A program made the position numbers and the translations under genes. Under the pieces are notes generated by a model. It had not been told where the DNA came from. It ran no database searches and saw nothing but the letters and a program-made list of their open reading frames with translations. Below, piece after piece: positions 1 to 58,540 of a stretch of DNA of 58,540 nucleotides. The stretch lies in NCBI GenBank assembly GCA_037131875.1, contig JBAXQF010000001.1:1-58540 (forward strand), in the 5' to 3' direction. The stretch is from Verrucomicrobiota bacterium (GTDB lineage: Bacteria > Verrucomicrobiota > Verrucomicrobiia > Chthoniobacterales > Chthoniobacteraceae). Every line of letters starts with the position of its first letter. The stretch's first letter is position 1.

Positions 1-29
1 AGCAATCCACCAACAAACCAAAACAGACC

Positions 30-218
30 CTACACACAAAATTCCGGATACTGCCGTAAAGAGGTGAAAACTACTGAGCGATACCAAGCGTTTACACCTC
101 GTTCCCAAACTTCATTTGGGAAGCGATACCCCCGGAACCAGCCCAACCAAAGTCTCACCCCGGAAGGGGTGGCAGAGCGCATGTCGCGCAGACGAGACTG
201 GAGCGTCAAAACAGGCAT
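30..218. repeat. Composite of short palindromic repeat modules. Modules are shared with 48030-48118 and with the GTTCCCAA hairpin family.
   Basis: Hairpin ttcccaaa/tttgggaa at 102-122. The strings gatacccccggaa and tcaccccggaaggggtggcaga recur nearly identically at 48066-48118. The 62 aa ORF here is a repeat translation. Confidence 0.55.
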
Positions 219-274
219 GTCGCTCTTCTTCGACTGCTGATTGTGTCAACTAAGAACCCCTTCAACTTCTTGCT

Positions 275-748
275 TCACTTCGTCTCCGGCAAGGATCCCA
301 ACTCCTGCACGAACTCCTCGGGCTGTGCGGGTGAGATAACAATCGTAGAGCCGTCTTCATAACGTAACACTACGGCCAGGCTAGTGTCCGTTATTAAGGC
401 GCGATACGACCCGAGCCGCTTATTCCAGCACCGCCCACTAAATGAATAGAGACCACCGTTTCCACAGGTGCGGACGCTATTGCACGTCGCATCTGGATCG
501 AAAACTGCCGACTGTAGGTCGGTTCGAGGCAGCCGCGTTGACCACAGCAGCCTGTGCACTAAAATAGCATCAGGAACAATGGTGTATCCGCGGATTGCAA
601 ACAGGGCAGATATCGGCACCACCGCGCCTAGCATCCAGCACATCCAGCCGGTAACTACCCCGCTGAACGTGACCCACGCTAACAAGAGGGTAAACAATGT
701 GGACGTCACTATTAGTAAAGTGCTCCAAGGTGATTTGTAATGTTTCAT
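275..748 (-). CDS. Membrane protein with bacterial PH-like (bPH_2/DUF304-type) domain
   Basis: Two N-terminal hydrophobic helices are followed by a region (YSFSGRCWNKRLGSYRALITD...VVLRYEDGSTIVISP) typical of bacterial PH-domain proteins. Local GC is lower than in neighbours. Confidence 0.6.
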   Translation of the reverse strand: MKHYKSPWSTLLIVTSTLFTLLLAWVTFSGVVTGWMCWMLGAVVPISALFAIRGYTIVPDAILVHRLLWSTRLPRTDLQSAVFDPDATCNSVRTCGNGGLYSFSGRCWNKRLGSYRALITDTSLAVVLRYEDGSTIVISPAQPEEFVQELGSLPETK

Positions 749-1029
749 AAATTAATTGGGATCTCCCATTTGGTTTCTTGACCTCCGTCGTCGTGGATAA
801 CCGTATCAACTAAAAGGAAAAAAGGTGCCAGCCTTATTATTGACAGTAATAAGTCATTTTTGGCGCTGGAGGCTGGGCGGAGCATGTTGGTGGCGTGGAG
901 CCATGAACCCGTCCTAAGTTTCTCATCGATTCTGACGAACCGGTTCAATGCATCGTCATTGTAGATGATCGGCACGGTGTCCCCAACATAGAACGCCCCC
1001 AGCCGATTGCCAGCAAGATCGGAGGGCAT
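745..1029 (-). CDS. Hypothetical small membrane protein, possibly a DUF3592-like fragment
   Basis: There is a 4-nt overlap with the downstream PH-domain gene. GDTVPIIYNDD...RFVRID resembles a DUF3592 beta region, and there is one C-terminal hydrophobic helix. An in-frame TGA lies 3 codons upstream of the ATG, so the ORF cannot be longer. Confidence 0.35.
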   Translation of the reverse strand: MPSDLAGNRLGAFYVGDTVPIIYNDDALNRFVRIDEKLRTGSWLHATNMLRPASSAKNDLLLSIIRLAPFFLLVDTVIHDDGGQETKWEIPINL

Positions 1030-1167
1030 GGTGGGTCATTCCGCGCTTGTGAAGGCGGCGTTAGCAGAGAAGAATTTCTTGGCAATGCGGCGCGCATCCG
1101 CAGCGAGAACGGCGTGAAGGCCGCATGCGATGCGCTGGACTTGCGCCGAAACCCCGGGATCGCCAGG

Positions 1168-2199
1168 TTACTCGGCTTTCTCGCCGGGCAAGCGCTCTTC
1201 AAGGCGTTTGACGCGCTCCACCAATTTAGGCAGCCGGTTGATGTAGGCGGTGAGCTCTTTTTGCTCACGGATAGGCCCCGCGGGGGTGCCCCAATACATT
1301 TGCTTGGGGGCGAGATCCTTGCTGACGCCGCCCTGCGCGCCAACGACCGCCTGATCGCCGATCTCAATATGGCCGGCCACGCCCACCTGGCCTGCCAAGG
1401 TCACGTAGTTGCCAATCTTGCTGCTCCCGGAGACGCCGGTCTGGGCGCAGATGACGGTGTGCTTGCCAATGACGACGTTGTGCCCGATCTGCACCAGGTT
1501 GTCGATTTTGGTGCCTTCGCCAATCCATGTGCGCCCGAAGCGAGCCCGGTCGATGGTTGTATTGGCGCCGATCTCCGCGTCATCGTCAATTTGAACGATG
1601 CCCGTCTGTGGAATTTTCACGTAACGGCCTTGGGTCATCTCATACCCGAAGCCGTCACTGCCAACGACAGCGCCGCTGTGGATGATGACGCGGTTGCCCA
1701 AGGTGCAGCGTTCGCGGATGCTGACATTGGGGTAGAGATGGCAATGCGCCCCGATTTTGACCTCATGCCCCACGTAGGTATTTGCACCGATGACCGAGTG
1801 GTCTCCGATAACGGCTCCCGCTTCCACAACCGCATGAGGGGCGATGGAGACGCCTGCGCCGATTTGTGCGCTTGGCGCAATGACGGCGCTGGGATGAATG
1901 CCGGGCTCGAAGGTGATCGGGGCGGGGGCAAACCGCTCGACGACCTGGGAAAAGGCGACGGAGGGATTGGCTACCTGAATGGGGATCGCCGCAATGGATT
2001 CGGCAAACCCTTCGGGAACCAGCGCGCAGGTGGCGCGACTGGCTCGCAATGCCGGAAGGTATTTGGGATTGCCAAAAAAGGTAATATCGCCTTCCTGGGC
2101 CTCAGACACGGAGGCCGCGCCGGTGATGGGGGTGCTTCCCCCGTCACCCATGACACGGCCTCCTATGAGCGCGGCGAGTTCTTCAACCGTCGCGTGCAC
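1168..2199 (-). CDS. lpxD: UDP-3-O-acylglucosamine N-acyltransferase
   Basis: N-terminal ITFFGNPKY region followed by long left-handed beta-helix hexapeptide repeats. It sits directly downstream of skp and bamA, the conserved bamA-skp-lpxD arrangement. Confidence 0.9.
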   Translation of the reverse strand: MHATVEELAALIGGRVMGDGGSTPITGAASVSEAQEGDITFFGNPKYLPALRASRATCALVPEGFAESIAAIPIQVANPSVAFSQVVERFAPAPITFEPGIHPSAVIAPSAQIGAGVSIAPHAVVEAGAVIGDHSVIGANTYVGHEVKIGAHCHLYPNVSIRERCTLGNRVIIHSGAVVGSDGFGYEMTQGRYVKIPQTGIVQIDDDAEIGANTTIDRARFGRTWIGEGTKIDNLVQIGHNVVIGKHTVICAQTGVSGSSKIGNYVTLAGQVGVAGHIEIGDQAVVGAQGGVSKDLAPKQMYWGTPAGPIREQKELTAYINRLPKLVERVKRLEERLPGEKAE

Positions 2200-2201
2200 T
2201 A

Positions 2202-2813
2202 TTATTTGGTCTTGCTGCCTTCCGCCGCAGGAGCGTCCTTGAGCTTGCTGGCGTTGAGCGTTTTGATGATATCGTCGCTGAAGTCAGCGGAGTCTTTGGA
2301 GTAGAGGACAACCTCCACGCCGTTGGAGCTCAGGCCGGATTTGTCGAGCACGAGGTCGTATTGTTCGGCCTTGACCTTGTCGTTGATCAACTTGCGGATT
2401 TCATCGACGATGCCGGAGCGCATCCGTCCAGCCTGATCCTGAAGGTCTTTGAGGCGGCGTTGACGCAGCTCAACAATTTCCTTTTCCTGGCGCTTGGATT
2501 CTTCCGCCTTGTCGTCGCGCTCCTTGGTCTTCTTCTCCTTGGCGTCCTTGCTCAGTTCCGGCTTGTTGATTTCTTCATTGAGCTTGCGGATGACGTCGAG
2601 GTTTTTGTTAAAGACGTCCACAAGGTCTTGAAGCTCCTTTTGCGCAACTCCCTGGGCTTCATCGATGCGCTTCTTGGCCTGCTCGGTCTTATAGTAGCCG
2701 TTGAAGATCTTGTTCATGTCCACCAGGCCGATTTTGGTGTCTGCCTGTGCGAAGGAACCCATGGCGATCACAAAAGCGGCCACGAGCGAAGGAAGGATGA
2801 GGTTTGTTTTCAT
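2202..2813 (-). CDS. skp: OmpH/Skp family periplasmic chaperone
   Basis: Signal peptide, about 200 aa, Lys/Glu-rich coiled coil, located between bamA and lpxD. Confidence 0.85.
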   Translation of the reverse strand: MKTNLILPSLVAAFVIAMGSFAQADTKIGLVDMNKIFNGYYKTEQAKKRIDEAQGVAQKELQDLVDVFNKNLDVIRKLNEEINKPELSKDAKEKKTKERDDKAEESKRQEKEIVELRQRRLKDLQDQAGRMRSGIVDEIRKLINDKVKAEQYDLVLDKSGLSSNGVEVVLYSKDSADFSDDIIKTLNASKLKDAPAAEGSKTK

Positions 2814-2861
2814 AGTTAGGGAATTGGAATCATTTCTAAGACGCTACAAAATGCGATTCGT

Positions 2862-5165
2862 TCAAAATTGGTAGCCAATATTGAAATTGAAGTGGCCGCC
2901 CTTGCTGGTGGCGTTTCCCGTTTCAACGGGATAGCCGTAGTCAAGCCGGATGGGGCCGATGGGCAGATCCAGGCGGAGGCCGATGCCCGCGTCGGAGGAG
3001 ATGCTGTTCGCGCCGAACTGATACGCTCCGCTGTTGACAAACCCGGTGTCATAGAAGAACGCGCCGCGCACGCGGTCGATGATGGGGTAGGTGTATTCCG
3101 CCGTCGCGCGAGCCAGTGATTGGCCGCCAACCGGATCTTTGTTTACATCTTTGGGGCCGACATCGCGGAATTTGAAGCCGCGGAGGTCGTTGGAGCCGCC
3201 AAGATAGAGGCGGTCAAAGATGGGCACGTGGTCGCTGTTTGACCAGTTGTCCACCGTGGCAGCCTGACCCGCGAGGGTCAGGATGGTGTCCCAGGGCAGG
3301 GAAATGTAATGGGTGACCAGGAGGTTGGCTCCATAGATGCTTTCGTTCCCACCCAAAGGGCCGCCGGCCACATAGGGGGCGAATTCGGCGCGGGTTCCCT
3401 TGCGCGTCAGGAAGACGCTGTCGCGGGTGTCATAGACCAGCGAGGGGGTGACCATGCTCTTCACGTGGGAGCCTGCGTCATCCTGAATGGATTGGGAGGC
3501 GCCGCTGGCGACATCATAGAGAGTGATGTCTTCCAGGCGATAGTCCACGCGCCAGGAGAGATCCTGGTTGATGGCTTTGCGGGCGAAAACGTCAAAACCG
3601 TAGTTGCGCTGGTTGTAGGCCGTGCTCAGATAGGTTGCATCATGGTAGAAGAGTTCGCCGCCCACGGTCAGGTTGTAATCAAGGAAATAGGGCTCGGTGA
3701 GCGAGACCACAAAATCCTTGCGCGAGGAGCCATACTGGACACGCGCCCGGAAGCGCTGACCGCCGCCGGTGAAGTTGGGCCAGTTGGTGATGTCAAAGTT
3801 GCTCTGGGTCAGTTCGACAAAGCCGAGCACGCTGTCAATCGTGCTATAGCCCGCGCCGAAGTTGAGCGATCCGGTGCGTTTTTCCGTGACCACCACGTTC
3901 ATGTCCTTCTTCCCGGGAACGAGGGTGTCGGAGGCGAAAACGTCCACGCGTTCGAAGTAGTTCAAGTTCTTGAGGCGTTCCTTGGCCGCTTCGGCATAGA
4001 CGCTGTTGTAGACGTCGCCGGGCCCGAGGGGCAGTTCGCGCCGGATCACCTTGTCCTTGGTGCGCGTGTTGCCGGTGATGGTGACGCGCTCGACATAGGA
4101 TTTCGCACCTTCCTCAATGCGGTAGGTCAGCCCGGTCTGGCAGTTGCCCATGGGGGTCATGACCGGAACCACCTGCGCGTCGACGTAGCCGCGTGCGCCG
4201 TAGATGTCCTGAATGCGCTTCACGTCAGCCTGGACGTCCGCCGGGGAGTAAACGCTGCCCACGTGAAGTTTGAGGGCTGCGGCGAGTTCCGCTGTGGTGA
4301 AAAGCTTGGTTTCCGTCAAGGTCACTTTGCCCACGTGGTACTGCGGGCCTTCCACGATGGGGAAGGTCAAGTCCACATCGGGCTTGTCCGCAACGCGCGC
4401 CACCGTGGCGTCGCCAATCTTGACATCCGCATACCCGTGGTTCTGGTAAAATTCGCGGAGCGCATCGGCGTCCGCAGCGATTTGATCCTTATCCACCCGG
4501 CCGGACTTATCCAGGAAGGAGAGGATGGAGTGGGCGCGGGTTTTGATCACCTTGCGCAGTTGGCGGGCGCTGAAAGCGCTGTTGCCCTCAAAGCGGATGT
4601 GCTGGATGATCGTTTTGCCAGCCTCGGTGATGACATAAGTGACCACCGTTTCGTTGGTCTTTTCATCAGTCTTCACCTCGGTTTTGATTTCGGTATCCTT
4701 GAATCCCTTCTCCTGATAGGTGGTGAGAAGCTTCTGGCGGTCGGCTTCCACGTCCGCCTCGGTCAGTTCGCTGCCCGGTTTGGTGGTAATTTTTTTGCGC
4801 AGCGATTTGGCGCTGATTTGCGAGGCGCCTTCAATTTTGACCTCCTTCACCGTGGTCTTGGACTGGACAACCACGATCACCTTCACGCCGTCGGGCTGGG
4901 GATCGCCGAAAATGCGGACGTTGAAAACCTTGGCGGTCTGGTAAAGGTTGCGAACATCTTCCTCCGCGACGCCTACCGAGTAGGGGCGTCCCACCTTGGT
5001 GCGCATGTTATTGAGGATGCGCTCCTTGCTGACTGTGGCGGGGCCAGCGAACTGGATCTCGATGCTTTTAACGATGGGCGCTTGCACCTCCTGTCCCCAG
5101 GAGACTGATGCGGTGGCGACACAGGCGGTGGCGACCGCTGCGAGAATATGTTTGCTGGTTCTCAT
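2862..5165 (-). CDS. bamA: Outer membrane protein assembly factor BamA
   Basis: I chose the start at MRTSKHILAAVATACVATASVSWGQ (signal peptide); the ORF could extend to 5252. It has repeated POTRA-like units and a C-terminal beta-barrel ending NFNIGYQF. Confidence 0.9.
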   Translation of the reverse strand: MRTSKHILAAVATACVATASVSWGQEVQAPIVKSIEIQFAGPATVSKERILNNMRTKVGRPYSVGVAEEDVRNLYQTAKVFNVRIFGDPQPDGVKVIVVVQSKTTVKEVKIEGASQISAKSLRKKITTKPGSELTEADVEADRQKLLTTYQEKGFKDTEIKTEVKTDEKTNETVVTYVITEAGKTIIQHIRFEGNSAFSARQLRKVIKTRAHSILSFLDKSGRVDKDQIAADADALREFYQNHGYADVKIGDATVARVADKPDVDLTFPIVEGPQYHVGKVTLTETKLFTTAELAAALKLHVGSVYSPADVQADVKRIQDIYGARGYVDAQVVPVMTPMGNCQTGLTYRIEEGAKSYVERVTITGNTRTKDKVIRRELPLGPGDVYNSVYAEAAKERLKNLNYFERVDVFASDTLVPGKKDMNVVVTEKRTGSLNFGAGYSTIDSVLGFVELTQSNFDITNWPNFTGGGQRFRARVQYGSSRKDFVVSLTEPYFLDYNLTVGGELFYHDATYLSTAYNQRNYGFDVFARKAINQDLSWRVDYRLEDITLYDVASGASQSIQDDAGSHVKSMVTPSLVYDTRDSVFLTRKGTRAEFAPYVAGGPLGGNESIYGANLLVTHYISLPWDTILTLAGQAATVDNWSNSDHVPIFDRLYLGGSNDLRGFKFRDVGPKDVNKDPVGGQSLARATAEYTYPIIDRVRGAFFYDTGFVNSGAYQFGANSISSDAGIGLRLDLPIGPIRLDYGYPVETGNATSKGGHFNFNIGYQF

Positions 5166-5344
5166 AGAAATAGGTTCAGCCGCCCCGGGGTCATCCGGTT
5201 GCACCGGAAGCGGAATCGGGAAAGGAATGAAGAGTTCACGGGAAAAGGTCAAGAAACCTTTCCTTGCAGAGAGTCCGATATTGGTTTTTTACCCAAAAAT
5301 CGTATCTTATCGTGAGTGGAAGGGCTAAAAAACGACCCAAAGCG

Positions 5345-5659
5345 ATGCGTGAGCAACTGATCAGTGAACGGCTCGAACCGGTGCTGGCGGAGGTGGATGC
5401 CCGCCGGGTGGTCATTGGCGCCCCGCTCCTGCCCACGAAGTTTGTCTGGCGCGGGACGGAATATGCCGTGGCCGAGGTGCTGGAGGAGTGGAAGGAAACG
5501 GGCCTCTGCCACCACGGGAGCGGGGAGCGCTACGTGCGCAAGCATTGGTTCCGGCTGCGCATGGCCACCGGGGAGGAATTCAAAATCTATTTCGAGCGGC
5601 ACGCCCGCTCGCCCAAGCAGCTAAAGCAGCGTTGGTGGCTGTATACGGTGTTGGAGTGA
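5345..5659 (+). CDS. Small conserved hypothetical protein (DUF6504-like pattern)
   Basis: The pattern FVWRGTEYAVAEVLEEWKE...RYVRKHWFRLRMATGEEFKIYFER...RWWLYTV matches a small domain I recall as DUF6504. Family assignment is from memory only. The ATG at 5345 is preferred over the longer 5264 start. Confidence 0.5.
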   Translation: MREQLISERLEPVLAEVDARRVVIGAPLLPTKFVWRGTEYAVAEVLEEWKETGLCHHGSGERYVRKHWFRLRMATGEEFKIYFERHARSPKQLKQRWWLYTVLE

Positions 5660-5700
5660 GTCAATCCAGCAGCCGGTAGCGCGATCTGCAACTGGTTATT

Positions 5701-5721
5701 CTCACGCAAAGCCGCAAAGAG
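5701..5721. repeat. Solo arm of CGCAAAG-type repeat
   Basis: ctcacgcaaagccgcaaagag, with no inverted partner nearby. Confidence 0.5.
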
Positions 5722-5809
5722 CCCGCCTGAAGAACTGAGTTCAAGACGCACTTACCGGGGCGGCGCGCGTCAGCCGCCGCACGCGCGGCAGCGCGATTTG
5801 CAACTGGCC

Positions 5810-6901
5810 TCAGGCCAGCAGCCGGTAGCGCGTATCCCGCACGCGTGGCTCATACCCGGCTTCGCGGATGATCGCCTGGATTTCCTCTTTCTGAAGCGCG
5901 TAATGCGCTCCTGCGCTGCTCACCACATTCTCCTCCATCATCACCGAGCCGAAGTCGTTTGCGCCGTATTCCAGCGAGATTTGGCCGATCTTGGGCCCCT
6001 GGGTGACCCAGGAGGCCTGGATGTTGTCAAAGTTATCCAAAAAAAGGCGCGCAAGGGCCATGGTGCGCAGGTATTCCGCCGAGCCGACGGTCTGCGCCTT
6101 GAGCACGGTGTTCTCCGGCTGGAACGTCCAGCAGATGAACGCGGTAAAGCCCTTGGAACGCTCTTGCTGCTCGCGCAACCGGTGCAGGTGCTCGATGCGG
6201 TCTTCGATAGTCTCCACGTGGCCGAACATCATCGTGGCGCTGGAGGTGAGGCCCAGCCCGTGCGCCACGTCCATGACTTCCAGCCACTGATCCGTGCTGC
6301 ATTTGCGCGGGGCGATCTGGTTGCGAACGCGATCCACCAAAATCTCGCCGCCGCCGCCGGGGATGGAGCGCAGCCCGGCCTCCTTGAATTTGGAGATCAC
6401 CTCGCGCAACGGCATCTTGAAGACCTCGGCAAAGTGCTGGAACTCCGGCGGGCTGAACCCGTGAATGGCGATCTGCGGGAAGCATTCGCGGATGTGGTTG
6501 AGCATTTCGAGATACCAGTCGATGCCAAGCGCCGGGTGATGGCCGCCTTGCAGCAACACCTGCACGCCGCCGATGTCGCTCAACTCCTGTAATTTCTGAT
6601 CCAGCTCCTCCCGGGTGATCACGTAGCCTTCCGCATCACGCTCCGTGCGATAGAACGCGCAGAATTTGCAATAGACGTTGCAGATGTTGGTGTAGTTGAT
6701 GTTCCGGTCGATGATGTAGGTGACGATCTCGTTGCCGCGTCCGCCGTATGCCGCCGCCTTGATCTGCTTGCGGCGGGCATTGGCCAGCGCGCCGAGTTCC
6801 TCCAGCGGGGCGCGGTAGAGTTCCAGTGCGTCCTCCACGGAGAGGCGTTCTCCGGCGAGGACTTTATCGGCAAGGGATTTGGTTAATAGCGGGGCAGACA
6901 T
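5810..6901 (-). CDS. mqnC: Radical SAM menaquinone (futalosine pathway) enzyme, most like cyclic dehypoxanthinyl futalosine synthase
   Basis: CNVYCKFC radical SAM cluster motif in the NINYTNICNVYCKFCAFYR context. Also LLQGGHHP, PGGGGEIL, ATMMFGHVET and GFTAFICWTFQPENT. The MqnC versus MqnE choice rests on remembered family motifs. Confidence 0.8.
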   Translation of the reverse strand: MSAPLLTKSLADKVLAGERLSVEDALELYRAPLEELGALANARRKQIKAAAYGGRGNEIVTYIIDRNINYTNICNVYCKFCAFYRTERDAEGYVITREELDQKLQELSDIGGVQVLLQGGHHPALGIDWYLEMLNHIRECFPQIAIHGFSPPEFQHFAEVFKMPLREVISKFKEAGLRSIPGGGGEILVDRVRNQIAPRKCSTDQWLEVMDVAHGLGLTSSATMMFGHVETIEDRIEHLHRLREQQERSKGFTAFICWTFQPENTVLKAQTVGSAEYLRTMALARLFLDNFDNIQASWVTQGPKIGQISLEYGANDFGSVMMEENVVSSAGAHYALQKEEIQAIIREAGYEPRVRDTRYRLLA

Positions 6902-6912
6902 GGAGTGATATT

Positions 6913-7929
6913 CTAGCGCGTTTTCAGCGCCGCGCAAATTTCGTTGATCAAGGCCGGGCCGCGATAAATGAAGCCAGTGTAGAGCTGGACGAGCGCGGCT
7001 CCGGCGTCGAGTTTCTCCAGCGCGGCGTCGGCGTCAAAGATGCCGCCCACGGCGATCACGGGGAGGGTGAGGTGTTTGCAGACGTAGCGGACGATTTCCG
7101 TGGAGCGTGCCCGGAGCGGTTTGCCGCTGAGTCCGCCGGTCTGGTCGCGGCCTGCGGGGACGCACGAGTGGTCGAGCGTGGTATTGGTGGCGATCAGGCC
7201 CGAGAGCCCGTGATCCGTGACCAACTGGAGAATTTCGTCGATCTGCGGCCATTCCAAATCCGGCGCGATTTTCAGCAGCAGCGGTTTTGGGCTGGGCTTG
7301 GCGCGATTGGCGGCCATCACCGCGCCGAGCAGTTCGTTGAGCTCCTCCTTGCCCTGCAAGGTGCGTAGCCCCGGCGTGTTGGGGGAACTGACGTTGAGCA
7401 CAAAATAGTCGCCCAAGGCAAACAGGCGGTTGAAGGAGAAAAGGTAATCCTCAGTGGCTTGCTCCAGCGGGGTGACTTTGGATTTGCCGAGGTTGAGCCC
7501 GATGGGGATCGTCGGCCAGCGGCCCGAGGCTTTGAGCCGCTCCAGCCGTTGCGCCACGGCCTCCGCGCCGCTGTTGTTGAAGCCCATGCGGTTGATCACG
7601 CCGCCCAGTTCCGGCAGCCGGAAGATGCGCGGGCGCGGATTTCCCGGCTGCGGGAGCGCGGTGATGGTGCCCGGCTCCACAAAGCCGAACCCAAGTGTCT
7701 GCCAGGCCGGGAGCGCCTCGGCTTCCTTGTCGAACCCGGCGGCAAGCCCCACGGGGTTGGGGAAGGTGAGGCCAAAGACCGTGCGCGCCAGCTTGGGATC
7801 GTGGGTCGGCTTGAACCCCGTCTGCGCCAGCAACCGCAGCGCCCGCATGCAAACATGGTGGATGGTCTCCGGGTCAAACTGGAAAAGCAGCGGGCGGACG
7901 AGGTGGTCGTAAAGGAGCGGCGGAATCAT
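6913..7929 (-). CDS. pyrD: Dihydroorotate dehydrogenase (quinone), class 2
   Basis: GFGFVEPGTIT, NLGKSK, NVSSPNTPGLR and IAVGGI motifs. The start at MIPPLLYD (7929) is preferred. Confidence 0.9.
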   Translation of the reverse strand: MIPPLLYDHLVRPLLFQFDPETIHHVCMRALRLLAQTGFKPTHDPKLARTVFGLTFPNPVGLAAGFDKEAEALPAWQTLGFGFVEPGTITALPQPGNPRPRIFRLPELGGVINRMGFNNSGAEAVAQRLERLKASGRWPTIPIGLNLGKSKVTPLEQATEDYLFSFNRLFALGDYFVLNVSSPNTPGLRTLQGKEELNELLGAVMAANRAKPSPKPLLLKIAPDLEWPQIDEILQLVTDHGLSGLIATNTTLDHSCVPAGRDQTGGLSGKPLRARSTEIVRYVCKHLTLPVIAVGGIFDADAALEKLDAGAALVQLYTGFIYRGPALINEICAALKTR

Positions 7930-7980
7930 GTCGCCTCCTTTGAAGCACGAACCGGGTGGCAAACGAAGAAAAAACAAATC

Positions 7981-8046
7981 TCACGCAAAGCCGCAAAGGC
8001 GCAAAGCGAAGAGACGGCCTTCCTTCCCTTTGCGTCTTTGCGTGAG
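7981..8046. repeat. CGCAAAG-type hairpin repeat
   Basis: The arm tcacgcaaagccgcaaaggcgcaaag (7981-8006) is inverted as ctttgcgtctttgcgtga (8028-8046). It lies between the XRE stop and the pyrD start. Confidence 0.75.
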
Positions 8047-8073
8047 AACTTTCTTTAATCCTGATTTGCTGAG

Positions 8074-8376
8074 TCAGCGAGGAGTGCGGTCTTTTTGTGT
8101 TTTTCGCTGCGCTCCATGGGGATTGCGCGGCTTTCGCCTCAGGGGAATCAGCGTTTTTGGGAATAGGGCATCGAGAGATGAGGCCAGCGCGCGAGCGATG
8201 AAGGGGATCTCGTGATCTCCAACGCTCCGTACGGAGGCTTCAATTTTGGCCAATGTTCCTCGCGTAATATCAAGCCCCAACCGCTGGCACCGTGCTGCAA
8301 GTTGTTCTTGAGTCAGTCCGGCCGTTTCGCGCAAGGCTCGAATTTGGGGGCCGATGACGTTGAGGGGATGCTCCAT
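8074..8376 (-). CDS. XRE-family helix-turn-helix transcriptional regulator
   Basis: HTH_3-like segment LTQEQLAARCQRLGLDITRGTLAKIE and a basic C-terminal tail. Confidence 0.75.
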   Translation of the reverse strand: MEHPLNVIGPQIRALRETAGLTQEQLAARCQRLGLDITRGTLAKIEASVRSVGDHEIPFIARALASSLDALFPKTLIPLRRKPRNPHGAQRKTQKDRTPR

Positions 8377-8408
8377 GGGAGAAGCGTGCCGCTAAAGCAA
8401 AGAGAAAC

Positions 8409-8456
8409 TGCTCTTATAAAAGAGCATTGACAATTTTATCAACGGCGCTCTATTTT
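8409..8456. promoter_or_regulatory. Operator-like perfect palindrome embedded in back-to-back divergent sigma70-like promoters
   Basis: The palindrome is TGCTCTT-ATAA-AAGAGCA at 8409-8426. The minus-strand promoter is TTGATA (8437-8442 complement), N17, TTATAA (8414-8419), upstream of the XRE gene. The plus-strand promoter is TTGACA (8427-8432), N18, TATTTT (8451-8456). Confidence 0.45.
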
Positions 8457-8462
8457 TATTTG

Positions 8463-8528
8463 CCCTGGGAGGCCTGCACCCAAATGCGGCGGGACGCGGA
8501 GAATTCGTGATTCTCCGCGTCTTTTTTT
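8463..8528 (+). ncRNA. Candidate small RNA (about 65 nt) defined by promoter plus intrinsic terminator
   Basis: The plus-strand promoter above is followed by a perfect 12-bp stem terminator and T7 tract. No plus-strand CDS is present; the only ORF is 8 codons. Confidence 0.3.
8493..8528 (+). terminator. Rho-independent terminator
   Basis: gacgcggagaat (8493-8504), loop tcgtg, attctccgcgtc (8510-8521), then ttttttt (8522-8528). The T-tract is present only on the plus strand. Confidence 0.8.
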
Positions 8529-8541
8529 ACGCTTTTTGTGG

Positions 8542-9510
8542 CTATTCGCCCGCGAGGCTTTCAGCGATGATGTCGTCCAACTGCGCGAGGCTTTCCACTT
8601 TGGCGAACTGGCCCCGGAGGAGCTTGGCGTGGGGCATGCCGTGGGTGTAGGCCATCAAGCGCGCCCGCAGGGAATGGAGGGCGGGGCGCTCGGCTCCACG
8701 CGCCTCGATGGCCAGCACGCAATGCCGCCGGATGAATCCCCATTGCTCCGCAAGCGGCGGGGGCGGCGGGACTTCCCCCGTGGCAAGGTAGCGCTTTATT
8801 TCGTGGAAAATCCACGGGCTGGACATGGCGCCGCGTCCAATCATGAGACCCGCGACGCCGGTCTCGCGTTTGCGCCGGGCGGCGTCGTGCGCGCTGTGGA
8901 TGTCGCCGTTGCCGATCACCGGGATGCGGACGGATTGCGCCACCGCGTCGACGACAGACCAATCCGCCTCGCCGGAGTAGCCCATGTCCTTGGTGCGGCC
9001 ATGGACGGCAAGCGCCTGGATGCCCGCGTCTTCAAGGATGCGCGCGGTGGCGAGCGCGTTGACCTCGTCGCGGCTCCAGCCGATGCGGATTTTTGCGGTG
9101 ACAGGGCAGGGGGCCGCTGCTTGGACGACCGCGCGGGCGATGCGTTCCAGCAGCGGGAGGTCTTTCAAGATCGCCGAGCCGCCGTTGCGGGCGACGACTT
9201 TGTTGACGGGGCAGCCGAAGTTGAGGTCGAGGAAATCGGGCTGCACCCAGTCGCGCACCATGCGGGCGGCCTCGCCAAGGTGCTCCGGGTCGGCCCCGAA
9301 AAGTTGGACGCCCAGCGGGCGTTCGGCGGGCGCGAAGTCGAGGTATTCCATCGTCCGCGCGTTCTTGCGAAAGATCCCCTCGGCGGAGACGAACTCCGTC
9401 ACCATCACATCCGCCCCCTGTTCCTTGCAAAGCCCGCGAAAGACCTTGTCCGTCACGCCCGCCATCGGCGCAAGGTGAAGGGGAAACTGATTTTGAAACC
9501 AAGGAAGCAT
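8542..9510 (-). CDS. dusB: tRNA dihydrouridine synthase
   Basis: LAPMAGVTD, LNFGCPV and AVHGRT motifs. The start at 9510 (MLPWFQ) is preferred because 9531-9668 is a repeat element. Confidence 0.85.
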   Translation of the reverse strand: MLPWFQNQFPLHLAPMAGVTDKVFRGLCKEQGADVMVTEFVSAEGIFRKNARTMEYLDFAPAERPLGVQLFGADPEHLGEAARMVRDWVQPDFLDLNFGCPVNKVVARNGGSAILKDLPLLERIARAVVQAAAPCPVTAKIRIGWSRDEVNALATARILEDAGIQALAVHGRTKDMGYSGEADWSVVDAVAQSVRIPVIGNGDIHSAHDAARRKRETGVAGLMIGRGAMSSPWIFHEIKRYLATGEVPPPPPLAEQWGFIRRHCVLAIEARGAERPALHSLRARLMAYTHGMPHAKLLRGQFAKVESLAQLDDIIAESLAGE

Positions 9511-9530
9511 GGAAGGAGGTGGCAGAAGGT

Positions 9531-9668
9531 TTCGCGCAAAGGAACGCAAAGGACGCAAAGAGGGAGAGAGTGGAGGATTTTGAGAATCCCCTAAAAAAGG
9601 GGGCGCTGCTTTTTGCAGTCTGTTCTCATACCATTCTTCTTTGCGTCCTTTGCGTTTCTTTGCGCGAG
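9531..9668. repeat. CGCAAAG-type inverted-repeat element (138 bp)
   Basis: The left arm ttcgcgcaaaggaacgcaaaggacgcaaagag is inverted at 9636-9668. The element fills the gap between two genes. Confidence 0.8.
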
Positions 9669-9669
9669 T

Positions 9670-10158
9670 TTATCCGAGAAGCCCCGCCACCTCCGTCTGC
9701 ACGGATTCGATCTGGTCGAGGTGGAGGTTGGGATCGGGGATGACGAAGATTTCGTCGGTCTTGGCGTGGATGTAAATGTGCAGCTTTACGCCCTCGTCTT
9801 CCTTCACTTCAACCGGCTTGAGGATGCGCTTGCGCTCCAGCATGAGGGCCAGGATGAAGCGGACGTTGGCGTGTTCCTCGCCCGGTTCGTTCATGTATTT
9901 GCGCAAGAGCGTTTCGGCGGTTTGCTTGCCGAGAGGCTCGGGCGGAGGGGGGGGAGGGGTTTCAAATTTCGTCCGCCAGGAGGAGTAGGGCTGCTGGGTC
10001 GGGTCGAGTTGGCTCAAGGCCGCTTCGCAGAGATCCTCGCGCCGGAAACCATGGCGATCCCGGAAGAGGAGTGTGTGAAAATATTCGCCGTCGGCAAACT
10101 CGTGCCCCGTGGCGGTGCAGGCGTGGCTGCGTCCTTTAATTTCCCATTCGTTGGCCAT
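9670..10158 (-). CDS. Conserved hypothetical protein, co-oriented 3 nt downstream of the lptF/G-family gene
   Basis: Clean 162 aa ORF with a central poly-Pro (PPPPPPEP). I recognise no domain. Confidence 0.6.
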   Translation of the reverse strand: MANEWEIKGRSHACTATGHEFADGEYFHTLLFRDRHGFRREDLCEAALSQLDPTQQPYSSWRTKFETPPPPPPEPLGKQTAETLLRKYMNEPGEEHANVRFILALMLERKRILKPVEVKEDEGVKLHIYIHAKTDEIFVIPDPNLHLDQIESVQTEVAGLLG

Positions 10159-10160
10159 GA

Positions 10161-11324
10161 TTAGCGTTTGGGTTTGGAGCTGAAGAGGGTGGCAAGTTTC
10201 GGGAATTCCCGGTTGGTTCCCTTAAAATAAAGCAGGAAGAGGCCGATGCAGCTAAAAATAACGATGGGCGACCACGCAGCGGTGATCGCCGAAACGCGGC
10301 TGCCTTTGCCGATGGCGAGCATGAGGAAGGTGAAGAAGGTCATCCCGGCGAACAGAAAGATCGCTCCGGCGATGCCCGAGAGCACGCCCCGTCGGGAAAA
10401 GACAATCGCCAGCGGGCCGGTGAAAAGCACCACCACGAGGCACTGGAATGGCAACGCCCAGCGGTATTGGAAGTGCGTGCGGTAAGGGGCGAGTTGGGCG
10501 GGCGGGAAATCGGCGTTGTTTTGGAAATACTCGCGCAATTCCGGCACGGAGAGCCCCTGGGGATCGAGGTTGGTGCTGGCGATGCGCCAAGGGGTTTCGC
10601 TCCACCCGTTTATCTCCAGAAGGGGCATTCCCGTGGATGACTTGTTCGGCTGGAGAGTCCCGTCAGGGGAGAACTGCACGGTCTTCGCGTGCTCGAAAAA
10701 CCACGTTTTGGTTTCCGGCCGATAGCGGGCGTTTTCGGCATACCATTTGGCGGTGATGTTGCCGGCTTCGTTGAACTGGGTGATATCGACTTCTTGCAGG
10801 ATGGAATCCCCATTGTCCACCTTGGCCGGCATTTTGGTGACATACCAGGCGCGCCGGTCCGCGCGGTTGACGAAAACCTGGCCCTCAAGGAACTTTCGGC
10901 GATCCTTCTTTTTGCTGATCCCGTTTTTGAGTTCCTTTTTGATGGAGTCGGAATGGGGGGCGAGGCTGTAGTTGAGGGCGAGGCAAACGCCGGTGAGCAG
11001 GAGGCCCGCGCCAATGAGCGGGCGCAGCACCCGCACAAGGCTCTGGCCCGCCGTGAGCATGGCGATGATCTCGTTGGAGCGGGACATTTTACTCAGGCAA
11101 AAGAGAAGCGCCAGCAGGAGCCCCACCGGCAGGCAGATCATCATGAACTGCGGCACCTGGGTCAGATAATAGTAAACGATCCACTTGAAGGAGACGTGAG
11201 CATCCAGAAAGTCCGAGATGTTGCCCTGGAGGTCGAATACGAGCCAAATCGAGAGGAACCCGAAGAAGCAAAGCAAGAACGGGACAAGGAAGCTGCGGAG
11301 AATGTAACGGTCCAAAAGGATCAT
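10161..11324 (-). CDS. LptF/LptG (YjgP/YjgQ) family LPS export permease
   Basis: N-terminus ILDRYILRSFLVPFLLCFFGF, 3+3 hydrophobic helices flanking a periplasmic beta-jellyroll-sized insert, about 390 aa. Confidence 0.85.
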   Translation of the reverse strand: MILLDRYILRSFLVPFLLCFFGFLSIWLVFDLQGNISDFLDAHVSFKWIVYYYLTQVPQFMMICLPVGLLLALLFCLSKMSRSNEIIAMLTAGQSLVRVLRPLIGAGLLLTGVCLALNYSLAPHSDSIKKELKNGISKKKDRRKFLEGQVFVNRADRRAWYVTKMPAKVDNGDSILQEVDITQFNEAGNITAKWYAENARYRPETKTWFFEHAKTVQFSPDGTLQPNKSSTGMPLLEINGWSETPWRIASTNLDPQGLSVPELREYFQNNADFPPAQLAPYRTHFQYRWALPFQCLVVVLFTGPLAIVFSRRGVLSGIAGAIFLFAGMTFFTFLMLAIGKGSRVSAITAAWSPIVIFSCIGLFLLYFKGTNREFPKLATLFSSKPKR

Positions 11325-11447
11325 GCGTGGGCACTTACTAGAGCATTCGCGAGAGAATTTCCATTAAATCCGTGCAGACGGGCAAAGATGCCTTCGCCAA
11401 GAACGCGATTGATTTGCGGCACCCAGTGCCGATATGGTGCCCGGATT

Positions 11448-11774
11448 ATGAGCAAACCCGCCTGTCCGCAATGTGAGATGAACGATGTTTTGGAACACGC
11501 GGACCGCTGGGAATGTATGACCTGCGGTCACGAGTGGTCGCGCGAGCCGGAAGCAGCAGAAGCCCGCGTCGTCAAGGACGCCTACGGCACAGTGCTTGCC
11601 GACGGGGATTCGGTGACGCTGATCAAAGATTTGAAGTTGAAGGGCTCCTCCCAAGTCATCAAAGGCGGGACGAAGGCCAAAAGCATCCGGTTGGTGGACG
11701 GGGATCACGAAATCTCCTGCAAGATCGACGGAAGCGCCATTGGCCTCAAAGCGTGCTTCGTGAAGAAGGCGTAA
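11448..11774 (+). CDS. yjdM: Zinc-ribbon protein YjdM/PhnA
   Basis: CPQC...CMTC zinc ribbon, then GDSVTLIKDLKLKGSSQVIKGGTKAKSIRLVDGDHEI, typical of PhnA/YjdM. Confidence 0.85.
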   Translation: MSKPACPQCEMNDVLEHADRWECMTCGHEWSREPEAAEARVVKDAYGTVLADGDSVTLIKDLKLKGSSQVIKGGTKAKSIRLVDGDHEISCKIDGSAIGLKACFVKKA

Positions 11775-11786
11775 GGCAGGGAATGT

Positions 11787-12253
11787 CTCGCGCAAAGGAA
11801 CGCAAAGGACGCAAAGATCGGAGGTATGAAGGAAAACGAGATTGCCAAAGCGGTGGTGCATGCGGCTCTTGACCTGCATAAAGAGTTGGGGCCGGGCTTG
11901 CTTGAATCCGTTTACGAAGTGCTTTTGGCGGATGCCTTGCGCCAGCTTGGCTTTGAAGTGGTGCGGCAGCATCCCATCCCCATTTGCTTCCGTGGCAAGC
12001 GTTTTGACGAGGGTTTCCGGGCAGATTTGATCGTGGAGGGACTCGTGCTTATCGAATTGAAATCCGTCGAGGCTTTGAGCCGTGTCTACAAAAAACAAGT
12101 TCTTACCTATCTGCGGCTCACCGGGCTGAAACTCGGTTTGCTGATCAACTTCGGCGACGATCATCTCAAGGGAAACATTGAGCGCCTCGTCAACGGCCTT
12201 GAGGAATCCCCCTTATAGTCTTCCTTTGCGTCCTTTGCGCCTCTTTGCGCGAG
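11787..12253. mobile_element. GxxExxY gene bracketed by about 30-bp inverted CGCAAAG-type arms (cassette-like unit)
   Basis: Arm 11787-11816 (tctcgcgcaaaggaacgcaaaggacgcaaag) is inverted at 12223-12253 (cctttgcgtcctttgcgcctctttgcgcgag). No transposase is present. Confidence 0.4.
11826..12218 (+). CDS. GxxExxY protein (PD-(D/E)XK nuclease-like fold family)
   Basis: Literal motif G-LL-E-SV-Y in LGPGLLESVYE, and ADLIVEGLVLIELK, typical of this roughly 125 aa family. Confidence 0.85.
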   Translation: MKENEIAKAVVHAALDLHKELGPGLLESVYEVLLADALRQLGFEVVRQHPIPICFRGKRFDEGFRADLIVEGLVLIELKSVEALSRVYKKQVLTYLRLTGLKLGLLINFGDDHLKGNIERLVNGLEESPL

Positions 12254-12267
12254 TCATTAAAGAGATT

Positions 12268-12479
12268 TCGCGCAAAGGACGCAAAGTTGGTCGTGGTTTG
12301 GCCGTTGTCAGCACGTCACATCATCCGCAAGCATCGAACCTTTATCCGCCACTAGGCAGTTGAGAAAACCGGATGAAGTAGATGACCGCAATAGCGAGAA
12401 GCACAACCTGAATCCAAAGCATCACCACGTCCTCTTGATCCCCTCTTATCTTTGCGCCCTTTGCGTTCCTTTGCGCGAG
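12268..12479. repeat. CGCAAAG-type inverted-repeat element containing a small ORF
   Basis: Arm 12268-12286 is inverted at 12449-12479. Confidence 0.7.
12342..12422 (-). CDS. Candidate 26-aa hydrophobic peptide MLWIQVVLLAIAVIYFIRFSQLPSGG
   Basis: My own translation; the ORF is below the ORF-track cutoff. AAGAGGA lies 7 nt upstream of the ATG. It has a single predicted TM helix. Confidence 0.25.
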   Translation of the reverse strand: MLWIQVVLLAIAVIYFIRFSQLPSGG

Positions 12480-12493
12480 TTATTCCGGAAATA

Positions 12494-12573
12494 TTCGCGC
12501 AAAGAGGCGCAAAGGACGCAAAGGGGATGGAAGGATGGGTATAGGGTCTTCCTTCCTTTACTCTTTGCGCGAA
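12494..12573. repeat. CGCAAAG-type hairpin repeat with a shortened right arm
   Basis: ttcgcgcaaagaggcgcaaaggacgcaaagg (12494-12524) pairs with ctctttgcgcgaa (12561-12573). Confidence 0.6.
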
Positions 12574-12628
12574 ATTTCACCTGCGCTCTTGATGGCCGGG
12601 CCAATGGGGGGCATTTTAGCGGCTTCCC

Positions 12629-14617
12629 ATGATTGCATTTCGCGACGAGATCGATGACGAGTTTGTGGAGCGGGTTCGGCAGATTTTTTCGCCGGACGGC
12701 CTCCTCGCCTCCGCGCGCAACTTCGAATACCGCCCCGAGCAGCAGCAGATGGCGGTCGCTGTGGCGAAGGCGCTCTCGGAGGAACGCCACCTCGTGGTGG
12801 AAGCCGGGACGGGCGTCGGCAAGTCCCTGGCGTACCTGGTTCCCGCGATCCTCTTCGCGCTGGCGAAGAAAAAGAAGGCGGTGATCTCCACCTACACCAT
12901 CAACCTTCAGGAACAGTTGGTCTACAAGGACATCCCGATCCTCCAAAAAGTCCTCCCGGTGGAATTTGAGGTGGCGCTTTGGAAAGGCCGCCAGAATTAC
13001 CTCTGCCCGCGCCGCCTGGAGCGCGCGATGCAAAATTCCGGCGACCTTTTTACCTCGCCCGAGCAGGAGGAACTCAAGCGCATTTGGGAGTGGTCCCAGA
13101 CGACGAGAGACGGTTCGCTGGCGGATTTCGCCGTGGAGCCCGACCCCGCCGTTTGGGCGCAGGTGTGCAGCGAGCAGCATCTTTGCACCAATAAAAGCTG
13201 CGGCGGGAAGGACTCGCATTGCTTTTACCAGCAGGCGCGCAAGCGGCTGGTTGGCGCGGATGTGGTGGTGATGAATCACACGCTCTTTTTTCTCAACGCC
13301 GGTTCAGCGGACGAGGCGGAGGAACAGGACGGGTACATTTTCTCCAACGACTTCGTGATCTTCGACGAGGCGCACACGGTGGAGGGCGTTGCGGCCAAGC
13401 AGATCGGGATGAATATCTCGCAGTTCGGCCTCAAATACTCACTCCAGCGGCTCTACAACGAGCGGACAAAGAAAGGGTTGTTTACCGCGCTGCGGAATCC
13501 CGACGGCGTGCGCGAAGTGACGGCGCTGCTGGCGGAAGTGGACGCCTTTTTCGACGCCGTATCGGAAAAAGCGCCGTTCAATCCCAAGGGGCGTGAGGTG
13601 CGCATCCGCCAGCCCGATCTCGTGCCGGATACCATCACCGCAAAGCTCGCGGCGCTCCAGGCATTGATCGTCACCGTGCTCAAAGGCGTCGAGGACGAGA
13701 CGACGAAGGCGGAGCTTCAAGAGATGGGCCGCCGCGTGCGGGACGCCCGGCTGGGCATCGCGACGTTCCTGAGTCAGAGCGCGGAGGAGCATGTCTATTG
13801 GGTGGAAAAGAGCGGCAAACAGGGGCAATTCTGCGCGCTCAACGCGGCGCCGGTGGACATCGCGGCGCATTTGCGGGCCATGCTTTTCAAGGACGCGCAC
13901 ACGTGCGTAATGACCAGCGCCACGCTCTCGGTGGGGAGCGCGGAGATGCACTATTTCCGCAACCGCGTGGGCGCGGAGGAGGTGGAGGCGGTGCAAGTGG
14001 GCAGCCCATTCGACTATGAGCGGCAGATGCGCCTCTACGTGACGCGCAAGATGCCCGATCCGCGCGACGCCGGATACGAGGAGGCGCTTGCCGCCCAGGT
14101 GGAGCATTTCGTGGAGATGAGCCAGGGCCGCGCGTTCGTCCTCTTCACCTCCTACAAGACCATGCAGGCGATGGCCGAGCGGTTGACAAAGCCGTTCGTC
14201 AAACGCGGCTGGAACCTTTTAATGCAAGGGCAGGGGGTGTCGCGCCACCGGTTGGTGGAGGATTTCAAAAAAGAGGGCGAACCGAACGTCCTCTTCGGCA
14301 CGGACAGCTTCTGGAGCGGCGTGGATGTGCCGGGCGAGGCGCTCTCCAATGTGATCATCACGCGGTTGCCGTTCGCCGTGCCTGATCACCCGCTCATCGA
14401 GGCGCGGCTGGAAGTAATCCAGGCGCAGGGGGGCGATCCGTTTGCGGAATACTCGCTGCCCGAGGCGATCCTCAAGCTGCGGCAGGGCGTCGGGCGGCTC
14501 ATCCGCACCAAGGGGGACAAGGGGATCGTGGTGATCCTTGATCCCCGCATCCTGACCAAGGGCTACGGGAGCGCGTTTTTGAAGGCGCTCCCCAAGTGCC
14601 CTGTGGAGGTGGTGTAG
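12629..14617 (+). CDS. dinG: DinG/XPD-family ATP-dependent DNA helicase (Fe-S type)
   Basis: Walker A AGTGVGKS, FDEAH box, Cys cluster (NYLCP...VCSEQHLCTNKSCGGKDSHC), C-terminal QGVGRLIR. Confidence 0.85.
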   Translation: MIAFRDEIDDEFVERVRQIFSPDGLLASARNFEYRPEQQQMAVAVAKALSEERHLVVEAGTGVGKSLAYLVPAILFALAKKKKAVISTYTINLQEQLVYKDIPILQKVLPVEFEVALWKGRQNYLCPRRLERAMQNSGDLFTSPEQEELKRIWEWSQTTRDGSLADFAVEPDPAVWAQVCSEQHLCTNKSCGGKDSHCFYQQARKRLVGADVVVMNHTLFFLNAGSADEAEEQDGYIFSNDFVIFDEAHTVEGVAAKQIGMNISQFGLKYSLQRLYNERTKKGLFTALRNPDGVREVTALLAEVDAFFDAVSEKAPFNPKGREVRIRQPDLVPDTITAKLAALQALIVTVLKGVEDETTKAELQEMGRRVRDARLGIATFLSQSAEEHVYWVEKSGKQGQFCALNAAPVDIAAHLRAMLFKDAHTCVMTSATLSVGSAEMHYFRNRVGAEEVEAVQVGSPFDYERQMRLYVTRKMPDPRDAGYEEALAAQVEHFVEMSQGRAFVLFTSYKTMQAMAERLTKPFVKRGWNLLMQGQGVSRHRLVEDFKKEGEPNVLFGTDSFWSGVDVPGEALSNVIITRLPFAVPDHPLIEARLEVIQAQGGDPFAEYSLPEAILKLRQGVGRLIRTKGDKGIVVILDPRILTKGYGSAFLKALPKCPVEVV

Positions 14618-14639
14618 CTGCGAACTTCAGCGAGGGGCG

Positions 14640-15281
14640 CTACGGTTTTACGACCGGGGCTCCCTTGCGAATCCAGCCGAGCGGCTTGCCCAGCGGCAGC
14701 AGGGTACGGCCGAAATAGCTGTTGAGGAATACGGCTCCTGCAGCGTAGAAGCCGAGCAGGGAGATGAGAAGCTCCGACCACGCGGCCAGCGGGTTGAAGA
14801 CCTCGGGTTTGACGCCGAGAATTGCGAGTCCTAGCGAAGGAAGCAGGATGTTGATGAGCACCAGAATGGCGGCGAAGACTTTGTTGGCTTCCAAGGATGC
14901 AACGAGGATGAATGCCGAGAAAATGGCGTAGCCGAAACAGGCAAAGGCGAACTGCTTGGGATCGGCATCTGCAGCCGGCCCAAACCAGCCGAGTTTAATG
15001 GCCCATGTCATTGCAACCGCCACCCAAAAGAGGCCATAAACGCCGAGGACGATGGCGCCAAAATAGTTGTTCTTTTTGAAGTCGATGGTGGAGGCCCATA
15101 TTTGGGCTATGGAGCCGAGGAAGAGCGCCCAAGGGATCAAGTTGGAGACGCCGCTGGTCCAGTGCATTTTGGCAGAGGCAGCGACAAAAGTCACCATGGC
15201 AAGGCCGAACACGCCGAGGGCGGTGGGGTCGGACAAAACGATCTTGGTTTCAGTAACAGGTTGGGTCGGTTGTTGGTGCAT
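14640..15281 (-). CDS. satP: GPR1/FUN34/YaaH-family acetate/succinate transporter
   Basis: Six hydrophobic helices, DPTALGVFGL (the NPAPLGL-like motif), C-terminal FGRTLLPLG as in SatP. Confidence 0.8.
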   Translation of the reverse strand: MHQQPTQPVTETKIVLSDPTALGVFGLAMVTFVAASAKMHWTSGVSNLIPWALFLGSIAQIWASTIDFKKNNYFGAIVLGVYGLFWVAVAMTWAIKLGWFGPAADADPKQFAFACFGYAIFSAFILVASLEANKVFAAILVLINILLPSLGLAILGVKPEVFNPLAAWSELLISLLGFYAAGAVFLNSYFGRTLLPLGKPLGWIRKGAPVVKP

Positions 15282-15404
15282 GGGGCGCGCATCATAAAAG
15301 AAAGGTGGGGAAGGTAGGCAAGCCTGTTATCCGAAATGCATCGGGCTTTCAGGATTGAAACCCGGGGCAGAACGCTCTATTCATGATGGACTTCCCTTTT
15401 TCTC

Positions 15405-16175
15405 ATGGCCTGCACACCCAAACGCATTGTTCTGAAGTTCGGCACCGGCATTCTCACCCAACCGGAGGCGAACACGCTTGACCGCGGGCAGATCGCGCGG
15501 CTTTCCGCCGAGGTCGCCGCCATCGTTCACGCCGGGCATGAGTGCCTGCTGGTTTCCAGCGGCGCGGTGGGTGCGGGGCTGATGACGCTTGGGCTTACGG
15601 AACGTCCCGGCGACTTGGCGGGCATCCAGGCATGCGCCGCCGTGGGGCAGTCCAAGCTCATGAATTTGTATGAGACGGCGTTCGCCACGCACGGGTTGCA
15701 CGTGGCGCAACTGCTCCTCACCTATGGCGATCTCGACAGCCGCAAGAGCTACGCCAACGCCGGCAATACAGTGAACCGCCTCCTGAGCGAGGGGAACGTG
15801 GTGCCCATCATCAACGAAAACGACTCCGTGGCGGTGGAGGAACTCCGCTTTGGCGACAACGACCGGCTCTCCGCCGAGGTGGCCATGCTGGCGGGCGCGG
15901 ATTTGCTCCTCCTCTTAACGACCGCCGACGGCCTGCTCAACGGCGGCGAGGTGATCCGCGAAGTGCGCGATATTGATGCCGTGATGGAATATGTCGAGCC
16001 GACCAAAGGCAAGCTGAGCGTCGGCGGCATGGCCTCCAAGCTCCTGGCCGTCAAGATGGCCGTGGACGCGGGCATCCCCACTGTGATCGCCAACGGGCGC
16101 ACCCCCGGTTTGGTCGCCAGGATCCTCGCGGGCGAATCCGTGGGGACGCGGTTTTTGGTGAAAGCCACCGCCTAG
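15405..16175 (+). CDS. proB: Glutamate 5-kinase (short form without PUA domain)
   Basis: VLKFGTGILT, SSGAVGAG and INENDSVAVEELRFGDND. Adjacent to proA. Confidence 0.9.
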   Translation: MACTPKRIVLKFGTGILTQPEANTLDRGQIARLSAEVAAIVHAGHECLLVSSGAVGAGLMTLGLTERPGDLAGIQACAAVGQSKLMNLYETAFATHGLHVAQLLLTYGDLDSRKSYANAGNTVNRLLSEGNVVPIINENDSVAVEELRFGDNDRLSAEVAMLAGADLLLLLTTADGLLNGGEVIREVRDIDAVMEYVEPTKGKLSVGGMASKLLAVKMAVDAGIPTVIANGRTPGLVARILAGESVGTRFLVKATA

Positions 16176-16220
16176 CTGATCTCTATAGTCTATCATCTCA
16201 CCCCTCTAGCGTCTTTCCTT

Positions 16221-17480
16221 ATGGATCTCAAAGAAACCATTTACGACCTCGGCAAACGCGCCCGCGCGGCTTCCAAGCAGCTTGCGCAGCTCTCCAGCGA
16301 ACAAAAAAACGCCGGGTTGCTGGCGATGGCGGACGAACTGCTCGCCTCGCAGGCGGAACTGCTTGCCGCCAACGCCGGGGACGTGGAACGCGCCAAGGCG
16401 GACGGCCTCTCCAGCGCGATGATCGACCGCCTGACGCTCACTCCGGCGCGCATCGAAGGAATGGCCGAGGGCATCCGCACCGTCGCCGCTTTGCCCGACC
16501 CGGTGGGGCAGAATATCTCCCAGTGGACGCGCCCCAACGGCATCGTGATTTCCAAAGTGCGCGTGCCCATCGGTGTCGTGGGGATCATTTTTGAATCGCG
16601 GCCCAACGTCACCAGCGACGCCGCCGTGCTCTGTACCAAGACCGGCAACGCGACGATCCTGCGCGGCGGGCGCGAAGCCATTGACTCCAACCTCGCGATT
16701 GCCGCCGCCCTCGCGCGCGGCGCACAACGCGCCGGGCTGCCCGCAGACGCCATCCTGCTCGTGCCGACGACCGACCGCGAAGCCGTCAAGCTGATGGCCG
16801 GGATGGATCAATACATCGACATGATTGTGCCGCGCGGCGGCCACACGCTCATCGAGGCGGTGGTGGCGGCGGCGCGGATGCCCGTCATCAAGCATTACAA
16901 CGGCATCTGCGCGGTCTATGTGGACAAGGACGCGGACTTGGAGATGGCCCAAGCGATCATCCTCAACGCCAAAACCCAGCGGCCCGGTGTCTGCAACGCC
17001 ATTGAGACGATCCTCGTCCACCGGGATGTGGCCGAGGCGTTTTTCAAGACCGGCGGCCAGGCGCTGCTGGACAAGGGGGTGCAAATCCGGGGTGACGCGC
17101 GCGTGTGCGCCCTTCTGGGCGGCAAAGCCGTGCCCGCCACAGAGGAAGACTGGCGGACAGAGTTTCTCGACCTGATCCTGGCGGCTGGCGTGGTGGATTC
17201 GGTGGACGAAGCCATCGCGCACATCGAGAGCCACGGCTCGCACCATAGCGACTGCATCGTAACCGCCAACGAAGCGACCGCCGAGGCGTTCCTCAACCAG
17301 ATCGATTCGGCCACCGTCTATTGGAACGCCAGCACGCGGTTCACCGATGGCGGGGAGTTCGGATTTGGCGCGGAAATCGGCATCAGCACCGACAAACTCC
17401 ACGCACGCGGGCCGATGGCACTGGAAGAGTTGACTACGTATAAATACCAAGTGCGAGGAACGGGGCAGGTGCGAAAATAA
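16221..17480 (+). CDS. proA: Glutamate-5-semialdehyde dehydrogenase
   Basis: GVCNAIETILVH catalytic Cys context and STRFTDGGEFGFGAEIGISTDKLHARGPM. Confidence 0.92.
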   Translation: MDLKETIYDLGKRARAASKQLAQLSSEQKNAGLLAMADELLASQAELLAANAGDVERAKADGLSSAMIDRLTLTPARIEGMAEGIRTVAALPDPVGQNISQWTRPNGIVISKVRVPIGVVGIIFESRPNVTSDAAVLCTKTGNATILRGGREAIDSNLAIAAALARGAQRAGLPADAILLVPTTDREAVKLMAGMDQYIDMIVPRGGHTLIEAVVAAARMPVIKHYNGICAVYVDKDADLEMAQAIILNAKTQRPGVCNAIETILVHRDVAEAFFKTGGQALLDKGVQIRGDARVCALLGGKAVPATEEDWRTEFLDLILAAGVVDSVDEAIAHIESHGSHHSDCIVTANEATAEAFLNQIDSATVYWNASTRFTDGGEFGFGAEIGISTDKLHARGPMALEELTTYKYQVRGTGQVRK

Positions 17481-17585
17481 GCCTTTCGCCCCAGATCGAC
17501 CCTTTTTGAGTATTTCTGATCGACAGTCGGGGTTGGAAAATACTATATTTTACGTATTCCTTAGGGTTTTTCCCCACCTCTTTCT

Positions 17586-20500
17586 GTGATGACGCTGAAT
17601 ACCGACTTTTTCCTGCGACAAATGGATTACATCTATTTTGTCTATGGATTTGCGTTCATCGTTCTGGCGGCGGTATGCGCCATGTTGCAGCAGCGCAACA
17701 CGTTCCGGTTGCCGTGGATCTGGTTTGGGCTTTTCGGGTTGACCCACGGGGTGCACGAGTGGCTGGAGATGATGGTTTTGAGCTTGGGCGACTCCAAGCC
17801 CTTCGCCATCACGCGCATGGGGATCATGACGGTGGCGTTCGTCTTCCTGCTGGAATTCGCCCGCCAGGGCTGGTGCCAGTTGAAAGGCAAGGGGCCGGGG
17901 CGCTGGATTTTCCTCCCGATGCTGGCGTTTGTCGCCTGTGGGGCCAAATTTTTGGGCATCGCCGGCCTCTATGCGACCAGCTGTTATTCGCTCGGGTTTG
18001 TCGGAAGCTTGTGGACTGCGCGGACCTTGTATGATGCCGCCAATCGCAAGAAGGAGAACTCGGCTTATTTGAAGATCATGGCGTGGGCGATGGCGGTGTA
18101 TGCCTTTGCCGCCGGTTTGATCGTCCTGCCCGCGCCGTTCTTCCCCGCATCGGTGATCAATCAGGTCGTATTTTTGGAGTGGACGGGCATCCCCATTCAG
18201 GTGTTTCGCGCCATCCTTCCTTTGACCACCGCTGTGGCAATCTGGGGGTATTACCGGAAAAGCCGCCGGGAGATTGAGACGGTTCTCGGGCCTGACTCCC
18301 GGCACTACGGAGGAAGCCTCACGCTGATTCTTTTTGTCGTTCTGTTCGTGGGCTGGTACGGCGCGGAACAAACGGGCAAACAGGTGGAACGCCAGTATCG
18401 CCGTGAGCTTTTGCAGCAAGCCCATGTTTGCGCAACGGCGATTGGGCCCGATTCTATCCGAAACCTGACCGGCACTCCGGCGGATATCAACAGCCCGGAT
18501 CACCGTTGGCTGCGAGAGCGGTTGGTGTCCATCAAGGCGCCCGACACGACCTACCGCTGGCTGCGCATTGTGATCCAGAAGGGCGACAGGCTGGCCTTTT
18601 TGGTCGACTCCATTCCCGAGGCCGATCCGAACCACACGGTAGCCGGAGCGGTCTATTACAGACCGCCGCTGGGGCTGGCCCAAATCTTTCAAACCCGGCA
18701 AGCTGCGGTCGTGGGGCCGTATGTCGATGAATGGGGGAGGTTTGTTTCCGCATTCTCGCCCATCAGCGATCCGCAGACGGGCCGGGTCGTGGCGGTGCTG
18801 GGGATGGACATGGATGCCCTTGCGCTGGAGTTGATGGTGGGGCGGAACCGGAGCGCGGTCATTGTGATCACGCTGCTGGTGGCCATTCTCGTCATCGGCT
18901 TTCTCGTCGTGCGCCACCGCATGTGGGAATCCTCAATTTTCATCGCCGTCAGCGAGCGGCGCATGGCCGAGGCGCAACGCATTGCGCACTTGGGCAGTTG
19001 GGATTGGGACATCGTGACAAATCGCTTTGTCTGGTCGGACGAAGTTTACCGCATCCTGGGGCTTTCCCGAGGGGCCGTCTCGCCCTCCTATGAGCTTTTG
19101 ATCGACCGGGTGCACCCCGGCGACAAGGAGGTGGTCGCCGAAGTGCTGAAGCTTTCCCTGGAGCAAAAGAAGCCGTGCCGCCTTGAGGTGCGTTTGCTTC
19201 TGCCCGACAGCCGCGAGCGCGTCATCTTCATGCAGGGCGAGCCGCTGGCGGACATGAGCGGGGAGACGGCGCGCATGGCGGGGTCCATGCAGGACATCAC
19301 CGAGCGCAAGCGCATTGAGAACGAACTCTATTCCGCAAAAGCCGTGGCGGAAGAAGCCAACCGCGCAAAAAGCGAGTTTCTGGCCAACGTGAGCCATGAG
19401 ATCCGCACGCCCATGAACGGGGTGATCGGTCTGACGGGGCTGCTGTTGGAAACCGATCTGACCAAGGGGCAGCGCGACTACGCCCGAACTATCTCTGACA
19501 GCGCGGAAGCCCTCCTGCGGATCATCAACGACATCCTGGATTTTTCCAAGATCGAGGCGCAGAAGTTCACGCTCGATCCGGTGGATTTCGATCTCTCCAA
19601 AATGGTGGAAGACACCCTGGAAATCGGGGCCAAAGATGCCCATGCCAAAGGGGTGGAGCTTGCCAATTTTGTCAAACCCAACGTGCCGATCCACCTCCAC
19701 GGGGACGACGGGCGGCTGCGCCAAATCCTCTTCAACCTTGTCAGCAACGCCATCAAGTTCACCGAGAAAGGCGAAGTCTTTGTGCTGGTTTCCAAGGAGA
19801 GCGAAGACGCCACGCATGTCGTCCTGCGCTTTGAGGTCAAGGACACCGGCATCGGCATCTCCGAGGAAGAGCAGGCGCGTCTTTTCAAGGCATTCAGCCA
19901 GGCCGACGGCTCCACCACCCGCAAATACGGCGGCACCGGGCTCGGTTTGGCCATCTCCAAGCAGTTGACCCTCTTGATGGAGGGCGATATTGGAGTGACA
20001 AGCACCCCCTGCAAAGGCTCGACCTTCTGGTTTACCGTGCGGCTCGGCAAGCAGCCGGATCACGCGGCAAAAACAACCCCTGCAAGGCGGGCTGACCTGA
20101 CCGGGTTGCGTGTGTTGGTGGTGGATGACAATGCGACCAACCTCCACATTCTGGATCATCATCTTTCTTCCTGGCGCATGAACCCCACGTGCGTTTCCAG
20201 CGCGCGGGAGGCGCTCGCCCTGTTGCAGTGCGCGACGGCGGGAGCCAAATATGATCTGGTCATCACCGATATGCAGATGCCCGGCATGGACGGCCTGATG
20301 ATGGCGCGCACGCTTCAATCCGACCCGCTGGTCGCGGGCATCCCCGTGATCATCCTGACTTCCATGGGCCTCTCCCCGGACGACGAATTTGCAAAGGCGG
20401 GCATCCGTGCGGCGCTCGTCAAGCCGGTCAAACAATCGCAGCTCTTTGACTGCATCGCCGACGTCATGGGAGAGACGTTGGAAAAAGCGGAGACGCCCCC

Positions 20501-20933
20501 GGCTCGGCCCGAGCCTTTGGCGCCGCCTTCAGCCGCGTTGAAAAAGGTGCGGATTCTGCTCGCGGAAGACAACAAGGTGAACCAGATGGTCGCCTTGGGG
20601 CAGTTGAAAAAGCTCGGGTATGTGGCAGACATCGCCGAGAGCGGCCCTCAAGTTCTCGCCACGCTGGCGCATACGCCTTATGACATCGTTTTGATGGATT
20701 GCCAGATGCCTGAACTGGACGGCTACGAAACCACGCGCAGGATTCGTTCCACCCCGGGTTTTCCGCAGCCCTACATCATCGCAATGACCGCGCATGCAAC
20801 CCAAGGCTCCGAGGAACAGTGCCGGGAAGCCGGGATGGACGATTACATCAGCAAACCGGTGCAGTTGGATCGCTTCGCCGCAGCGCTTGCCCGGGGACTC
20901 CCCGCGCTCGCTCATACCATCTCTCACAAATAA
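17586..20933 (+). CDS. Hybrid sensor histidine kinase with multi-TM N-domain, periplasmic sensor, PAS, HisKA, HATPase and two REC domains
   Basis: H-box [10 protein letters not shown]; NAIKFT, DTGIGI and GGTGLGLAI boxes; receivers with DMQMPGMDG and [10 protein letters not shown]. The last about 7 codons lie inside a foldback repeat. Confidence 0.9.
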
Positions 20934-21200
20934 CCGGACTCTGTGGATGATATGAAAGTCTTTTCCTGAGCGCCAACGGCGCGGCTTCATACCAGCCTGG
21001 GGCAAAGCCCCAGGATCCGGAGTGAAAAAACGCCAGGGCTGAAAGCCCGTACCATAACCGTCGCGCAAAATGGTGCGGGCCTACAGCCCTGATGCTCTCG
21101 TGCTGAGAGTCCTGGGCCTGCGCTTCGCTCCAGCCCAGGCTGTTATGGAGCCGCGCCGTTGGCGCTCAAGAGTCTGTTTATTTTTGGGAGATGGTATCAG
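20911..21200. repeat. About 290-bp foldback (long imperfect palindrome) element
   Basis: 20911-20940 matches the reverse complement of 21171-21200 at 25/30. gagcgccaacggcgcggcttcata is inverted as tatggagccgcgccgttggcgctc. The inner arms also pair. Confidence 0.8.
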
Positions 21201-21255
21201 GGGTCGTTGTTCCCCTCGCTCCCAAAGTAATTGGGAATAAAGAAACGTGGGGGCA

Positions 21256-21289
21256 ACAAAAAAGGCCCACCGTTTCCGGTGAGCCTTTT
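21256..21289 (-). terminator. Rho-independent terminator of the RRM gene (A/T tracts on both sides)
   Basis: aaaggcccaccg tttc cggtgagccttt. On the minus-strand RNA the hairpin is followed by UUUUUUG. Confidence 0.65.
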
Positions 21290-21311
21290 GAGTTGAATCG
21301 AACGAACCGGA

Positions 21312-21851
21312 TTAACGGCTGTCGCGGACGTCGCTGGTCTTCGCTCCGCTAATGACGAGGCGGCGGCCCATGAACTCCTTGTCGTGGAGTTCCGTGACGG
21401 CGCGCTTGGCTTCGTCCACGCTCGCCATGGTCACAAACGCAAAGCCCTTGGACTTCTGCGTTTCGCGGTGGCTGACGATCTCGGCGTTGGTTACAGAGCC
21501 GACTCCGGCGAACAGCTCGAAGAGGTCGCTTTCCACGGCGTCAAACGAGAGGTTGCCGACATACACCTTCGGAGAGGTGACTTCGACGAGTTCCGGTTTG
21601 CGTGCGGGTTTGGATTCCGCGGTTTTCTCAACGGTGATGCGGCTGCGTCCGTTGGCGGGCGCTGCGGCGCGGGCTGCGCTCTTTGCGGCGGGTTTGCCGG
21701 TGAAGAAGGCGAGGAGGCGGGCAAAGAAGCCGGGCTTCTTGGCGGGCACTCTGGATGTGGAACTGCTTGCGGTGGAGGAGTCGCGACGACCCCCGGTGTG
21801 GCGACGGCCCCCGCGACGGCGGCGGCTTGTCTGCTGACTATCTGATCTCAT
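21312..21851 (-). CDS. RRM (RNP-1) RNA-binding protein with Arg/Ser/Ala-rich N-terminal region
   Basis: RNP2 VYVGNL and RNP1 KGFAFVTM at the C-terminus. A GTG start at 21875 is possible; I prefer the ATG at 21851. Confidence 0.8.
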   Translation of the reverse strand: MRSDSQQTSRRRRGGRRHTGGRRDSSTASSSTSRVPAKKPGFFARLLAFFTGKPAAKSAARAAAPANGRSRITVEKTAESKPARKPELVEVTSPKVYVGNLSFDAVESDLFELFAGVGSVTNAEIVSHRETQKSKGFAFVTMASVDEAKRAVTELHDKEFMGRRLVISGAKTSDVRDSR

Positions 21852-22281
21852 GTGGACTTGCTTTTCAATGCGCACTTATTAAGGCGTGCGGTGTGTTGCT
21901 TTCTGGCGGCGAAGCGCATTCGAGATGCACGGATCAGCCGAACGGGCGCCCGCGTGTTCATTCCGGACGACGACCGTTGGCTGAAAGACTTCGCCAGGTC
22001 GTGGAGGGGCGTGGCAGCTTAAAGCAGCAGCGCCGTGGGTCATGCTCCGGTCTTGCGGCGAGCGAACTGGCCGCAGGAGAACGGGAGACTCGGTTTTCTT
22101 GAGGGGGGTCGCTTGCTAGAAGACCCGAAAAACCGCGACACCGCGAGCTGCAAGGCTCAAGCAGGCTGGCCCGACAACAGGGAACCATTAGCGCGGAATG
22201 GCCTCCAGTGCAAGGGGTTTTATTCCAAGGCCCCTTTCGCCGAACTGGTTTTCTTTGCTGCGCCGCGCTAGGATGCCCTTC

Positions 22282-22659
22282 ATGCGACTTGATCAATGGC
22301 TTTGGGCCGTGCGCCTGTACAAAACCCGCAGTTTGGCTGTGGAGGCGATCAAAGGCGGGCACGTGAAGCTCAACGGCGCGGCGACCAAACCGGCGCACGA
22401 GGCGAAGCCGGGCGATTTGGTGACGGCGCGCGTCGGGGTGGTGACGCGGACGTTGCGTGTTCTCGATGCGCCGCGCTCGCGCGTGGCTGCAAAGTTGGTG
22501 GCGCTCTATGCGGAGAATCTCACGCCGCCGGAGGAGTTCGAGAAGCAACGGGCCGTGGAGTTCCGCCCCCTGGCCGCGCGCCCCAGAGGCTCCGGTCGCC
22601 CAACCAAACGCGAGCGGCGCTTGATGGAGGGATGGGCAGGGGAGGAAGCGGCTTCTTGA
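22282..22659 (+). CDS. hslR: S4-domain RNA-binding protein (Hsp15/HslR-like)
   Basis: MRLDQWLWAVRLYKTRSLAVEAIKGGHVKLNG S4 motif and a basic C-terminal tail. Confidence 0.75.
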   Translation: MRLDQWLWAVRLYKTRSLAVEAIKGGHVKLNGAATKPAHEAKPGDLVTARVGVVTRTLRVLDAPRSRVAAKLVALYAENLTPPEEFEKQRAVEFRPLAARPRGSGRPTKRERRLMEGWAGEEAAS

Positions 22660-22663
22660 TCGC

Positions 22664-23836
22664 CTACTTCCGCACTTCCTGACAAAACTCCCCAATCCGC
22701 TCCATCGCGATCTTGATCTCGTCCAGGCTCGTCGCGTAGCTGCACCGCACAAAGCCTTCGCCGCTCGCGCCAAAGGCTCCGCCGGGAACGCACGCGACCT
22801 TCTTTTCCTTGAGCAGGCGAAGCGAGAACTCTTTGCTGGTGAGGCCGGTGCTGGTGATGTTGGGGAAGGCGTAGAACGCGCCGAGCGGCAGGATGCAATC
22901 CAGCCCCATGTCGTTGAGGCTGCGCACAATGAAGTTGCGGCGCGCCTCGTATTTGCCGCGCATGCTTTCCACGGCGGTCGCGCCGTTTTCGAGCGCCTCA
23001 AGGGCGGCGTCCTGGGCGGTGGAGGCCGCGCAGAGGATGCCGTATTGGTGGATCTTCATCATCGCGTCCGTGAGCGGCGCGGGGGCGCAGGCGTAGCCGA
23101 TGCGGAAGCCGGTCATGGCGAACGCCTTGGAAAACCCGTGCAGAAACACCGTGCGCTCACGCATGCCCGGCAGGGAGGCGATGGAGACGTGCTCCGCGCC
23201 ATCGTAGGTCAGTTCGCTGTAGATTTCATCCGAGAGGACAATGAGATCATGCTTCACACAGAGCTTGGCGATCTTGGTGAGTTCCTCGCGGGTTTGCGTG
23301 CCGCCGGTCGGGTTCGTCGGGAAATTGAGCATCAGCACCCGGCTGCGGGGCGTGATCTTTTCGGCAATCGCCTTGGCCGTGACGCGGAACTGCTCCTTCG
23401 CGCGCGTGGCAACGGGCACCGGAACGCCGTGGGAGAGCACAACGCTCGGGTTATAGCTCACGTAGCATGGCTCGTGGTAGAGGACTTCGTCGCCGGGATT
23501 CAAGAGGGCGCGCAGGGCCAGGTCGATCGCCTCGGAGACGCCGACGGTGACGATCACCTCGCTCTGCGGATCATAGGCCACGTCGAAACGCTTCTCGACA
23601 TATTTGGCGATGGCCGCGCGCAGGGCGGGCGCGCCGAGATTGGATGTGTAATGCGTGCGGCCTTGCTCCAGAGAGTAGATGGCGGCCTCGCGGATGTGCC
23701 AGGGCGTGTCGAAGTCCGGCTCACCGATGCCGAGCGAGATGACGTCCGTCATGCTCTGCACAACTTCAAAGAAGTCGCGGATCCCGGATTTCGGGATCGG
23801 CTTGACGTGGCGGGCGATGTGACGTTGGAAGTCCAT
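22664..23836 (-). CDS. PLP-dependent aminotransferase class I/II (aspartate aminotransferase-like)
   Basis: SKAFAMTGFRIGY PLP-lysine motif, NPTGG, about 390 aa. Confidence 0.9.
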   Translation of the reverse strand: MDFQRHIARHVKPIPKSGIRDFFEVVQSMTDVISLGIGEPDFDTPWHIREAAIYSLEQGRTHYTSNLGAPALRAAIAKYVEKRFDVAYDPQSEVIVTVGVSEAIDLALRALLNPGDEVLYHEPCYVSYNPSVVLSHGVPVPVATRAKEQFRVTAKAIAEKITPRSRVLMLNFPTNPTGGTQTREELTKIAKLCVKHDLIVLSDEIYSELTYDGAEHVSIASLPGMRERTVFLHGFSKAFAMTGFRIGYACAPAPLTDAMMKIHQYGILCAASTAQDAALEALENGATAVESMRGKYEARRNFIVRSLNDMGLDCILPLGAFYAFPNITSTGLTSKEFSLRLLKEKKVACVPGGAFGASGEGFVRCSYATSLDEIKIAMERIGEFCQEVRK

Positions 23837-23930
23837 GGAAAAAGAGGGCTAATATGCGGAACGTCCGGCCAGAATACAAGCGCGTTCAGCACCCATGGCA
23901 AACGCACATCTAGGTTGAAGGCAAAAGAGG

Positions 23931-24054
23931 ATCAGGAACTCAGGAAGACAGGAAAAGAATGAAGCCTTTTTGGAAAACTCTATCCTCTCCCAGCTAAAAT
24001 ACCGGCTCTGAAGAGGTTGCTTCTGTCTTTTTCCTGCTTTCCTGAGTTCCTGAT
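23931..24054. mobile_element. MITE-like element with 28-bp TCAGGAA-type terminal inverted repeats
   Basis: atcaggaactcaggaagacaggaaaaga is inverted at 24026-24054. The core is about 70% identical, by eye, to the reverse complement of the core of 29118-29257. Confidence 0.7.
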
Positions 24055-24163
24055 AGATTTTTGATGTGATGGCTTCAGGGCCCAAGTCCGATCAAGCAAC
24101 TTGGCAACGAGGCGAAAAATATCTTTCGCCTTTGCCTTGTTCCTGTTTTTCTTAGCGGTTCAT

Positions 24164-24448
24164 ATGAACGCCGAATTTGATGTACGCTATACGGCCGGTC
24201 TGGCCCGGTTGCACTTGAGCGAGGAAGAGATCGCCAAGTTCCAGGCGCAGCTCTCCCAGGTGCTGGAGTATGTTGAGAAACTCAAGGTCGTCGATGTCTC
24301 CCAAGTGGAAGCCACCGCCCACGCCAACCCGGTCTTCAACGTCGTCCGCGAAGACGAGCCGCGTGATTGGTTCACCCCGCAGGAAGCGCTGGCCAACGCG
24401 CCGCGCCAGGTCAACGGCCTCTTCAGCGTTCCCAAAGTGATCGAGTAG
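24164..24448 (+). CDS. gatC: Asp/Glu-tRNA amidotransferase subunit C
   Basis: ARLHLSEEEIAKFQAQLSQVLEYVEKL...V pattern. Directly upstream of gatA. Confidence 0.85.
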   Translation: MNAEFDVRYTAGLARLHLSEEEIAKFQAQLSQVLEYVEKLKVVDVSQVEATAHANPVFNVVREDEPRDWFTPQEALANAPRQVNGLFSVPKVIE

Positions 24449-24461
24449 AAATCCTCACGCC

Positions 24462-25913
24462 ATGTCCCTCACCTCCCTTTCCGTTTCCGAACTCCAGGCG
24501 CAACTCCGCTCCAAGGCCGTCTCCCCCGTGGAGGCGCTTGAGACGCTTGAAAGCCGCATCGCCGCCATCGACCCGGCCATCGGCGGCTATCTCGCCCGCG
24601 ATTTCCAGGCCGCCCTTGCCGCCGCAAAGGTGGCCGACGTCAGCCTGCCGCTGGGCGGCGTGCCCATCGCCATCAAGGATGTCATCAACGTCCGGGGCGA
24701 ACAATGCACCTGCGGCTCCAAAATGCTCCAGGGCTACATCGCCCCCTACGACGCCACGGTCATCACCCGGCTCAAGGCCGCTGGCGCGATCCCATTTGGC
24801 CGGGTGAACATGGATGAGTTCGCCATGGGCTCCTCCTGCGAAAACTCCGCCTACCAAATCACCCGCAACCCGTGGGATCTCTCGCGCATTCCCGGCGGCT
24901 CCAGCGGCGGATCGGCGGCGGTCGTTGCGGCGGACGAAGCCTTCGCCGCCCTCGGCAGCGACACCGGCGGCTCCATTCGCCAACCTGCCGCGCTCTGCGG
25001 TTGCGTGGGCCTCAAACCCAGCTACGGACGCGTCTCGCGCTTTGGGCTCGTCGCGTTCGCCTCCTCGCTCGACCAGATCGGCCCCTTCACCAAGACCGTG
25101 CGCGACAGCGCGCTGCTGCTCAACGCCATCTCCGGGCGCGACCCGATGGATTCCACCTCGCTCGACGAAGCGGTGCCGGATTACACCGCGCAGCTCGGCC
25201 GGGATCTCAAGGGCGTGCGCCTCGGGATGCCCAAGGAATATTTTGTGGGCGGCACCGACCCGCAGGTGGACAAAGCCGTGCGCGCCGCCATCGCCCACTA
25301 CGAATCGCTCGGGGCGGAGATCGTCGAGATTTCCCTACCGCATACGGAATACGCCGTGGGCGTCTACTACATCATCGCCACGGCGGAAGCCTCCGCCAAC
25401 CTCGCGCGCTTCGACGGCGTGCGCTACGGCCACCGCACGGCAGAAGCGTCCAATATCATTGAACACTATGGGCGCACCCGTGAGGAAGGCTTCGGAGCGG
25501 AAGTCAAACGCCGCATCATCCTGGGCACCTACGTTCTGAGCAGCGGCTACTACGACGCCTACTACCTGCGCGCGCAGAAAGTGCGCACGTTGATCCGCCA
25601 GGACTTCACCCGCGCGTTCGAGCAAGTGGACGCCATCATCTGCCCGACTTCCCCCGAACCGGCCTTCAAAATTGGCGACCGCTCCGACGACCCGATGCGA
25701 ATGTATCTGGCGGATATTTTCACCATCGCGGTCAACCTCGCAGGCGTTTGCGGCATCAGCCTCCCGTGCGGGTTCGCCCAGGTGGAAGGAAAGCCGCTTC
25801 CCGTGGGGCTCCAACTTATCGGCAAGCCGTTCCAGGAAAGCGAACTGCTGAAAATCGCCCATGCCTACGAGCAAAGCACGGAATGGCACAAAGCCCGTCC
25901 CGCCATCGGGTAG
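24462..25913 (+). CDS. gatA: Asp/Glu-tRNA amidotransferase subunit A
   Basis: Amidase signature GGSSGGSAAVVAA...GSDTGGSIRQPA. Confidence 0.95.
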   Translation: MSLTSLSVSELQAQLRSKAVSPVEALETLESRIAAIDPAIGGYLARDFQAALAAAKVADVSLPLGGVPIAIKDVINVRGEQCTCGSKMLQGYIAPYDATVITRLKAAGAIPFGRVNMDEFAMGSSCENSAYQITRNPWDLSRIPGGSSGGSAAVVAADEAFAALGSDTGGSIRQPAALCGCVGLKPSYGRVSRFGLVAFASSLDQIGPFTKTVRDSALLLNAISGRDPMDSTSLDEAVPDYTAQLGRDLKGVRLGMPKEYFVGGTDPQVDKAVRAAIAHYESLGAEIVEISLPHTEYAVGVYYIIATAEASANLARFDGVRYGHRTAEASNIIEHYGRTREEGFGAEVKRRIILGTYVLSSGYYDAYYLRAQKVRTLIRQDFTRAFEQVDAIICPTSPEPAFKIGDRSDDPMRMYLADIFTIAVNLAGVCGISLPCGFAQVEGKPLPVGLQLIGKPFQESELLKIAHAYEQSTEWHKARPAIG

Positions 25914-25970
25914 CCGCTGGCAAGGAAGCATGACATTGCATTGAGGCCCCCGCCTCGCATCCAACATTTT

Positions 25971-26603
25971 ATGAGCGTTCTTTTTTTCAAGCGATTTCTG
26001 GCCCGTCCCCTGCAGATCGCGTTCCTTGTCCCGAGTTCCAAGACGCTGGCCCGCAAAGTGGCTGAAAAATGCGATTTCTCGCAGCCCAAAATTCTCGTCG
26101 AACTGGGGCCGGGAGACGGGCCGCATACCCGGGAAATTGTCCGCCGGATGCACCCCGACTCGCGCCTGTTTCTTTTCGAAATCGACCCGGTGCTCGCCGA
26201 GGTCATGCGCAAGCAGTTCGCCCATGACAGCCGGGTGGAGGTGATCGAAACCGATGCCGCTCACCTCAAAGAGGAACTGGGCAAACGCGGCCACGAATTT
26301 TGCGACTACGTCATCTCCGGCCTCCCGTTCTCCATGTTCAACGTGCCGACCAAGCGGCGGCTTTTGCACGCAATCTACGAATCGCTGGCGCCCAATCCCC
26401 ATGCCGCCTTTGTCACCTACCAGTGCACCCATGAACTCAGGCGTCACGCCACCATGTTCCCGCGCGTCCACGCGGATTTCTGCCTGCGCAATTTCCCGCC
26501 CATCTTCGTCTACGTCTACCACAAGCAGGCGCTCAACGGCCACCACAACGGAAGCCCCTGCGGCTGCGGCCATAACCACCACGGCGTCAACGGCCACGGG
26601 TAG
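25971..26603 (+). CDS. Class I SAM-dependent methyltransferase (phospholipid N-methyltransferase/COG3963-like) with His/Cys-rich tail
   Basis: VELGPGDG motif I and VISGLPFSMF. C-terminal NGHHNGSPCGCGHNHHGVNGHG. Confidence 0.7.
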   Translation: MSVLFFKRFLARPLQIAFLVPSSKTLARKVAEKCDFSQPKILVELGPGDGPHTREIVRRMHPDSRLFLFEIDPVLAEVMRKQFAHDSRVEVIETDAAHLKEELGKRGHEFCDYVISGLPFSMFNVPTKRRLLHAIYESLAPNPHAAFVTYQCTHELRRHATMFPRVHADFCLRNFPPIFVYVYHKQALNGHHNGSPCGCGHNHHGVNGHG

Positions 26604-26613
26604 AAAAAGGATA

Positions 26614-26706
26614 TCGCGCAAAGAACGCCAAGGCCGCAAAGAGGATGAGCGGCCAGGGAACGGAAGTTTTTTAACGCCTTTGCGTTCTTTGCGGCCCCTT
26701 GCGCGA
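26614..26706. repeat. CGCAAAG-type hairpin repeat between convergent genes
   Basis: tcgcgcaaagaacgccaaggccgcaaagagg is inverted as cctttgcgttctttgcggccccttgcgcga. Confidence 0.75.
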
Positions 26707-26708
26707 AA

Positions 26709-26918
26709 TCACTCCTCCGGCTGATCCAGCGCCGGGCCGGTGCGATCCGCGTAGTCTTCAAGGTGATCCGGCGTCAGCGGCTCGGAAATTTTGTAGTCCT
26801 CCGTAAACCAGTTCCCAAGATCAACCCGCTTGCACCGGATCGAACAAAACGGCCCCATCGGATCGGCAAAAAAATCACTCTCTCGTCCGCAAATCGGGCA
26901 TTTGATGGGTGTGGGCAT
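26709..26918 (-). CDS. yacG: DNA gyrase inhibitor YacG (zinc finger)
   Basis: MPTPIKCPICG...FCSIRCKRVDLGNW, 69 aa. Only the 3-prime part of the long tracked ORF is real. Confidence 0.8.
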   Translation of the reverse strand: MPTPIKCPICGRESDFFADPMGPFCSIRCKRVDLGNWFTEDYKISEPLTPDHLEDYADRTGPALDQPEE

Positions 26919-26996
26919 GCCAAAATCATAGCTCTTCTTGCGCCCATCTGCAACGGGACGTTGACGCGGGGAGCCCGACCTGCCTAGGGTAACGCG

Positions 26997-27701
26997 ATGC
27001 TCCCGGAAATCGAAAAACTTCTTGTTCTGCAGGATCGCGACCAGCGGATCAAAACCCTCAAGACCGAACTCAAAAACGCTCCCATCGAGCGCAAAGATTT
27101 GGAGACACGCCTCGCCGCCACCGCCGCCGGAGCTGAAAAAGCCAAGGCCAGCCTGCGCGAGCTGGAGGTCGAAAAGAAGCGCCTCGAAGTGGAGGCCCAG
27201 AGCAAGCGCGACCAGATCAACCGCTTTAAAACCCAGCAGATGCAGACGCGCAAGAATGAGGAATTCCAAGCGCTCGGCAACGAAATTGCCCACTTCGAGA
27301 AAGAGATCGGCAAGATCGAAGATCGCGAACTGGAAGTCATGGAGGCGATCGAAGCCGCCAAGCCTGTGCTTGCCGACGCGGAACGCGCCGTCGCCGAAGC
27401 CCGGAGCCGGGTGGCCGCGCAGATTGCCGATCTCGAAGCCAAAATCGCCACCCTCAACGAGACCCTCAAAACGACGGAAGCCGAACGCGCCTCGCTCACA
27501 GGCGGCATCGACGAAGACCTTCTGGATCAATACAACCGCCTCTTCGCCTCCAAGGGCGGCAACGCCGTCGTCTCCCTGGAACACGAGGTTTGCACCGGCT
27601 GCCACATGAAACTGACCACGCAAACGCTCGTGCGCGTGCGCGGCGGAAAAGAGATCACCCACTGCGAACAGTGCGGGCGGATCTTGTATTGGGTGGTGTA
27701 A
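26997..27701 (+). CDS. Coiled-coil protein with C-terminal C4 zinc ribbon (COG1579/DUF164 type)
   Basis: Long heptad-rich region, then CTGCHMKL...CEQCGRILY. Confidence 0.8.
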   Translation: MLPEIEKLLVLQDRDQRIKTLKTELKNAPIERKDLETRLAATAAGAEKAKASLRELEVEKKRLEVEAQSKRDQINRFKTQQMQTRKNEEFQALGNEIAHFEKEIGKIEDRELEVMEAIEAAKPVLADAERAVAEARSRVAAQIADLEAKIATLNETLKTTEAERASLTGGIDEDLLDQYNRLFASKGGNAVVSLEHEVCTGCHMKLTTQTLVRVRGGKEITHCEQCGRILYWVV

Positions 27702-27705
27702 CAGA

Positions 27706-27975
27706 GGGATTCGCAGATGCTCCTCGTTCCCAAGCTCCAGCTTGGGAACGCCCTTGTCCCCGAGGCTCCAGCCTCGCAAGCGTGGACGCGGATTGAACGT
27801 GCGATTTTACCCGGCGACATTGCGAAGTCGGAGCTTCGAAGAGATCGGCATTACCAATGCTGGAGCCTGGTAACGAGAATAAAATATTGCCCGCACGCGT
27901 GATCTGTAGATCACGATTTTCGAATCGGAGATTCGCAGACAATGACATTCCCAATCGGGAGATTGGGAACCAGGT
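27706..27975. repeat. Cluster of at least seven back-to-back short palindromes (BIME-like mosaic)
   Basis: The palindromes are at 27725-27750, 27761-27776, 27823-27838, 27851-27873, 27898-27915, 27921-27935 and 27948-27969. The unit gattcgcaga-N-TTCCCAA hairpin is present twice. Confidence 0.75.
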
Positions 27976-27990
27976 GCCGAGGTGCAAATC

Positions 27991-28024
27991 AAAAAGGCGA
28001 TCCCCTTGCGGGCATCGCCTTTTT
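27991..28024. terminator. Bidirectional rho-independent terminator between convergent genes (zinc-ribbon gene and rpsI)
   Basis: aaaaaggcgat ... atcgccttttt, with an A-tract 5-prime and a T-tract 3-prime. Confidence 0.75.
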
Positions 28025-28044
28025 GACAAACCAACCAATAAATC

Positions 28045-28440
28045 TTAACGCTTGGAGAACTGGAACCGCTTGCGAGCGCCGGGTTGACCGGATTTCTTAC
28101 GCTCTTTCATGCGCGGATCACGCATCAGGTAGCCCGCGGCCTTGAGCGCGGGGCGGTGCGCGATGTCCACCAGAAGCAGCGCGCGGGCGATGCCCAAACG
28201 GGCTGCACCGGCTTGACCAGTGGCGCCGCCGCCGCTGGTGTTGATGGCGATGTCGAACGCATTGTTCAAACTGGTAAGCGTGAGCGGTGCGAGAACGGTG
28301 TTCTGCAAGTTGACCGTCGGGAAATATTCTTCAAACGGGCGACCGTTGACTTCGATTTTGCCGGTGCCGGAAGTGAGGCGAACGCGGGCGACTGCCGTTT
28401 TGCGGCGGCCGGTGGCGTTGTTAAGTTGGGTAGTTGCCAT
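28045..28440 (-). CDS. rpsI: 30S ribosomal protein S9
   Basis: [19 protein letters not shown] and C-terminal [18 protein letters not shown]. Confidence 0.95.
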
Positions 28441-28464
28441 AGATGCAGTAGATCGGGAAAGGGA

Positions 28465-28896
28465 TTAGATCGAGGTGACCGGGATGGGTTGCTGGGAAGC
28501 GTGCGGATGCTCCGCGCCGGCATACACTTTGAGCTTGGTGAAAACGCTGCGTCCCAGACGGTTGTGGGGAAGCATGCCCTTCACGGCGTGTTCGATGAGC
28601 AACTCGGGGTGATGTGCCCGGCGTTGCTTGAAGTTCTCGGTATGGTGGCCGCCCACGAAACCGGAGAAAGTCATGAAAGTCTTGGCTTCTTCTTTTTTGC
28701 CCGTCACGCGAACTTTGTCGGCATTGATGACGATCACGAAATCGCCGGTGTCAACGTGGGATGTGAAAATGGCCTTCTCCTTGCCGCGCATCAGGTTGGC
28801 AGCCTTTACGGCTACACGGCCCAGGACTTGGTCCTTGGCGTCGATGATCCACCAGTTGCGCTTCACCTCGTTGGCTTTAGCTGAAAATGTCTTCAT
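28465..28896 (-). CDS. rplM: 50S ribosomal protein L13
   Basis: WWIIDAKDQVLGRVAVKAANLMRGK. Upstream of rpsI. Confidence 0.95.
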   Translation of the reverse strand: MKTFSAKANEVKRNWWIIDAKDQVLGRVAVKAANLMRGKEKAIFTSHVDTGDFVIVINADKVRVTGKKEEAKTFMTFSGFVGGHHTENFKQRRAHHPELLIEHAVKGMLPHNRLGRSVFTKLKVYAGAEHPHASQQPIPVTSI

Positions 28897-29117
28897 ATTA
28901 CTACTGTCTAACTGTCAAAAGGGCGAGCAAGGTAGTGGCGGGTGCCACCCCTGTCAATTGTTTCTCTTGTGGTGGCACAACATTATGCTGTGCCGCCAAC
29001 CTCCCAACCACTCAGCTGGGTGATTTTTATCCGCCCTGAACCGCCAAGCAAATCACAGAACAGGCCGTCGATGCAAGGAGGAAATAAAAAAACACGAGTC
29101 AAACGTATCTGAAATCT

Positions 29118-29257
29118 ATCAGGAACTCAGGAAATCAGGAAAAGACAGAAGAGACATCTTCGGAGCAATTGTTTTTTGCTGGGATGGGATAGAGTTCTTC
29201 AGAAAGGTAACTTGCTTGGGCTCCGCCCTTCTTTTCCTGATTTCCTGAGTTCCTGAT
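29118..29257. mobile_element. MITE-like element with 28-bp TCAGGAA-type terminal inverted repeats
   Basis: atcaggaactcaggaaatcaggaaaaga is inverted at 29230-29257. The core is homologous to 23931-24054 in the opposite orientation. Confidence 0.7.
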
Positions 29258-29316
29258 CGTCTTTTGTCTTTGGCAACGCGGCCCGGCTTGTGCAAAGTGT
29301 CTCTCCCCTAGCGCCT

Positions 29317-31842
29317 ATGTCCTCCGAAACCCTCACGCCCATGATGCAGCAGTACCAGAGCATCCGGCGAAGTCTGCCTGCGGATACCCTGCTCATGTAC
29401 CGGCTGGGGGATTTTTTTGAGATGTTCTTCGAGGACGCCAAGGAAGCCTCCGCCCTGCTCAATGTCGCCCTCACCAAACGCGGCCAAACCCCCATGTGCG
29501 GCGTCCCGGCCCAGGCGGCGGACGGCTACATCGCCAAGCTTGTCGCCGCCGGACGGCGCGTGGCCATTTGCGACCAGGTGGGCGAGGCGCAGCCGGGGAA
29601 AATCGTCAAACGGGAGATCACGCAGGTCATCAGCCCCGGCACCATCGCGGACTTGAATCTCCTCGACGCCAAGCGCAACAACTATCTCGCGGCGGTTTTT
29701 GAACACAAGGGGGTCTTCGGGTTCGCCTTCGCCGACACCAGCACCGGCGAGTTTCGCCTCACGGAATTGCCGGATGCCGCCGCGCTGGAGGACGAACTGG
29801 CCCGCGTCGCCCCCGCCGAGACGCTCATCGCCGACGACCAGCAGGCCGCGCTCCCTCCCATCCCGTTCGCGGTGCCTTGCGACGGCTACATTTTCCTGCC
29901 CGACCACGCCGGGTTCACCCTGCGCGACCATTTCAAAGTGCAATCGCTCGACGGCTTCGGCTGCTCCGGCATGACCGCCGCCACGGGCGCGGCGGGCGCG
30001 ATCCTCCACTACCTCAAGCACCAGATGCGGCGGCAGGCGGGCAACCTCCTCACGCTCTCGGTCTACCGCAACAGCGCCTACCTGACCGTGGACGCCGTCA
30101 CGCAGGCCAACCTGGAACTGGTGGCCTCGCGCGGCTCGCGCAACATGAGCCTCTTAAACGCGCTCGACCGGACAATGACGCCGATGGGCGGACGGCTGCT
30201 GCGGCACTGGATTCTCCATCCCCTGCGCGAACTGGCCCCGCTCGTGGCCCGCCAGCAGACGATCGCCGATCTGCTCCAGGACTCCTACCTGCTCAGCAAA
30301 CTGCGCGAGGCGCTCAAGGGCATCCGCGACATCGAGCGCACCGTCGGGCGCTTGAGCGCGGCGGGCGGCAACGCGCGGGATTTGCTCGCGCTCAAGACCT
30401 CGCTGGATCAACTCCCCGAACTCCGCACCCACCTCGGCGCGCTGCTGGCGGCCAAAAGCTTTGGGGCGTCCGACTGCGCCGCCCGCTCGCTGGCGGAGCA
30501 AATCCACGCGGAGATCATCGAGTTCCCCGATTTGACCGCGGAACTGGCGCGCGCGCTCGTGGACGAGCCGCCGCTCGCCATTAAAGAAGGCGGCATCTTC
30601 CGCGACGGCTTCAACCCGCAGCTCGACGAACTCCGCGCCGCCTGCCGCGAAGGCAAGGACTGGATCGCCGCGCTCCAGCAGCAGGAGATCGAGGCGACCG
30701 GCATCAAGTCGCTCAAAGTCCGCTTCACCTCCGTCTTCGGCTACTTCATTGAGATCACCAAGGCCAATCTCGGCAGCGTGCCGGAGCGCTACCACCGCAA
30801 GCAAACGACCGTCAACGGCGAACGCTTCATCACCCCGGAACTCAAGGAGATGGAGGGAAAAATCCTCGGCGCCGACGAGCGTTCCAAAAGCGTGGAATAC
30901 GAGCTTTTCGTCGTCCTGCGTGAGCGGGTTCTGGACGACCTCATCCCGCTCCAGCAAACAGCGGCGGCCATCGCCGCGCTCGACGCCATCGCCTCGCTGG
31001 CCGAGACCGCGCGGCTCTTTGGCTACTGCCGCCCGGTGCTCACCGACGGCCTGCGCCTCGCCATCGCCGACGGCCGCCACCCGGTGCTCGACCAAAGCCT
31101 CGCGGAGGAGAAATTCGTCCCCAACGACGTGGAACTCGACGGCGACGCAAACCGGCTCCATATCATCACCGGGCCCAACATGGCCGGTAAATCCACCTAC
31201 ATCCGGCAGGTTGCCCTCATTGTCCTCATGGCTCAGATTGGGAGCTTCGTCCCGGCGGCGAGCGCGGAGATCGGCTTGGCGGATCGCATCTTCACGCGCG
31301 TCGGGGCCAGCGACGACCTCTCGCGCGGGCAATCGACCTTCATGGTCGAGATGAACGAGACGGCGAACATCCTCAACAACGCCACCGAGCGCAGCCTCGT
31401 CATCCTGGACGAGATCGGGCGAGGCACCTCCACCTTTGACGGCCTCTCCATCGCCTGGAGCGTGGCCGAATACCTCCACGACGCCGTCGGCGCACGCACG
31501 CTCTTCGCCACGCACTACCACGAGTTGACCGACCTGGAAGTCACACGGCCCGGCGTGAAAAACTACAACGTCGCCGTGCGCGAATGGAACGACCAGATCA
31601 TCTTCCTGAGGAAAATCCTTCGGGGCGGCGCGGACAAGAGCTACGGCATCCAGGTCGCGCGGCTTGCGGGCTTGCCCGCAGCAGTGCTGGAGCGCGCCAA
31701 GGAAATCCTGATCAACCTGGAAGAGGCCGAACTCAACGCCGACGGCAAACCAAAGATCGCCGAGACCCCGAGCAAGCTCCCACGGGTCAAAAAGAAGTCG
31801 CCCCCGCCTGAAGGAGACAGGCCGCAGTTGGCGCTGTTTTAG
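29317..31842 (+). CDS. mutS: DNA mismatch repair protein MutS
   Basis: TPMMQQY, GPNMAGKST, STFMVEM and DEIGRGTSTFDG. The start at MSSETL is preferred. Confidence 0.95.
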   Translation: MSSETLTPMMQQYQSIRRSLPADTLLMYRLGDFFEMFFEDAKEASALLNVALTKRGQTPMCGVPAQAADGYIAKLVAAGRRVAICDQVGEAQPGKIVKREITQVISPGTIADLNLLDAKRNNYLAAVFEHKGVFGFAFADTSTGEFRLTELPDAAALEDELARVAPAETLIADDQQAALPPIPFAVPCDGYIFLPDHAGFTLRDHFKVQSLDGFGCSGMTAATGAAGAILHYLKHQMRRQAGNLLTLSVYRNSAYLTVDAVTQANLELVASRGSRNMSLLNALDRTMTPMGGRLLRHWILHPLRELAPLVARQQTIADLLQDSYLLSKLREALKGIRDIERTVGRLSAAGGNARDLLALKTSLDQLPELRTHLGALLAAKSFGASDCAARSLAEQIHAEIIEFPDLTAELARALVDEPPLAIKEGGIFRDGFNPQLDELRAACREGKDWIAALQQQEIEATGIKSLKVRFTSVFGYFIEITKANLGSVPERYHRKQTTVNGERFITPELKEMEGKILGADERSKSVEYELFVVLRERVLDDLIPLQQTAAAIAALDAIASLAETARLFGYCRPVLTDGLRLAIADGRHPVLDQSLAEEKFVPNDVELDGDANRLHIITGPNMAGKSTYIRQVALIVLMAQIGSFVPAASAEIGLADRIFTRVGASDDLSRGQSTFMVEMNETANILNNATERSLVILDEIGRGTSTFDGLSIAWSVAEYLHDAVGARTLFATHYHELTDLEVTRPGVKNYNVAVREWNDQIIFLRKILRGGADKSYGIQVARLAGLPAAVLERAKEILINLEEAELNADGKPKIAETPSKLPRVKKKSPPPEGDRPQLALF

Positions 31843-32874
31843 TTATCGCTGTTTTGAATATTTAGCGCGGAACCGGAGAGTGCACGCCCATACCACGGCA
31901 CAAGCAACAAGCGATAAAAAGCCAACAAGATAGCTTTGCCATTTCTTCCATCCATCGGGATTTACCTCCGGGCGACCAAGCAACCAATTAAATGCCTTGA
32001 TCTGAACTGATGCCGGAGGGATTTGGTGCGCTCCTTCGAACGACATCACCGTCACAGTATCACCACATTTTGTAAGGAGATCACTATCAGTATCGACCCA
32101 ATGGTTGGCACCGATATCACGATCGCCATTTACCATTGCGACGCGAAGCTTTGGGGGATATGGCAGATTGTAATATTTCCAACCACCGAGCCAGCCGCCA
32201 TTGGCGAAGATTCCGGCCCAGGGACGCGACACTTGAGTCACATAATGGTAGGCTCGCCAAGCACCACCCGAAGCACCACCCAAAAAGACCTGCTGAGGAT
32301 CGTGAGTCACCGTTTTCTCAATCAAGGGAAGCAATAAACGAAAGCGCTCCAGCATCTCCGCTTCGATGTCCGGATTATCCTTCGTATTGCGGAAGGTGTC
32401 GCAGCACACAATGGAACACCTTGTAGATTCAGCCGCTTCGATAAAGCGCATTAAGAACCGGCGGGCATTCCCGCCGGGCTCGAACAAGATGAACAAAGGA
32501 AGCTTTTGATCCGGCTTCGTTTTGGAGGGGCGATAAACGTAAAATCCAGTACCAAGAGGACCAGTTGACTGGTGGAACGACACCGTACCGCCGAGTTTTT
32601 TACGCAACGCTTCCATCTCATCGGCAATATGCTTCCACTCCTTCAGCCATGCCTGGTCGGGAAGCGAAAAAGATTTACTCTGAAATTCGCGATCAACACT
32701 TTCGTCGATCCGCAAGTGCACAACCCCTGTGGACTCCTCATAACTCATCAACTCGGCAGAAAAACTCTCGCCCGTTTGAAGTTTCCAGTTCCGCACATTC
32801 GTGTTGGCGCGACACGTCACAGAGAGCAGGGCCAAAACGATAAGAATATAAAACCAGCGGTTCACGGTTGCCAT
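31843..32874 (-). CDS. Secreted or anchored protein with SHD1-like N-domain, alpha/beta-hydrolase-like core and C-terminal TM helix
   Basis: Signal peptide. RNWKLQTGESFSAELMSYEESTGVVHLRIDE...FSLPDQAWLKEW resembles SLA1-homology-domain-1 repeats of PVC bacteria. GGASGGAW is nucleophile-elbow-like. The gene is markedly lower in GC. Confidence 0.55.
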   Translation of the reverse strand: MATVNRWFYILIVLALLSVTCRANTNVRNWKLQTGESFSAELMSYEESTGVVHLRIDESVDREFQSKSFSLPDQAWLKEWKHIADEMEALRKKLGGTVSFHQSTGPLGTGFYVYRPSKTKPDQKLPLFILFEPGGNARRFLMRFIEAAESTRCSIVCCDTFRNTKDNPDIEAEMLERFRLLLPLIEKTVTHDPQQVFLGGASGGAWRAYHYVTQVSRPWAGIFANGGWLGGWKYYNLPYPPKLRVAMVNGDRDIGANHWVDTDSDLLTKCGDTVTVMSFEGAHQIPPASVQIKAFNWLLGRPEVNPDGWKKWQSYLVGFLSLVACAVVWACTLRFRAKYSKQR

Positions 32875-33027
32875 TCGGAATAGATGCTATCAAAATCGAC
32901 ATCCCAACAAGAGAAAAATCCCCCGCGAAAAAGTGTTTCTCTTCCGGGATTCCCAGCATAGATTTCCTCTCCACCACGCGCCTCCGGGCGCCGAACCTTC
33001 CGTCCCACACCCAACCCGCCCAACGCC

Positions 33028-34992
33028 GTGAGCAGCTACCAGGTTTTTGCCCGCAAGTACCGTCCGCAGACCTTCGACCAAGTCGTGGGGCAGGAGCACA
33101 TTACCCAAACCCTCAAGAACGCCATTGAGGCCAACCGCCTTGCCCATGCCTACCTCTTCGTGGGCCCGCGCGGCACCGGCAAGACCTCCACGGCGCGCAT
33201 CCTGGCCAAGGCGCTCAACTGCGTTCACGGCCCCACCGTCACCCCGTGCGGCGAGTGCGATCCGTGCCGGGAAATCGCCGCGGGCAACTCGCTCGACGTG
33301 CTGGAAATCGACGGCGCGAGCAACAACGGCGTCGAGCAGGTGCGCGAACTGCGCGAAAACGTCCGGTTCGCCCCCACGCGCGGCAAATACAAGGTCTACA
33401 TCATCGACGAGGTGCACATGCTCACCACGGCGGCCTTCAACGCGCTGCTCAAGACCCTCGAAGAACCGCCCGAGCACGTCAAATTCGTCTTCGCTACCAC
33501 GGATGTGCAGAAGGTGCTCCCCACCATCCTTTCCCGCTGCCAACGCTTCGACCTGCGGCGCATCCCGGCGGAGTTGATCGCCAACCACCTGCAATACATC
33601 GCCGCCCATGAGCGGATCACCCTCTCCCCGGAAGCCGCGCGCGCCATTGCCAAAGGGGCCGAGGGCGGACTGCGCGATGCGGAGTCGATGCTCGACCAGC
33701 TCGTGGCCTTCTGCGGCGAGGTGATCACGGAAACCGACGTCCTCTCCGTGTTCGGCTTCACCGCCGCGCAAACGGTCTCCGATCTTTGCGAATCCATCCT
33801 CTACGGCGACTCCCCGGCGGCGCTGGGCATCGTCCAAAACCAAGCGGAAGCCGGGCGCGACCTGAGCCGTTTGATGTCGGACTTGATCGGCCATCTGCGC
33901 AACCTGCTGGTGGCAAAGGCCGACCCGGAAGGAATCAAGAGCGAAGTCGGCGCCGATGTTTTGGCCACCTTTCAAGCGCAGGCGGATCGGATTGAAATGG
34001 ATCGCCTGCTCGATTTGATCGAACAGTTCGCAGCCGCCGAAGGCCGCATGAAATGGGCTCCCAACAAAAAGCTCCATTTCGAGATCGCCGTCATCAAGGC
34101 CATCCAGACCCTCGGGCAGGCGACCTTGACCGAGGTGCTCGACGCCCTCACGGTGCTCAAGATCGGCGGTGAACTCCCCCCTGCCAAACCGTCTCTGCCA
34201 CCGCCGCGCCCACAATCGGCTCCCCGGCCTGCGCCAAAACCCGAGCCCACTCCCGAACCGCAGTCGGCCCCGCGCCGTTCGCTCGTCGATGCCTTCCGCA
34301 AGGAAACGGGCGCACCCGCACCAACCCCAAAACCGGAGCCTGTCGCGCCTGTGCCGCCCGTGAGCGCACCCGTTCCCGCGCCGGCTCCCCGTGTGGAGGA
34401 AGCGAGCGAACCGCCGCTCGCCCCGTGGGATGACCGGCCCGAAGCACCTGCCACGCTCCCCGATACGGGAACCCTTTCTCTCTTCAGCGAAGAACTGCTC
34501 CCCACAGTTCAGGAGCCGCCGCTCCCCGTGCCCGTAGTGAAAGAAGAACGCGCTCTCGAAGCCGAAGCCCCTGCAATTCCTGAGGTGGTTGAGGAACCGC
34601 CCACGGAACCCGCGCTCGACCCTGAGCTTTGGGTGCGCCTGCTTTTGGATGTCCGCGACAAAAAACCGCTCTTGCGTTCCTGGGTGGAAGCCGGTGCACT
34701 GCTCGGCATCGCCAACGGCGTCTGCACCCTCGGATTCCCCGAAGCGGCGGCTTTTTCCATGGAATCCCTCGGCAAACCCGCCCCGCGCACCTTCCTTGAG
34801 GAAACCCTTACCCGGCTCGTCGGGCAGCCGATCACCGTGAAGCTCGAACTGCGCCCCGGCCTGGTCGTCACGCCGGTCGATTTGCCCGAAAAAGCCCCCG
34901 AAATTTCCGCAGACCCGATGGAGTCGTTCAAAAACGACCCGCTCATCCGGCATGCGCTGGATCTTTTCAAAGCCGAACTCCAAGTTGGGTAG
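33028..34992 (+). CDS. dnaX: DNA polymerase III subunit gamma/tau
   Basis: GPRGTGKTS, DEVHML, zinc module CGECDPC and a Pro/Ala-rich linker. GTG start. Confidence 0.9.
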   Translation: MSSYQVFARKYRPQTFDQVVGQEHITQTLKNAIEANRLAHAYLFVGPRGTGKTSTARILAKALNCVHGPTVTPCGECDPCREIAAGNSLDVLEIDGASNNGVEQVRELRENVRFAPTRGKYKVYIIDEVHMLTTAAFNALLKTLEEPPEHVKFVFATTDVQKVLPTILSRCQRFDLRRIPAELIANHLQYIAAHERITLSPEAARAIAKGAEGGLRDAESMLDQLVAFCGEVITETDVLSVFGFTAAQTVSDLCESILYGDSPAALGIVQNQAEAGRDLSRLMSDLIGHLRNLLVAKADPEGIKSEVGADVLATFQAQADRIEMDRLLDLIEQFAAAEGRMKWAPNKKLHFEIAVIKAIQTLGQATLTEVLDALTVLKIGGELPPAKPSLPPPRPQSAPRPAPKPEPTPEPQSAPRRSLVDAFRKETGAPAPTPKPEPVAPVPPVSAPVPAPAPRVEEASEPPLAPWDDRPEAPATLPDTGTLSLFSEELLPTVQEPPLPVPVVKEERALEAEAPAIPEVVEEPPTEPALDPELWVRLLLDVRDKKPLLRSWVEAGALLGIANGVCTLGFPEAAAFSMESLGKPAPRTFLEETLTRLVGQPITVKLELRPGLVVTPVDLPEKAPEISADPMESFKNDPLIRHALDLFKAELQVG

Positions 34993-35004
34993 AGCGTTCG
35001 GATT

Positions 35005-35102
35005 TAGCCGCAAAAAGGCGCAAAAGACGCAAGAATTCAGAAAAAGCAGGCCGAACAGCGGAAAATCCCTCTTGTTCTTTTCCTGATTTCCTGAGTTCCT
35101 GA
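35005..35102. repeat. Chimeric repeat: one CGCAAAG-like arm plus one TCAGGAA-type TIR
   Basis: gccgcaaaaaggcgcaaaagacgcaag (35005-35034), then ttcttttcctgatttcctgagttcctgat (35075-35102), ending 13 nt before the ybaB ATG. Confidence 0.6.
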
Positions 35103-35114
35103 TAAGCAATCTCT

Positions 35115-35426
35115 ATGAACATTCAAAAAATGATGAAACAGGCGCAGCAGATGCAGGCCCAGCTTGCGCGCGCCCAGGAAGAACTCGCCGCCAAAACCGT
35201 GGAAGCCACGGCGGGCGGCGGCAAAGTGACCGTCGTAGCCACCTGCGCCGGAGACGTGGTCTCCATCAAGATCGCCAAGGAAGTCGTGGATCCCGAGGAC
35301 GTGGAATTTTTGGAAGACCTCGTGCTGACCGGCGTCAAGAACGCCATCGCCAAAGGCAAAGAAGTTTCCCAGCAGGAAATGGGCAAGCTGACCGGCGGCA
35401 TGGGCCTGCCTCCCGGATTGCTGTAA
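35115..35426 (+). CDS. ybaB: Nucleoid-associated protein YbaB/EbfC
   Basis: MMKQAQQMQAQL...GGGKVTV...; conserved position after dnaX. Confidence 0.9.
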   Translation: MNIQKMMKQAQQMQAQLARAQEELAAKTVEATAGGGKVTVVATCAGDVVSIKIAKEVVDPEDVEFLEDLVLTGVKNAIAKGKEVSQQEMGKLTGGMGLPPGLL

Positions 35427-35464
35427 GGGCTTGCAGATCCCAAGCAGAACTTTCCTCGTTTCCT

Positions 35465-35660
35465 TGTTCCCAATCTCGCGATTGGGAACACACTTGTCCG
35501 CGAAACTCCGTTTCGAAAACCGAGGAGCGGTCATGCGCTCTGAGTTTGAAAAAGTACCGATGCCAATGTGCGCTCGAGGAAACAGAGTTTCCAAAACACT
35601 TGCGTTCCCAATCAGGAGATTGGGAACGAGTTGAAAGTTGAACTTGGGAACGAGTTAAAA
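35465..35660. repeat. Two GTTCCCAA hairpins plus direct half-site repeats
   Basis: tgttcccaatc tcgc gattgggaaca (35465-35490), cgttcccaatc agga gattgggaacg (35603-35628), and ttgggaacgagtt repeated at about 35620 and 35646. Confidence 0.75.
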
Positions 35661-35704
35661 ATTTGCACAACTACTTGTTGCCGCCCGTTCGTTTCCCGTA
35701 AGAT

Positions 35705-36223
35705 GTGCGGATGCTTTTTCCTCGATTTTCTTTTTGGCTCCCGGCTTTGGCCGCGATGACGCTTTTGTCGGCCTGCTGCGGGCCGGCTCCCTACCGCTAC
35801 ACCTATGTGCCGGGCAAGACGGCGGTGGTGCAACGAGGGCACGCAACAGCCCCGGAATCGGCTCCCTCCAGGGTGAAGGCGGCGATTGAGGCCGCCAATC
35901 AGATCGCCGGGTTGCCTTATCGGCGCGGCGGCGGGCATGCGCAGGTGCATGATTCGGCCTACGATTGTTCCGGCGCAACCTCCTTTGTGCTCCGCGAGGC
36001 GGGGTTGCTCCCGGCACCCATTCCCTCCACCAGCTTCCGCAAGTATGGGGAAGGGGGCAAGGGGGATTGGATCAGCGTTTATGCCCGCAAGGGGCACGTC
36101 TTCCTGGTGGTGGCGGGCCTGCGTTTTGACACCGGCTATGGCAACGGAGCCAAGGGGCCGCAGTGGACGACCTTGGATCGCCCGGTCAACGGCTGCGTCG
36201 TGCGGCATCCGGTGGGACTCTAG
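35705..36223 (+). CDS. NlpC/P60 (C40) family peptidase-like lipoprotein
   Basis: Lipobox LLSAC. Catalytic-type YDCSGATSFVL and KGHVFLVV. Confidence 0.6.
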   Translation: MRMLFPRFSFWLPALAAMTLLSACCGPAPYRYTYVPGKTAVVQRGHATAPESAPSRVKAAIEAANQIAGLPYRRGGGHAQVHDSAYDCSGATSFVLREAGLLPAPIPSTSFRKYGEGGKGDWISVYARKGHVFLVVAGLRFDTGYGNGAKGPQWTTLDRPVNGCVVRHPVGL

Positions 36224-36228
36224 CGCCC

Positions 36229-37209
36229 ATGAGCCTGCTCACCAGTGACTACGATTTCACGCTGCCGGAAGGGCAGATTGCCCGCTATCCGCTGGCGCGC
36301 CGCGAGGATTCGCGGATGCTGGTGCTCCACCGGGCAGAACGGCGGATCGAACACCGGCATTTTCGCGATTTCCCGGCGTTTTTGCGCGGGGGGGATTTGG
36401 TAGTACTCAATAATACACAGGTGATTCCCGCGCGCGTGTTTTCCGACGACGGAAAAATCGAGCTGCTCTTTCTCGAAGCCGCAGGGGAGAATACTTGGAA
36501 GTGCATGGTGAAGCCGGGCCGCCGGATGCGCCTCGGGCGCACAGTGTCGGTCGGTGGGGTGGAAGGCATGGTCGTCGAGGTGCTGGAAACCGGGGAGCGC
36601 ATTGTGCAATTTGGCGCGCCCGTGGATCTCAACGCAGTGGGGCACATTCCCTTGCCGCCGTATTTCGAGCGCGCCTGCGAGCCGGGGGACGAGGAACGCT
36701 ACCAGACGGTTTATGCCAACGCGCCGGGAGCCGTGGCCGCGCCGACGGCCGGGCTGCATTTCACGCCGGAGATTCTCGCGCAAACGCCGCACGCGTTTGT
36801 CACGCTGCACGTCGGCGCGGGGACGTTCAAGCCGGTGCAGGCGGAGCGGATCACCGACCACGTGATGCACCGCGAGCGCTACTCCATCCCGCCGGAAACG
36901 GCTTCAGCAGTGGCTGCGGCGCGGCGGGTGGTGGCAGTGGGGACGACGAGTCTGCGTGTGCTCGAGTCGCGCGCGCGGGACGAAGGGAGCGTGACGGCGG
37001 GCGAGGGGAGCACGGATATTTTCATCCACCCCGGCTACGCGTTCCGCTGCGTCGGCGCGTTGCTGACGAATTTCCACCTGCCGAAATCCACGCTCCTCAT
37101 GCTGGTCTCCGCGTTCGCGGGCCGCGAGTTTGTGCTGGAGGCCTATGCAGAGGCGATCCGCGAAGGCTACCGGTTTTACAGCTACGGAGACTGCATGCTG
37201 GTGGTGTAA
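36229..37209 (+). CDS. queA: tRNA preQ1(34) S-adenosylmethionine ribosyltransferase-isomerase
   Basis: YDFTLPEGQIARYP, TAGLHFT, VGAGTF and VGTTSLR. Confidence 0.92.
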   Translation: MSLLTSDYDFTLPEGQIARYPLARREDSRMLVLHRAERRIEHRHFRDFPAFLRGGDLVVLNNTQVIPARVFSDDGKIELLFLEAAGENTWKCMVKPGRRMRLGRTVSVGGVEGMVVEVLETGERIVQFGAPVDLNAVGHIPLPPYFERACEPGDEERYQTVYANAPGAVAAPTAGLHFTPEILAQTPHAFVTLHVGAGTFKPVQAERITDHVMHRERYSIPPETASAVAAARRVVAVGTTSLRVLESRARDEGSVTAGEGSTDIFIHPGYAFRCVGALLTNFHLPKSTLLMLVSAFAGREFVLEAYAEAIREGYRFYSYGDCMLVV

Positions 37210-37269
37210 GAAGGATTTTTCCCCAAATTTTTCTTGCCCGTTTGGTGTACCATGCTAAATAGGACACAC

Positions 37270-37647
37270 ATGTTGCCTTTCCAAGTGCAATTCAAGGCGG
37301 GCGCTCCGGTTTCTGAACAGGTGGTTTATGCCGTAAAGAAGGCCATCATCACCGGCGGCCTCCAGTCAGGGGACAAATTTCCCTCCGTGCGCATTCTCAG
37401 CCAGGAGTTGCGCATCAACCCCAACACCGCTCACAAGGTCGTCGCTGCGTTGGTGAATGAAGGGCTGCTGGCGGTCAATCCAGGCATTGGCACCATCGTG
37501 GCAAACGCCCGCCCTTCCACCCGCCAACAGCGCAGTGAACTGCTGGGGAACGAGGTGGAGCGCCTTGTTGTCGAAGCAAAGAATCTACAGCTTGAGTTCG
37601 ACGACGTCGTCCAAGCCATCAAGCAACATTGGAATCGTTTATCGTAA
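37270..37647 (+). CDS. GntR-family (YtrA-like, short) transcriptional regulator
   Basis: KFPSVRILSQELRINPNTAHKVVAALVNEGLL wHTH and a short C-terminal helix pair. AGGA lies 6 nt upstream of the ATG at 37270. Confidence 0.8.
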   Translation: MLPFQVQFKAGAPVSEQVVYAVKKAIITGGLQSGDKFPSVRILSQELRINPNTAHKVVAALVNEGLLAVNPGIGTIVANARPSTRQQRSELLGNEVERLVVEAKNLQLEFDDVVQAIKQHWNRLS

Positions 37648-37657
37648 GCCATCCATC

Positions 37658-38563
37658 ATGAATAACGTCATTGAAACCCAGGGTCTGACATGCCGGTTCG
37701 GCAAAACCGCAGCGGTCGATAACCTCACGCTGGCCGTCCCGGAAGGGAGTATTTACGCCTTCCTCGGGTCGAATGGCGCGGGCAAAACCACCACGATCAA
37801 AATGTTGATGAACATTCTCCGGCCCACCTCGGGAAAGGCCGGGATATTGGGCGTGGATTCCACCCGCATCAGCCCCCGCGAGTTGGCGCAAATCGGTTAC
37901 GTTTCCGAAAACCAGCGCCTTCCCGAGTGGATGACCGTGGCGCAATTCATCGCCTATTGCCGCCCGATGTACCCGACCTGGGACGACGCCTTTTGCAAAC
38001 GGCTGCTCGCGCAATTTGATCTCCCGCTGGATCGCAAACTCAAGAGCCTCTCGCGCGGCATGAAGGTCAAGGCTTCGCTGCTCACTTCCCTGGCCTACCG
38101 TCCGCGTTTGCTGGTGCTCGACGAGCCGTTCACCGGGCTGGACCCGCTCGTGCGCGACGAATTTATCCGCGGCATGCTGGAGCTTTCCGGCGAGGGGAAC
38201 TGGACGGTATTCATCTCCTCGCACGATATCGACGAAGTGGAGCGGTTGGCCGATTGGGTGGGCATCATCAACAGCGGCAGTCTCAAGCTCGCGGAATCCG
38301 CAAGCGACTTGCAAACGCGCTTCCGTCGCATCGAGTGTGTTGTCGCGGAATCCACGCGCCTGCCCGCTGCGCCGCCTCCTTCCTGGCTCATCCCGGAAAT
38401 TGCAGGCCACACCCTGCGCTTGGTGGAAAATAATTACCAGCAGGGGGCCAGCGAGGCGCAGATTCTGAGCCTCTTCCCGGGCGCATCCCAGATCACCGTG
38501 ACCCCCCTGTCCCTGCGCGACATCTTCGTTGCGCTCGCCCGCACCTTCCGCATCACGGGTTAA
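37658..38563 (+). CDS. ABC transporter ATP-binding protein
   Basis: Walker A GSNGAGKTT, signature LSRGMK, Walker B LLVLDEP. Confidence 0.9.
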   Translation: MNNVIETQGLTCRFGKTAAVDNLTLAVPEGSIYAFLGSNGAGKTTTIKMLMNILRPTSGKAGILGVDSTRISPRELAQIGYVSENQRLPEWMTVAQFIAYCRPMYPTWDDAFCKRLLAQFDLPLDRKLKSLSRGMKVKASLLTSLAYRPRLLVLDEPFTGLDPLVRDEFIRGMLELSGEGNWTVFISSHDIDEVERLADWVGIINSGSLKLAESASDLQTRFRRIECVVAESTRLPAAPPPSWLIPEIAGHTLRLVENNYQQGASEAQILSLFPGASQITVTPLSLRDIFVALARTFRITG

Positions 38564-38602
38564 CCCTCACACCTTCCCTCAAACGCTTACCCACAGACCT
38601 TC

Positions 38603-41098
38603 ATGATCACTCATCTTTTGAAAAAAGACATTCGCCGCTCGCGTGTGCTGCTTGCCATGTGGTTTTTGCTGATTGTCGCGCAGTTTGCCCTCACCGGTTC
38701 CGGTGCGAATCCCTCCGACCGCGCCATGCAGGCGGCGTTTCAAATGATCGCAGTGCTGGTGCCGTTCTTCCAGACGTTGCTACTCATTGTGATCATCCCG
38801 CACGTAGTTCATGAAGAACCGCTCGTCGGAACCACGGCGTTTTGGTTCACGCGCCCCATTTCCCCGTCGCTTCTCCTCAAGAGCAAAGCGCTCTTTGCCC
38901 TGTTGCTCCTCGTCCTTCTGCCCCTGCTCACGGAAGTGATTGTCCTCGCGGCGAACCGCGTTACCGCGCACGACATCGCCCTGGCGGTTCCTGAAATCGT
39001 GATGGGCCAGTTGGTGCTGATTATTAGCATTGCCCTCATCGCCGTGATGACGCGCAACTTTGGTCGCTTTGCCATCGCCGGGGCAGGGGTTCTGATCGCA
39101 TGGGTTCTCGTGATGATGGCGTTGCAATTCGCAAAGATTTTTCTGCACCCGGAGACCTTGATAAACGCAGGAGGGGACAGCCTCTCGCTGGCAAAATCGC
39201 GGGGAGTGGCCGGGTCTCTGCTGACCATTCTTGCGGGAGGCGCAATCGTGGCGCATCAATACTTGACCCGGCGCACCGCGCGTTCCATTGCCGCCGCAGT
39301 GGTTGGGGTTGCGGTCGTTTTGGTTGTCCAGAATTACTGGCCGGTGAATTTCCTCAAACCGGCCCCTGTCGATAATACCCGAGCAAACTTTGACACCGCC
39401 GCCGTGAAAATCGAGTTCGCCTCCTCGCCCTCCGTGTCTGATGCCATGTCGATACGAGGCAAAGAGGCGCCCGAAAAAAGGGTGCAGGCGAATATCCGAA
39501 TTTTAGGAATCCCGAGCGGTGATGTTGCCGAAGTCAAGCGCGTCCAATCCAAACTCAAACTCCCGAACGGCCAACCTCTGGCGGTGAAAGCCTCGAACGC
39601 AGGCACTTTCAATGGCAATCCTGATATTGACGCGCTTGAAGCCGCGCTCGGTGGAGTTTCCGTTGTCAATGCCGACAGCCAGTCCTCTTCCCTTTACGCA
39701 CAGCTCTTCGCGATGGATGCGGCAGCCTACAAAAAAAACGAGGCCCAGGAGTTGGAGATGTCGGCGGACATCGAGCTTCTTGTTTCGCGGTATGTCATCG
39801 CGGGAGAACTGCCGCTCAAAAAAGGATCGCGCTACGACCGGGGCTCGGAGCATGTTGTTGTGACCGATGTGTTGAATCAACCCAACGGCGTGGACATCGT
39901 GCTCCAACAGCGCAAAATCAATTTGCTCTTTGATCGAAACAGCCTCGCCGAATCTTCGTTCTCAAACCAAAAGAGCGTCGTTTATCTCCTGGTCAACAGG
40001 AAGCGCCGTGAGGCGATTCAGCCAAACAGCAATGGCAACTTTGCGGTTAATTTTGCCAGCAGCAGATTAAAAAACGAGCCATTGCGCCTTGTGTTCGGGC
40101 CGGATCAAAACCGCTCGCGTCTTTTGCCGGAAATCAATGAACAATGGCTCGCAGACGCCGTTCTGGTGCGGCTCGCCCGCGTTCCCGTGGCGGAATTCAC
40201 CCGGCAGCTCACGGACGAGAAATTCGTCATGAACGGAAACGCATGGAACAAGAGCCACAAGGCCCGCAGCAGCGATGCCAGCGAAGGGCCGGATAAGGCG
40301 GCGCTTGCCAAAATCCAACTCCCGGAGAACGCCACAAAGCAACAGGTGAAGGAGTACGTGTTTGCGGTGATGGTTGCCTCGAAAAAACAGAACTCACGCA
40401 GTGATCGCGATCCCCAGGTGGACATGCTTGCCAAAGTCGGCGCAGAAAACATGGATGTGCTCATCGACGCGGCGAACAAGCAGAAGTATGGAGCTTCTTT
40501 CTATGTCTGGGAAGCGGTCAAGAAACTGGCACGCCCCGAAGACAAGGAGATCATTCTGGCGGCGCTTCCCGCAGAGCACAGCTTGGTTTCTCTCGTCCTC
40601 AAATATGGCTGGGCGGCGGATGCAAAGGAAATACTCCTCTCCGCGCTTGCAGATGAGAAAAGCTCTCTGCCCCTGGGTTGGATCAAGGCGGTGGCGACAC
40701 TTCAAGACCCTTCCACTTATTCCGATCTGACGAAATATTTCGTCCGTCGGGATGGAAACCGAAGGGATGTCTTTAATGCAATCAAAGACCTGCCCGGGAT
40801 CGACCTGACCGATGCGGTCGCCGAATCTTGGAAGCGGGCGAAGTTTCATTCGGAGTCTGACATTCTGGAAATGAGCCCGATTGCCGCGGAATACGGGAAC
40901 ATCGAGGCGCTGGACGCTGCCGTAAAGCTCCTCAAGAGCGACAGCAAGAACAACTACGAGCGCAAACGCGCAAGCGAAATCCTGCGGAAGTTTACTCCCG
41001 CTACCGGCAACGACCCTGCGCTGCTGGCTTGGCATGATGCCAACCGCGCGAACCTTGCCTTTGACGCCGCCAGCAAGAAATTCATCCCCAAGCCGTAG
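38603..41098 (+). CDS. ABC-2-type permease fused to a large extracytoplasmic region and a C-terminal HEAT/ARM-like repeat region
   Basis: About 6 hydrophobic helices in the first 250 aa and about 330 aa soluble beta-rich sequence. The C-terminal roughly 230 aa is alpha-helical with repeat-like segments (ALPAEHSLVSLVLKYGW..., LSALADEKS..., AIKDLPGIDL...). Confidence 0.6.
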   Translation: MITHLLKKDIRRSRVLLAMWFLLIVAQFALTGSGANPSDRAMQAAFQMIAVLVPFFQTLLLIVIIPHVVHEEPLVGTTAFWFTRPISPSLLLKSKALFALLLLVLLPLLTEVIVLAANRVTAHDIALAVPEIVMGQLVLIISIALIAVMTRNFGRFAIAGAGVLIAWVLVMMALQFAKIFLHPETLINAGGDSLSLAKSRGVAGSLLTILAGGAIVAHQYLTRRTARSIAAAVVGVAVVLVVQNYWPVNFLKPAPVDNTRANFDTAAVKIEFASSPSVSDAMSIRGKEAPEKRVQANIRILGIPSGDVAEVKRVQSKLKLPNGQPLAVKASNAGTFNGNPDIDALEAALGGVSVVNADSQSSSLYAQLFAMDAAAYKKNEAQELEMSADIELLVSRYVIAGELPLKKGSRYDRGSEHVVVTDVLNQPNGVDIVLQQRKINLLFDRNSLAESSFSNQKSVVYLLVNRKRREAIQPNSNGNFAVNFASSRLKNEPLRLVFGPDQNRSRLLPEINEQWLADAVLVRLARVPVAEFTRQLTDEKFVMNGNAWNKSHKARSSDASEGPDKAALAKIQLPENATKQQVKEYVFAVMVASKKQNSRSDRDPQVDMLAKVGAENMDVLIDAANKQKYGASFYVWEAVKKLARPEDKEIILAALPAEHSLVSLVLKYGWAADAKEILLSALADEKSSLPLGWIKAVATLQDPSTYSDLTKYFVRRDGNRRDVFNAIKDLPGIDLTDAVAESWKRAKFHSESDILEMSPIAAEYGNIEALDAAVKLLKSDSKNNYERKRASEILRKFTPATGNDPALLAWHDANRANLAFDAASKKFIPKP

Positions 41099-41103
41099 CG
41101 CTA

Positions 41104-41133
41104 CAAAAAAAGCCGCACGGCGAACCGTGCGGC
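41104..41133 (-). terminator. Rho-independent terminator of ugd
   Basis: gccgcacgg cgaa ccgtgcggc. On the minus-strand RNA it is followed by UUUUUUU. Confidence 0.75.
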
Positions 41134-41154
41134 TTGGAATGTTTGCGAACCGTT

Positions 41155-42474
41155 TTACGCCTTCGGCGCGAGCACGGGCCGACCCACGGCGCGGTAGGTG
41201 AAGCCGAGTTCCGACATGGTTTTCGGGTCGAAGAAGTTGCGACCGTCGAAAACGAGCGGGGTGTGCATGCGCTTCTTGACTTCGCTGAGATCCACGGAGG
41301 CGAATTCCTTCCACTCTGTTGCGAGGATGAGCACTTCGGCCCCCTCGACGGCTTCAAGCGGGGAGTTCACGAGCTTCACGCCGGGGCAAAGGTTGTATTC
41401 CGCGGCTTTCTCCGCGCCCTTCGGGTCGCACGCGGTGACGATGGCGCCTTCGGCGACCAGTTCGTTGACCATGTCGATTGGCACGGAGTTGCGCACGTCA
41501 TCGGTGTCAGGCTTGAAGGTGAGGCCCCAGACGGCGATCTTCTTGTCGCGCAGCACCCAGAGGGCGTCGCGGATGCCCTTGATGAAGCGATCCTTCTGAT
41601 CCTTGTTAATGCGCTGGACTTCCTTGAGCAGGGTGAAGGGGACGCCGAGGTCGTCGCTGATGGCGATGAAGGCGGCGATGTCTTTCGGGAAGCAGGAACC
41701 GCCATAGCCGAGCCCGGCGTTCAGGAAGTTGCGCCCGATGCGCTTGTCCATGCCAATGCCGTCGGCGACTTTCTCCACGTCCGCGCCGCTGGCTTCGCAG
41801 ATGGCGGAGACGGCGTTGATGTAGGAAATCTTGAGCGCGAGGAAAGAATTCGCCGCGTGCTTGATCAACTCGGCAGAGTTGATGTCGGTCACGAGGATGG
41901 GGGCGTTGAAGGGCTCATACACCTTCTTCATGAGCGCCAGGGCGCGGTCGCTGTTGCCGCCGATGACGATGCGGTCGGGCTTCATGAGATCGGGCACCGC
42001 GCAGCCTTCGCGAAGGAACTCCGGGTTGCTGACAACGTCAAAGTCGGCCCCGTTGTTGTAGCGCTTGATGGTGTCGGTGACTTTCTCGCCGGTCTTCACC
42101 GGGACAGTGCTCTTATCCACCACCACGCGGTATTCACCCGGCTTGAGCACGCCTGCAATCTCGCGGGCAACGCGCTCAATGAAACTCAGATCCACACTGC
42201 CATCGGGCTGGGGAGGCGTGGGGACGGCGATGAAGACGATTTGGGAGCCATCCACCCCTTCCTGAATGCTGTTGGTGAAGTGAAGGCGCTTGGCCGCGAC
42301 GTTGCGGTGGACAAGCTCTTCGAGACCGGGTTCATAAATCGGTATTTTCCCGGCGTGAAGCGCGTCCACTTTACGCTGGTCGTTGTCGACGCAAATAACG
42401 TTGTGGCCCACTTCAGCGAAACAAGCGCCACTGACGAGGCCGACATATCCGGAACCGATGATGCAGAGATCCAT
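41155..42474 (-). CDS. ugd: UDP-glucose 6-dehydrogenase
   Basis: IIGSGYVGL Rossmann motif and GGSCFPKD catalytic Cys. Confidence 0.9.
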   Translation of the reverse strand: MDLCIIGSGYVGLVSGACFAEVGHNVICVDNDQRKVDALHAGKIPIYEPGLEELVHRNVAAKRLHFTNSIQEGVDGSQIVFIAVPTPPQPDGSVDLSFIERVAREIAGVLKPGEYRVVVDKSTVPVKTGEKVTDTIKRYNNGADFDVVSNPEFLREGCAVPDLMKPDRIVIGGNSDRALALMKKVYEPFNAPILVTDINSAELIKHAANSFLALKISYINAVSAICEASGADVEKVADGIGMDKRIGRNFLNAGLGYGGSCFPKDIAAFIAISDDLGVPFTLLKEVQRINKDQKDRFIKGIRDALWVLRDKKIAVWGLTFKPDTDDVRNSVPIDMVNELVAEGAIVTACDPKGAEKAAEYNLCPGVKLVNSPLEAVEGAEVLILATEWKEFASVDLSEVKKRMHTPLVFDGRNFFDPKTMSELGFTYRAVGRPVLAPKA

Positions 42475-42525
42475 GTGATGTATTGGTTTGGGTTGATTGG
42501 TTGGGTTGATGGTTATGGGTTGCGT

Positions 42526-44823
42526 CTAGGGATGAGCCGAGAGCGGCAGGCGCAGGTTGGGGAGGTCTTTCAGGGTGAAGGTCAGCACAACGCCGACATC
42601 GGCTACATTCTTGCCGGTGAGGCTGTTGTAATTTTCCTTCATGGTGAAGCCCAGCGATGCAATCCAGCTCGAGAGATCGCGGTGGAGTGCATAGTTCTGT
42701 GATTGAAGGGTGCTGTCAGAAAATTCGTATTGATCGCTGAAACTGACGGCCCAGTTGTCGTTGACCCGATAATAGGCGCCAAACACCAGGTTGTTGCTAT
42801 TGGCGAAGAAAACATTGTTCTCAAGATAACGATGGCCGACGGTGAAGCTGAGGTCCTCGTTGGCCAGAAAATGGAGATCGGTATTGAGCTGGGTGAAGCC
42901 GCTGCTCGTCAGCGGGATCTGGCTATCCATGCGTAAAGAGACCCAGGAGAGCGGCGCATAGATGAGTTGGTTGCAGAGATTGGAAAACGCTCCCTCAGAG
43001 GGGAGGCCTGGGTAGCTGGGGGCTTCCAGATTCGCGTTCAAAAACGTGTTCATCGTCACCAGGTTGTAGGTCGTGTCGTCGCGCCGGGTCTGCAGGGTGT
43101 TGCGAACGCCCAAACGCCAGATGGTCCAGTTAGGAATCGCATCCAAGGTGGTGAACTGCGGGAAGCTGATGGGGGGAAGCTCTGTGGTGGGCGTGAGTCG
43201 ATCGAATTGCAGGATGCTGTTGGGATTGTCTCCAGTTCTCACGAAGGAGAGATCGGTATAGGGTTGCCCCACATGGCGCAGTCCGTCGAGGCCAAGGGAG
43301 CGGGACTGCATTTCCTCCCATTCGCGCGAGAATTTGAAGGAGGACTCGATGCCTGCATTCAACACGGGACGGAAGACTGCGCCGCTGGACTTGTGCTGGA
43401 GGAGCGTCTCCACGTTTTGATTCAGATCCAGCCCGTTGGTTTGCAGGATATTAAAAGCGCTCTCTGCACCAGCCGAATAGTAGGTGCCCCTCAAGCCGAC
43501 GCGCGGAATCACCGAAAGCCAGCCGTCATAGGTTTGCGGCAGAGAAAGCTGGTGAAAGGTGTCGAAGCGGAAGGCATCGTAGTTTTCAAGCAGGGCACTG
43601 GTGGCGACAGGGTGCAGCGCATCCGTGTTTGAGAGCGTGCCGAAGGTGCGAGCAAGGCGCCCTGCGCTGGTTTCGCTTTCGTAGAAGACGGGGGAGTCCG
43701 CGCAGAGCGGCGCGTTAAAAAGGGGCTGCCGGGTGACGTCCAAAGCGGCTTCGGGCAGCCGCTCGGTGGTATCCAGAAAGCCGTTGCCTTGGAAGCGCAC
43801 AATCCCCGTGGCGGTGTAGCCTTCGTTCCATTTGGTCAGCGAGACCACGTTGTCAGGCTGCGGATTATTGCGGTATTCTGAGGGATAAAAATCGCGCAGA
43901 AACCGGTAATCACTCAGCTTGTTGAGGTCGGCATTCGCGTAAATCTCCTCTGTAAGGTACGTCCGGCTTTGGAAGGAAAGGCGGTAACGGCTGGAGGTGA
44001 CGGGAGCAATGACCTGGGCGGTGTTGTTGGTGTTGCTGCTGGTGTCTTCGGCGTAATAGCTCCGGAAGTGAGCCCAGCTTTTATTTTCGGGGCCAAACGT
44101 ACTCTTGGTATCGAACCCGACGGCAACGCCGCGCTTGGAGCGCAGATCCAGATCCAGCATGCCGTGGATGTTATCGGTCAGGGGAACGCCATAACGGTTG
44201 AGCACGTAGGCTCCCCAATCGCTGTTGTAGCCGGGGGTAAAGTTGAAGCCGGATTCCTCTTTGAGCGACTGGTAGATATACGGGAACCAAAAGACAGGCG
44301 TTTCCCCCACATACATCGAGACGTTGGTGAGGGTGATGTAGTCGTTGGGGTGAATGCGAATGTTGCGGGCCTGGAAATGGTAGTCCGGCTTGCTGGAATC
44401 GCTGGTGGTCGCAATCGCGTTTTTCGCCTCGTAGCCGGTTCCATCGGTCAAGGAGTTGACGGTCTCTCCCTTGGTGAAAAAGGGAGTCATGCTGGAGCGG
44501 AAATTCGAGGAGCGCAGCAATTTCGTTTCAAGGTTGTAAAGGGCGCGATCCCCCTCCACCAATCTCCCGTCCCGGTAGAGCCGCACGTTGCCGATGGCGA
44601 GCACATCCCGGGTCTCGGGGTTGTATTGTACGTAATCCGCGTAAATGGAGGTGCTGCCGTAATGGATGATGACGTTGTTTTCCGCCACCGCCACGCCGCC
44701 AACAAAGCGCGTTTCGCCATCCGCGGTGATTTCGATGGGGATATCCCCAAAGCTTCCAAATTGCGCCCGTGCGCAGGCAGCGCTCAGGAGCAGTAGGGCG
44801 AGAAGCAGGAAGCGGTTCTTCAT
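42526..44823 (-). CDS. lptD: LPS-assembly outer membrane protein LptD (OstA family)
   Basis: Signal peptide, OstA-like N-domain (ADYVQYNPETRDVLAIGNVRLY) and a large aromatic-rich beta-barrel region. Confidence 0.8.
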   Translation of the reverse strand: MKNRFLLLALLLLSAACARAQFGSFGDIPIEITADGETRFVGGVAVAENNVIIHYGSTSIYADYVQYNPETRDVLAIGNVRLYRDGRLVEGDRALYNLETKLLRSSNFRSSMTPFFTKGETVNSLTDGTGYEAKNAIATTSDSSKPDYHFQARNIRIHPNDYITLTNVSMYVGETPVFWFPYIYQSLKEESGFNFTPGYNSDWGAYVLNRYGVPLTDNIHGMLDLDLRSKRGVAVGFDTKSTFGPENKSWAHFRSYYAEDTSSNTNNTAQVIAPVTSSRYRLSFQSRTYLTEEIYANADLNKLSDYRFLRDFYPSEYRNNPQPDNVVSLTKWNEGYTATGIVRFQGNGFLDTTERLPEAALDVTRQPLFNAPLCADSPVFYESETSAGRLARTFGTLSNTDALHPVATSALLENYDAFRFDTFHQLSLPQTYDGWLSVIPRVGLRGTYYSAGAESAFNILQTNGLDLNQNVETLLQHKSSGAVFRPVLNAGIESSFKFSREWEEMQSRSLGLDGLRHVGQPYTDLSFVRTGDNPNSILQFDRLTPTTELPPISFPQFTTLDAIPNWTIWRLGVRNTLQTRRDDTTYNLVTMNTFLNANLEAPSYPGLPSEGAFSNLCNQLIYAPLSWVSLRMDSQIPLTSSGFTQLNTDLHFLANEDLSFTVGHRYLENNVFFANSNNLVFGAYYRVNDNWAVSFSDQYEFSDSTLQSQNYALHRDLSSWIASLGFTMKENYNSLTGKNVADVGVVLTFTLKDLPNLRLPLSAHP

Positions 44824-44903
44824 TGGCAGGGCATGACCCTAGCCAAGGGGGCTTGGGGTTGCCAAGAACAAATCAGGTTTTCACTGAGGTCACAGAGTGG
44901 TTT

Positions 44904-46010
44904 TTACCCTTTACGGTGCACCCAGACGCTGTTGACCAGCCCCAGCCCGAAGAAAATCACAAACACGAACGACCCGCTGTAGCTGATGAGCGGGAGGGGA
45001 ACGCCGGTGACGGGCATTAGAGCGATGTTCATGCCGATGTTCTGGAACGTGTGGGCAAAGAGCAGCGCGATGACCCCCACGCAGAGCAGCAGCCCCAGGA
45101 GGTCGGCCGCTCGCGCCGCCACATAAAAACAGGCGGCCAGGAGCAGGGCGAAGCCGCAAACAAGCGCCGTGCCGCCGACAAACCCCCATTGCTCGCCGAC
45201 GGCGGAGAAAATGTAATCGTTGGGCACGGTGGTGCGGGGCACGTAGCCAAGCTCCACCTGGCTGTCTTTGGCCAGGAACCCTTTGCCGCCCCAGCCCCCG
45301 GAACCAACGGCGATGAGGCACTGGTTGATTGCCCACGCCGCACCCTGGGTGTCGATTTCGGGGTCGATGAACGCGACAATGCGCGACTGCTGGTACGGCT
45401 TGAGCTTGAAATTGTAGGTGAGCGGCATGGCCGTGGCGGCCAGCAGTGCCACGACAATCAGGTAGCGCAACGGCAACCGCGCCAGGAAGAGCATCGAGAA
45501 AGCCACCGGAATCCAGACAAGACATTCCCCCAGATCGGGTTGGATCAAAATAAGGAGCGCCGGAGCCCCCGAAAGAACTCCGCAGGCGAGCAGCTTGCGC
45601 ACGGGGTGAAGCCGGGGAAACTGCGTCAAAAACACCGCCATGATGAGGATGCCCGAGACCACGGCAAGTTGGGCGGGCTGAAAGAGCAGGGGGCCAAGCT
45701 TCAGCCAGCAGCGCGCGCCATCCTTTATCACCCCCATGACCAGCGTGAGGACAAGAAACACCATCGAGAGGACATACATCGGCAGCGCCCCCCAGCGAAT
45801 CCATCGGTAGTGGACCATGCTGGTCACCAGGAAAACCACCGTGCTGATGCCGACCCACGCCGCTTGCTTGCGCCACATGGTGTAGTAAGCCGGGCTCTCA
45901 CGCATGTACGTGCAGCTATAGATGGCCACAACGCCAAAAACAGCCAGCGCGAGCATCGCCCCAAAGAGGATCCAGTTCATCCCCAGAAATTTTCTCAGCC
46001 ACGGTGTCAT
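44904..46010 (-). CDS. rodA: FtsW/RodA/SpoVE family peptidoglycan glycosyltransferase
   Basis: About 10 TM helices, IQPDLGE, PLPLISYSGS. Confidence 0.85.
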   Translation of the reverse strand: MTPWLRKFLGMNWILFGAMLALAVFGVVAIYSCTYMRESPAYYTMWRKQAAWVGISTVVFLVTSMVHYRWIRWGALPMYVLSMVFLVLTLVMGVIKDGARCWLKLGPLLFQPAQLAVVSGILIMAVFLTQFPRLHPVRKLLACGVLSGAPALLILIQPDLGECLVWIPVAFSMLFLARLPLRYLIVVALLAATAMPLTYNFKLKPYQQSRIVAFIDPEIDTQGAAWAINQCLIAVGSGGWGGKGFLAKDSQVELGYVPRTTVPNDYIFSAVGEQWGFVGGTALVCGFALLLAACFYVAARAADLLGLLLCVGVIALLFAHTFQNIGMNIALMPVTGVPLPLISYSGSFVFVIFFGLGLVNSVWVHRKG

Positions 46011-46086
46011 AATCCCAACCGTGAGTAGAATCGTTTCCTACAGGCTTGCCGAACGGTTCGGGAACGGCAATGTTTAGGTTTTCGCC

Positions 46087-47790
46087 ATGCATCTTTCGCC
46101 TGATCAACCTCTCGCCGGCATCCTCGCCCCCCTCTTTGCCCTTCGCTCGGAAAACGATCTCGGGATCGGAGACACCGAGTCGCTCCGCGAATTCGCAGAC
46201 TGGGCGCTCGAAAACGGCTTCCGGCTTGTGCAACTGCTGCCCATCAACGAAACCGGCAACGACCACTCTCCCTACAACGCCATCTCCTCCGTGGCCATTG
46301 ACCCGTGCACGCTGGCAATCTCCCCCGAAGCGATCCCCGATCTGACCGAGGAGGCCTATGAAGCCGCGCTCGCCGGGGTCTCGCTCAAGTCCCTGCGCAC
46401 CGGGCCGGTAAAATACCGCGTGGTGAAGCCGCTCAAGCGCCGGTTGCTGGAGCAGGCGTTTGAGGGGTTCATGGAGACCCACTGGAAAAACAAGACGGCC
46501 CGTTGCCGCCAGTTTCGCGCGTGGGTGAAAGAGCAGGCGGCCTGGATCGAAGGCTACGCGCTGTTCCGGGCGTTGATGGATGAAAACGGCGGCTCGGAGA
46601 TGTGGGACACCTGGCCCGAGCCGCAACAAACGCTCGAAAGCGCACTCGCGTGGCTCACCCTCCAGAAAGCCGCGGTGCGTCGCGCTCTGGAGTGGAAGAT
46701 GCGCTATTTCCAATACGTCCAGTGGATCGCCTTCGCGCAATGGGGGGCGCTCAAGGCCTACTGCAACGGCAAAGGCGTCGCGCTCATGGGGGACGTGCCC
46801 ATCGGCGTCAGCTACTACAGCAGCGACGTCTTTTGTTGCCCGGAGATTTTCAACCTGCGCTGGTCGGGAGGCGCACCGCCGGAGAAAGTTTTCAAGAGCG
46901 ATCCCTTCACCGAAAAATGGGGCCAAAACTGGGGCGTCCCGCTCTACCGCTGGGACGTGCTGCGGGAAACCAACTTCGCCTGGTGGCGGCAGCGCGTGCG
47001 CATGGTGCGCGAGATCTTCCACCTCTTCCGCATCGACCACGTGCTCGGGTTTTACCGCATGTATGGCTTCCCGTGGCGGCCCGGGCGCAACGCCGAGTTT
47101 CTCCCGCTCTCGGAAGACGCGGCGCGCGCCTGCACCGGGGGCGAACTGCCGCATTTCACCCCGCGCGATGATTCCTCACACGAAAACCGCGAAGCCAACC
47201 GGCGCGACGGCGAGGAATACCTGCGGGCGCTGCTGGAGGAAGTGGGCGAGCACCGCTTGATCGGCGAAGACCTCGGCGTGGTGCCCGACTACGTTCGCCC
47301 CAGCCTCACCTCGCTCGGCATCGCCGGATTCAAAATCCCGCAATGGGAGCGCCACCCGAACTGGCACCTCGTGCGCGGCAGCGACTACCAGCGGCTTTCC
47401 ATCGCCACCTACGCCACGCACGATCATCTTCCCATCGCCGCTTTTTGGGAACAGATGCGCGCCGCCGCGGAGTCCGGCGACGGGCATCAACGCTGGGAAC
47501 TGGAGCAGCTTTGCGGGTTCGCAGGGTTTGGCCTGGACAGCCCGAGACCGATGACGGACGCCATTCATGAAGCCCTGCTCGCGGGCCTCTTCCAGAGCAA
47601 CGCCTGGATGGCCATTGTCATGCTCACGGACGTTTTTGGCGACACCACCCGCTTCAACGTCCCCGGAGCCGTGGCGGATTCCAACTGGAGTGAACGCATG
47701 GCGCGCACCCCGGCCCAATGGCGCAAAGACAAAGCGCGCGCCGCGAAGATGAGCCGGATCGCCGCGCTCCTCAAGGCGAGCGGGCGGTAA
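46087..47790 (+). CDS. malQ: 4-alpha-glucanotransferase (GH77)
   Basis: GDVPIGV, RIDHVLGF, IGEDLGVVP and ATHD. Confidence 0.9.
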   Translation: MHLSPDQPLAGILAPLFALRSENDLGIGDTESLREFADWALENGFRLVQLLPINETGNDHSPYNAISSVAIDPCTLAISPEAIPDLTEEAYEAALAGVSLKSLRTGPVKYRVVKPLKRRLLEQAFEGFMETHWKNKTARCRQFRAWVKEQAAWIEGYALFRALMDENGGSEMWDTWPEPQQTLESALAWLTLQKAAVRRALEWKMRYFQYVQWIAFAQWGALKAYCNGKGVALMGDVPIGVSYYSSDVFCCPEIFNLRWSGGAPPEKVFKSDPFTEKWGQNWGVPLYRWDVLRETNFAWWRQRVRMVREIFHLFRIDHVLGFYRMYGFPWRPGRNAEFLPLSEDAARACTGGELPHFTPRDDSSHENREANRRDGEEYLRALLEEVGEHRLIGEDLGVVPDYVRPSLTSLGIAGFKIPQWERHPNWHLVRGSDYQRLSIATYATHDHLPIAAFWEQMRAAAESGDGHQRWELEQLCGFAGFGLDSPRPMTDAIHEALLAGLFQSNAWMAIVMLTDVFGDTTRFNVPGAVADSNWSERMARTPAQWRKDKARAAKMSRIAALLKASGR

Positions 47791-47818
47791 TAATACCAAG
47801 TCTGGTTGAAAAAGAGCA

Positions 47819-48021
47819 TTTAGAGCAGTTCTCAAAAAGAATTTCCGAATCCCCAGCCGCTCTGCGGAGGGGGGGCGCGGTGGATCGGCCGCTCCGCGGG
47901 CGATTCTTCAAAGCACATCGAGCGGAGCGAGCTGATTTTGTTTGCAACGCCTACCCCCGGAATCGCGCGCGGAGCGCACGATCCACCCTCTGCGTTTCGG
48001 AAATTCTTTCCGAGAAACGCT
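47819..48021. repeat. About 200-bp foldback element
   Basis: ttagagcagttctcaaaaagaatttccgaa...gtggatcggccgctccgcgggcgattc is inverted, with a roughly 20-bp indel, at 47957-48021. Confidence 0.75.
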
Positions 48022-48029
48022 CTAACCCG

Positions 48030-48118
48030 GAGGGTTTACAGACAATAGCCGGGGGTTGAGCGCAGCGACACCCCCGGAAGAAAAAATAGCGGATTCACCC
48101 CGGCAGGGGTGGCAGACA
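48030..48118. repeat. Short hairpin modules shared with 89-178
   Basis: ccgggggt...acccccgg and caccccggcaggggtg. Near-identical strings occur at the window start. Confidence 0.6.
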
Positions 48119-48160
48119 CGTTCTCTATGCTCTTTCTCAAATGGAAATGGGATGACAGGT

Positions 48161-50218
48161 TCAGCGCGCCCTTTTGCTGGCAAAACGCACGAGCGCCTCT
48201 TTCATCGCCGTGGCGTGCACCGGCTTGCTGAGAAAATCATCCATGCCCGCGCCCAGGCATAACTCGCGGATGGAATCGCTCACATGCGCCGTCATGGCCA
48301 TGATGTAGGCCGGTTTGCGGGATTGAGCGGCCTCATATTCCCGAATCCGCCGCGTGGTTTCGCAGCCGTCCCATCCGGGCATCTCGCGATCCATCAGAAT
48401 GAGGTCGAATGCTGTTTTCTGGACGGCCTTGAGCGCGTTTTCCCCATCGGCTGCCACCGCCGCAGAGTAGCCGAGCTTGCGCATGAGCGCCGAGGCGATG
48501 AGCAGGTTCACCTGGTTGTCTTCCACGAGCAGAACCTTCAAACCCAGGGGCAACGCAGTCGCGGGTGCAGCCTGCTTGGGCAGTGGCGCGCGGCGAGGGG
48601 CTTTGTTCAGCGGCGTCGCGATGCATTCCATCGCTTCGCATTGCCTGAGCGGGATGGTCATTTGCGCGTCAATCCCTGTTTCCAAGAGGGATGCCGGTTC
48701 CTCGCCCGGGTTTTCTGGCGCAAGCAGAATCACCCGGATCTGAGCGAGGGCGGGGTCGCCCTTGATTTCCTGAGCCAAGGCTGCCGCCTCTTCTTTGGGG
48801 AGATGGAGAACGGCACAGTCAAAGCGAACCGCGCCTGCGTCGCGCAGCATGGGGAGTGCAAGTGCGGGCGCCTCCACTCCGGCGGTGTGGAAATGGAACG
48901 CGCGCATTTGCTGCTCAATGAGGTGGCGCAGGGCGGGGGTCTTTGCCACCACAAGCACGCGGCACTCTTCCAGGGAGGCCGGTTCTTGCGCGACATTCTG
49001 TTTCAGCAGCGGAACGGTGCAGCGGAAGGCAGAGCCTTTGTCCAGGGCGCTTTCCAAACCGATGTGCCCGCCCATCAACTCCACCAACTCCCGGCAGATG
49101 GCCAGGCCCAGGCCGGAACCCCCGTATTTGCGGGAGGTTGATTCATCCGCCTGGCTGAAAGGCTGGAAGAGGTGCTGCTGCGCCTCCGTGGGGATGCCGA
49201 CGCCGGTGTCCTGGACTTCCAGGCAGAGCATGGCCCGTGTGGCGTCTTCGCTCAGGAGACTGGCGCGCACCACGACATGACCTTGCGGGGTGAATTTGAT
49301 GGCGTTGCTCACCAGGTTCATGATGACCTGGCGCAGACGCAGGGGATCGCCCCGCAGGAGGGTCGGCGTCCGTGGCGCAATGATGCCCGCAAGATAAAGC
49401 CCTTTGGAGTTGGCGCTGCCCGCCACGATCTTCAAGACGCTTTCAATGACCTCCCGCAGGTCAAAATCAATGCACTCCAAAGTCAGCTTGCGGGCTTCCA
49501 TTTTGGAGAAGTCGAGGATGTCGTTCACCAGGGCGACAAGCGATTCCGAGCAACCGCGAATGGTGTTTACATAATCGCGCTGCTGATCCGTCAAGCTGGT
49601 TTCCAGGAGCAAACCGGACATGCCGATCACCCCGTTCATCGGCGTGCGCAGTTCGTGGCTCATGCTGGCCAGGAAGTTGCTCTTGGCTTGGGCGGCTCTT
49701 TCAAGCTGCTGGTTGGCGCCGACGAGCGCGGTGTTGCTCGCAACCAATGCCTGCTGGCTTTGGCGCAACGCTTCAAACGCGTCGTCGCGCTGGATGCGGT
49801 GCCAGCTTGCCATGGAGTGGTAGCGAATGCGCGCAAGGATCTCAAGGCGATCCGGCAGCTTCACCATGTAATCATTGGCTCCGGCTGCGAAGAGCGTGCT
49901 CTTGGTTTCCGCCTCCTCTTTGGTGGAGAGGATGACGATAGGCGTGTGCTCGGTCTCCGGGTTGGAGCGAAAGTCGCGCAGCAGTGTCAACCCGTCAACT
50001 TGGGGCATCACCAGATCGAGCAGAATCACCGTCGGCTTCACGCGGTTGGCCATGGAGATGGCCTCCAGCGGGTTGGCGCAGTAGTGGAAATCCACGTCCG
50101 GCTCGCCCGCCACAGCCTGTTGCATGGCGGCGGCGACCAGCGCCTGGTCGTCCACCAAGAGAACCAGTGCAGGGCAGCGTTCCTGGCCATCCTTCCAATA
50201 CTCAGTCATTTGTTCCAT
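48161..50218 (-). CDS. Hybrid histidine kinase: WspR-like REC + stalk, HisKA, HATPase_c, degenerate REC, REC
   Basis: N-terminal receiver ([16 protein letters not shown]...ARIRYHS), H-box [31 protein letters not shown]. The middle receiver lacks acidic pocket residues (VVAKT, AVLHLP). The C-terminal receiver has [13 protein letters not shown]. Confidence 0.9.
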
Positions 50219-50906
50219 GGTCAGTCCAGTCTTTCAACATGCTTGCATAACAATCAGGGCAGAGGCCGTGGGAAAAGGTCACATCGGTGTGCTCAGTGAG
50301 GTAGGTGTCGAGCAGGTGCCAGTAATTTTGATCATCGCGGACTTTCTTGCAGCTACAGCAGATGGGGAGCAGCCCCTGCAATTGTTTGACTTCGTCGAGC
50401 GCCTTTTTCAGGCCTTCGTTGAGCAGGCGCAGTTCGGTGTTTGTGCGCACCAGTTGCTGCTGGCTTTCGCGCAAGGCAACGAAGGCTTCCTCGCGCTGGA
50501 GCCGGTTTACGTGCGCCCGGGTGTGGTAGCGGATGCGGGCGCGCAGTTCGATCATATCCGGGAGTTTCACCAGATAATCATTGGCTCCAAGGGCGAAGGC
50601 GTCGCTCTTCGTCTGAGCTTCCTCCTCTGCGGAAAGCACGACGATGGGCGCCTCGGCGGTGACAGCGTTCTCGCGGAAGAGCTTCAACAGCGTGAGCCCG
50701 CTGATCTGGGGCATCACCAGATCGAGAAGGATGACCGTTGGCCTGAGCGTGTTGGCCAGTGCGATGGCCTCATGGGGATTGGGACAAAAATGAAGGTCAA
50801 TATCGCTCTGTCCATTCAGGGCGCGCGTGACGGCGTCGCCCACAAAGGCCTGGTCGTCAATCAAGAGAACCAACGCATGGTAGGTGTCTGGGAGTTCGTG
50901 ATCCAT
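50202..50906 (-). CDS. Response regulator: WspR-like REC + coiled-coil stalk + C-terminal Cys/His-rich module (no GGDEF)
   Basis: Receiver with [12 protein letters not shown] and [16 protein letters not shown], stalk [34 protein letters not shown], then [43 protein letters not shown]. The start at MDHELPD avoids overlap with cheB. Confidence 0.8.
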
Positions 50907-50917
50907 TTGCCAGGTCT

Positions 50918-51952
50918 TCAGGAGGTTTTGGAAGATTTCGGGTGAGTGCAACATTTGAGAAGGGCGGCGGCAATCCCGCCAAGAGATAAAATTTCAGTCG
51001 CGGCTCCGAGTTCCGCCGCCGCTTTGGGCATTCCATACACGGCACACCCTTCCTTGCTTTGGGTGATGGTGTGAAAGCCTGCATTGCGCAAGGTTTTGAG
51101 GCCCCTGGCTCCGTCGCGTCCCATGCCGGTAAGCAGAATCCCCACCACTTCGCCCGGCCAATGCCGCGCGACGCTTTCAAAAAAGACATCCACGGAAGGC
51201 CAGTAGAAGGATTCCTTCGGTTCGCTCGTGTATTTCAAGCGCCGTGGATTTGCCAAAATCAGGTGTTTGCTGCTCACCGCCATCAACACTTCTCCGGGCC
51301 GGGGGGTGTCCCCGTCGCAGATCCCGCGCATCGGCAGGGAACACTGCTGCTTCAGCCATTCCACCAGGGACGGCGCAAACTGCTCATCCACATGCTGGAC
51401 GATGATGATGGGCGAGGGGAAGTCTTTGGGAAGCTGTTGCAGGATTTCCGCCAGCGCACTGGGGCCTCCTGCGGATGCGCCGATGACCACCAAGGGAGGC
51501 GCTTCCTGCTGAGGGGAAGCGGTGGACGATGCTTGTCTGCAAAGGCATTCCCGAACCCCCTCAAGCATCCCGCTCAAGGTGTCGATCTTGGCAAGAAGCG
51601 GTGCGCTGACTTTGTGAAGGTCGCCCACTCCCAGCGCCGGGGTGTCCACCGCGTCCAGGGCGCCGTTCCCCATGGCCTGGAAAACCATCTCCGCGTTTTC
51701 TTCCACGCTGCAAGTCACGACAAGGATGGCACACGGACATTGCAGCATGATCTCGCGGGTTGTCAGCACGCCATCCATCTTCGGCATGATCAGATCCATC
51801 AAAATCAAATCCGGCGTGTCCTTCAAACACAGCGCCAACGCCTCGCGCCCATTGCTGGCGATCCATGCGACCTCGTGTGTGCCGGGCAGTGATACAGCCC
51901 GCCGCAAGGCTTCTGCTGCCACTGGTAAATCGTTGACGATAGCAATGCGCAT
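50918..51952 (-). CDS. cheB: Chemotaxis response regulator protein-glutamate methylesterase (WspF position)
   Basis: REC (LILMDLIMPKMDG) plus the esterase motifs GASAGGP, QHVDEQF and TGMGRDG. Confidence 0.9.
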   Translation of the reverse strand: MRIAIVNDLPVAAEALRRAVSLPGTHEVAWIASNGREALALCLKDTPDLILMDLIMPKMDGVLTTREIMLQCPCAILVVTCSVEENAEMVFQAMGNGALDAVDTPALGVGDLHKVSAPLLAKIDTLSGMLEGVRECLCRQASSTASPQQEAPPLVVIGASAGGPSALAEILQQLPKDFPSPIIIVQHVDEQFAPSLVEWLKQQCSLPMRGICDGDTPRPGEVLMAVSSKHLILANPRRLKYTSEPKESFYWPSVDVFFESVARHWPGEVVGILLTGMGRDGARGLKTLRNAGFHTITQSKEGCAVYGMPKAAAELGAATEILSLGGIAAALLKCCTHPKSSKTS

Positions 51953-52025
51953 TTTTAGTTTCGTGAGATTCTACAACTTTCCTACAGTTTTCGCATAACG
52001 TATAGTTACGTATATTTCTGGAATT
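51953..52025. promoter_or_regulatory. AT-rich spacer inside the che cluster with phased ACGTATA direct repeats
   Basis: ACGTATA at 51998-52004 and 52008-52014; CTACA twice; TAGAAT on the minus strand (51968-51973) 16 nt before the cheB ATG. Confidence 0.3.
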
Positions 52026-54284
52026 CTATTCCAAAGCTTCCCCAATCAAATCCGTCACCGCGTTGAGCAGCGTTTCGTCATGGAAGCTGCCTTTGGTGAG
52101 ATAGTAGTCCGCTCCGGCCTCCAGCCCCCGGTTGCGGTCTTCGGGCCGGTCTTTGTAGGAGACAATCATCACGGGAAGCTCCTTGAGGCGCGGATCGTTC
52201 TTGATGAGGCGCACCAATTCAATGCCGTCCAGACGCGGCATGTCGATGTCGGTGACGACCAGATCGAACGGTTGCGTGCGCACCGCGTTCCACCCGTCCA
52301 TGCCGTCGATGGAGACCTCCACTTCGTAGCCGGCATTGCTGATGAGCTTGCGCTCCAGTTCGCGCACGGTCAGGGAATCGTCCACCACCAACACCCGCTT
52401 GCGGCGGCGGTCTGCATGCACCGCTCCGGCGCGCTGCACCCGGTCAAGTTGCCCGTGGGAAATCAGCAATTCCACCGAGCGCATCACATCATCCACGTCA
52501 AGGATCAGCACCGGGGAACCGTCGGGCATGAGGGCTCCGGCGTTGATGTCCTTGATCTTTCCAAGCCGCGGATCCAGCGGTTGAACCACCAGTTGCCGTT
52601 CGCCCAAAAAGCGATCCACCACCACGCCGAAGCGCTTGGCGCGATCCCCCAGGATCACCACCGAGACTTGATCTGCGCTGGATGTTTGATTTTTGCCGAA
52701 GATCTGCGCCGCCGAGACCAATCCAACCCGCTGGCCTTCAAAGGGGGCATGCTCCCGGCCCTCCAGCGTTTCGATGTCGGTGCGCGCCACGTGCAGGGTG
52801 CGCGTCAGCCGTGCAAGCGGGATGGCATAAGGTTCTCCGGCTACCTCCACCAACAAAAACCGCATGACGGAAAGCGTCAGCGGAAGCTGGAGTTGGAACC
52901 GCGTTCCGTTGCCGGGCTGGGTGGTCAGGCGCACGCTGCCACCCAGGGCTTTGACGGTGTTCTGGACGACATCAAGGCCGACGCCGCGCCCGGAGATTTC
53001 CGTCACTTCCTCGCGCATGGAGAAGCCCGGCAGGAAGAGGAAATCCAGGAGTTCCTCTTCGCTCAATGTTCTTGCCACATCCGCCGTGGTCAGTTTTTTG
53101 GAAACCACCGCCGCGCGCAGGGCTTCAAGCAAAACGCCCCGGCCGTCGTCTTCGATGCTGACCATGAGCAGCCCGGCCACATGGCGCGCTTCCAGTCGCA
53201 ACATTCCTTCGCGGGGTTTTCCGGCGCGCAGGCGTTCCTCCGGCGCTTCGAGCCCGTGATCCAGCGCGTTGCGCAAGAGATGGCCGAGCGGCGCTTCCAG
53301 CCGTTCCAGCACATCGCGATCCACGGGAGTTGTTTCCCCGGAAATTTGCAGCTTCACTTCCTTGCCAAGTTGGCGGGCAAGATCGCGGGCAAGCCGCTGG
53401 AACCCTTGCACTCCGTCGGCGAAGGGGCGCATCCGGCTCGCGAGAACTTCCCGGTAAAGCCGGTGGGAAAGGCTGGCCGAGCGGCGCGTATAAAGCTCCA
53501 GTTCCTCATGGCGCGCGCCCAGATTCTGTACGCAAGCCGCAGCCTGCTGCTGGGCATTGGTCAACAGGGCGGAGGTTTTTTCGTCGAGGCTTTTCCCGCC
53601 AAGCGACTCCCGCAAGGCTTCCATTGTCTGGGAAAGTTTCGTCTGCTGACGCTTGAGCCGCAGCAGCGATTCCGCATACGGAGAAAGCCAGCGCGATTCC
53701 ACCAACGCCTCTCCCGCAAGCCCCAAAAGGCGGTTCAAATTCGTTGCGGCCACCCGCAGCACCCGGTCGTCGGACTTTGCCGCAGCCGGCGCCCCGGCGC
53801 TCTTCATTTCTTCAGGCTTCGCAGCGCTTTCGGGTGGGGGTGAAGGTTGGGGAAATTCGGGCTGCTTCGGCGCATTCCCACTCGTGATTGCTGTGACGGC
53901 GCAAACCATCTGTTCGATCTCCGGGGCGTTCTCATTTTTCCAGACGCCGATCTCCGCTTCCGGTGTTTGCGCAATGCGGCTGAAGAGATCGACGCTGCGC
54001 AGGAGAACATCCACCGCGCCCGCGTGCAAGACGATGGCGCCTTTCTGTGCCGCCACAAAGCAATCCTCCATGGCGTGGGCAACCTGCACTGCGGCGTGGA
54101 GACCCACGATGCGCGCCGCGCCCTTGAGCGAGTGGGCGGCCCGCATCAACTCCTCCAGCAGGACAGCTTCGGTGGGATCGCGCTCCAAGGCGAGAAGCCC
54201 CTGGGTGAGGACGGCGCTCTGGCTTTCGGCCTCCTTGTGGAAAAGGTCGAGGAGCGAAAACTGGTTGTAGTCGTTCTGGCTCAT
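52026..54284 (-). CDS. cheA: Hybrid CheA: Hpt, dimerisation, HATPase, CheW-like, C-terminal REC (WspE architecture)
   Basis: Hpt HSLKGAARIVG, N-box HLLRNALDHGLE, GRGVGLDVV, CheW-like domain, receiver LVVTDIDMPRLDG. Confidence 0.92.
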   Translation of the reverse strand: MSQNDYNQFSLLDLFHKEAESQSAVLTQGLLALERDPTEAVLLEELMRAAHSLKGAARIVGLHAAVQVAHAMEDCFVAAQKGAIVLHAGAVDVLLRSVDLFSRIAQTPEAEIGVWKNENAPEIEQMVCAVTAITSGNAPKQPEFPQPSPPPESAAKPEEMKSAGAPAAAKSDDRVLRVAATNLNRLLGLAGEALVESRWLSPYAESLLRLKRQQTKLSQTMEALRESLGGKSLDEKTSALLTNAQQQAAACVQNLGARHEELELYTRRSASLSHRLYREVLASRMRPFADGVQGFQRLARDLARQLGKEVKLQISGETTPVDRDVLERLEAPLGHLLRNALDHGLEAPEERLRAGKPREGMLRLEARHVAGLLMVSIEDDGRGVLLEALRAAVVSKKLTTADVARTLSEEELLDFLFLPGFSMREEVTEISGRGVGLDVVQNTVKALGGSVRLTTQPGNGTRFQLQLPLTLSVMRFLLVEVAGEPYAIPLARLTRTLHVARTDIETLEGREHAPFEGQRVGLVSAAQIFGKNQTSSADQVSVVILGDRAKRFGVVVDRFLGERQLVVQPLDPRLGKIKDINAGALMPDGSPVLILDVDDVMRSVELLISHGQLDRVQRAGAVHADRRRKRVLVVDDSLTVRELERKLISNAGYEVEVSIDGMDGWNAVRTQPFDLVVTDIDMPRLDGIELVRLIKNDPRLKELPVMIVSYKDRPEDRNRGLEAGADYYLTKGSFHDETLLNAVTDLIGEALE

Positions 54285-54287
54285 GGA

Positions 54288-54992
54288 TTAGGCGAGGTGG
54301 CGGCTGAGGGCGTAGAAGAGCAGGGATTCGTCCAGCACGCCGACGTTCCGCCCTTCCCAGGAAAGCAGGCCGGTGGTGTAGCGCGCGGCGGATTGTGCAA
54401 CGGTGGAGGGAACCGGCTTCAAATCGTTCGGATGATAACGCACGCCCACGTGCACTTCGTGGACGGAGAACACCACCCGCTCCGCGTTTTGCCCCACGAC
54501 CAGGAGCCGCTCATAAACGCTCCGCCCTTTTTGCATCGCGTTTTGCGCCGGGGTTGCCGCCGTTTCAATGCCCAGCAAATGGGCCAGGGAAACGCAAATC
54601 AAAAGCTCGCCGCGCACCATGGCAAGCCCTCGCACCATCGCGCCCTGCTGGTGCGGCAGAGTGTGGATGGGGCGCTGGTCCACCACCTCCTCAAAAACCT
54701 CGGTGGGCAATGCCAGCCATTCCCCGCCGATGCGGAAAATCACAATGGAGCGCGTGCCGGCCAGTTTTGCCTCTGGCGGGCGGGCCATGCGCTCCGTCCA
54801 GAAGTCGAGATAACCCTCGGGAGACTTGCGGTCAAGCAGGCTCGCCGCCGCCGCGCGAAAGACCTCGCAGTTCAGGCAGCGGATGTGCTTCTTGAGTTCG
54901 GGACACGTCTTGTCGCCGAAATTCCCTATCTGTTTCCAGCAGGCGGTGAACCCAATATCCGAGGTGGCAGAAGATGAAACGGTTTCGCTCAT
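54288..54992 (-). CDS. cheW: CheW-like coupling protein with N-terminal four-Cys motif (WspD position)
   Basis: CWKQIGNFGDKTCPELKKHIRCLNCEVF, then a CheW fold (IVIFRIGGEWLALP...). ATGA overlap with the cheR stop. Confidence 0.85.
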   Translation of the reverse strand: MSETVSSSATSDIGFTACWKQIGNFGDKTCPELKKHIRCLNCEVFRAAAASLLDRKSPEGYLDFWTERMARPPEAKLAGTRSIVIFRIGGEWLALPTEVFEEVVDQRPIHTLPHQQGAMVRGLAMVRGELLICVSLAHLLGIETAATPAQNAMQKGRSVYERLLVVGQNAERVVFSVHEVHVGVRYHPNDLKPVPSTVAQSAARYTTGLLSWEGRNVGVLDESLLFYALSRHLA

Positions 54993-56281
54993 GATGCTTT
55001 CGCTTTGGCTTTCGTCTGTGCCCGCCGGGCGCGCTCCTCAAGCTGCCGCGCCGCCTTGGCGTTGCCGCCTTTTTTTGTCAGCAGGGAGAGTTGGAAGAGG
55101 GCCTCGTGGTGATCCGGCTCCATGTAGAGAGTCTTCCGGTAATACGCTTCCGCCTGGGCGGGCTGGTTGGCTGCGTCCTCAATCAGCCCGAGCAAATAAT
55201 AGACGCGGCTGGAGGGCCCATGCGCCTTCAGGCAGGTTTCGCATTCGGCGCGCGCGGCATCGAAGCGGCCCGCGTCGGCCCATTTCTCGGCCTGGGCGAG
55301 CAGGGTTTCTGCCGTCGCGGGTGCCGTCGCGGGTGGGTTCGCTTTCACCCGGGGAGCAGGGATTACCGGGCGGGGAGGCGGGACGGCTGGTTTCACCGGC
55401 AAGGCAACCGCCCGGGGCGGAGCTATGGCGGCGGGCTTGGAAGCAGCCGCCTTGCGGGCCGTCGCGCCCGCCTTCTTCTTGCTTTTGCGGAAGGCGAACA
55501 CCATGGATTTTGGCAACGGCTCAAATCCAAACTCGCGGGAAATGCCTCCCTCCGCGTGGCCCAGGAACAGCAGCCCTTCTGGCGCAAGCATCCGGTCGAG
55601 CTTCGTCATGAGCCGCGCGCGGGAAGGCGCGTCAAAATAAATCATGAGGTTGCGGCAGAAAACGACATCCATTTCCCCTTCCTTGCGATCAAAGGAGGCG
55701 TCGAGCAGATTCGCCTGCCGGAACTGCACCTGGTTGCTGATCTGTTCATCCAGGCGCCAGCCGTCCCTGCACTTGTGAAAATGGATTTCGCGGAACTCGT
55801 TTTGCTGTCCGCGAAACGCATTGCGGTTGTAAACGGCTTGCCGCGCCTTGGCGAGCGCCTCTGCGCTGATGTCCACCGCCTCCACAGAAAAACGCTCGGG
55901 GGGCATCCCCGCATCCACAAGAGCCATGACGATGGAATACGGCTCCTCGCCCGTGGAACACGGCATGCTGATCACGCGCAGAACCTCGTAAGGGTGGGCT
56001 GGCAGCCATTCGTTCACGGCCCATTGGCCCAGTAATGCAAACGCCTCGCGATCCCGGAAAAACCAGGTTTCCGGCACCACAATCTCCTCAATGAGCGCGT
56101 GAAATTCCGTTTCCGAAGCGCCCAATAAGCCCGCGTATTCTGAAACAGTCTTGGTGCCCCGTTTTTTCATCCGGGTGCGGACAGCCAGCGTCACCATGGA
56201 GGGGCCGACAGAGCCGACATTCAGGCCGATTCCCCGCTGGAGAAGCGCCTCAATTTCCCTGGCTGGATCGGCCGCCGTCAT
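54989..56281 (-). CDS. cheR: CheR methyltransferase with Pro/Ala linker and C-terminal TPR (WspC architecture)
   Basis: ISMPCSTGEEPYSI, VFCRNLMIYFD, and a TPR-like C-terminus (YYLLGLIEDAANQPAQAEAYYRKTLYMEPDHHEALFQL). The start at 56281 gives an ATGA overlap with the upstream cheW. Confidence 0.85.
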   Translation of the reverse strand: MTAADPAREIEALLQRGIGLNVGSVGPSMVTLAVRTRMKKRGTKTVSEYAGLLGASETEFHALIEEIVVPETWFFRDREAFALLGQWAVNEWLPAHPYEVLRVISMPCSTGEEPYSIVMALVDAGMPPERFSVEAVDISAEALAKARQAVYNRNAFRGQQNEFREIHFHKCRDGWRLDEQISNQVQFRQANLLDASFDRKEGEMDVVFCRNLMIYFDAPSRARLMTKLDRMLAPEGLLFLGHAEGGISREFGFEPLPKSMVFAFRKSKKKAGATARKAAASKPAAIAPPRAVALPVKPAVPPPRPVIPAPRVKANPPATAPATAETLLAQAEKWADAGRFDAARAECETCLKAHGPSSRVYYLLGLIEDAANQPAQAEAYYRKTLYMEPDHHEALFQLSLLTKKGGNAKAARQLEERARRAQTKAKAKAS

Positions 56282-56742
56282 AATGCCTCCGCAGCTTGCC
56301 GCCACAAGGAGTTGCGCACTTCCGGTGTGAGCATCTGCCCGACATCCACCCGTTGCACAATCCCGCGTGCATCATGCACCACCGGCCCCAAATACGGAGC
56401 GCCTTCCGCCGCCACGCCGGGGTTTTGGAAATCTCCGTCCGCATACTGCGCGGTTTCCGTGGCCTTCTCCACCACCAGCCCAAGCAGCCGCTGCTCGCCA
56501 TCGGGACAAGGGTAGCGCACCAGCGCCAGCCGCGTGCTGAGACTGTCCTGCGCCGGTTGGCCAAGCGCCATGGCGCTCAAATCCACCACCGGCACCGGCT
56601 GCCCATGATAATTGAACACCCCGGCCACTCCCGCTGCCGCTTGGGGAATCCGCTTCAAGCGCACCATGGGCTCGACGGCGACAATCCCGCCCGCCTCAAG
56701 CGCGTAGCGGTCTTTGCCGATCTGGAAGAGAAGATAAACCAT
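56278..56742 (-). CDS. cheW: CheW coupling protein (WspB position)
   Basis: 154 aa CheW fold (YLLFQIGKDRYALEAGGIVAVEP...). Confidence 0.85.
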   Translation of the reverse strand: MVYLLFQIGKDRYALEAGGIVAVEPMVRLKRIPQAAAGVAGVFNYHGQPVPVVDLSAMALGQPAQDSLSTRLALVRYPCPDGEQRLLGLVVEKATETAQYADGDFQNPGVAAEGAPYLGPVVHDARGIVQRVDVGQMLTPEVRNSLWRQAAEAL

Positions 56743-56770
56743 GGTCGGAACCGGGGTTTCTTTAAAAAGA

Positions 56771-58261
56771 CTAGTCTTTCGACTTCAGTTGGGATGCCGC
56801 CACCTGCAAGCCTTGAGCCGCCTGCATGAGTTGCTCAATGGCATCGCTATTTTGGCGCAGGGCCTGGGCGGATTGCTGCGCCGTGTCACCCAGTTGCGTG
56901 AGCGCCTCGCTGATCTGCCCCGCGGCGGTGGATTGCATCTGCATGCCCTCGTTGACCGACTCGAAGCGCGGCGACAACGCCTGCACCTGCTGGATGATCT
57001 GAACCAGTTGCGCCGTCACGCCGCAAACCTCCTCATTGCCGCGTCGGACTTCCTCGGCGAATTTATCCATCCCCATCACCCCGGCGGAGACGGCGGATTG
57101 CATCTCCTTGACCATCTGCTCGATATCGTAGGTCGCCACGGCGGTCTGGTCGGCCAGGCGGCGGATTTCCGTCGCCACCACCGCAAAGCCCTGTCCGTAT
57201 TCGCCCGCCTTTTCCGCCTCAATCGCCGCATTGAGCGAGAGCAGGTTGGTTTGGTCGGCGACTTTGTTGATCGTCGTGACCATGGTGTTGATGTTGGCCG
57301 TCTTCTCATTGAGAATCGCCAGCTTGCCGGAAATGCTCGCGGTCGCGCCCATGATCTGGCCCATGGTCGATTCCAGGCGCGAGAGGCTCGCCTGTCCGCC
57401 CGCGGCAATCTCGGCGGTTTGTTCGGAGACCCCGGCCACATCGCTCATGGTCTTGCCGAGTTCCTTGGTGGTCGCGGAAATCTCCTTGGCCGTGCTGCCG
57501 ATCTCCATCGAGGTGGAGGCCACTTCATTCGCGCTGGCCTGCTGCTCCTTGAGCGTGGCGGCCATTTCCGTGGCGCTGCCGTTGACCTGGATGAGCGCCA
57601 GCATGAGGTTCTTCAAGGCGGCTCCGAGCATCTGGATCACGAGAGCGGCGACGCCGATGCACAACAGCACGCTGATCACGCTACCTGCCATCACAAACGT
57701 GTTGGTGGTGCTCACAGCATCGGAAATATCACTCAAAGATTTAAACGCATCCGCTTTGTCATTCTGCTCCATTGCCTCGACGGCTTTGGCAAACTCTTCC
57801 ATGGCCGGCACGTCTTTGTTCTCATACAAAAGGAGAGCCTCTTTGTTCTTCCCTTGGTTGACTAAGTTGATAACTTCGTCCCGGACGGCAAGATACTCGG
57901 CGCGCCGTTGCTTGAGCGCTTCAAAAAGTTTTGCTTCTCCACCAGGCAATACCAGTTTTTCACGTTCTGCAATGAGCTCCGAATTCTCTTTTGAACTCTC
58001 CTTAATCATCTCCAACGCGCGCGTTCTGATCACGGACTCTTCGATTGCAATCGCCCGCAGCACAGCTTCGTCATTCTGCCGCGCATGTTGCAGAATCTGT
58101 CCGGTGAGATAGAGCCCCGGCACTTGATTTTCGTGCATGTCATCGGATATGACCTGGATGCCTTTCAGCCGGATCACGGAGTAACCGCAGATTGAGGCGG
58201 AGAGGAGGATGACAACGAAGAAGCCAACCGTTACGAGTCTTTGGACGGTCCAGTTTTTCAT
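56771..58261 (-). CDS. Methyl-accepting chemotaxis protein (WspA position) with four-helix-bundle-type periplasmic domain
   Basis: TM1, helical sensor region and TM2. Signalling hairpin LLSLNAAIEAEKAGEYGQGFAVVATEIRRLADQTAVAT. The start at MKNWTVQR is preferred. Confidence 0.9.
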   Translation of the reverse strand: MKNWTVQRLVTVGFFVVILLSASICGYSVIRLKGIQVISDDMHENQVPGLYLTGQILQHARQNDEAVLRAIAIEESVIRTRALEMIKESSKENSELIAEREKLVLPGGEAKLFEALKQRRAEYLAVRDEVINLVNQGKNKEALLLYENKDVPAMEEFAKAVEAMEQNDKADAFKSLSDISDAVSTTNTFVMAGSVISVLLCIGVAALVIQMLGAALKNLMLALIQVNGSATEMAATLKEQQASANEVASTSMEIGSTAKEISATTKELGKTMSDVAGVSEQTAEIAAGGQASLSRLESTMGQIMGATASISGKLAILNEKTANINTMVTTINKVADQTNLLSLNAAIEAEKAGEYGQGFAVVATEIRRLADQTAVATYDIEQMVKEMQSAVSAGVMGMDKFAEEVRRGNEEVCGVTAQLVQIIQQVQALSPRFESVNEGMQMQSTAAGQISEALTQLGDTAQQSAQALRQNSDAIEQLMQAAQGLQVAASQLKSKD

Positions 58262-58540
58262 AGGGAGAAATGAGGCTGCGGCCCCCGATGGATATGCCAA
58301 GGCAGCGACGCGTTGCTTTGACTGTGGGGGTTTCCCGGATGTTAAGAGTAGAGCATCAATTGGTCAACTGCGAAGAGTGGGAATTGCCTTGGAATGCGAG
58401 GTTTGTTCCCATCTGCGGCCAGTTAACGGGGGGGGGTAAAAGCCTTCTCATGCCGGGCTTTAGCCGGCATTCCGGGGTTTTGCCACCGGCTTCAGCCCTG
58501 ACATGTATACACATCGCGAAGCCGCCATCGTAGGGGAGGC

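Follow-up and report, generated by a model that had tools for sequence, protein, structure and literature searches.

A Wsp-type chemosensory operon of a Verrucomicrobiota bacterium with two WspR-type receiver-stalk regulators, one of which carries a widespread four-cysteine module

Introduction

Pseudomonas Wsp systems act through c-di-GMP. What, then, could be the output of a Wsp-type operon in which no GGDEF protein occupies the position of WspR? The question is raised by positions 48161-58261 (minus strand) of the window, which here means the whole 58.5-kb stretch of DNA that was analysed. Eight tightly packed genes lie there, six of them homologues of WspA-F in the canonical order and the last two genes of WspR-type receiver-stalk proteins. 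An earlier note on this DNA had described the locus as a Wsp-order operon that appears to be rewired away from direct c-di-GMP synthesis.

The WspA-F core

We annotated all eight proteins with Pfam, and the co-oriented minus-strand genes and the domain content claimed for them were borne out, with domain E-values across the operon proteins from 1e-13 to 1e-58. Reading the sequence also recovered the claimed ATGA overlaps (56278-56281 and 54989-54992) and the 3-nt gap (54285-54287). The features of the core and its flank are as follows.

58339..58367, minus: candidate sigma-70-like promoter TTGACC-17-TAACAT (consensus scan), about 78 nt upstream of the MCP start
56771..58261, minus: WspA-like methyl-accepting receptor (Pfam MCPsignal, 1.4e-30; 4HB_MCP_1, 1.8e-23)
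56278..56742, minus: WspB-like CheW (Pfam CheW, 4.8e-19)
54989..56281, minus: WspC-like CheR methyltransferase with C-terminal TPR (Pfam CheR, 8.8e-43; TPR_16/TPR_17/TPR_1)
54288..54992, minus: WspD-like CheW (Pfam CheW, 1.6e-18, residues 83-226)
52026..54284, minus: WspE-like hybrid kinase, Hpt-HATPase-CheW-REC, no P2 domain (Pfam)
51953..52025, minus: spacer between the CheA and CheB genes, 73 nt, AT-rich, with a TATACGT direct repeat
50918..51952, minus: WspF-like CheB methylesterase, REC plus CheB_methylest (Pfam, 4.2e-58)

It turned out that the six core proteins align over their full length, at 37-53% identity, with the Wsp proteins of P. fluorescens and P. putida. Most of the 85 sufficiently long loci share the order MCP-CheW-CheR-CheW(Cys)-CheA-CheB-REC-stalk, and about 60 of those that share it are wsp loci of Pseudomonas or Burkholderiaceae with GGDEF, so the wspA-B-C-D-E-F order read by the earlier note holds. 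Synteny is conserved in more than 80 other loci, and together with the domain matches it is far beyond chance. Judged by gene order and full-length similarity, the operon is a genuine Wsp-type (alternative-cellular-function, ACF) chemosensory cluster.

The WspA-like receptor combines two transmembrane segments with MCPsignal and a periplasmic 4HB_MCP_1 domain. It is 41% identical over its full length to P. fluorescens WspA; the signalling tip is near-identical, while the alignment shows that the HAMP segment of Pseudomonas WspA (about 46 aa) is missing. The WspB-like CheW, whose stop overlaps the start of the next gene (ATGA), is 45-48% identical to the Pseudomonas protein in the WspB position. 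The WspC-like protein (42-43% identical to Pseudomonas WspC) has the CheR-TPR architecture that is a hallmark of ACF clusters (PMC3447774). In the WspD-like CheW, an extension of about 80 aa at the N-terminus carries the motif CWxxIGxxGDxxCxxLxxxxxCxNC, and the first 81 aa match no Pfam model. The cysteines are no peculiarity of this protein: the motif is common to 64 of 71 WspD-position proteins, Pseudomonas included, and the protein is an ordinary WspD.

For the WspE-like kinase, identity to Pseudomonas and Ralstonia WspE is 51-52% over about 765 aa (691-736 bits), and flagellar CheAs in the PDB match just the kinase core (residues 272-600, about 240 bits). The WspF-like CheB belongs to NCBIfam subfamily PRK12555 (444 bits against a cutoff of 342) and is 52-53% identical to Pseudomonas WspF. 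The 73-nt spacer before its gene is the only sizeable gap of the operon. Downstream of the last gene lies a convergent malQ (GH77), which places the end of the operon at 48161. The promoter upstream is just a candidate, since the consensus scan found one such site where 2.0 are expected by chance.

Two regulators in the WspR position

Two genes follow CheB, and the overlap between them reads AATGACTGA.

50202..50906, minus: output 1, WspR-type receiver, stalk helix and four-cysteine module, 234 aa (profile search, alignment)
48161..50218, minus: output 2, WspR-type receiver, stalk, HisKA-HATPase, degenerate receiver and C-terminal receiver (Pfam)

Both had been described as WspR-like receiver-plus-helix proteins without GGDEF, and matches to WspR structures, Pfam and the motif scan agree with this. 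The gene of output 1 was first called at 50202-50954; its start is most likely the ATG at 50906, 11 nt after the CheB stop, because homologues have 234-240 aa and begin at an equivalent MDHELP. A profile built from 18 members of its family matches WspR 3bre_A (E 2.2e-76, residues 2-173), the key catalytic residues of the receiver (DD, D, S, K) are invariant in the family, and in the AF2 model a REC domain is accompanied by a helix at 118-175.

The N-terminal REC-stalk of output 2 matches WspR 3bre/3i5a at about 1e-52. Its H-box is SHELRTP, and the kinase has no Hpt domain. The HisKA-HATPase-pseudoREC-REC architecture proposed earlier stands according to Pfam, except that the pseudo-REC (residues ~415-550) is weakly supported, with no Pfam match, a CheY match at E=0.004 and His in place of the phospho-Asp. 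Over 159 aa this REC-stalk shares 60% identity with that of output 1, and a rough NJ tree, drawn without support values, places the two receivers as sister groups; the two paralogues seem to have arisen by tandem duplication.

To see which proteins fill the WspR slot elsewhere, we compared the neighbourhoods in relatives, where both terminal genes remain linked to the che set. In L001-L003, L087 and L092-L097 the wsp core is followed by a four-cysteine gene and then a kinase gene, and this pair recurs on at least eight related contigs. The four-cysteine protein is the only occupant of the slot in L006-L008 (Chthoniobacteraceae) and in L089, while L088 has two tandem four-cysteine paralogues and no kinase. 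Two further family members (L004 and L086) are orphans with no che genes nearby, so this regulator is not obligatorily tied to Wsp. Besides, our scan turned up WspR-type receivers that are joined to a PP2C-like phosphatase.

The four-cysteine module

50250..50366, minus: four-cysteine module P-x-C-x2-C-x29-C-x2-C, 39 residues (alignment, profile search)

The earlier note had recorded a Cys/His tail of about 55 aa. The tail is present, and it was undervalued there, being a very widespread, unnamed module in output position. We found the module in 20,802 cluster representatives (E<=1e-3). Its length is fixed at 39 residues in nearly all copies (187 of 188), the four Cys are invariant, two His are nearly invariant, and basic and aromatic residues (K, R, Y, W) are also conserved. 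The invariant cysteines at fixed spacing suggest that the module is probably zinc-binding. It almost always stands C-terminal to input domains (PAS, REC, HAMP, GAF, Cache, MASE6), with a median of 17 aa after it. The partner domains in 76 module-bearing proteins are PAS, REC, HAMP, MASE6, GAF, dCache, HisKA_7TM and Reg_prop, and no classical output domain is among the families listed for these proteins. Distant REC-4Cys proteins of about 210 aa are encoded immediately after large hybrid kinases, as cognate regulators ordinarily are. Given this arrangement, we propose that the module may be an output domain in its own right.

Searches of the module found nothing in Pfam at E<=10 and no match in NCBIfam or PDB sequences. 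Its confidence is low in the full-length model (pLDDT 55-75). The module-only model (pLDDT 87) matched no PDB fold below E=1, leaving no structural neighbour that hints at a function. Among the 150 top module-bearing representatives, a sample biased toward two-module proteins, a crude hydropathy count predicted at least one transmembrane segment in 78 and two or more in 59.

Could the module be a small dimeric zinc-finger DNA-binding domain, so that the 234-aa protein is a transcription factor turning Wsp signalling into gene expression? A Cys4 module with conserved K, R, Y and W on a dimerising helix would suit this, and it sits where most response regulators have their DNA-binding domain. 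Moreover, the REC-4Cys proteins of about 210 aa encoded next to kinases resemble classical regulators. However, no similarity to DNA-binding families was found in Pfam or the PDB, partners such as HAMP, MASE6, dCache and 7TM domains are common, and the transmembrane segments predicted in that two-module-biased sample are unusual for DNA binders. Membrane-bound transcription factors do exist, and we regard a role in DNA binding as unlikely though worth keeping in mind.

Sink CheY proteins occur in some chemotaxis systems, and output 1 might likewise be a phosphate sink or competitor that tunes the kinase branch, with a Cys module just for stability or oligomerisation. The 60% identity of the two receivers implies that both would compete for one kinase, and their overlapping genes are always adjacent in the clade that bears the pair. 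Against this, the four-cysteine protein is the sole regulator, or occurs as two copies without a kinase, in the loci named above, and the same module ends thousands of receiver-less PAS, GAF, HAMP or membrane-sensor proteins, which is hard to reconcile with a sink; we consider this quite improbable. That the module is a sensory input gating the receiver is very improbable: Cys4 sites, here accompanied by a pair of almost invariant His, can respond to redox state or metal, but the module is the sole constant part of the proteins that bear it, always C-terminal after a signalling helix, every other domain in them is an established input domain (PAS, GAF, Cache, HAMP, REC), and as an input it would leave these proteins without any output.

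Proposed mechanism and the place of c-di-GMP

We favour, as a fairly probable reading, a Wsp-type core with two paralogous receiver-stalk outputs, a relay kinase and a four-cysteine output module. The core would work as in Pseudomonas: the HAMP-less membrane receptor controls the WspE kinase via two CheW-like couplers, and the CheR-TPR methyltransferase and the CheB methylesterase would supply adaptation. As far as homology can tell, the WspE-type kinase most likely phosphorylates both WspR-type receiver-stalk proteins, instead of a single REC-stalk-GGDEF WspR.

In the first branch, the REC-stalk-hybrid kinase would probably behave like Burkholderia WspH or R. centenum CheS3. Once phosphorylated, its receiver may use the stalk to switch the kinase fused to it, and from there the signal would run via the C-terminal receiver to an Hpt protein and then to a terminal regulator, with genes elsewhere; neither Hpt protein nor terminal regulator was identified in the 58.5-kb window. 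In the second branch, we propose that phosphorylation would drive oligomerisation of the stalk, as in WspR, bringing two or more of the probably zinc-binding modules together, which may make them bind a cytoplasmic partner or let it go. Roughly half of the proteins with the module are anchored in the membrane, so this partner is more likely to be a protein than DNA.

A scan of all stop-to-stop frames of at least 100 aa in the window found no GG[DE]EF motif, as the earlier note had claimed, and none occurs within +/-10 kb in 16 related loci. Its phrase of a system rewired away from c-di-GMP is right in that the WspR slot has no GGDEF; the principle, however, was already published (PMC8552884, PMC3447774), and a 58-kb window is too small to establish absence, so that absence of c-di-GMP involvement cannot be concluded. 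The system could still control c-di-GMP indirectly, if the kinase or the four-cysteine branch activates a diguanylate cyclase or phosphodiesterase from another part of the genome; in that case only the length of the wiring would differ, with the same final messenger. The 58.5 kb of visible genome, the mode of action of Pseudomonas Wsp and the cyclase of unknown identity originally proposed for Burkholderia WspH (PMC8552884) speak for it. The missing local GGDEF motifs speak against it, as do Burkholderia wsp mutations, which changed colony morphology and left c-di-GMP levels unchanged (PMC8552884). On balance, an indirect route to c-di-GMP appears rather unlikely, and we retain the two-branched output as the preferred reading.

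Comparison with known systems

The closest system is Pseudomonas Wsp (WspA-F plus WspR, the R-system), with the same seven-position gene order, CheR-TPR, WspD Cys motif and CheA with C-terminal receiver; both terminal REC-stalks match WspR (3bre, 3i5a). Unlike it, the Verrucomicrobiota operon has no GGDEF, two regulators instead of one and a receptor without the HAMP segment. According to a published survey, Wsp occurs only in Betaproteobacteria and Pseudomonas (PMC8552884), whereas the host here belongs to Verrucomicrobiota.

The H-system of Burkholderia cenocepacia is alike by description, since WspH, a hybrid histidine kinase with a WspR-like receiver, stands in for WspR, and its output was reported to be c-di-GMP-independent (PMC8552884). 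There, wspH lies 5' of the cluster as the sole output; none of the H-systems in the survey had a 3' regulator, nor did any organism have both types (PMC8552884). In the present operon the kinase gene lies 3' and forms a pair with a second regulator. The Che3 cascade of Rhodospirillum centenum (CheA3 to CheS3 to CheY3), another ACF-type che cluster, gives an experimental precedent for the first branch: CheA3, a CheA-receiver hybrid, passes phosphate to REC1 of the hybrid kinase CheS3 (PMC3868531). It differs in gene order, in receivers that are not WspR-type, in having no four-cysteine regulator and in encoding its terminal regulator CheY3 within the cluster.

In CheR-TPR/ACF clusters, regulator receivers are fused to HK, GGDEF, EAL, phosphatase and other domains, REC-HK regulators making up about 40% of the response-regulator sequences, and the list of output domains contains no Cys4 or zinc module (Munoz-Martinez et al. 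2012; PMC3447774). A REC-histidine-kinase output in place of WspR is therefore a swap of an already published kind (WspH, CheR-TPR clusters, R. centenum CheS3), and the interpretation is only partly new. The new part is the second output, a REC-stalk fused to the 39-residue four-cysteine module, and the main value of the operon is the handle that it offers on this widespread, unnamed and putative output module.

Organization of the operon

Eight minus-strand genes running in one direction, as the earlier note had described them, were found again in the ORF list and the Pfam scan, and Pfam annotation of all eight proteins recovered the domains that it had named. The features discussed here are as follows.

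48161-58261, minus strand: operon of WspA-F homologues and two WspR-type outputs
56771-58261, minus strand: receptor (WspA homologue)
54842-54992, minus strand: first ~50 aa of WspD, with its cysteine motif
51953-52025: spacer between the CheA and CheB genes
50202-50906, minus strand: output 1, a 234-aa receiver (REC)-stalk-four-cysteine protein
50250-50366, minus strand: four-cysteine (4Cys) module, the 39-residue C-terminal P-x-C-x2-C-x29-C-x2-C part of output 1
48161-50218, minus strand: output 2, the kinase, REC-stalk-HisKA-HATPase-(degenerate REC)-REC

Table. Pfam domains of the eight genes, and identity of the core proteins to Pseudomonas (full-length blastp against P. fluorescens and P. 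putida).
Gene; strand; Pfam domains; identity
Gene 1 (WspA); minus; MCP (4HB_MCP_1 + MCPsignal); 40-41%
Gene 2 (WspB); minus; CheW; 45-48%
Gene 3 (WspC); minus; CheR + TPR tail; 42-43%
Gene 4 (WspD); minus; CheW, N-terminal extension ~80 aa; 37-39%
Gene 5 (WspE); minus; CheA, Hpt-HATPase-CheW-REC; 51-52% (~765 aa, 691-698 bits)
Gene 6 (WspF); minus; CheB; 52-53%
Gene 7 (output 1); minus; receiver only, no other domain recognised
Gene 8 (kinase); minus; REC-HisKA-HATPase-...-REC

Direct reading of the junctions reproduced the ATGA overlaps at 56278-56281 and 54989-54992 and the 3-nt gap at 54285-54287 on which tight coupling had been proposed. It also gave an AT-rich spacer of 73 nt that separates the CheA and CheB genes (51953-52025) and an 11-nt gap ahead of the output 1 gene if the ATG at 50906 is its start. 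This start is better than 50954, since homologues of output 1 are 234-240 aa long and start at the position that corresponds to MDHELP. The output 1 and kinase genes overlap (AATGACTGA). The spacer is the sole sizeable intergenic gap in the operon and contains a TATACGT direct repeat; it could be an internal promoter or a regulatory site for the half of the operon with CheB and the outputs. The operon ends after the kinase gene, because a convergent 4-alpha-glucanotransferase gene lies downstream; no convincing terminator was found 3' of the kinase. Upstream of the MCP gene there is a single promoter-like site, no more than expected by chance.

Elsewhere in the window, the plus strand at 17586-20933, ~27 kb from the cluster, codes for another large hybrid histidine kinase of 1115 aa (PAS-HisKA-HATPase-REC-REC). 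A 356-aa predicted ORF (26709-27779, minus strand) ends in YacG, the DNA gyrase inhibitor zinc finger (residues 292-338), which is an unusual fusion as YacG is normally a stand-alone protein of ~60 aa. Three long predicted ORFs had no Pfam match at the thresholds used: 42526-44823 (minus, 765 aa), 38603-41098 (plus, 831 aa) and 32890-35109 (minus, 739 aa).

The core genes belong to the Wsp system

The family of the 4Cys regulator was scanned against one genome per GTDB species, which gave 80 loci; with five relatives' loci added, 85 loci were annotated with the window's own proteins. It turned out that nearly every sufficiently long locus has the order MCP-CheW-CheR-CheW(Cys)-CheA-CheB-receiver. 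About 60 of the 85 are wsp loci of Pseudomonas, Burkholderiaceae, Achromobacter and other Proteobacteria with a GGDEF regulator, and the order wspA-B-C-D-E-F then regulator, which the earlier note had recognised, is the same in the window and in these ~60 Pseudomonas/Burkholderiaceae loci, which had been retrieved via the receiver alone. The core proteins share 37-53% identity overall with those of Pseudomonas. CheB falls in the NCBIfam PRK12555 subfamily (444 bits against a cutoff of 342), and flagellar CheAs in the PDB (E. coli, Thermotoga) align to the window CheA in the kinase core only. Judged from its sequence, the cluster is a real Wsp system. Wsp is classed as ACF (PMC3447774), and in the Wuichet and Zhulin scheme this class receives indirect support here from CheR-TPR, the multidomain regulator and the Wsp orthology.

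The cysteine-bearing CheW of the window was considered as a novelty and rejected: it is an ordinary WspD, and its N-terminal motif CWxxIGxxGDxSCxxLxxxxHCxNC is shared by 64 of 71 WspD-position proteins, Pseudomonas included. The motif is thus kept from Pseudomonas to Verrucomicrobiota; it has no Pfam model, and in a published Wsp survey no domain could be assigned to WspD. Its appearance suggests another unnamed element of the Wsp array that binds a metal or a cluster.

The receptor has the 4HB and signalling domains of Pseudomonas WspA (4HB-HAMP-signalling) but no HAMP. In the alignment, which included L071:2491-4137, the receptors of the window and of the related locus L001 show a clean deletion of ~46 aa that coincides exactly with HAMP of Pseudomonas WspA; in L015 the deletion is partial. 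The signalling tip is almost identical to that of Pseudomonas WspA.

Occupants of the WspR position

Both terminal genes had been said to open with a WspR-like receiver and helix, and this agrees with the structural matches. The family profile of output 1 matched the crystal sequences of P. aeruginosa WspR (3bre, E 2.2e-76; 3i5a, 1.4e-74) over the receiver and stalk helix (residues 2-173), and the kinase N-terminus matched the same two at ~1e-52. The two receiver-stalks share 60% identity over 159 residues. Compared with WspR (REC-stalk-GGDEF), the window regulators keep the REC-stalk but lack GGDEF by Pfam and by motif scan; consistent with the earlier reading, GG[DE]EF had no match in frames of 100 aa or more over the whole 58.5-kb window. 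Within ~10 kb of the regulator, 16 related loci are free of GGDEF motifs.

We then summarized the regulators of 91 loci, namely the 85, the contexts of four further relatives (L086-L089) and two short module loci.

Table. Domains joined to the WspR-type receiver-stalk in the survey of 91 loci.
GGDEF; 62
Hybrid histidine kinase; 15 (chiefly in Verrucomicrobiota and Acidobacteriota; a terminal Hpt in some)
PP2C/SpoIIE-like phosphatase; 5 (Pirellula, a Methylococcaceae MAG, SM23_31)
Four-cysteine module; 14

The earlier note had asked for linkage of the two terminal genes to the che set in relatives, and such linkage is conserved. The arrangement of wsp core, 4Cys regulator and kinase recurs in the contigs L001-L003 (70% identity), L087 (63%) and the metagenome contigs L092-L097 (63-97%). 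Two relatives, L004 and L086, are orphans that have no che genes near them. In L001 and L087, whose flanks were examined, the neighbouring genes differ, so the eight genes move together as one unit. In L089 and the three Chthoniobacteraceae genomes L006-L008, no regulator other than the 4Cys protein stands behind the wsp core. In L088 (10001-11481), the core is followed by two tandem REC-stalk-4Cys paralogues in place of the 4Cys-kinase pair.

In a rough neighbour-joining tree without support values, the output 1 and kinase receivers of the window, L001 and L087 form sister groups, which suggests that a lineage-specific tandem duplication produced the two; 4Cys fusions occupy several separate positions in the same tree.

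Several other features of the surveyed loci were recorded. In L089 (10787-13809), the cluster is convergent with MshEN-T2SSE-REC ATPase and REC-Hpt genes and preceded by a CHASE3-PAS hybrid kinase. The phosphatase fusions are in L029, L031, L054, L069 and L083, and in Pirellula the che genes stand in another, divergent order. Wsp-like clusters also occur in MAG records named 'uncultured Bifidobacterium' (L009), 'uncultured Bifidobacteriaceae' (L014) and 'Chitinophaga pinensis' (L012). In the receiver tree the first two group with the Verrucomicrobiia MAG L011 and the third with the Opitutaceae- and Akkermansia-labelled MAGs L015 and L022; all three labels look unreliable.

The four-cysteine module

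In alignments of the module the C-x2-C...C-x2-C cysteines are invariant, and L, G, P, I, K, R, D, Y, W, Y, H, G and P residues are nearly so. From Pro to the final Cys, 187 of 188 copies span exactly 39 residues. The 59-residue tail, compared exhaustively by phmmer with a set of 1.84 billion cluster representatives, matched 20,802 proteins at E<=1e-3, of which 13,772 reached E<=1e-10. In these proteins, 83 to 1405 residues long, the module is nearly always C-terminal. A word-indexed protein search with the module alone gave only 15 short proteins; the contexts of two were not informative on the module, and the one that follows a short receiver ORF may be a split-gene fragment.

Among 76 diverse module carriers, the partner domains are PAS (25), receiver (14), HAMP (9), MASE6 (6), GAF (5), dCache (4), HisKA_7TM (3), Reg_prop/Y_Y_Y (2) and TPR (2). 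No classical output domain is among the families listed for these carriers, so the module is the common element at the usual output position. At least one transmembrane segment was counted by crude hydropathy in 78 of the 150 top carriers, a sample skewed to high-scoring two-module proteins. One subfamily (P0121-P0155) consists of membrane proteins of ~500 aa in which a unit of 4-5 TM segments plus the module is present twice. In soil metagenomes, distant receiver-module proteins of ~210 aa lie directly downstream of large hybrid kinases, a placement that looks like that of a cognate response regulator.

No named zinc-finger or zinc-ribbon family could be assigned to the module, for neither curated profiles nor solved structures matched it significantly. 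The window copy had no match in Pfam even at E<=10, NCBIfam held no model (receiver matches only), a profile search of PDB sequences found no relative, and Foldseek of the module-only model against the PDB gave no match below E=1.9. That AlphaFold model (pLDDT 87) has a zinc-knuckle-like hairpin, a short helix and a C-terminal helix starting from CPxC. Source annotations of the carriers read 'response regulator', 'PAS domain protein' or 'hypothetical', and the names given to cluster members reflect the sensory domains only. Searches by motif string or keyword found no description of the module in the literature, which does not disprove that one exists. We consider it quite possible, if a little short of probable, that the module is an undescribed and very widespread output domain of sensor proteins (~20,800 clusters at 50% identity), which follows PAS, GAF, HAMP, Cache and receiver domains in place of a kinase, cyclase or DNA-binding output, and that this operon and the 4Cys-only ones of Chthoniobacteraceae offer a genetically tractable route to its partner and function.

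Proposed mechanism

In Pseudomonas, the Wsp receptor acts on WspE through WspB and WspD, and WspC and WspF adapt the response (PMC8552884); by analogy, the window core would work in the same way. Phosphorylated WspE would then serve three receivers, those of WspF and the two WspR-type paralogues. Phosphorylation of WspR leads to oligomerisation mediated by the stalk. On this model, phosphorylation of the 4Cys protein would drive stalk oligomerisation and shift the geometry or valency of the module, which could alter its binding to a cytoplasmic partner. This partner is somewhat more likely a protein than DNA, given the many membrane-anchored carriers.

The kinase retains the H-box and the C-terminal receiver Asp, its middle receiver is degenerate and it has no Hpt, so this branch would relay to an Hpt protein and a final regulator encoded elsewhere. 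Burkholderia WspH combines a WspR-like receiver with a hybrid kinase, and wsp mutants there show altered colony morphology with c-di-GMP unchanged (PMC8552884); in R. centenum, CheA3 phosphorylates the hybrid kinase CheS3 on a receiver (PMC3868531). The kinase branch thus has direct precedent in both systems.

Comparison with known systems

Wsp is the textbook example of a pathway that leads from surface sensing to c-di-GMP and biofilm formation; to our knowledge, nearly all work on it has been done in Pseudomonas. The loci described here extend Wsp cores well beyond Proteobacteria, against the published survey, and make the WspR position a site of exchange among GGDEF, hybrid kinase, PP2C-like phosphatase and 4Cys module. 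The two paralogous WspR-type receivers would be a natural case for the partition of phosphate by one CheA. Besides, a common unnamed Cys4 module is now tied to a pathway with well-understood input, which makes its function approachable by experiment. Should it truly act as an output domain, a function would follow for tens of thousands of proteins annotated as 'PAS domain protein' or 'response regulator'; this gain hinges on the module being truly undescribed and truly an output.

By published description, the window kinase resembles Burkholderia WspH, a WspR-like receiver with a hybrid histidine kinase and no GGDEF. In the H-system, however, the only output is a regulator whose gene precedes wspA on the 5' side, whereas the window kinase gene is the last (3') and a second regulator precedes it; WspH was reported only at the 5' position, with H or R used exclusively (PMC8552884). 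In CheR-TPR clusters, REC-HK fusions account for ~40% of the regulator sequences (PMC3447774). The rewiring away from c-di-GMP that had been proposed is therefore not a new principle, since WspH and REC-HK fusions were already published. Wsp had been described as confined to Betaproteobacteria plus Pseudomonas (PMC8552884), and relative to that survey the orthologous Wsp cores in Verrucomicrobiota, Acidobacteriota and other phyla appear to be new. Also new relative to the published work consulted are the kinase output in the 3' position, the branched pair of WspR-type receivers and the four-cysteine module as an occupant of the WspR slot.

Follow-up and report, generated by a model that had tools for sequence, protein, structure and literature searches.

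A Cys4 module in the place of the diguanylate cyclase domain of a WspR-type response regulator, a candidate output domain of a Wsp-like chemosensory pathway

The window, i.e., the whole stretch of 58,540 nucleotides (nt) that was analyzed, carries on its minus strand a run of chemosensory genes whose products were assigned by Pfam. The cluster begins with a gene for a WspA-like chemoreceptor (4HB_MCP and MCPsignal; 56771..58300), followed by those for a CheW/WspB-like coupling protein (56278..56742), a CheR-TPR/WspC-like methyltransferase (54989..56305), a CheW/WspD-like coupling protein (54288..54992), a CheA/WspE-like kinase with Hpt, HATPase, CheW, and REC domains (52026..54284), which is the presumed phosphodonor, and a CheB/WspF-like methylesterase with REC and CheB_methylest domains (50918..51952), the last being recognized also by NF009206 (444 bits versus a cut-off of 342). 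The next gene encodes the response regulator that is the subject of this study (50202..50906), and its stop codon (50202-50204) is overlapped, by 17 nt, by the start of a gene for a WspH-like hybrid histidine kinase (48161..50218) composed of a WspR-type REC, a stalk, HisKA, HATPase, an intervening region, and a C-terminal REC. A CheR-TPR protein is a marker of the ACF type (PMC3447774). The order of the genes, MCP-CheW-CheR(TPR)-CheW-CheA/REC-CheB-RR, is that of wspABCDEFR, with the regulator in the wspR slot, and the same order was found at the loci of orthologues with 70%, 54%, and about 52% identity to it (L001, L090, and L091). More specifically, the kinase arrangement downstream of the regulator orthologue is kept at L001, where the gene overlap is 23 nt; two tandem copies of the regulator are present at L090, and the orthologue is the sole regulator after CheB at L091, with no kinase downstream at either of these two loci. 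Orphan orthologues of the regulator also exist, and its closest named homologues are from Verrucomicrobiota MAGs.

The regulator gene encodes 234 amino acids (aa), and the C-terminal peptide quoted in the original prediction for this locus, from which the minus strand of the gene was absent, is the exact end of the translated 50202-50906. A longer ORF from 50954 would specify 250 aa, but orthologues of 234-240 aa align from the Met at 50906. Residues ~13 to 126 (50529..50870) form a receiver, as indicated by Pfam (PF00072, Response_reg; E 4.3e-21, 75.6 bits versus a cut-off of 30.2) and by the match to WspR. Its active-site residues are intact: D17, D18, D62, S92, and K114 are invariant in 29 orthologues, and Y111 is conserved too beside the acidic pair D17/D18, S92, and K114; the codon of the phospho-acceptor Asp62 lies at 50721-50723. 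The receiver leads into a helical stalk (residues ~127 to 177; 50376..50528), delineated by the AlphaFold2 model, a phmmer alignment to WspR, and heptad-quantized linkers. In the model, residues 118 to 175 form one unbroken helix (pLDDT of about 90), such that the stalk is continuous with REC alpha5 and extends ~45 residues past it. A G-L-L-P helix breaker then opens the Cys4 module (residues 178 to 219; 50250..50375), which is defined by conservation and by its predicted knuckle/helix topology, and whose core, C183-x2-C186-x29-C216-x2-C219 (50250-50360), was located by a pattern search; no other match to C..C-x29-C..C is encoded in any of the six reading frames of the window. A beta-hairpin, a helix, a strand, and another helix are predicted after the stalk (mean pLDDT 83; 61-75 in the module), and the protein ends with a short variable tail (residues 220 to 234; 50205..50249) kept only in close orthologues. 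Thus, translation, Pfam, and AlphaFold2 bear out the proposed architecture of a receiver, a heptad stalk, and a compact Cys-rich C-terminal module.

The protein stops where the GGDEF domain of WspR would start, and the gene could be read as what is left of a longer regulator after truncation or a frameshift (e.g., a decayed WspR with an out-of-frame tail), its Cys-rich tail being noise. This reading, to which we give practically no credence, is refuted by the orthologue alignment that the original prediction had put forward as a check on it: 28 orthologues with 51-88% identity keep both the length and the tail with its invariant Cys, and orthologues of 234-260 aa are collinear with the regulator through to the C-terminus. 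Moreover, no GGDEF-like sequence is present downstream in any frame, where the kinase gene already begins before the regulator stops, and the tail by itself defines a family of >20,000 clusters.

WspR is a REC-stalk-GGDEF diguanylate cyclase that serves the Wsp chemosensory system as its terminal output and acts as a biofilm regulator. A phmmer search of the PDB with the regulator returned the WspR structures 3BRE (E 3e-54; 3.3e-54 unrounded) and 3I5A (E 8e-54), with the next regulator at 2.5e-13, and aligned regulator residues 11-164 with WspR residues 19-173, so that the homology of the stalk reaches up to residue ~164. Consistently, Foldseek superposed the regulator model on WspR with an rmsd of 1.0-1.2 Å and 59-60% identity over 150 aligned columns. 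Pfam detected no GGDEF match (PF00990) at E<=1 in the regulator, and the 51-59 residues that follow the stalk form no GGDEF motif; therefore, the regulator should not be filed as WspR. Judged by its sequence, the GGDEF cyclase domain of WspR is replaced in the regulator by the Cys4 module. The WspR-type REC-stalk and the wspABCDEFR gene order place the protein in the slot where the output enzyme of the pathway is expected, as was originally noted, and synteny together with WspR homology suggests that the CheA-like kinase would transfer phosphate to it. A paralogous copy of this cassette resides in the neighboring hybrid kinase, whose REC-stalk shares 60% identity with that of the regulator over 159 residues (E 8e-59).

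The module recurs far more often than chance would allow. The tail alone retrieved homologues at E 1e-22, and a module profile searched against 1.84 billion representatives matched 24,422 clusters (at 50% identity) at E<=1e-3 and 20,004 at E<=1e-10, spanning >15 phyla, including Acidobacteriota, Planctomycetota, Verrucomicrobiota, Chloroflexota, Desulfobacterota, Nitrospirota, Spirochaetota, Bacteroidota, and Pseudomonadota. The signature given in the original prediction, LPIC-x2-CKK-x-RDD..W..Y..H..FSHG-x-CP-x-C, does end many REC/PAS/GAF/HAMP/MASE6/PocR/Reg_prop proteins in many phyla. Among 147 module proteins, the partner domains were REC (44), MASE6 (21), PAS, GAF, HAMP, and PocR, with no HisKA, GGDEF, or HTH among the top partner families. 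The module follows only inputs, including many membrane-anchored ones (MASE6 fusions make up about 14% of sampled proteins), and it was located at the extreme C-terminus in 80/80 genome loci, in proteins of 157-1704 aa; this position and the input-only partners support an output role. About 40 natural covalent tandems, (REC-stalk-Cys)x2, would fit a two-module working unit. Rare fusions, namely, one module protein with an extra wHTH-like tail and one with a PilZ-like tail, point in different ways. Where the module seemed to form a gene by itself, the gene was a metagenome fragment, except for P0379, which is the end of a gene for a membrane sensor that is interrupted by an in-frame TAG. Two JGI names carried by tail fragments, 'RsbU/P phosphatase' and 'YlaI', were set aside as annotation transfers that lack support.

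Five Cys and three His had been proposed as the distinctive content of the tail. This count is right for the regulator (C183, C184, C186, C216, and C219, plus three His), but the likely ligands are four Cys, the only invariant ones in the family (C1, C4, C34, and C37 of the core, i.e., CxxC...CxxC). Family-wide, the place of the second Cys in 'CC' is taken by Ser, Ala, or Cys (Cys in 12%), and of the three His, that of FSHG is conserved in 87% of copies, the second in 75%, and the third is not conserved. The spacer between the CxxC pairs is 29 residues in 299/301 copies. Conserved non-Cys positions are K187, K188, R190, D192, W196, D200 (Glu in the family consensus), Y202, and H213, with family-wide values of 100% for W, 95% for K, 96% for R, and 92% for D; contact with nucleic acid through the conserved K-K-x-R patch is still conceivable. 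Of 518 copies of the 37-residue core, 74% carry a net negative charge (median pI 6.0), and the copy in the window has a net charge of -3 and a pI of 5.2. The tail after the last Cys (median of 21 residues family-wide) shows no conservation.

The original prediction gave no function for the module, and mapping to an already characterized domain had been named as a possible outcome; it maps to none. Significant matches were absent from Pfam, NCBIfam, PDB sequence, PDB profile, and Foldseek PDB/BFVD searches, and a literature search returned no description of the module, its spacing retrieving only papers on E6/E7 and EpsE, i.e., analogies. More specifically, the regulator tail had no match in Pfam or NCBIfam; 75 diverse modules gave only sub-threshold Pfam matches (DUF3039 best at 1.3e-3, zf-C4pol at 1.8e-3); the best PDB profile match (E 0.037) was a 25-residue stretch of an unrelated membrane protein; and Foldseek with the tail model reached E 2.7 (PDB) and 0.57 (BFVD) at best. 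Only Zn-finger families appeared as sub-threshold echoes in Foldseek and Pfam, the weak ones including Fur, the TFIIE-alpha finger, XPA_N, and primase zinc ribbons. DUF3039, zf-C4pol, ClpX-ZBD, and E6 were rejected as family assignments, their matches being sub-threshold only. The two CxxC half-sites provide four metal ligands, as in C4 zinc ribbons and treble clefs, and AlphaFold2 places the first CxxC in a beta-hairpin knuckle (strand E181-183) and the second where a helix begins (residues 217-232, with C216 preceding the helix and C219 within it), which would fit a treble clef at a moderate pLDDT of 61-85. A metal site is predicted from the four invariant Cys, the near-constant 29-residue spacer, the modeled knuckle/helix, the Zn-finger echoes, and the spacing shared with EpsE; Zn(Cys)4 would be its most likely form, with Fe as the alternative.

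For genomic context, ORFs within 5 kb of the module gene in 80 diverse loci were clustered all-against-all, and 70 adjacent same-strand genes were compared with Pfam. The recurrent adjacent genes were two-component parts only (REC 18/70, kinase 9, Hpt 5, and GGDEF 3), and the 80 loci yielded no conserved non-signaling neighbor and no partner. Likewise, the Che proteins of the window, used as probes, detected no CheA/B/R/W genes in those 80 loci.

The distance between the REC beta5 Lys and the first Cys of the module was 41, 48, 55, or 69 residues, all 6 mod 7, in 191/191 copies, of which 115 belong to one orthologue group; there are effectively four length classes, and shared descent inflates the statistic. 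The 20 residues before the module display a conserved heptad pattern (L-16, A-13, L-12, V-9, L-6, and G-4). In the neighboring kinase, the beta5 Lys is 68 residues from the H-box His, as compared to 69 from Lys to Cys1 in the regulator. HisKA and GGDEF outputs are dimer-dependent. The same REC-stalk cassette drives a HisKA kinase and the GGDEF domain of WspR, which, together with the linker lengths and the heptad pattern, supports control of the output of the module through coiled-coil register.

On balance, and by a little, we favor the view that the regulator, of the WspR type, provides the output of a Wsp-like pathway, alone or together with a second one, and that its GGDEF has been swapped for a Cys4 module with a non-enzymatic output. 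In the mechanism that we propose, the CheA/WspE-like kinase would phosphorylate Asp62 of the receiver, as operon synteny and WspR homology suggest; phosphorylation would then alter the coiled-coil packing of the stalks as in WspR, with which the fixed heptad phase is consistent. The stalk, ending at the G-L-L-P break, would lead straight into the metal-stabilized knuckle/helix fold, most likely Zn(Cys)4, and the two modules of a dimer would be positioned or exposed so that the invariant surface of K, K, R, D, W, E, Y, and H is offered to a partner encoded elsewhere. The output would most likely be regulated protein-protein binding rather than second-messenger synthesis, a proposal that, with no partner among the 80 loci, is reached by exclusion and analogy. 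A non-nucleic-acid target is weakly favored, because the core is net acidic and many members are membrane-anchored via MASE6.

It is unlikely, by comparison, that the module is a zinc-finger DNA- or RNA-binding domain whose coiled-coil dimer would sit on a palindrome in a bZIP-like manner, so that the pathway controls gene expression directly. Nucleic acid binding is common among C4 zinc ribbons and treble clefs, the first knuckle contains the conserved basic patch K-K-[IV]-R, and the echoes of Fur, TFIIE-alpha, XPA_N, and the primase ribbons are of this kind; varied gene neighborhoods would suit a regulator with local targets, just as a dimeric stalk would suit a palindrome. However, the acidity of the core in most copies and in the window, the integral-membrane MASE6 fusions, and the absence of significant similarity to DNA-binding zinc-finger families in the PDB profile and Pfam searches argue against it, as does the member with a separate wHTH-like tail, a superfluous addition if the module were already the DNA-binding part. 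We consider slightly less likely still that the module is a second sensor, either a redox- or metal-responsive thiol switch (with Zn released as a disulfide forms, cf. Hsp33 and RsrA) or an Fe or Fe-S site, whose state alters stalk packing, the protein mainly competing for the CheA-like kinase or acting as a regulated phosphate sink. Redox switching is within the repertoire of Zn(Cys)4 sites (PMC5061722), the CPxC knuckle is typical of rubredoxins, and the two CxxC with the mostly conserved His, H-x2-C-x2-C, recall the H-x3-C-x2-C of ZAS. Yet in PAS/GAF/HAMP/MASE6/PocR fusions the module is the sole non-input domain, and a sensor would leave these proteins with no output; at L091 a complete chemosensory operon has the module protein as its sole regulator; the invariance of the non-ligand surface residues W, K, R, and D suggests a binding interface more than a simple metal site; and Pfam matched neither zf-HC2 nor rubredoxin, with Zn_ribbon_LapB alone in 2/75 copies at E 0.38.

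The adjacency of the two genes suggests another reading, in which the regulator modulates the WspH-like kinase through stalk heterodimers or competition for CheA~P and the Cys module is a cap or dimer lock. The close similarity of the two REC-stalks, their nearly equal Lys-to-output distances, and the overlaps of 17 nt in the window and 23 nt at L001, which imply translational coupling and a 1:1 ratio, are in its favor; we nonetheless find it improbable, given the wsp-like operons without a downstream kinase (L090 and L091), the orphan orthologues, and the >20,000 other clusters that carry the module with unrelated sensors, for which its surface must serve a general role. A role in minimal catalysis or in the binding of small ligands (e.g., a nucleotide second messenger), either of which would keep a c-di-GMP-type link, is very improbable. 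It would accord with the replacement of GGDEF on a WspR scaffold, with the conserved Arg, Asp, Trp, and Tyr, which are typical of nucleotide-stacking sites, and with the one natural PilZ-like fusion and the GGDEF genes adjacent in 3/70 cases; in contrast, a core of ~37 residues built around a structural metal can hardly accommodate a pocket, Foldseek, PDB profile, and Pfam searches gave no similarity to a known nucleotide-binding fold, and the PilZ fusion is a single case.

The preferred reading, a WspR-type output acting through protein-protein binding, has wider implications. Output domains decide what a bacterial signaling pathway does, and to our knowledge the known ones (DNA-binding, kinase, cyclase/phosphodiesterase, methylesterase, PP2C, and a few adaptors) are widely treated as a nearly complete set. 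Sensor proteins with a C-terminal Cys4 module number in the tens of thousands and occur in phyla that are dominant in the environment, including Acidobacteriota, Verrucomicrobiota, Planctomycetota, Desulfobacterota, and Nitrospirota. The module has no Pfam, NCBIfam, or PDB entry, and pipelines label these proteins only 'response regulator' or 'hypothetical', leaving the downstream signaling step invisible. We tentatively propose, at somewhat short of even confidence, that it represents an undescribed major class of bacterial output domain, as widespread as established ones, that converts changes of coiled-coil register in REC, PAS, GAF, HAMP, and membrane sensors into binding of a conserved cellular target, and a third type of Wsp output, distinct from both cyclase and kinase, outside Proteobacteria. 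If so, the window gives the module a defined upstream pathway. With its Wsp-type input, the crystallized REC-stalk scaffold of WspR, and a one-for-one output swap, the window is an unusually clean handle: phospho-mimics, stalk mutants, and WspR/Cys4 chimeras are directly designable from that scaffold. It also shows that Wsp-like systems extend beyond beta- and gammaproteobacteria and beyond WspR and WspH as outputs.

The module shares features with several characterized domains. EpsE is the type II secretion ATPase of the GspE/PilB family. Its CM domain and the zinc fingers of papillomavirus E6/E7 have the same CxxC-x29-CxxC ligand pattern and spacing as the module; the EpsE site binds Zn experimentally and is needed for stability and activity, and the E6/E7 domains serve protein-protein interaction (PMC5061722, PMC5744137). 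Homology to them was undetectable, as neither was among the PDB profile matches at E<=10; moreover, E6 scored only E 3-5 in Foldseek (probability <=0.08), and the inter-Cys residues are interchangeable in EpsE, whereas they are highly conserved in the module. Similarly, small bacterial C4 zinc domains that bind partners (the ClpX N-terminal zinc-binding domain, the DksA/TraR C4 finger, ZAS anti-sigma domains, and ribosomal protein bL36) have four Cys or Cys/His ligands within ~40-60 residues and a treble-clef- or ribbon-like fold, but their spacing and non-ligand residues differ from those of the module. The first half-site is similar to the bL36 knuckle, PIC-x2-CK-x-IR, in a match that covers just 12 residues (E 0.14); zf-C4_ClpX appeared in 2/75 copies at E 0.055, both matches being below significance; and in ZAS the motif is H-x3-C-x2-C rather than H-x2-C-x2-C, the module His being 87% conserved and zf-HC2 not among the Pfam matches. 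Outputs coupled through S-helices (HisKA/DHp, GGDEF, and nucleotidyl cyclases) likewise follow a heptad-quantized coiled coil with conserved last turns, and the same REC-stalk is found on HisKA in the neighboring gene and on GGDEF in WspR; these outputs are all enzymatic, with 60-170 residues and a chemistry that is known, whereas the module is a 37-residue metal knuckle without a plausible active site.

The closest relative is WspR (PA3702; P. aeruginosa/P. syringae; PDB 3BRE and 3I5A), with which the regulator shares a clearly homologous REC and helical stalk, the slot that follows the CheB/WspF gene in an operon of wspABCDEF order, which includes CheR-TPR and CheA-REC genes, and presumably the same phosphorylation and stalk-based oligomeric switch, the stalk being the oligomeric switch of WspR (PMC2270323). 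Unlike WspR, the regulator lacks the GGDEF domain, the GG(D/E)EF active site, and the RxxD I-site, and hence cannot make c-di-GMP; its stalk is ~11 residues longer before the helix break, which is followed by the 37-residue Cys4 core. In a survey of Wsp systems, the output was exclusively WspR or WspH, in beta- and gammaproteobacteria only (PMC8552884); the window lies outside on both counts, its output being a REC-stalk-Cys4 protein plus a WspH-like kinase and its host Verrucomicrobiota-like. WspH (WspHRR) of Burkholderia cenocepacia, in which a WspR-like REC on a hybrid kinase replaces WspR as the Wsp output, provides the precedent for a WspR REC cassette mounted on a non-cyclase output and leading to c-di-GMP-independent signaling (PMC8552884). 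The gene at 48161-50218 in the window has an architecture of this kind, whereas the regulator studied here has no kinase domains, and the two are adjacent and overlapping, in contrast to the survey, which never found WspR or WspH beside another output (PMC8552884).

The Cys4 regulator is encoded on the minus strand at 50202-50906, and its 234-aa translation ends in the Cys-rich peptide that the original prediction had placed at the C terminus of a response regulator; the predicted coordinates stand, with the strand corrected to minus. An ATG upstream, at 50954, would add 16 residues; orthologues are 234-240 aa long, and their alignment begins at Met 50906. A Pfam scan recognized the receiver (REC) domain alone (E 4e-21) and found no match in the last ~90 residues, and sequence searches of NCBIfam and the PDB likewise returned no match for the tail. 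That the gene might be a frameshifted remnant of a longer one, a concern raised with the prediction, is refuted by alignment of 28 orthologues (51-88% identity), which are collinear to the C terminus and keep the tail with invariant Cys. In phmmer searches against the PDB, the WspR structures 3BRE (E 3.3e-54) and 3I5A (E 8e-54) ranked far ahead of the next regulator (2.5e-13). The alignment pairs residues 11-164 with WspR 19-173 and ends at the start of the WspR GGDEF domain, and Foldseek superposes the full-length model on WspR with an rmsd of 1.0-1.2 Å and 59-60% identity over 150 columns. As far as the stalk extends, the protein is like WspR, whereas the GGDEF domain that defines WspR was tested for and is absent; the Cys4 regulator is therefore not itself a WspR. 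Given this homology and the wsp gene order of its operon, it is a WspR scaffold in which the cyclase has been exchanged for the Cys4 module.

That operon runs on the minus strand from an MCP (56771-58300) through CheW (56278-56742), CheR-TPR (54989-56305), a second CheW (54288-54992), CheA-REC (52026-54284) and CheB (50918-51952) to the Cys4 regulator, which is the order wspA-B-C-D-E-F-R. Together with the WspR-type REC-stalk, this order bears out the expectation that the regulator occupies the position of the pathway output enzyme. A CheR-TPR fusion is a marker of chemosensory pathways that serve alternative cellular functions and have regulators with varied output domains; the list of such domains in that study does not contain the Cys4 module (PMC3447774). 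Directly after the Cys4 regulator lies a WspH-like hybrid histidine kinase (48161-50218, minus strand), the start of which overlaps the regulator's stop by 17 nt. Its N-terminal WspR-type REC-stalk is 60% identical to that of the regulator over 159 residues (E 8e-59), and the sequences diverge only at the point of entry into the H-box in the kinase and into the Cys module in the regulator. Because CheR and the second CheW overlap by 4 nt and only 3 nt separate the latter from CheA, the whole chemosensory cluster looks translationally coupled. Taken at its longest, the CheR ORF overlaps the preceding CheW by 28 nt; since orthologues have 433-435 aa versus 438 in the window, translation of CheR probably begins a few codons further down. 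Cluster GC (0.606 vs 0.598 for the rest of the window) gives no compositional sign of recent transfer. By ORF translation alone, the genes adjoining the 3' end of the cluster look like housekeeping genes, namely, an LptD-like large outer-membrane protein (42526-44823, minus strand), a RodA/FtsW-like membrane protein (44904-46010, minus strand) and a 4-alpha-glucanotransferase-like protein (46087-47790, plus strand); at the orthologous locus with 70% identity, a PBP_like_2 gene follows the kinase instead.

A search with the 69-residue tail returned homologues at E ~1e-22, and a profile built from them (alignment A1) was run exhaustively against 1.84 billion cluster representatives, of which 24,422 matched at E<=1e-3 and, at the stricter E<=1e-10, 20,004. 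Among 301 diverse copies, the spacer between the CxxC motifs is exactly 29 residues long in 299, and the consensus reads L-x-G-L-L-P-I-C-x-x-C-K-K-I-R-D-D-x-[GN]-Y-W-x-x-[VLI]-E-x-Y-[ILV]-x-x-H-[ST]-x-A-x-F-[ST]-H-G-[ILV]-C-P-x-C. None of these copies varies at the four Cys, the Pro or the Trp, and K (95%), R (96%), D (92%), Y (91%) and the His of FSHG (87%) follow, percentages biased towards the consensus as the copies are the top-scoring matches. Pfam partners among the 147 top profile matches are REC (44), MASE6 (21), PAS, GAF, HAMP, PocR and Reg_prop/Y_Y_Y, while HisKA, GGDEF, EAL and HTH are absent from the top 25 co-occurring families of this set. The module occupies the output position of its proteins: it lies at the extreme C terminus in 80/80 loci of named genomes, in proteins of 157-1704 aa from Acidobacteriota, Planctomycetota, Verrucomicrobiota, Lentisphaerota, Chloroflexota, Desulfobacterota, Nitrospirota, Rokubacteria, Calditrichota, Fibrobacterota, Hydrogenedentota, Bacteroidota, Spirochaetota and Pseudomonadota. 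In addition, ~40 cluster representatives (P0157-P0199, ~400-556 aa) have two complete modules in one chain, as covalent (REC-stalk-Cys4)x2 tandems.

Several individual members showed peculiarities. Single rare cases carry a PilZ-like domain (RxxxR ... DLSTGG; P0227, 343 aa) or a winged-helix-like tail (P0300, 263 aa) after the module, and these extra tails point to different functions. The 104-aa P0036 resembles P0091 (249 aa) minus an internal stretch, REC 'FHYC' being joined to module 'HKVRND' at the shared 'YC', which an assembly artefact or a natural deletion would explain. At locus L086 (5686-6240; also L087 and L088), a membrane-helix ORF and a coil-plus-Cys4 ORF share one frame with only a TAG (5929-5931) between them, an arrangement identical on 24 contigs, three NCBI assemblies among them, that could reflect a split gene, stop-codon readthrough or a fixed pseudogene. 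Many 60-120-aa coil-plus-module fragments are labelled 'phosphoserine phosphatase RsbU/P' or 'uncharacterized protein YlaI' by JGI, probably through spurious KO/COG transfers.

An AlphaFold2 model of the Cys4 regulator, built on a 29-sequence alignment (mean pLDDT 83), has a canonical REC fold whose final helix is continuous over residues 118-175. Beyond this helix, the model shows a beta-hairpin formed by 181-183 and 189, then helix 195-205, a brief strand at 212-214 and a last helix at 217-232; the tail modelled by itself adopts the identical topology (pLDDT 72). C183 and C186 of the first CxxC are placed in the hairpin knuckle, C216 just ahead of the last helix and C219 inside its first turn, a predicted layout that would correspond to a treble-clef zinc finger. 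The Cys/His-rich site that was originally described therewith holds, with four conserved Cys rather than five; because the family does not conserve the second Cys of the window's 'CC', the ligands are likely Cys4, possibly His-assisted. With strand and Cys count so corrected, the original interpretation is supported overall. The Cys4 pattern, rigid spacing and predicted knuckle/helix topology point to a structural metal site, and the only database echoes of the module, all below significance, are zinc-finger families. The metal is probably Zn, with Fe as the alternative. The module appears to fit the structural class of C4 zinc fingers and belongs to no curated family in Pfam, NCBIfam or the PDB.

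Counted from the conserved REC beta5 Lys, the first Cys lies 41 (5 copies), 48 (68), 55 (2) or 69 residues (116, window included) further on, i.e., 6 mod 7 in 191/191 copies, a count inflated by shared descent; four independent length classes share one heptad phase. Over the 20 residues ahead of the module, an a/d-type pattern is conserved up to a closing G-L-L-P. The coiled coil of WspR spans residues 140-171 and switches activity according to whether it packs parallel or antiparallel, and the output domain is hinged at residue 172 (PMC2270323); a further study attributes clustering to phosphorylation (PMC3663191). The REC-stalk cassette is found on three outputs: GGDEF in WspR, HisKA in the neighboring gene and Cys4 in the window's regulator. 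GGDEF and HisKA outputs function only as correctly registered dimers. Because these outputs share the cassette, we infer by analogy that stalk register or dimerization would control the Cys4 module as well, and that the module would act as a pair; the natural tandem fusions fit a two-module working unit.

As to what the module does, a conserved macromolecular partner is suggested by its residues of surface type (K, K, R, D, W, E, Y, H), which hardly vary among >15 phyla. We lean slightly towards the whole chain ending in a Zn-stabilized, non-enzymatic, protein-binding output, while the anatomy of the Cys4 regulator taken by itself is held with much higher confidence; a protein as the actual target is proposed tentatively. 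Genes neighboring the module genes encode REC (18/70), kinase (9), Hpt (5) and GGDEF (3) proteins, and give no clue to the target beyond other two-component parts. A DNA- or RNA-binding finger is unlikely, being weakly disfavored by the net acidic module core in 74% of 518 copies (median pI 6.0; window copy -3) and by the many module-bearing proteins that are membrane proteins. We consider a redox or metal sensor with a phosphate-sink role distinctly unlikely, and a small-ligand binder very improbable.

The adjacent kinase offers a further alternative, in which the Cys4 regulator modulates it through stalk heterodimers. The orthologue with 70% identity has the same operon, kinase included. In L090, an orthologous operon (54% identity), CheB is followed by a tandem pair of paralogous REC-stalk-Cys4 genes (10001-11481) and the kinase is absent, and in L091 (3306-10771; Chthoniobacteraceae MAG, about 52% identity), the Cys4 regulator is the only regulator after CheB, at the operon end. 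Since these operons carry REC-stalk-Cys4 genes without the kinase, the regulator can be the sole Wsp-like output, which argues that it is a genuine output, not merely a kinase accessory, and renders kinase modulation improbable. A convergent SMC-like gene follows the regulator in L091; two further orthologues are orphans. None of the 80 diverse module loci has Che genes, and the chemosensory context, rightly predicted to be unusual for the module, is therefore particular to the window's orthologue group.

The protein-binding reading would concern a module that appears undescribed so far: in keeping with the original prediction, by which it was not known to have an assigned function, no description was found in Pfam (models to 2025), NCBIfam (June 2026), the PDB (2026) or the openly available full-text literature. 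It may well be a major, unrecognized class of signal-output domain, and that so widespread an output module was left uncurated would surprise a specialist. The WspR scaffold makes its function directly testable.

Among known systems, the CxxC-x29-CxxC spacing of the module, both at 50250-50360 (minus strand) in the window and across the family, recurs in the E6/E7 zinc fingers of papillomaviruses and in EpsE, a type II secretion ATPase, within its CM domain; for EpsE, Zn binding and its necessity were demonstrated experimentally (PMC5061722, PMC5744137). As no sequence or fold homology of the module to either was detected, the likeness is one of analogy, and the shared spacing is taken as convergence. 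The window's hybrid kinase has the same architecture as Burkholderia WspH (PMC8552884). A survey of 794 wsp clusters found WspR or WspH as the only outputs, never both, in beta- and gammaproteobacteria only (PMC8552884); the window's cluster departs from that set in output type, co-occurrence and taxon, and contradicts both the non-co-occurrence of WspR- and WspH-type outputs and the beta-/gammaproteobacterial restriction. The cluster combines a Wsp-type pathway and a WspR-type regulator, both of known kinds, with an apparently new output.
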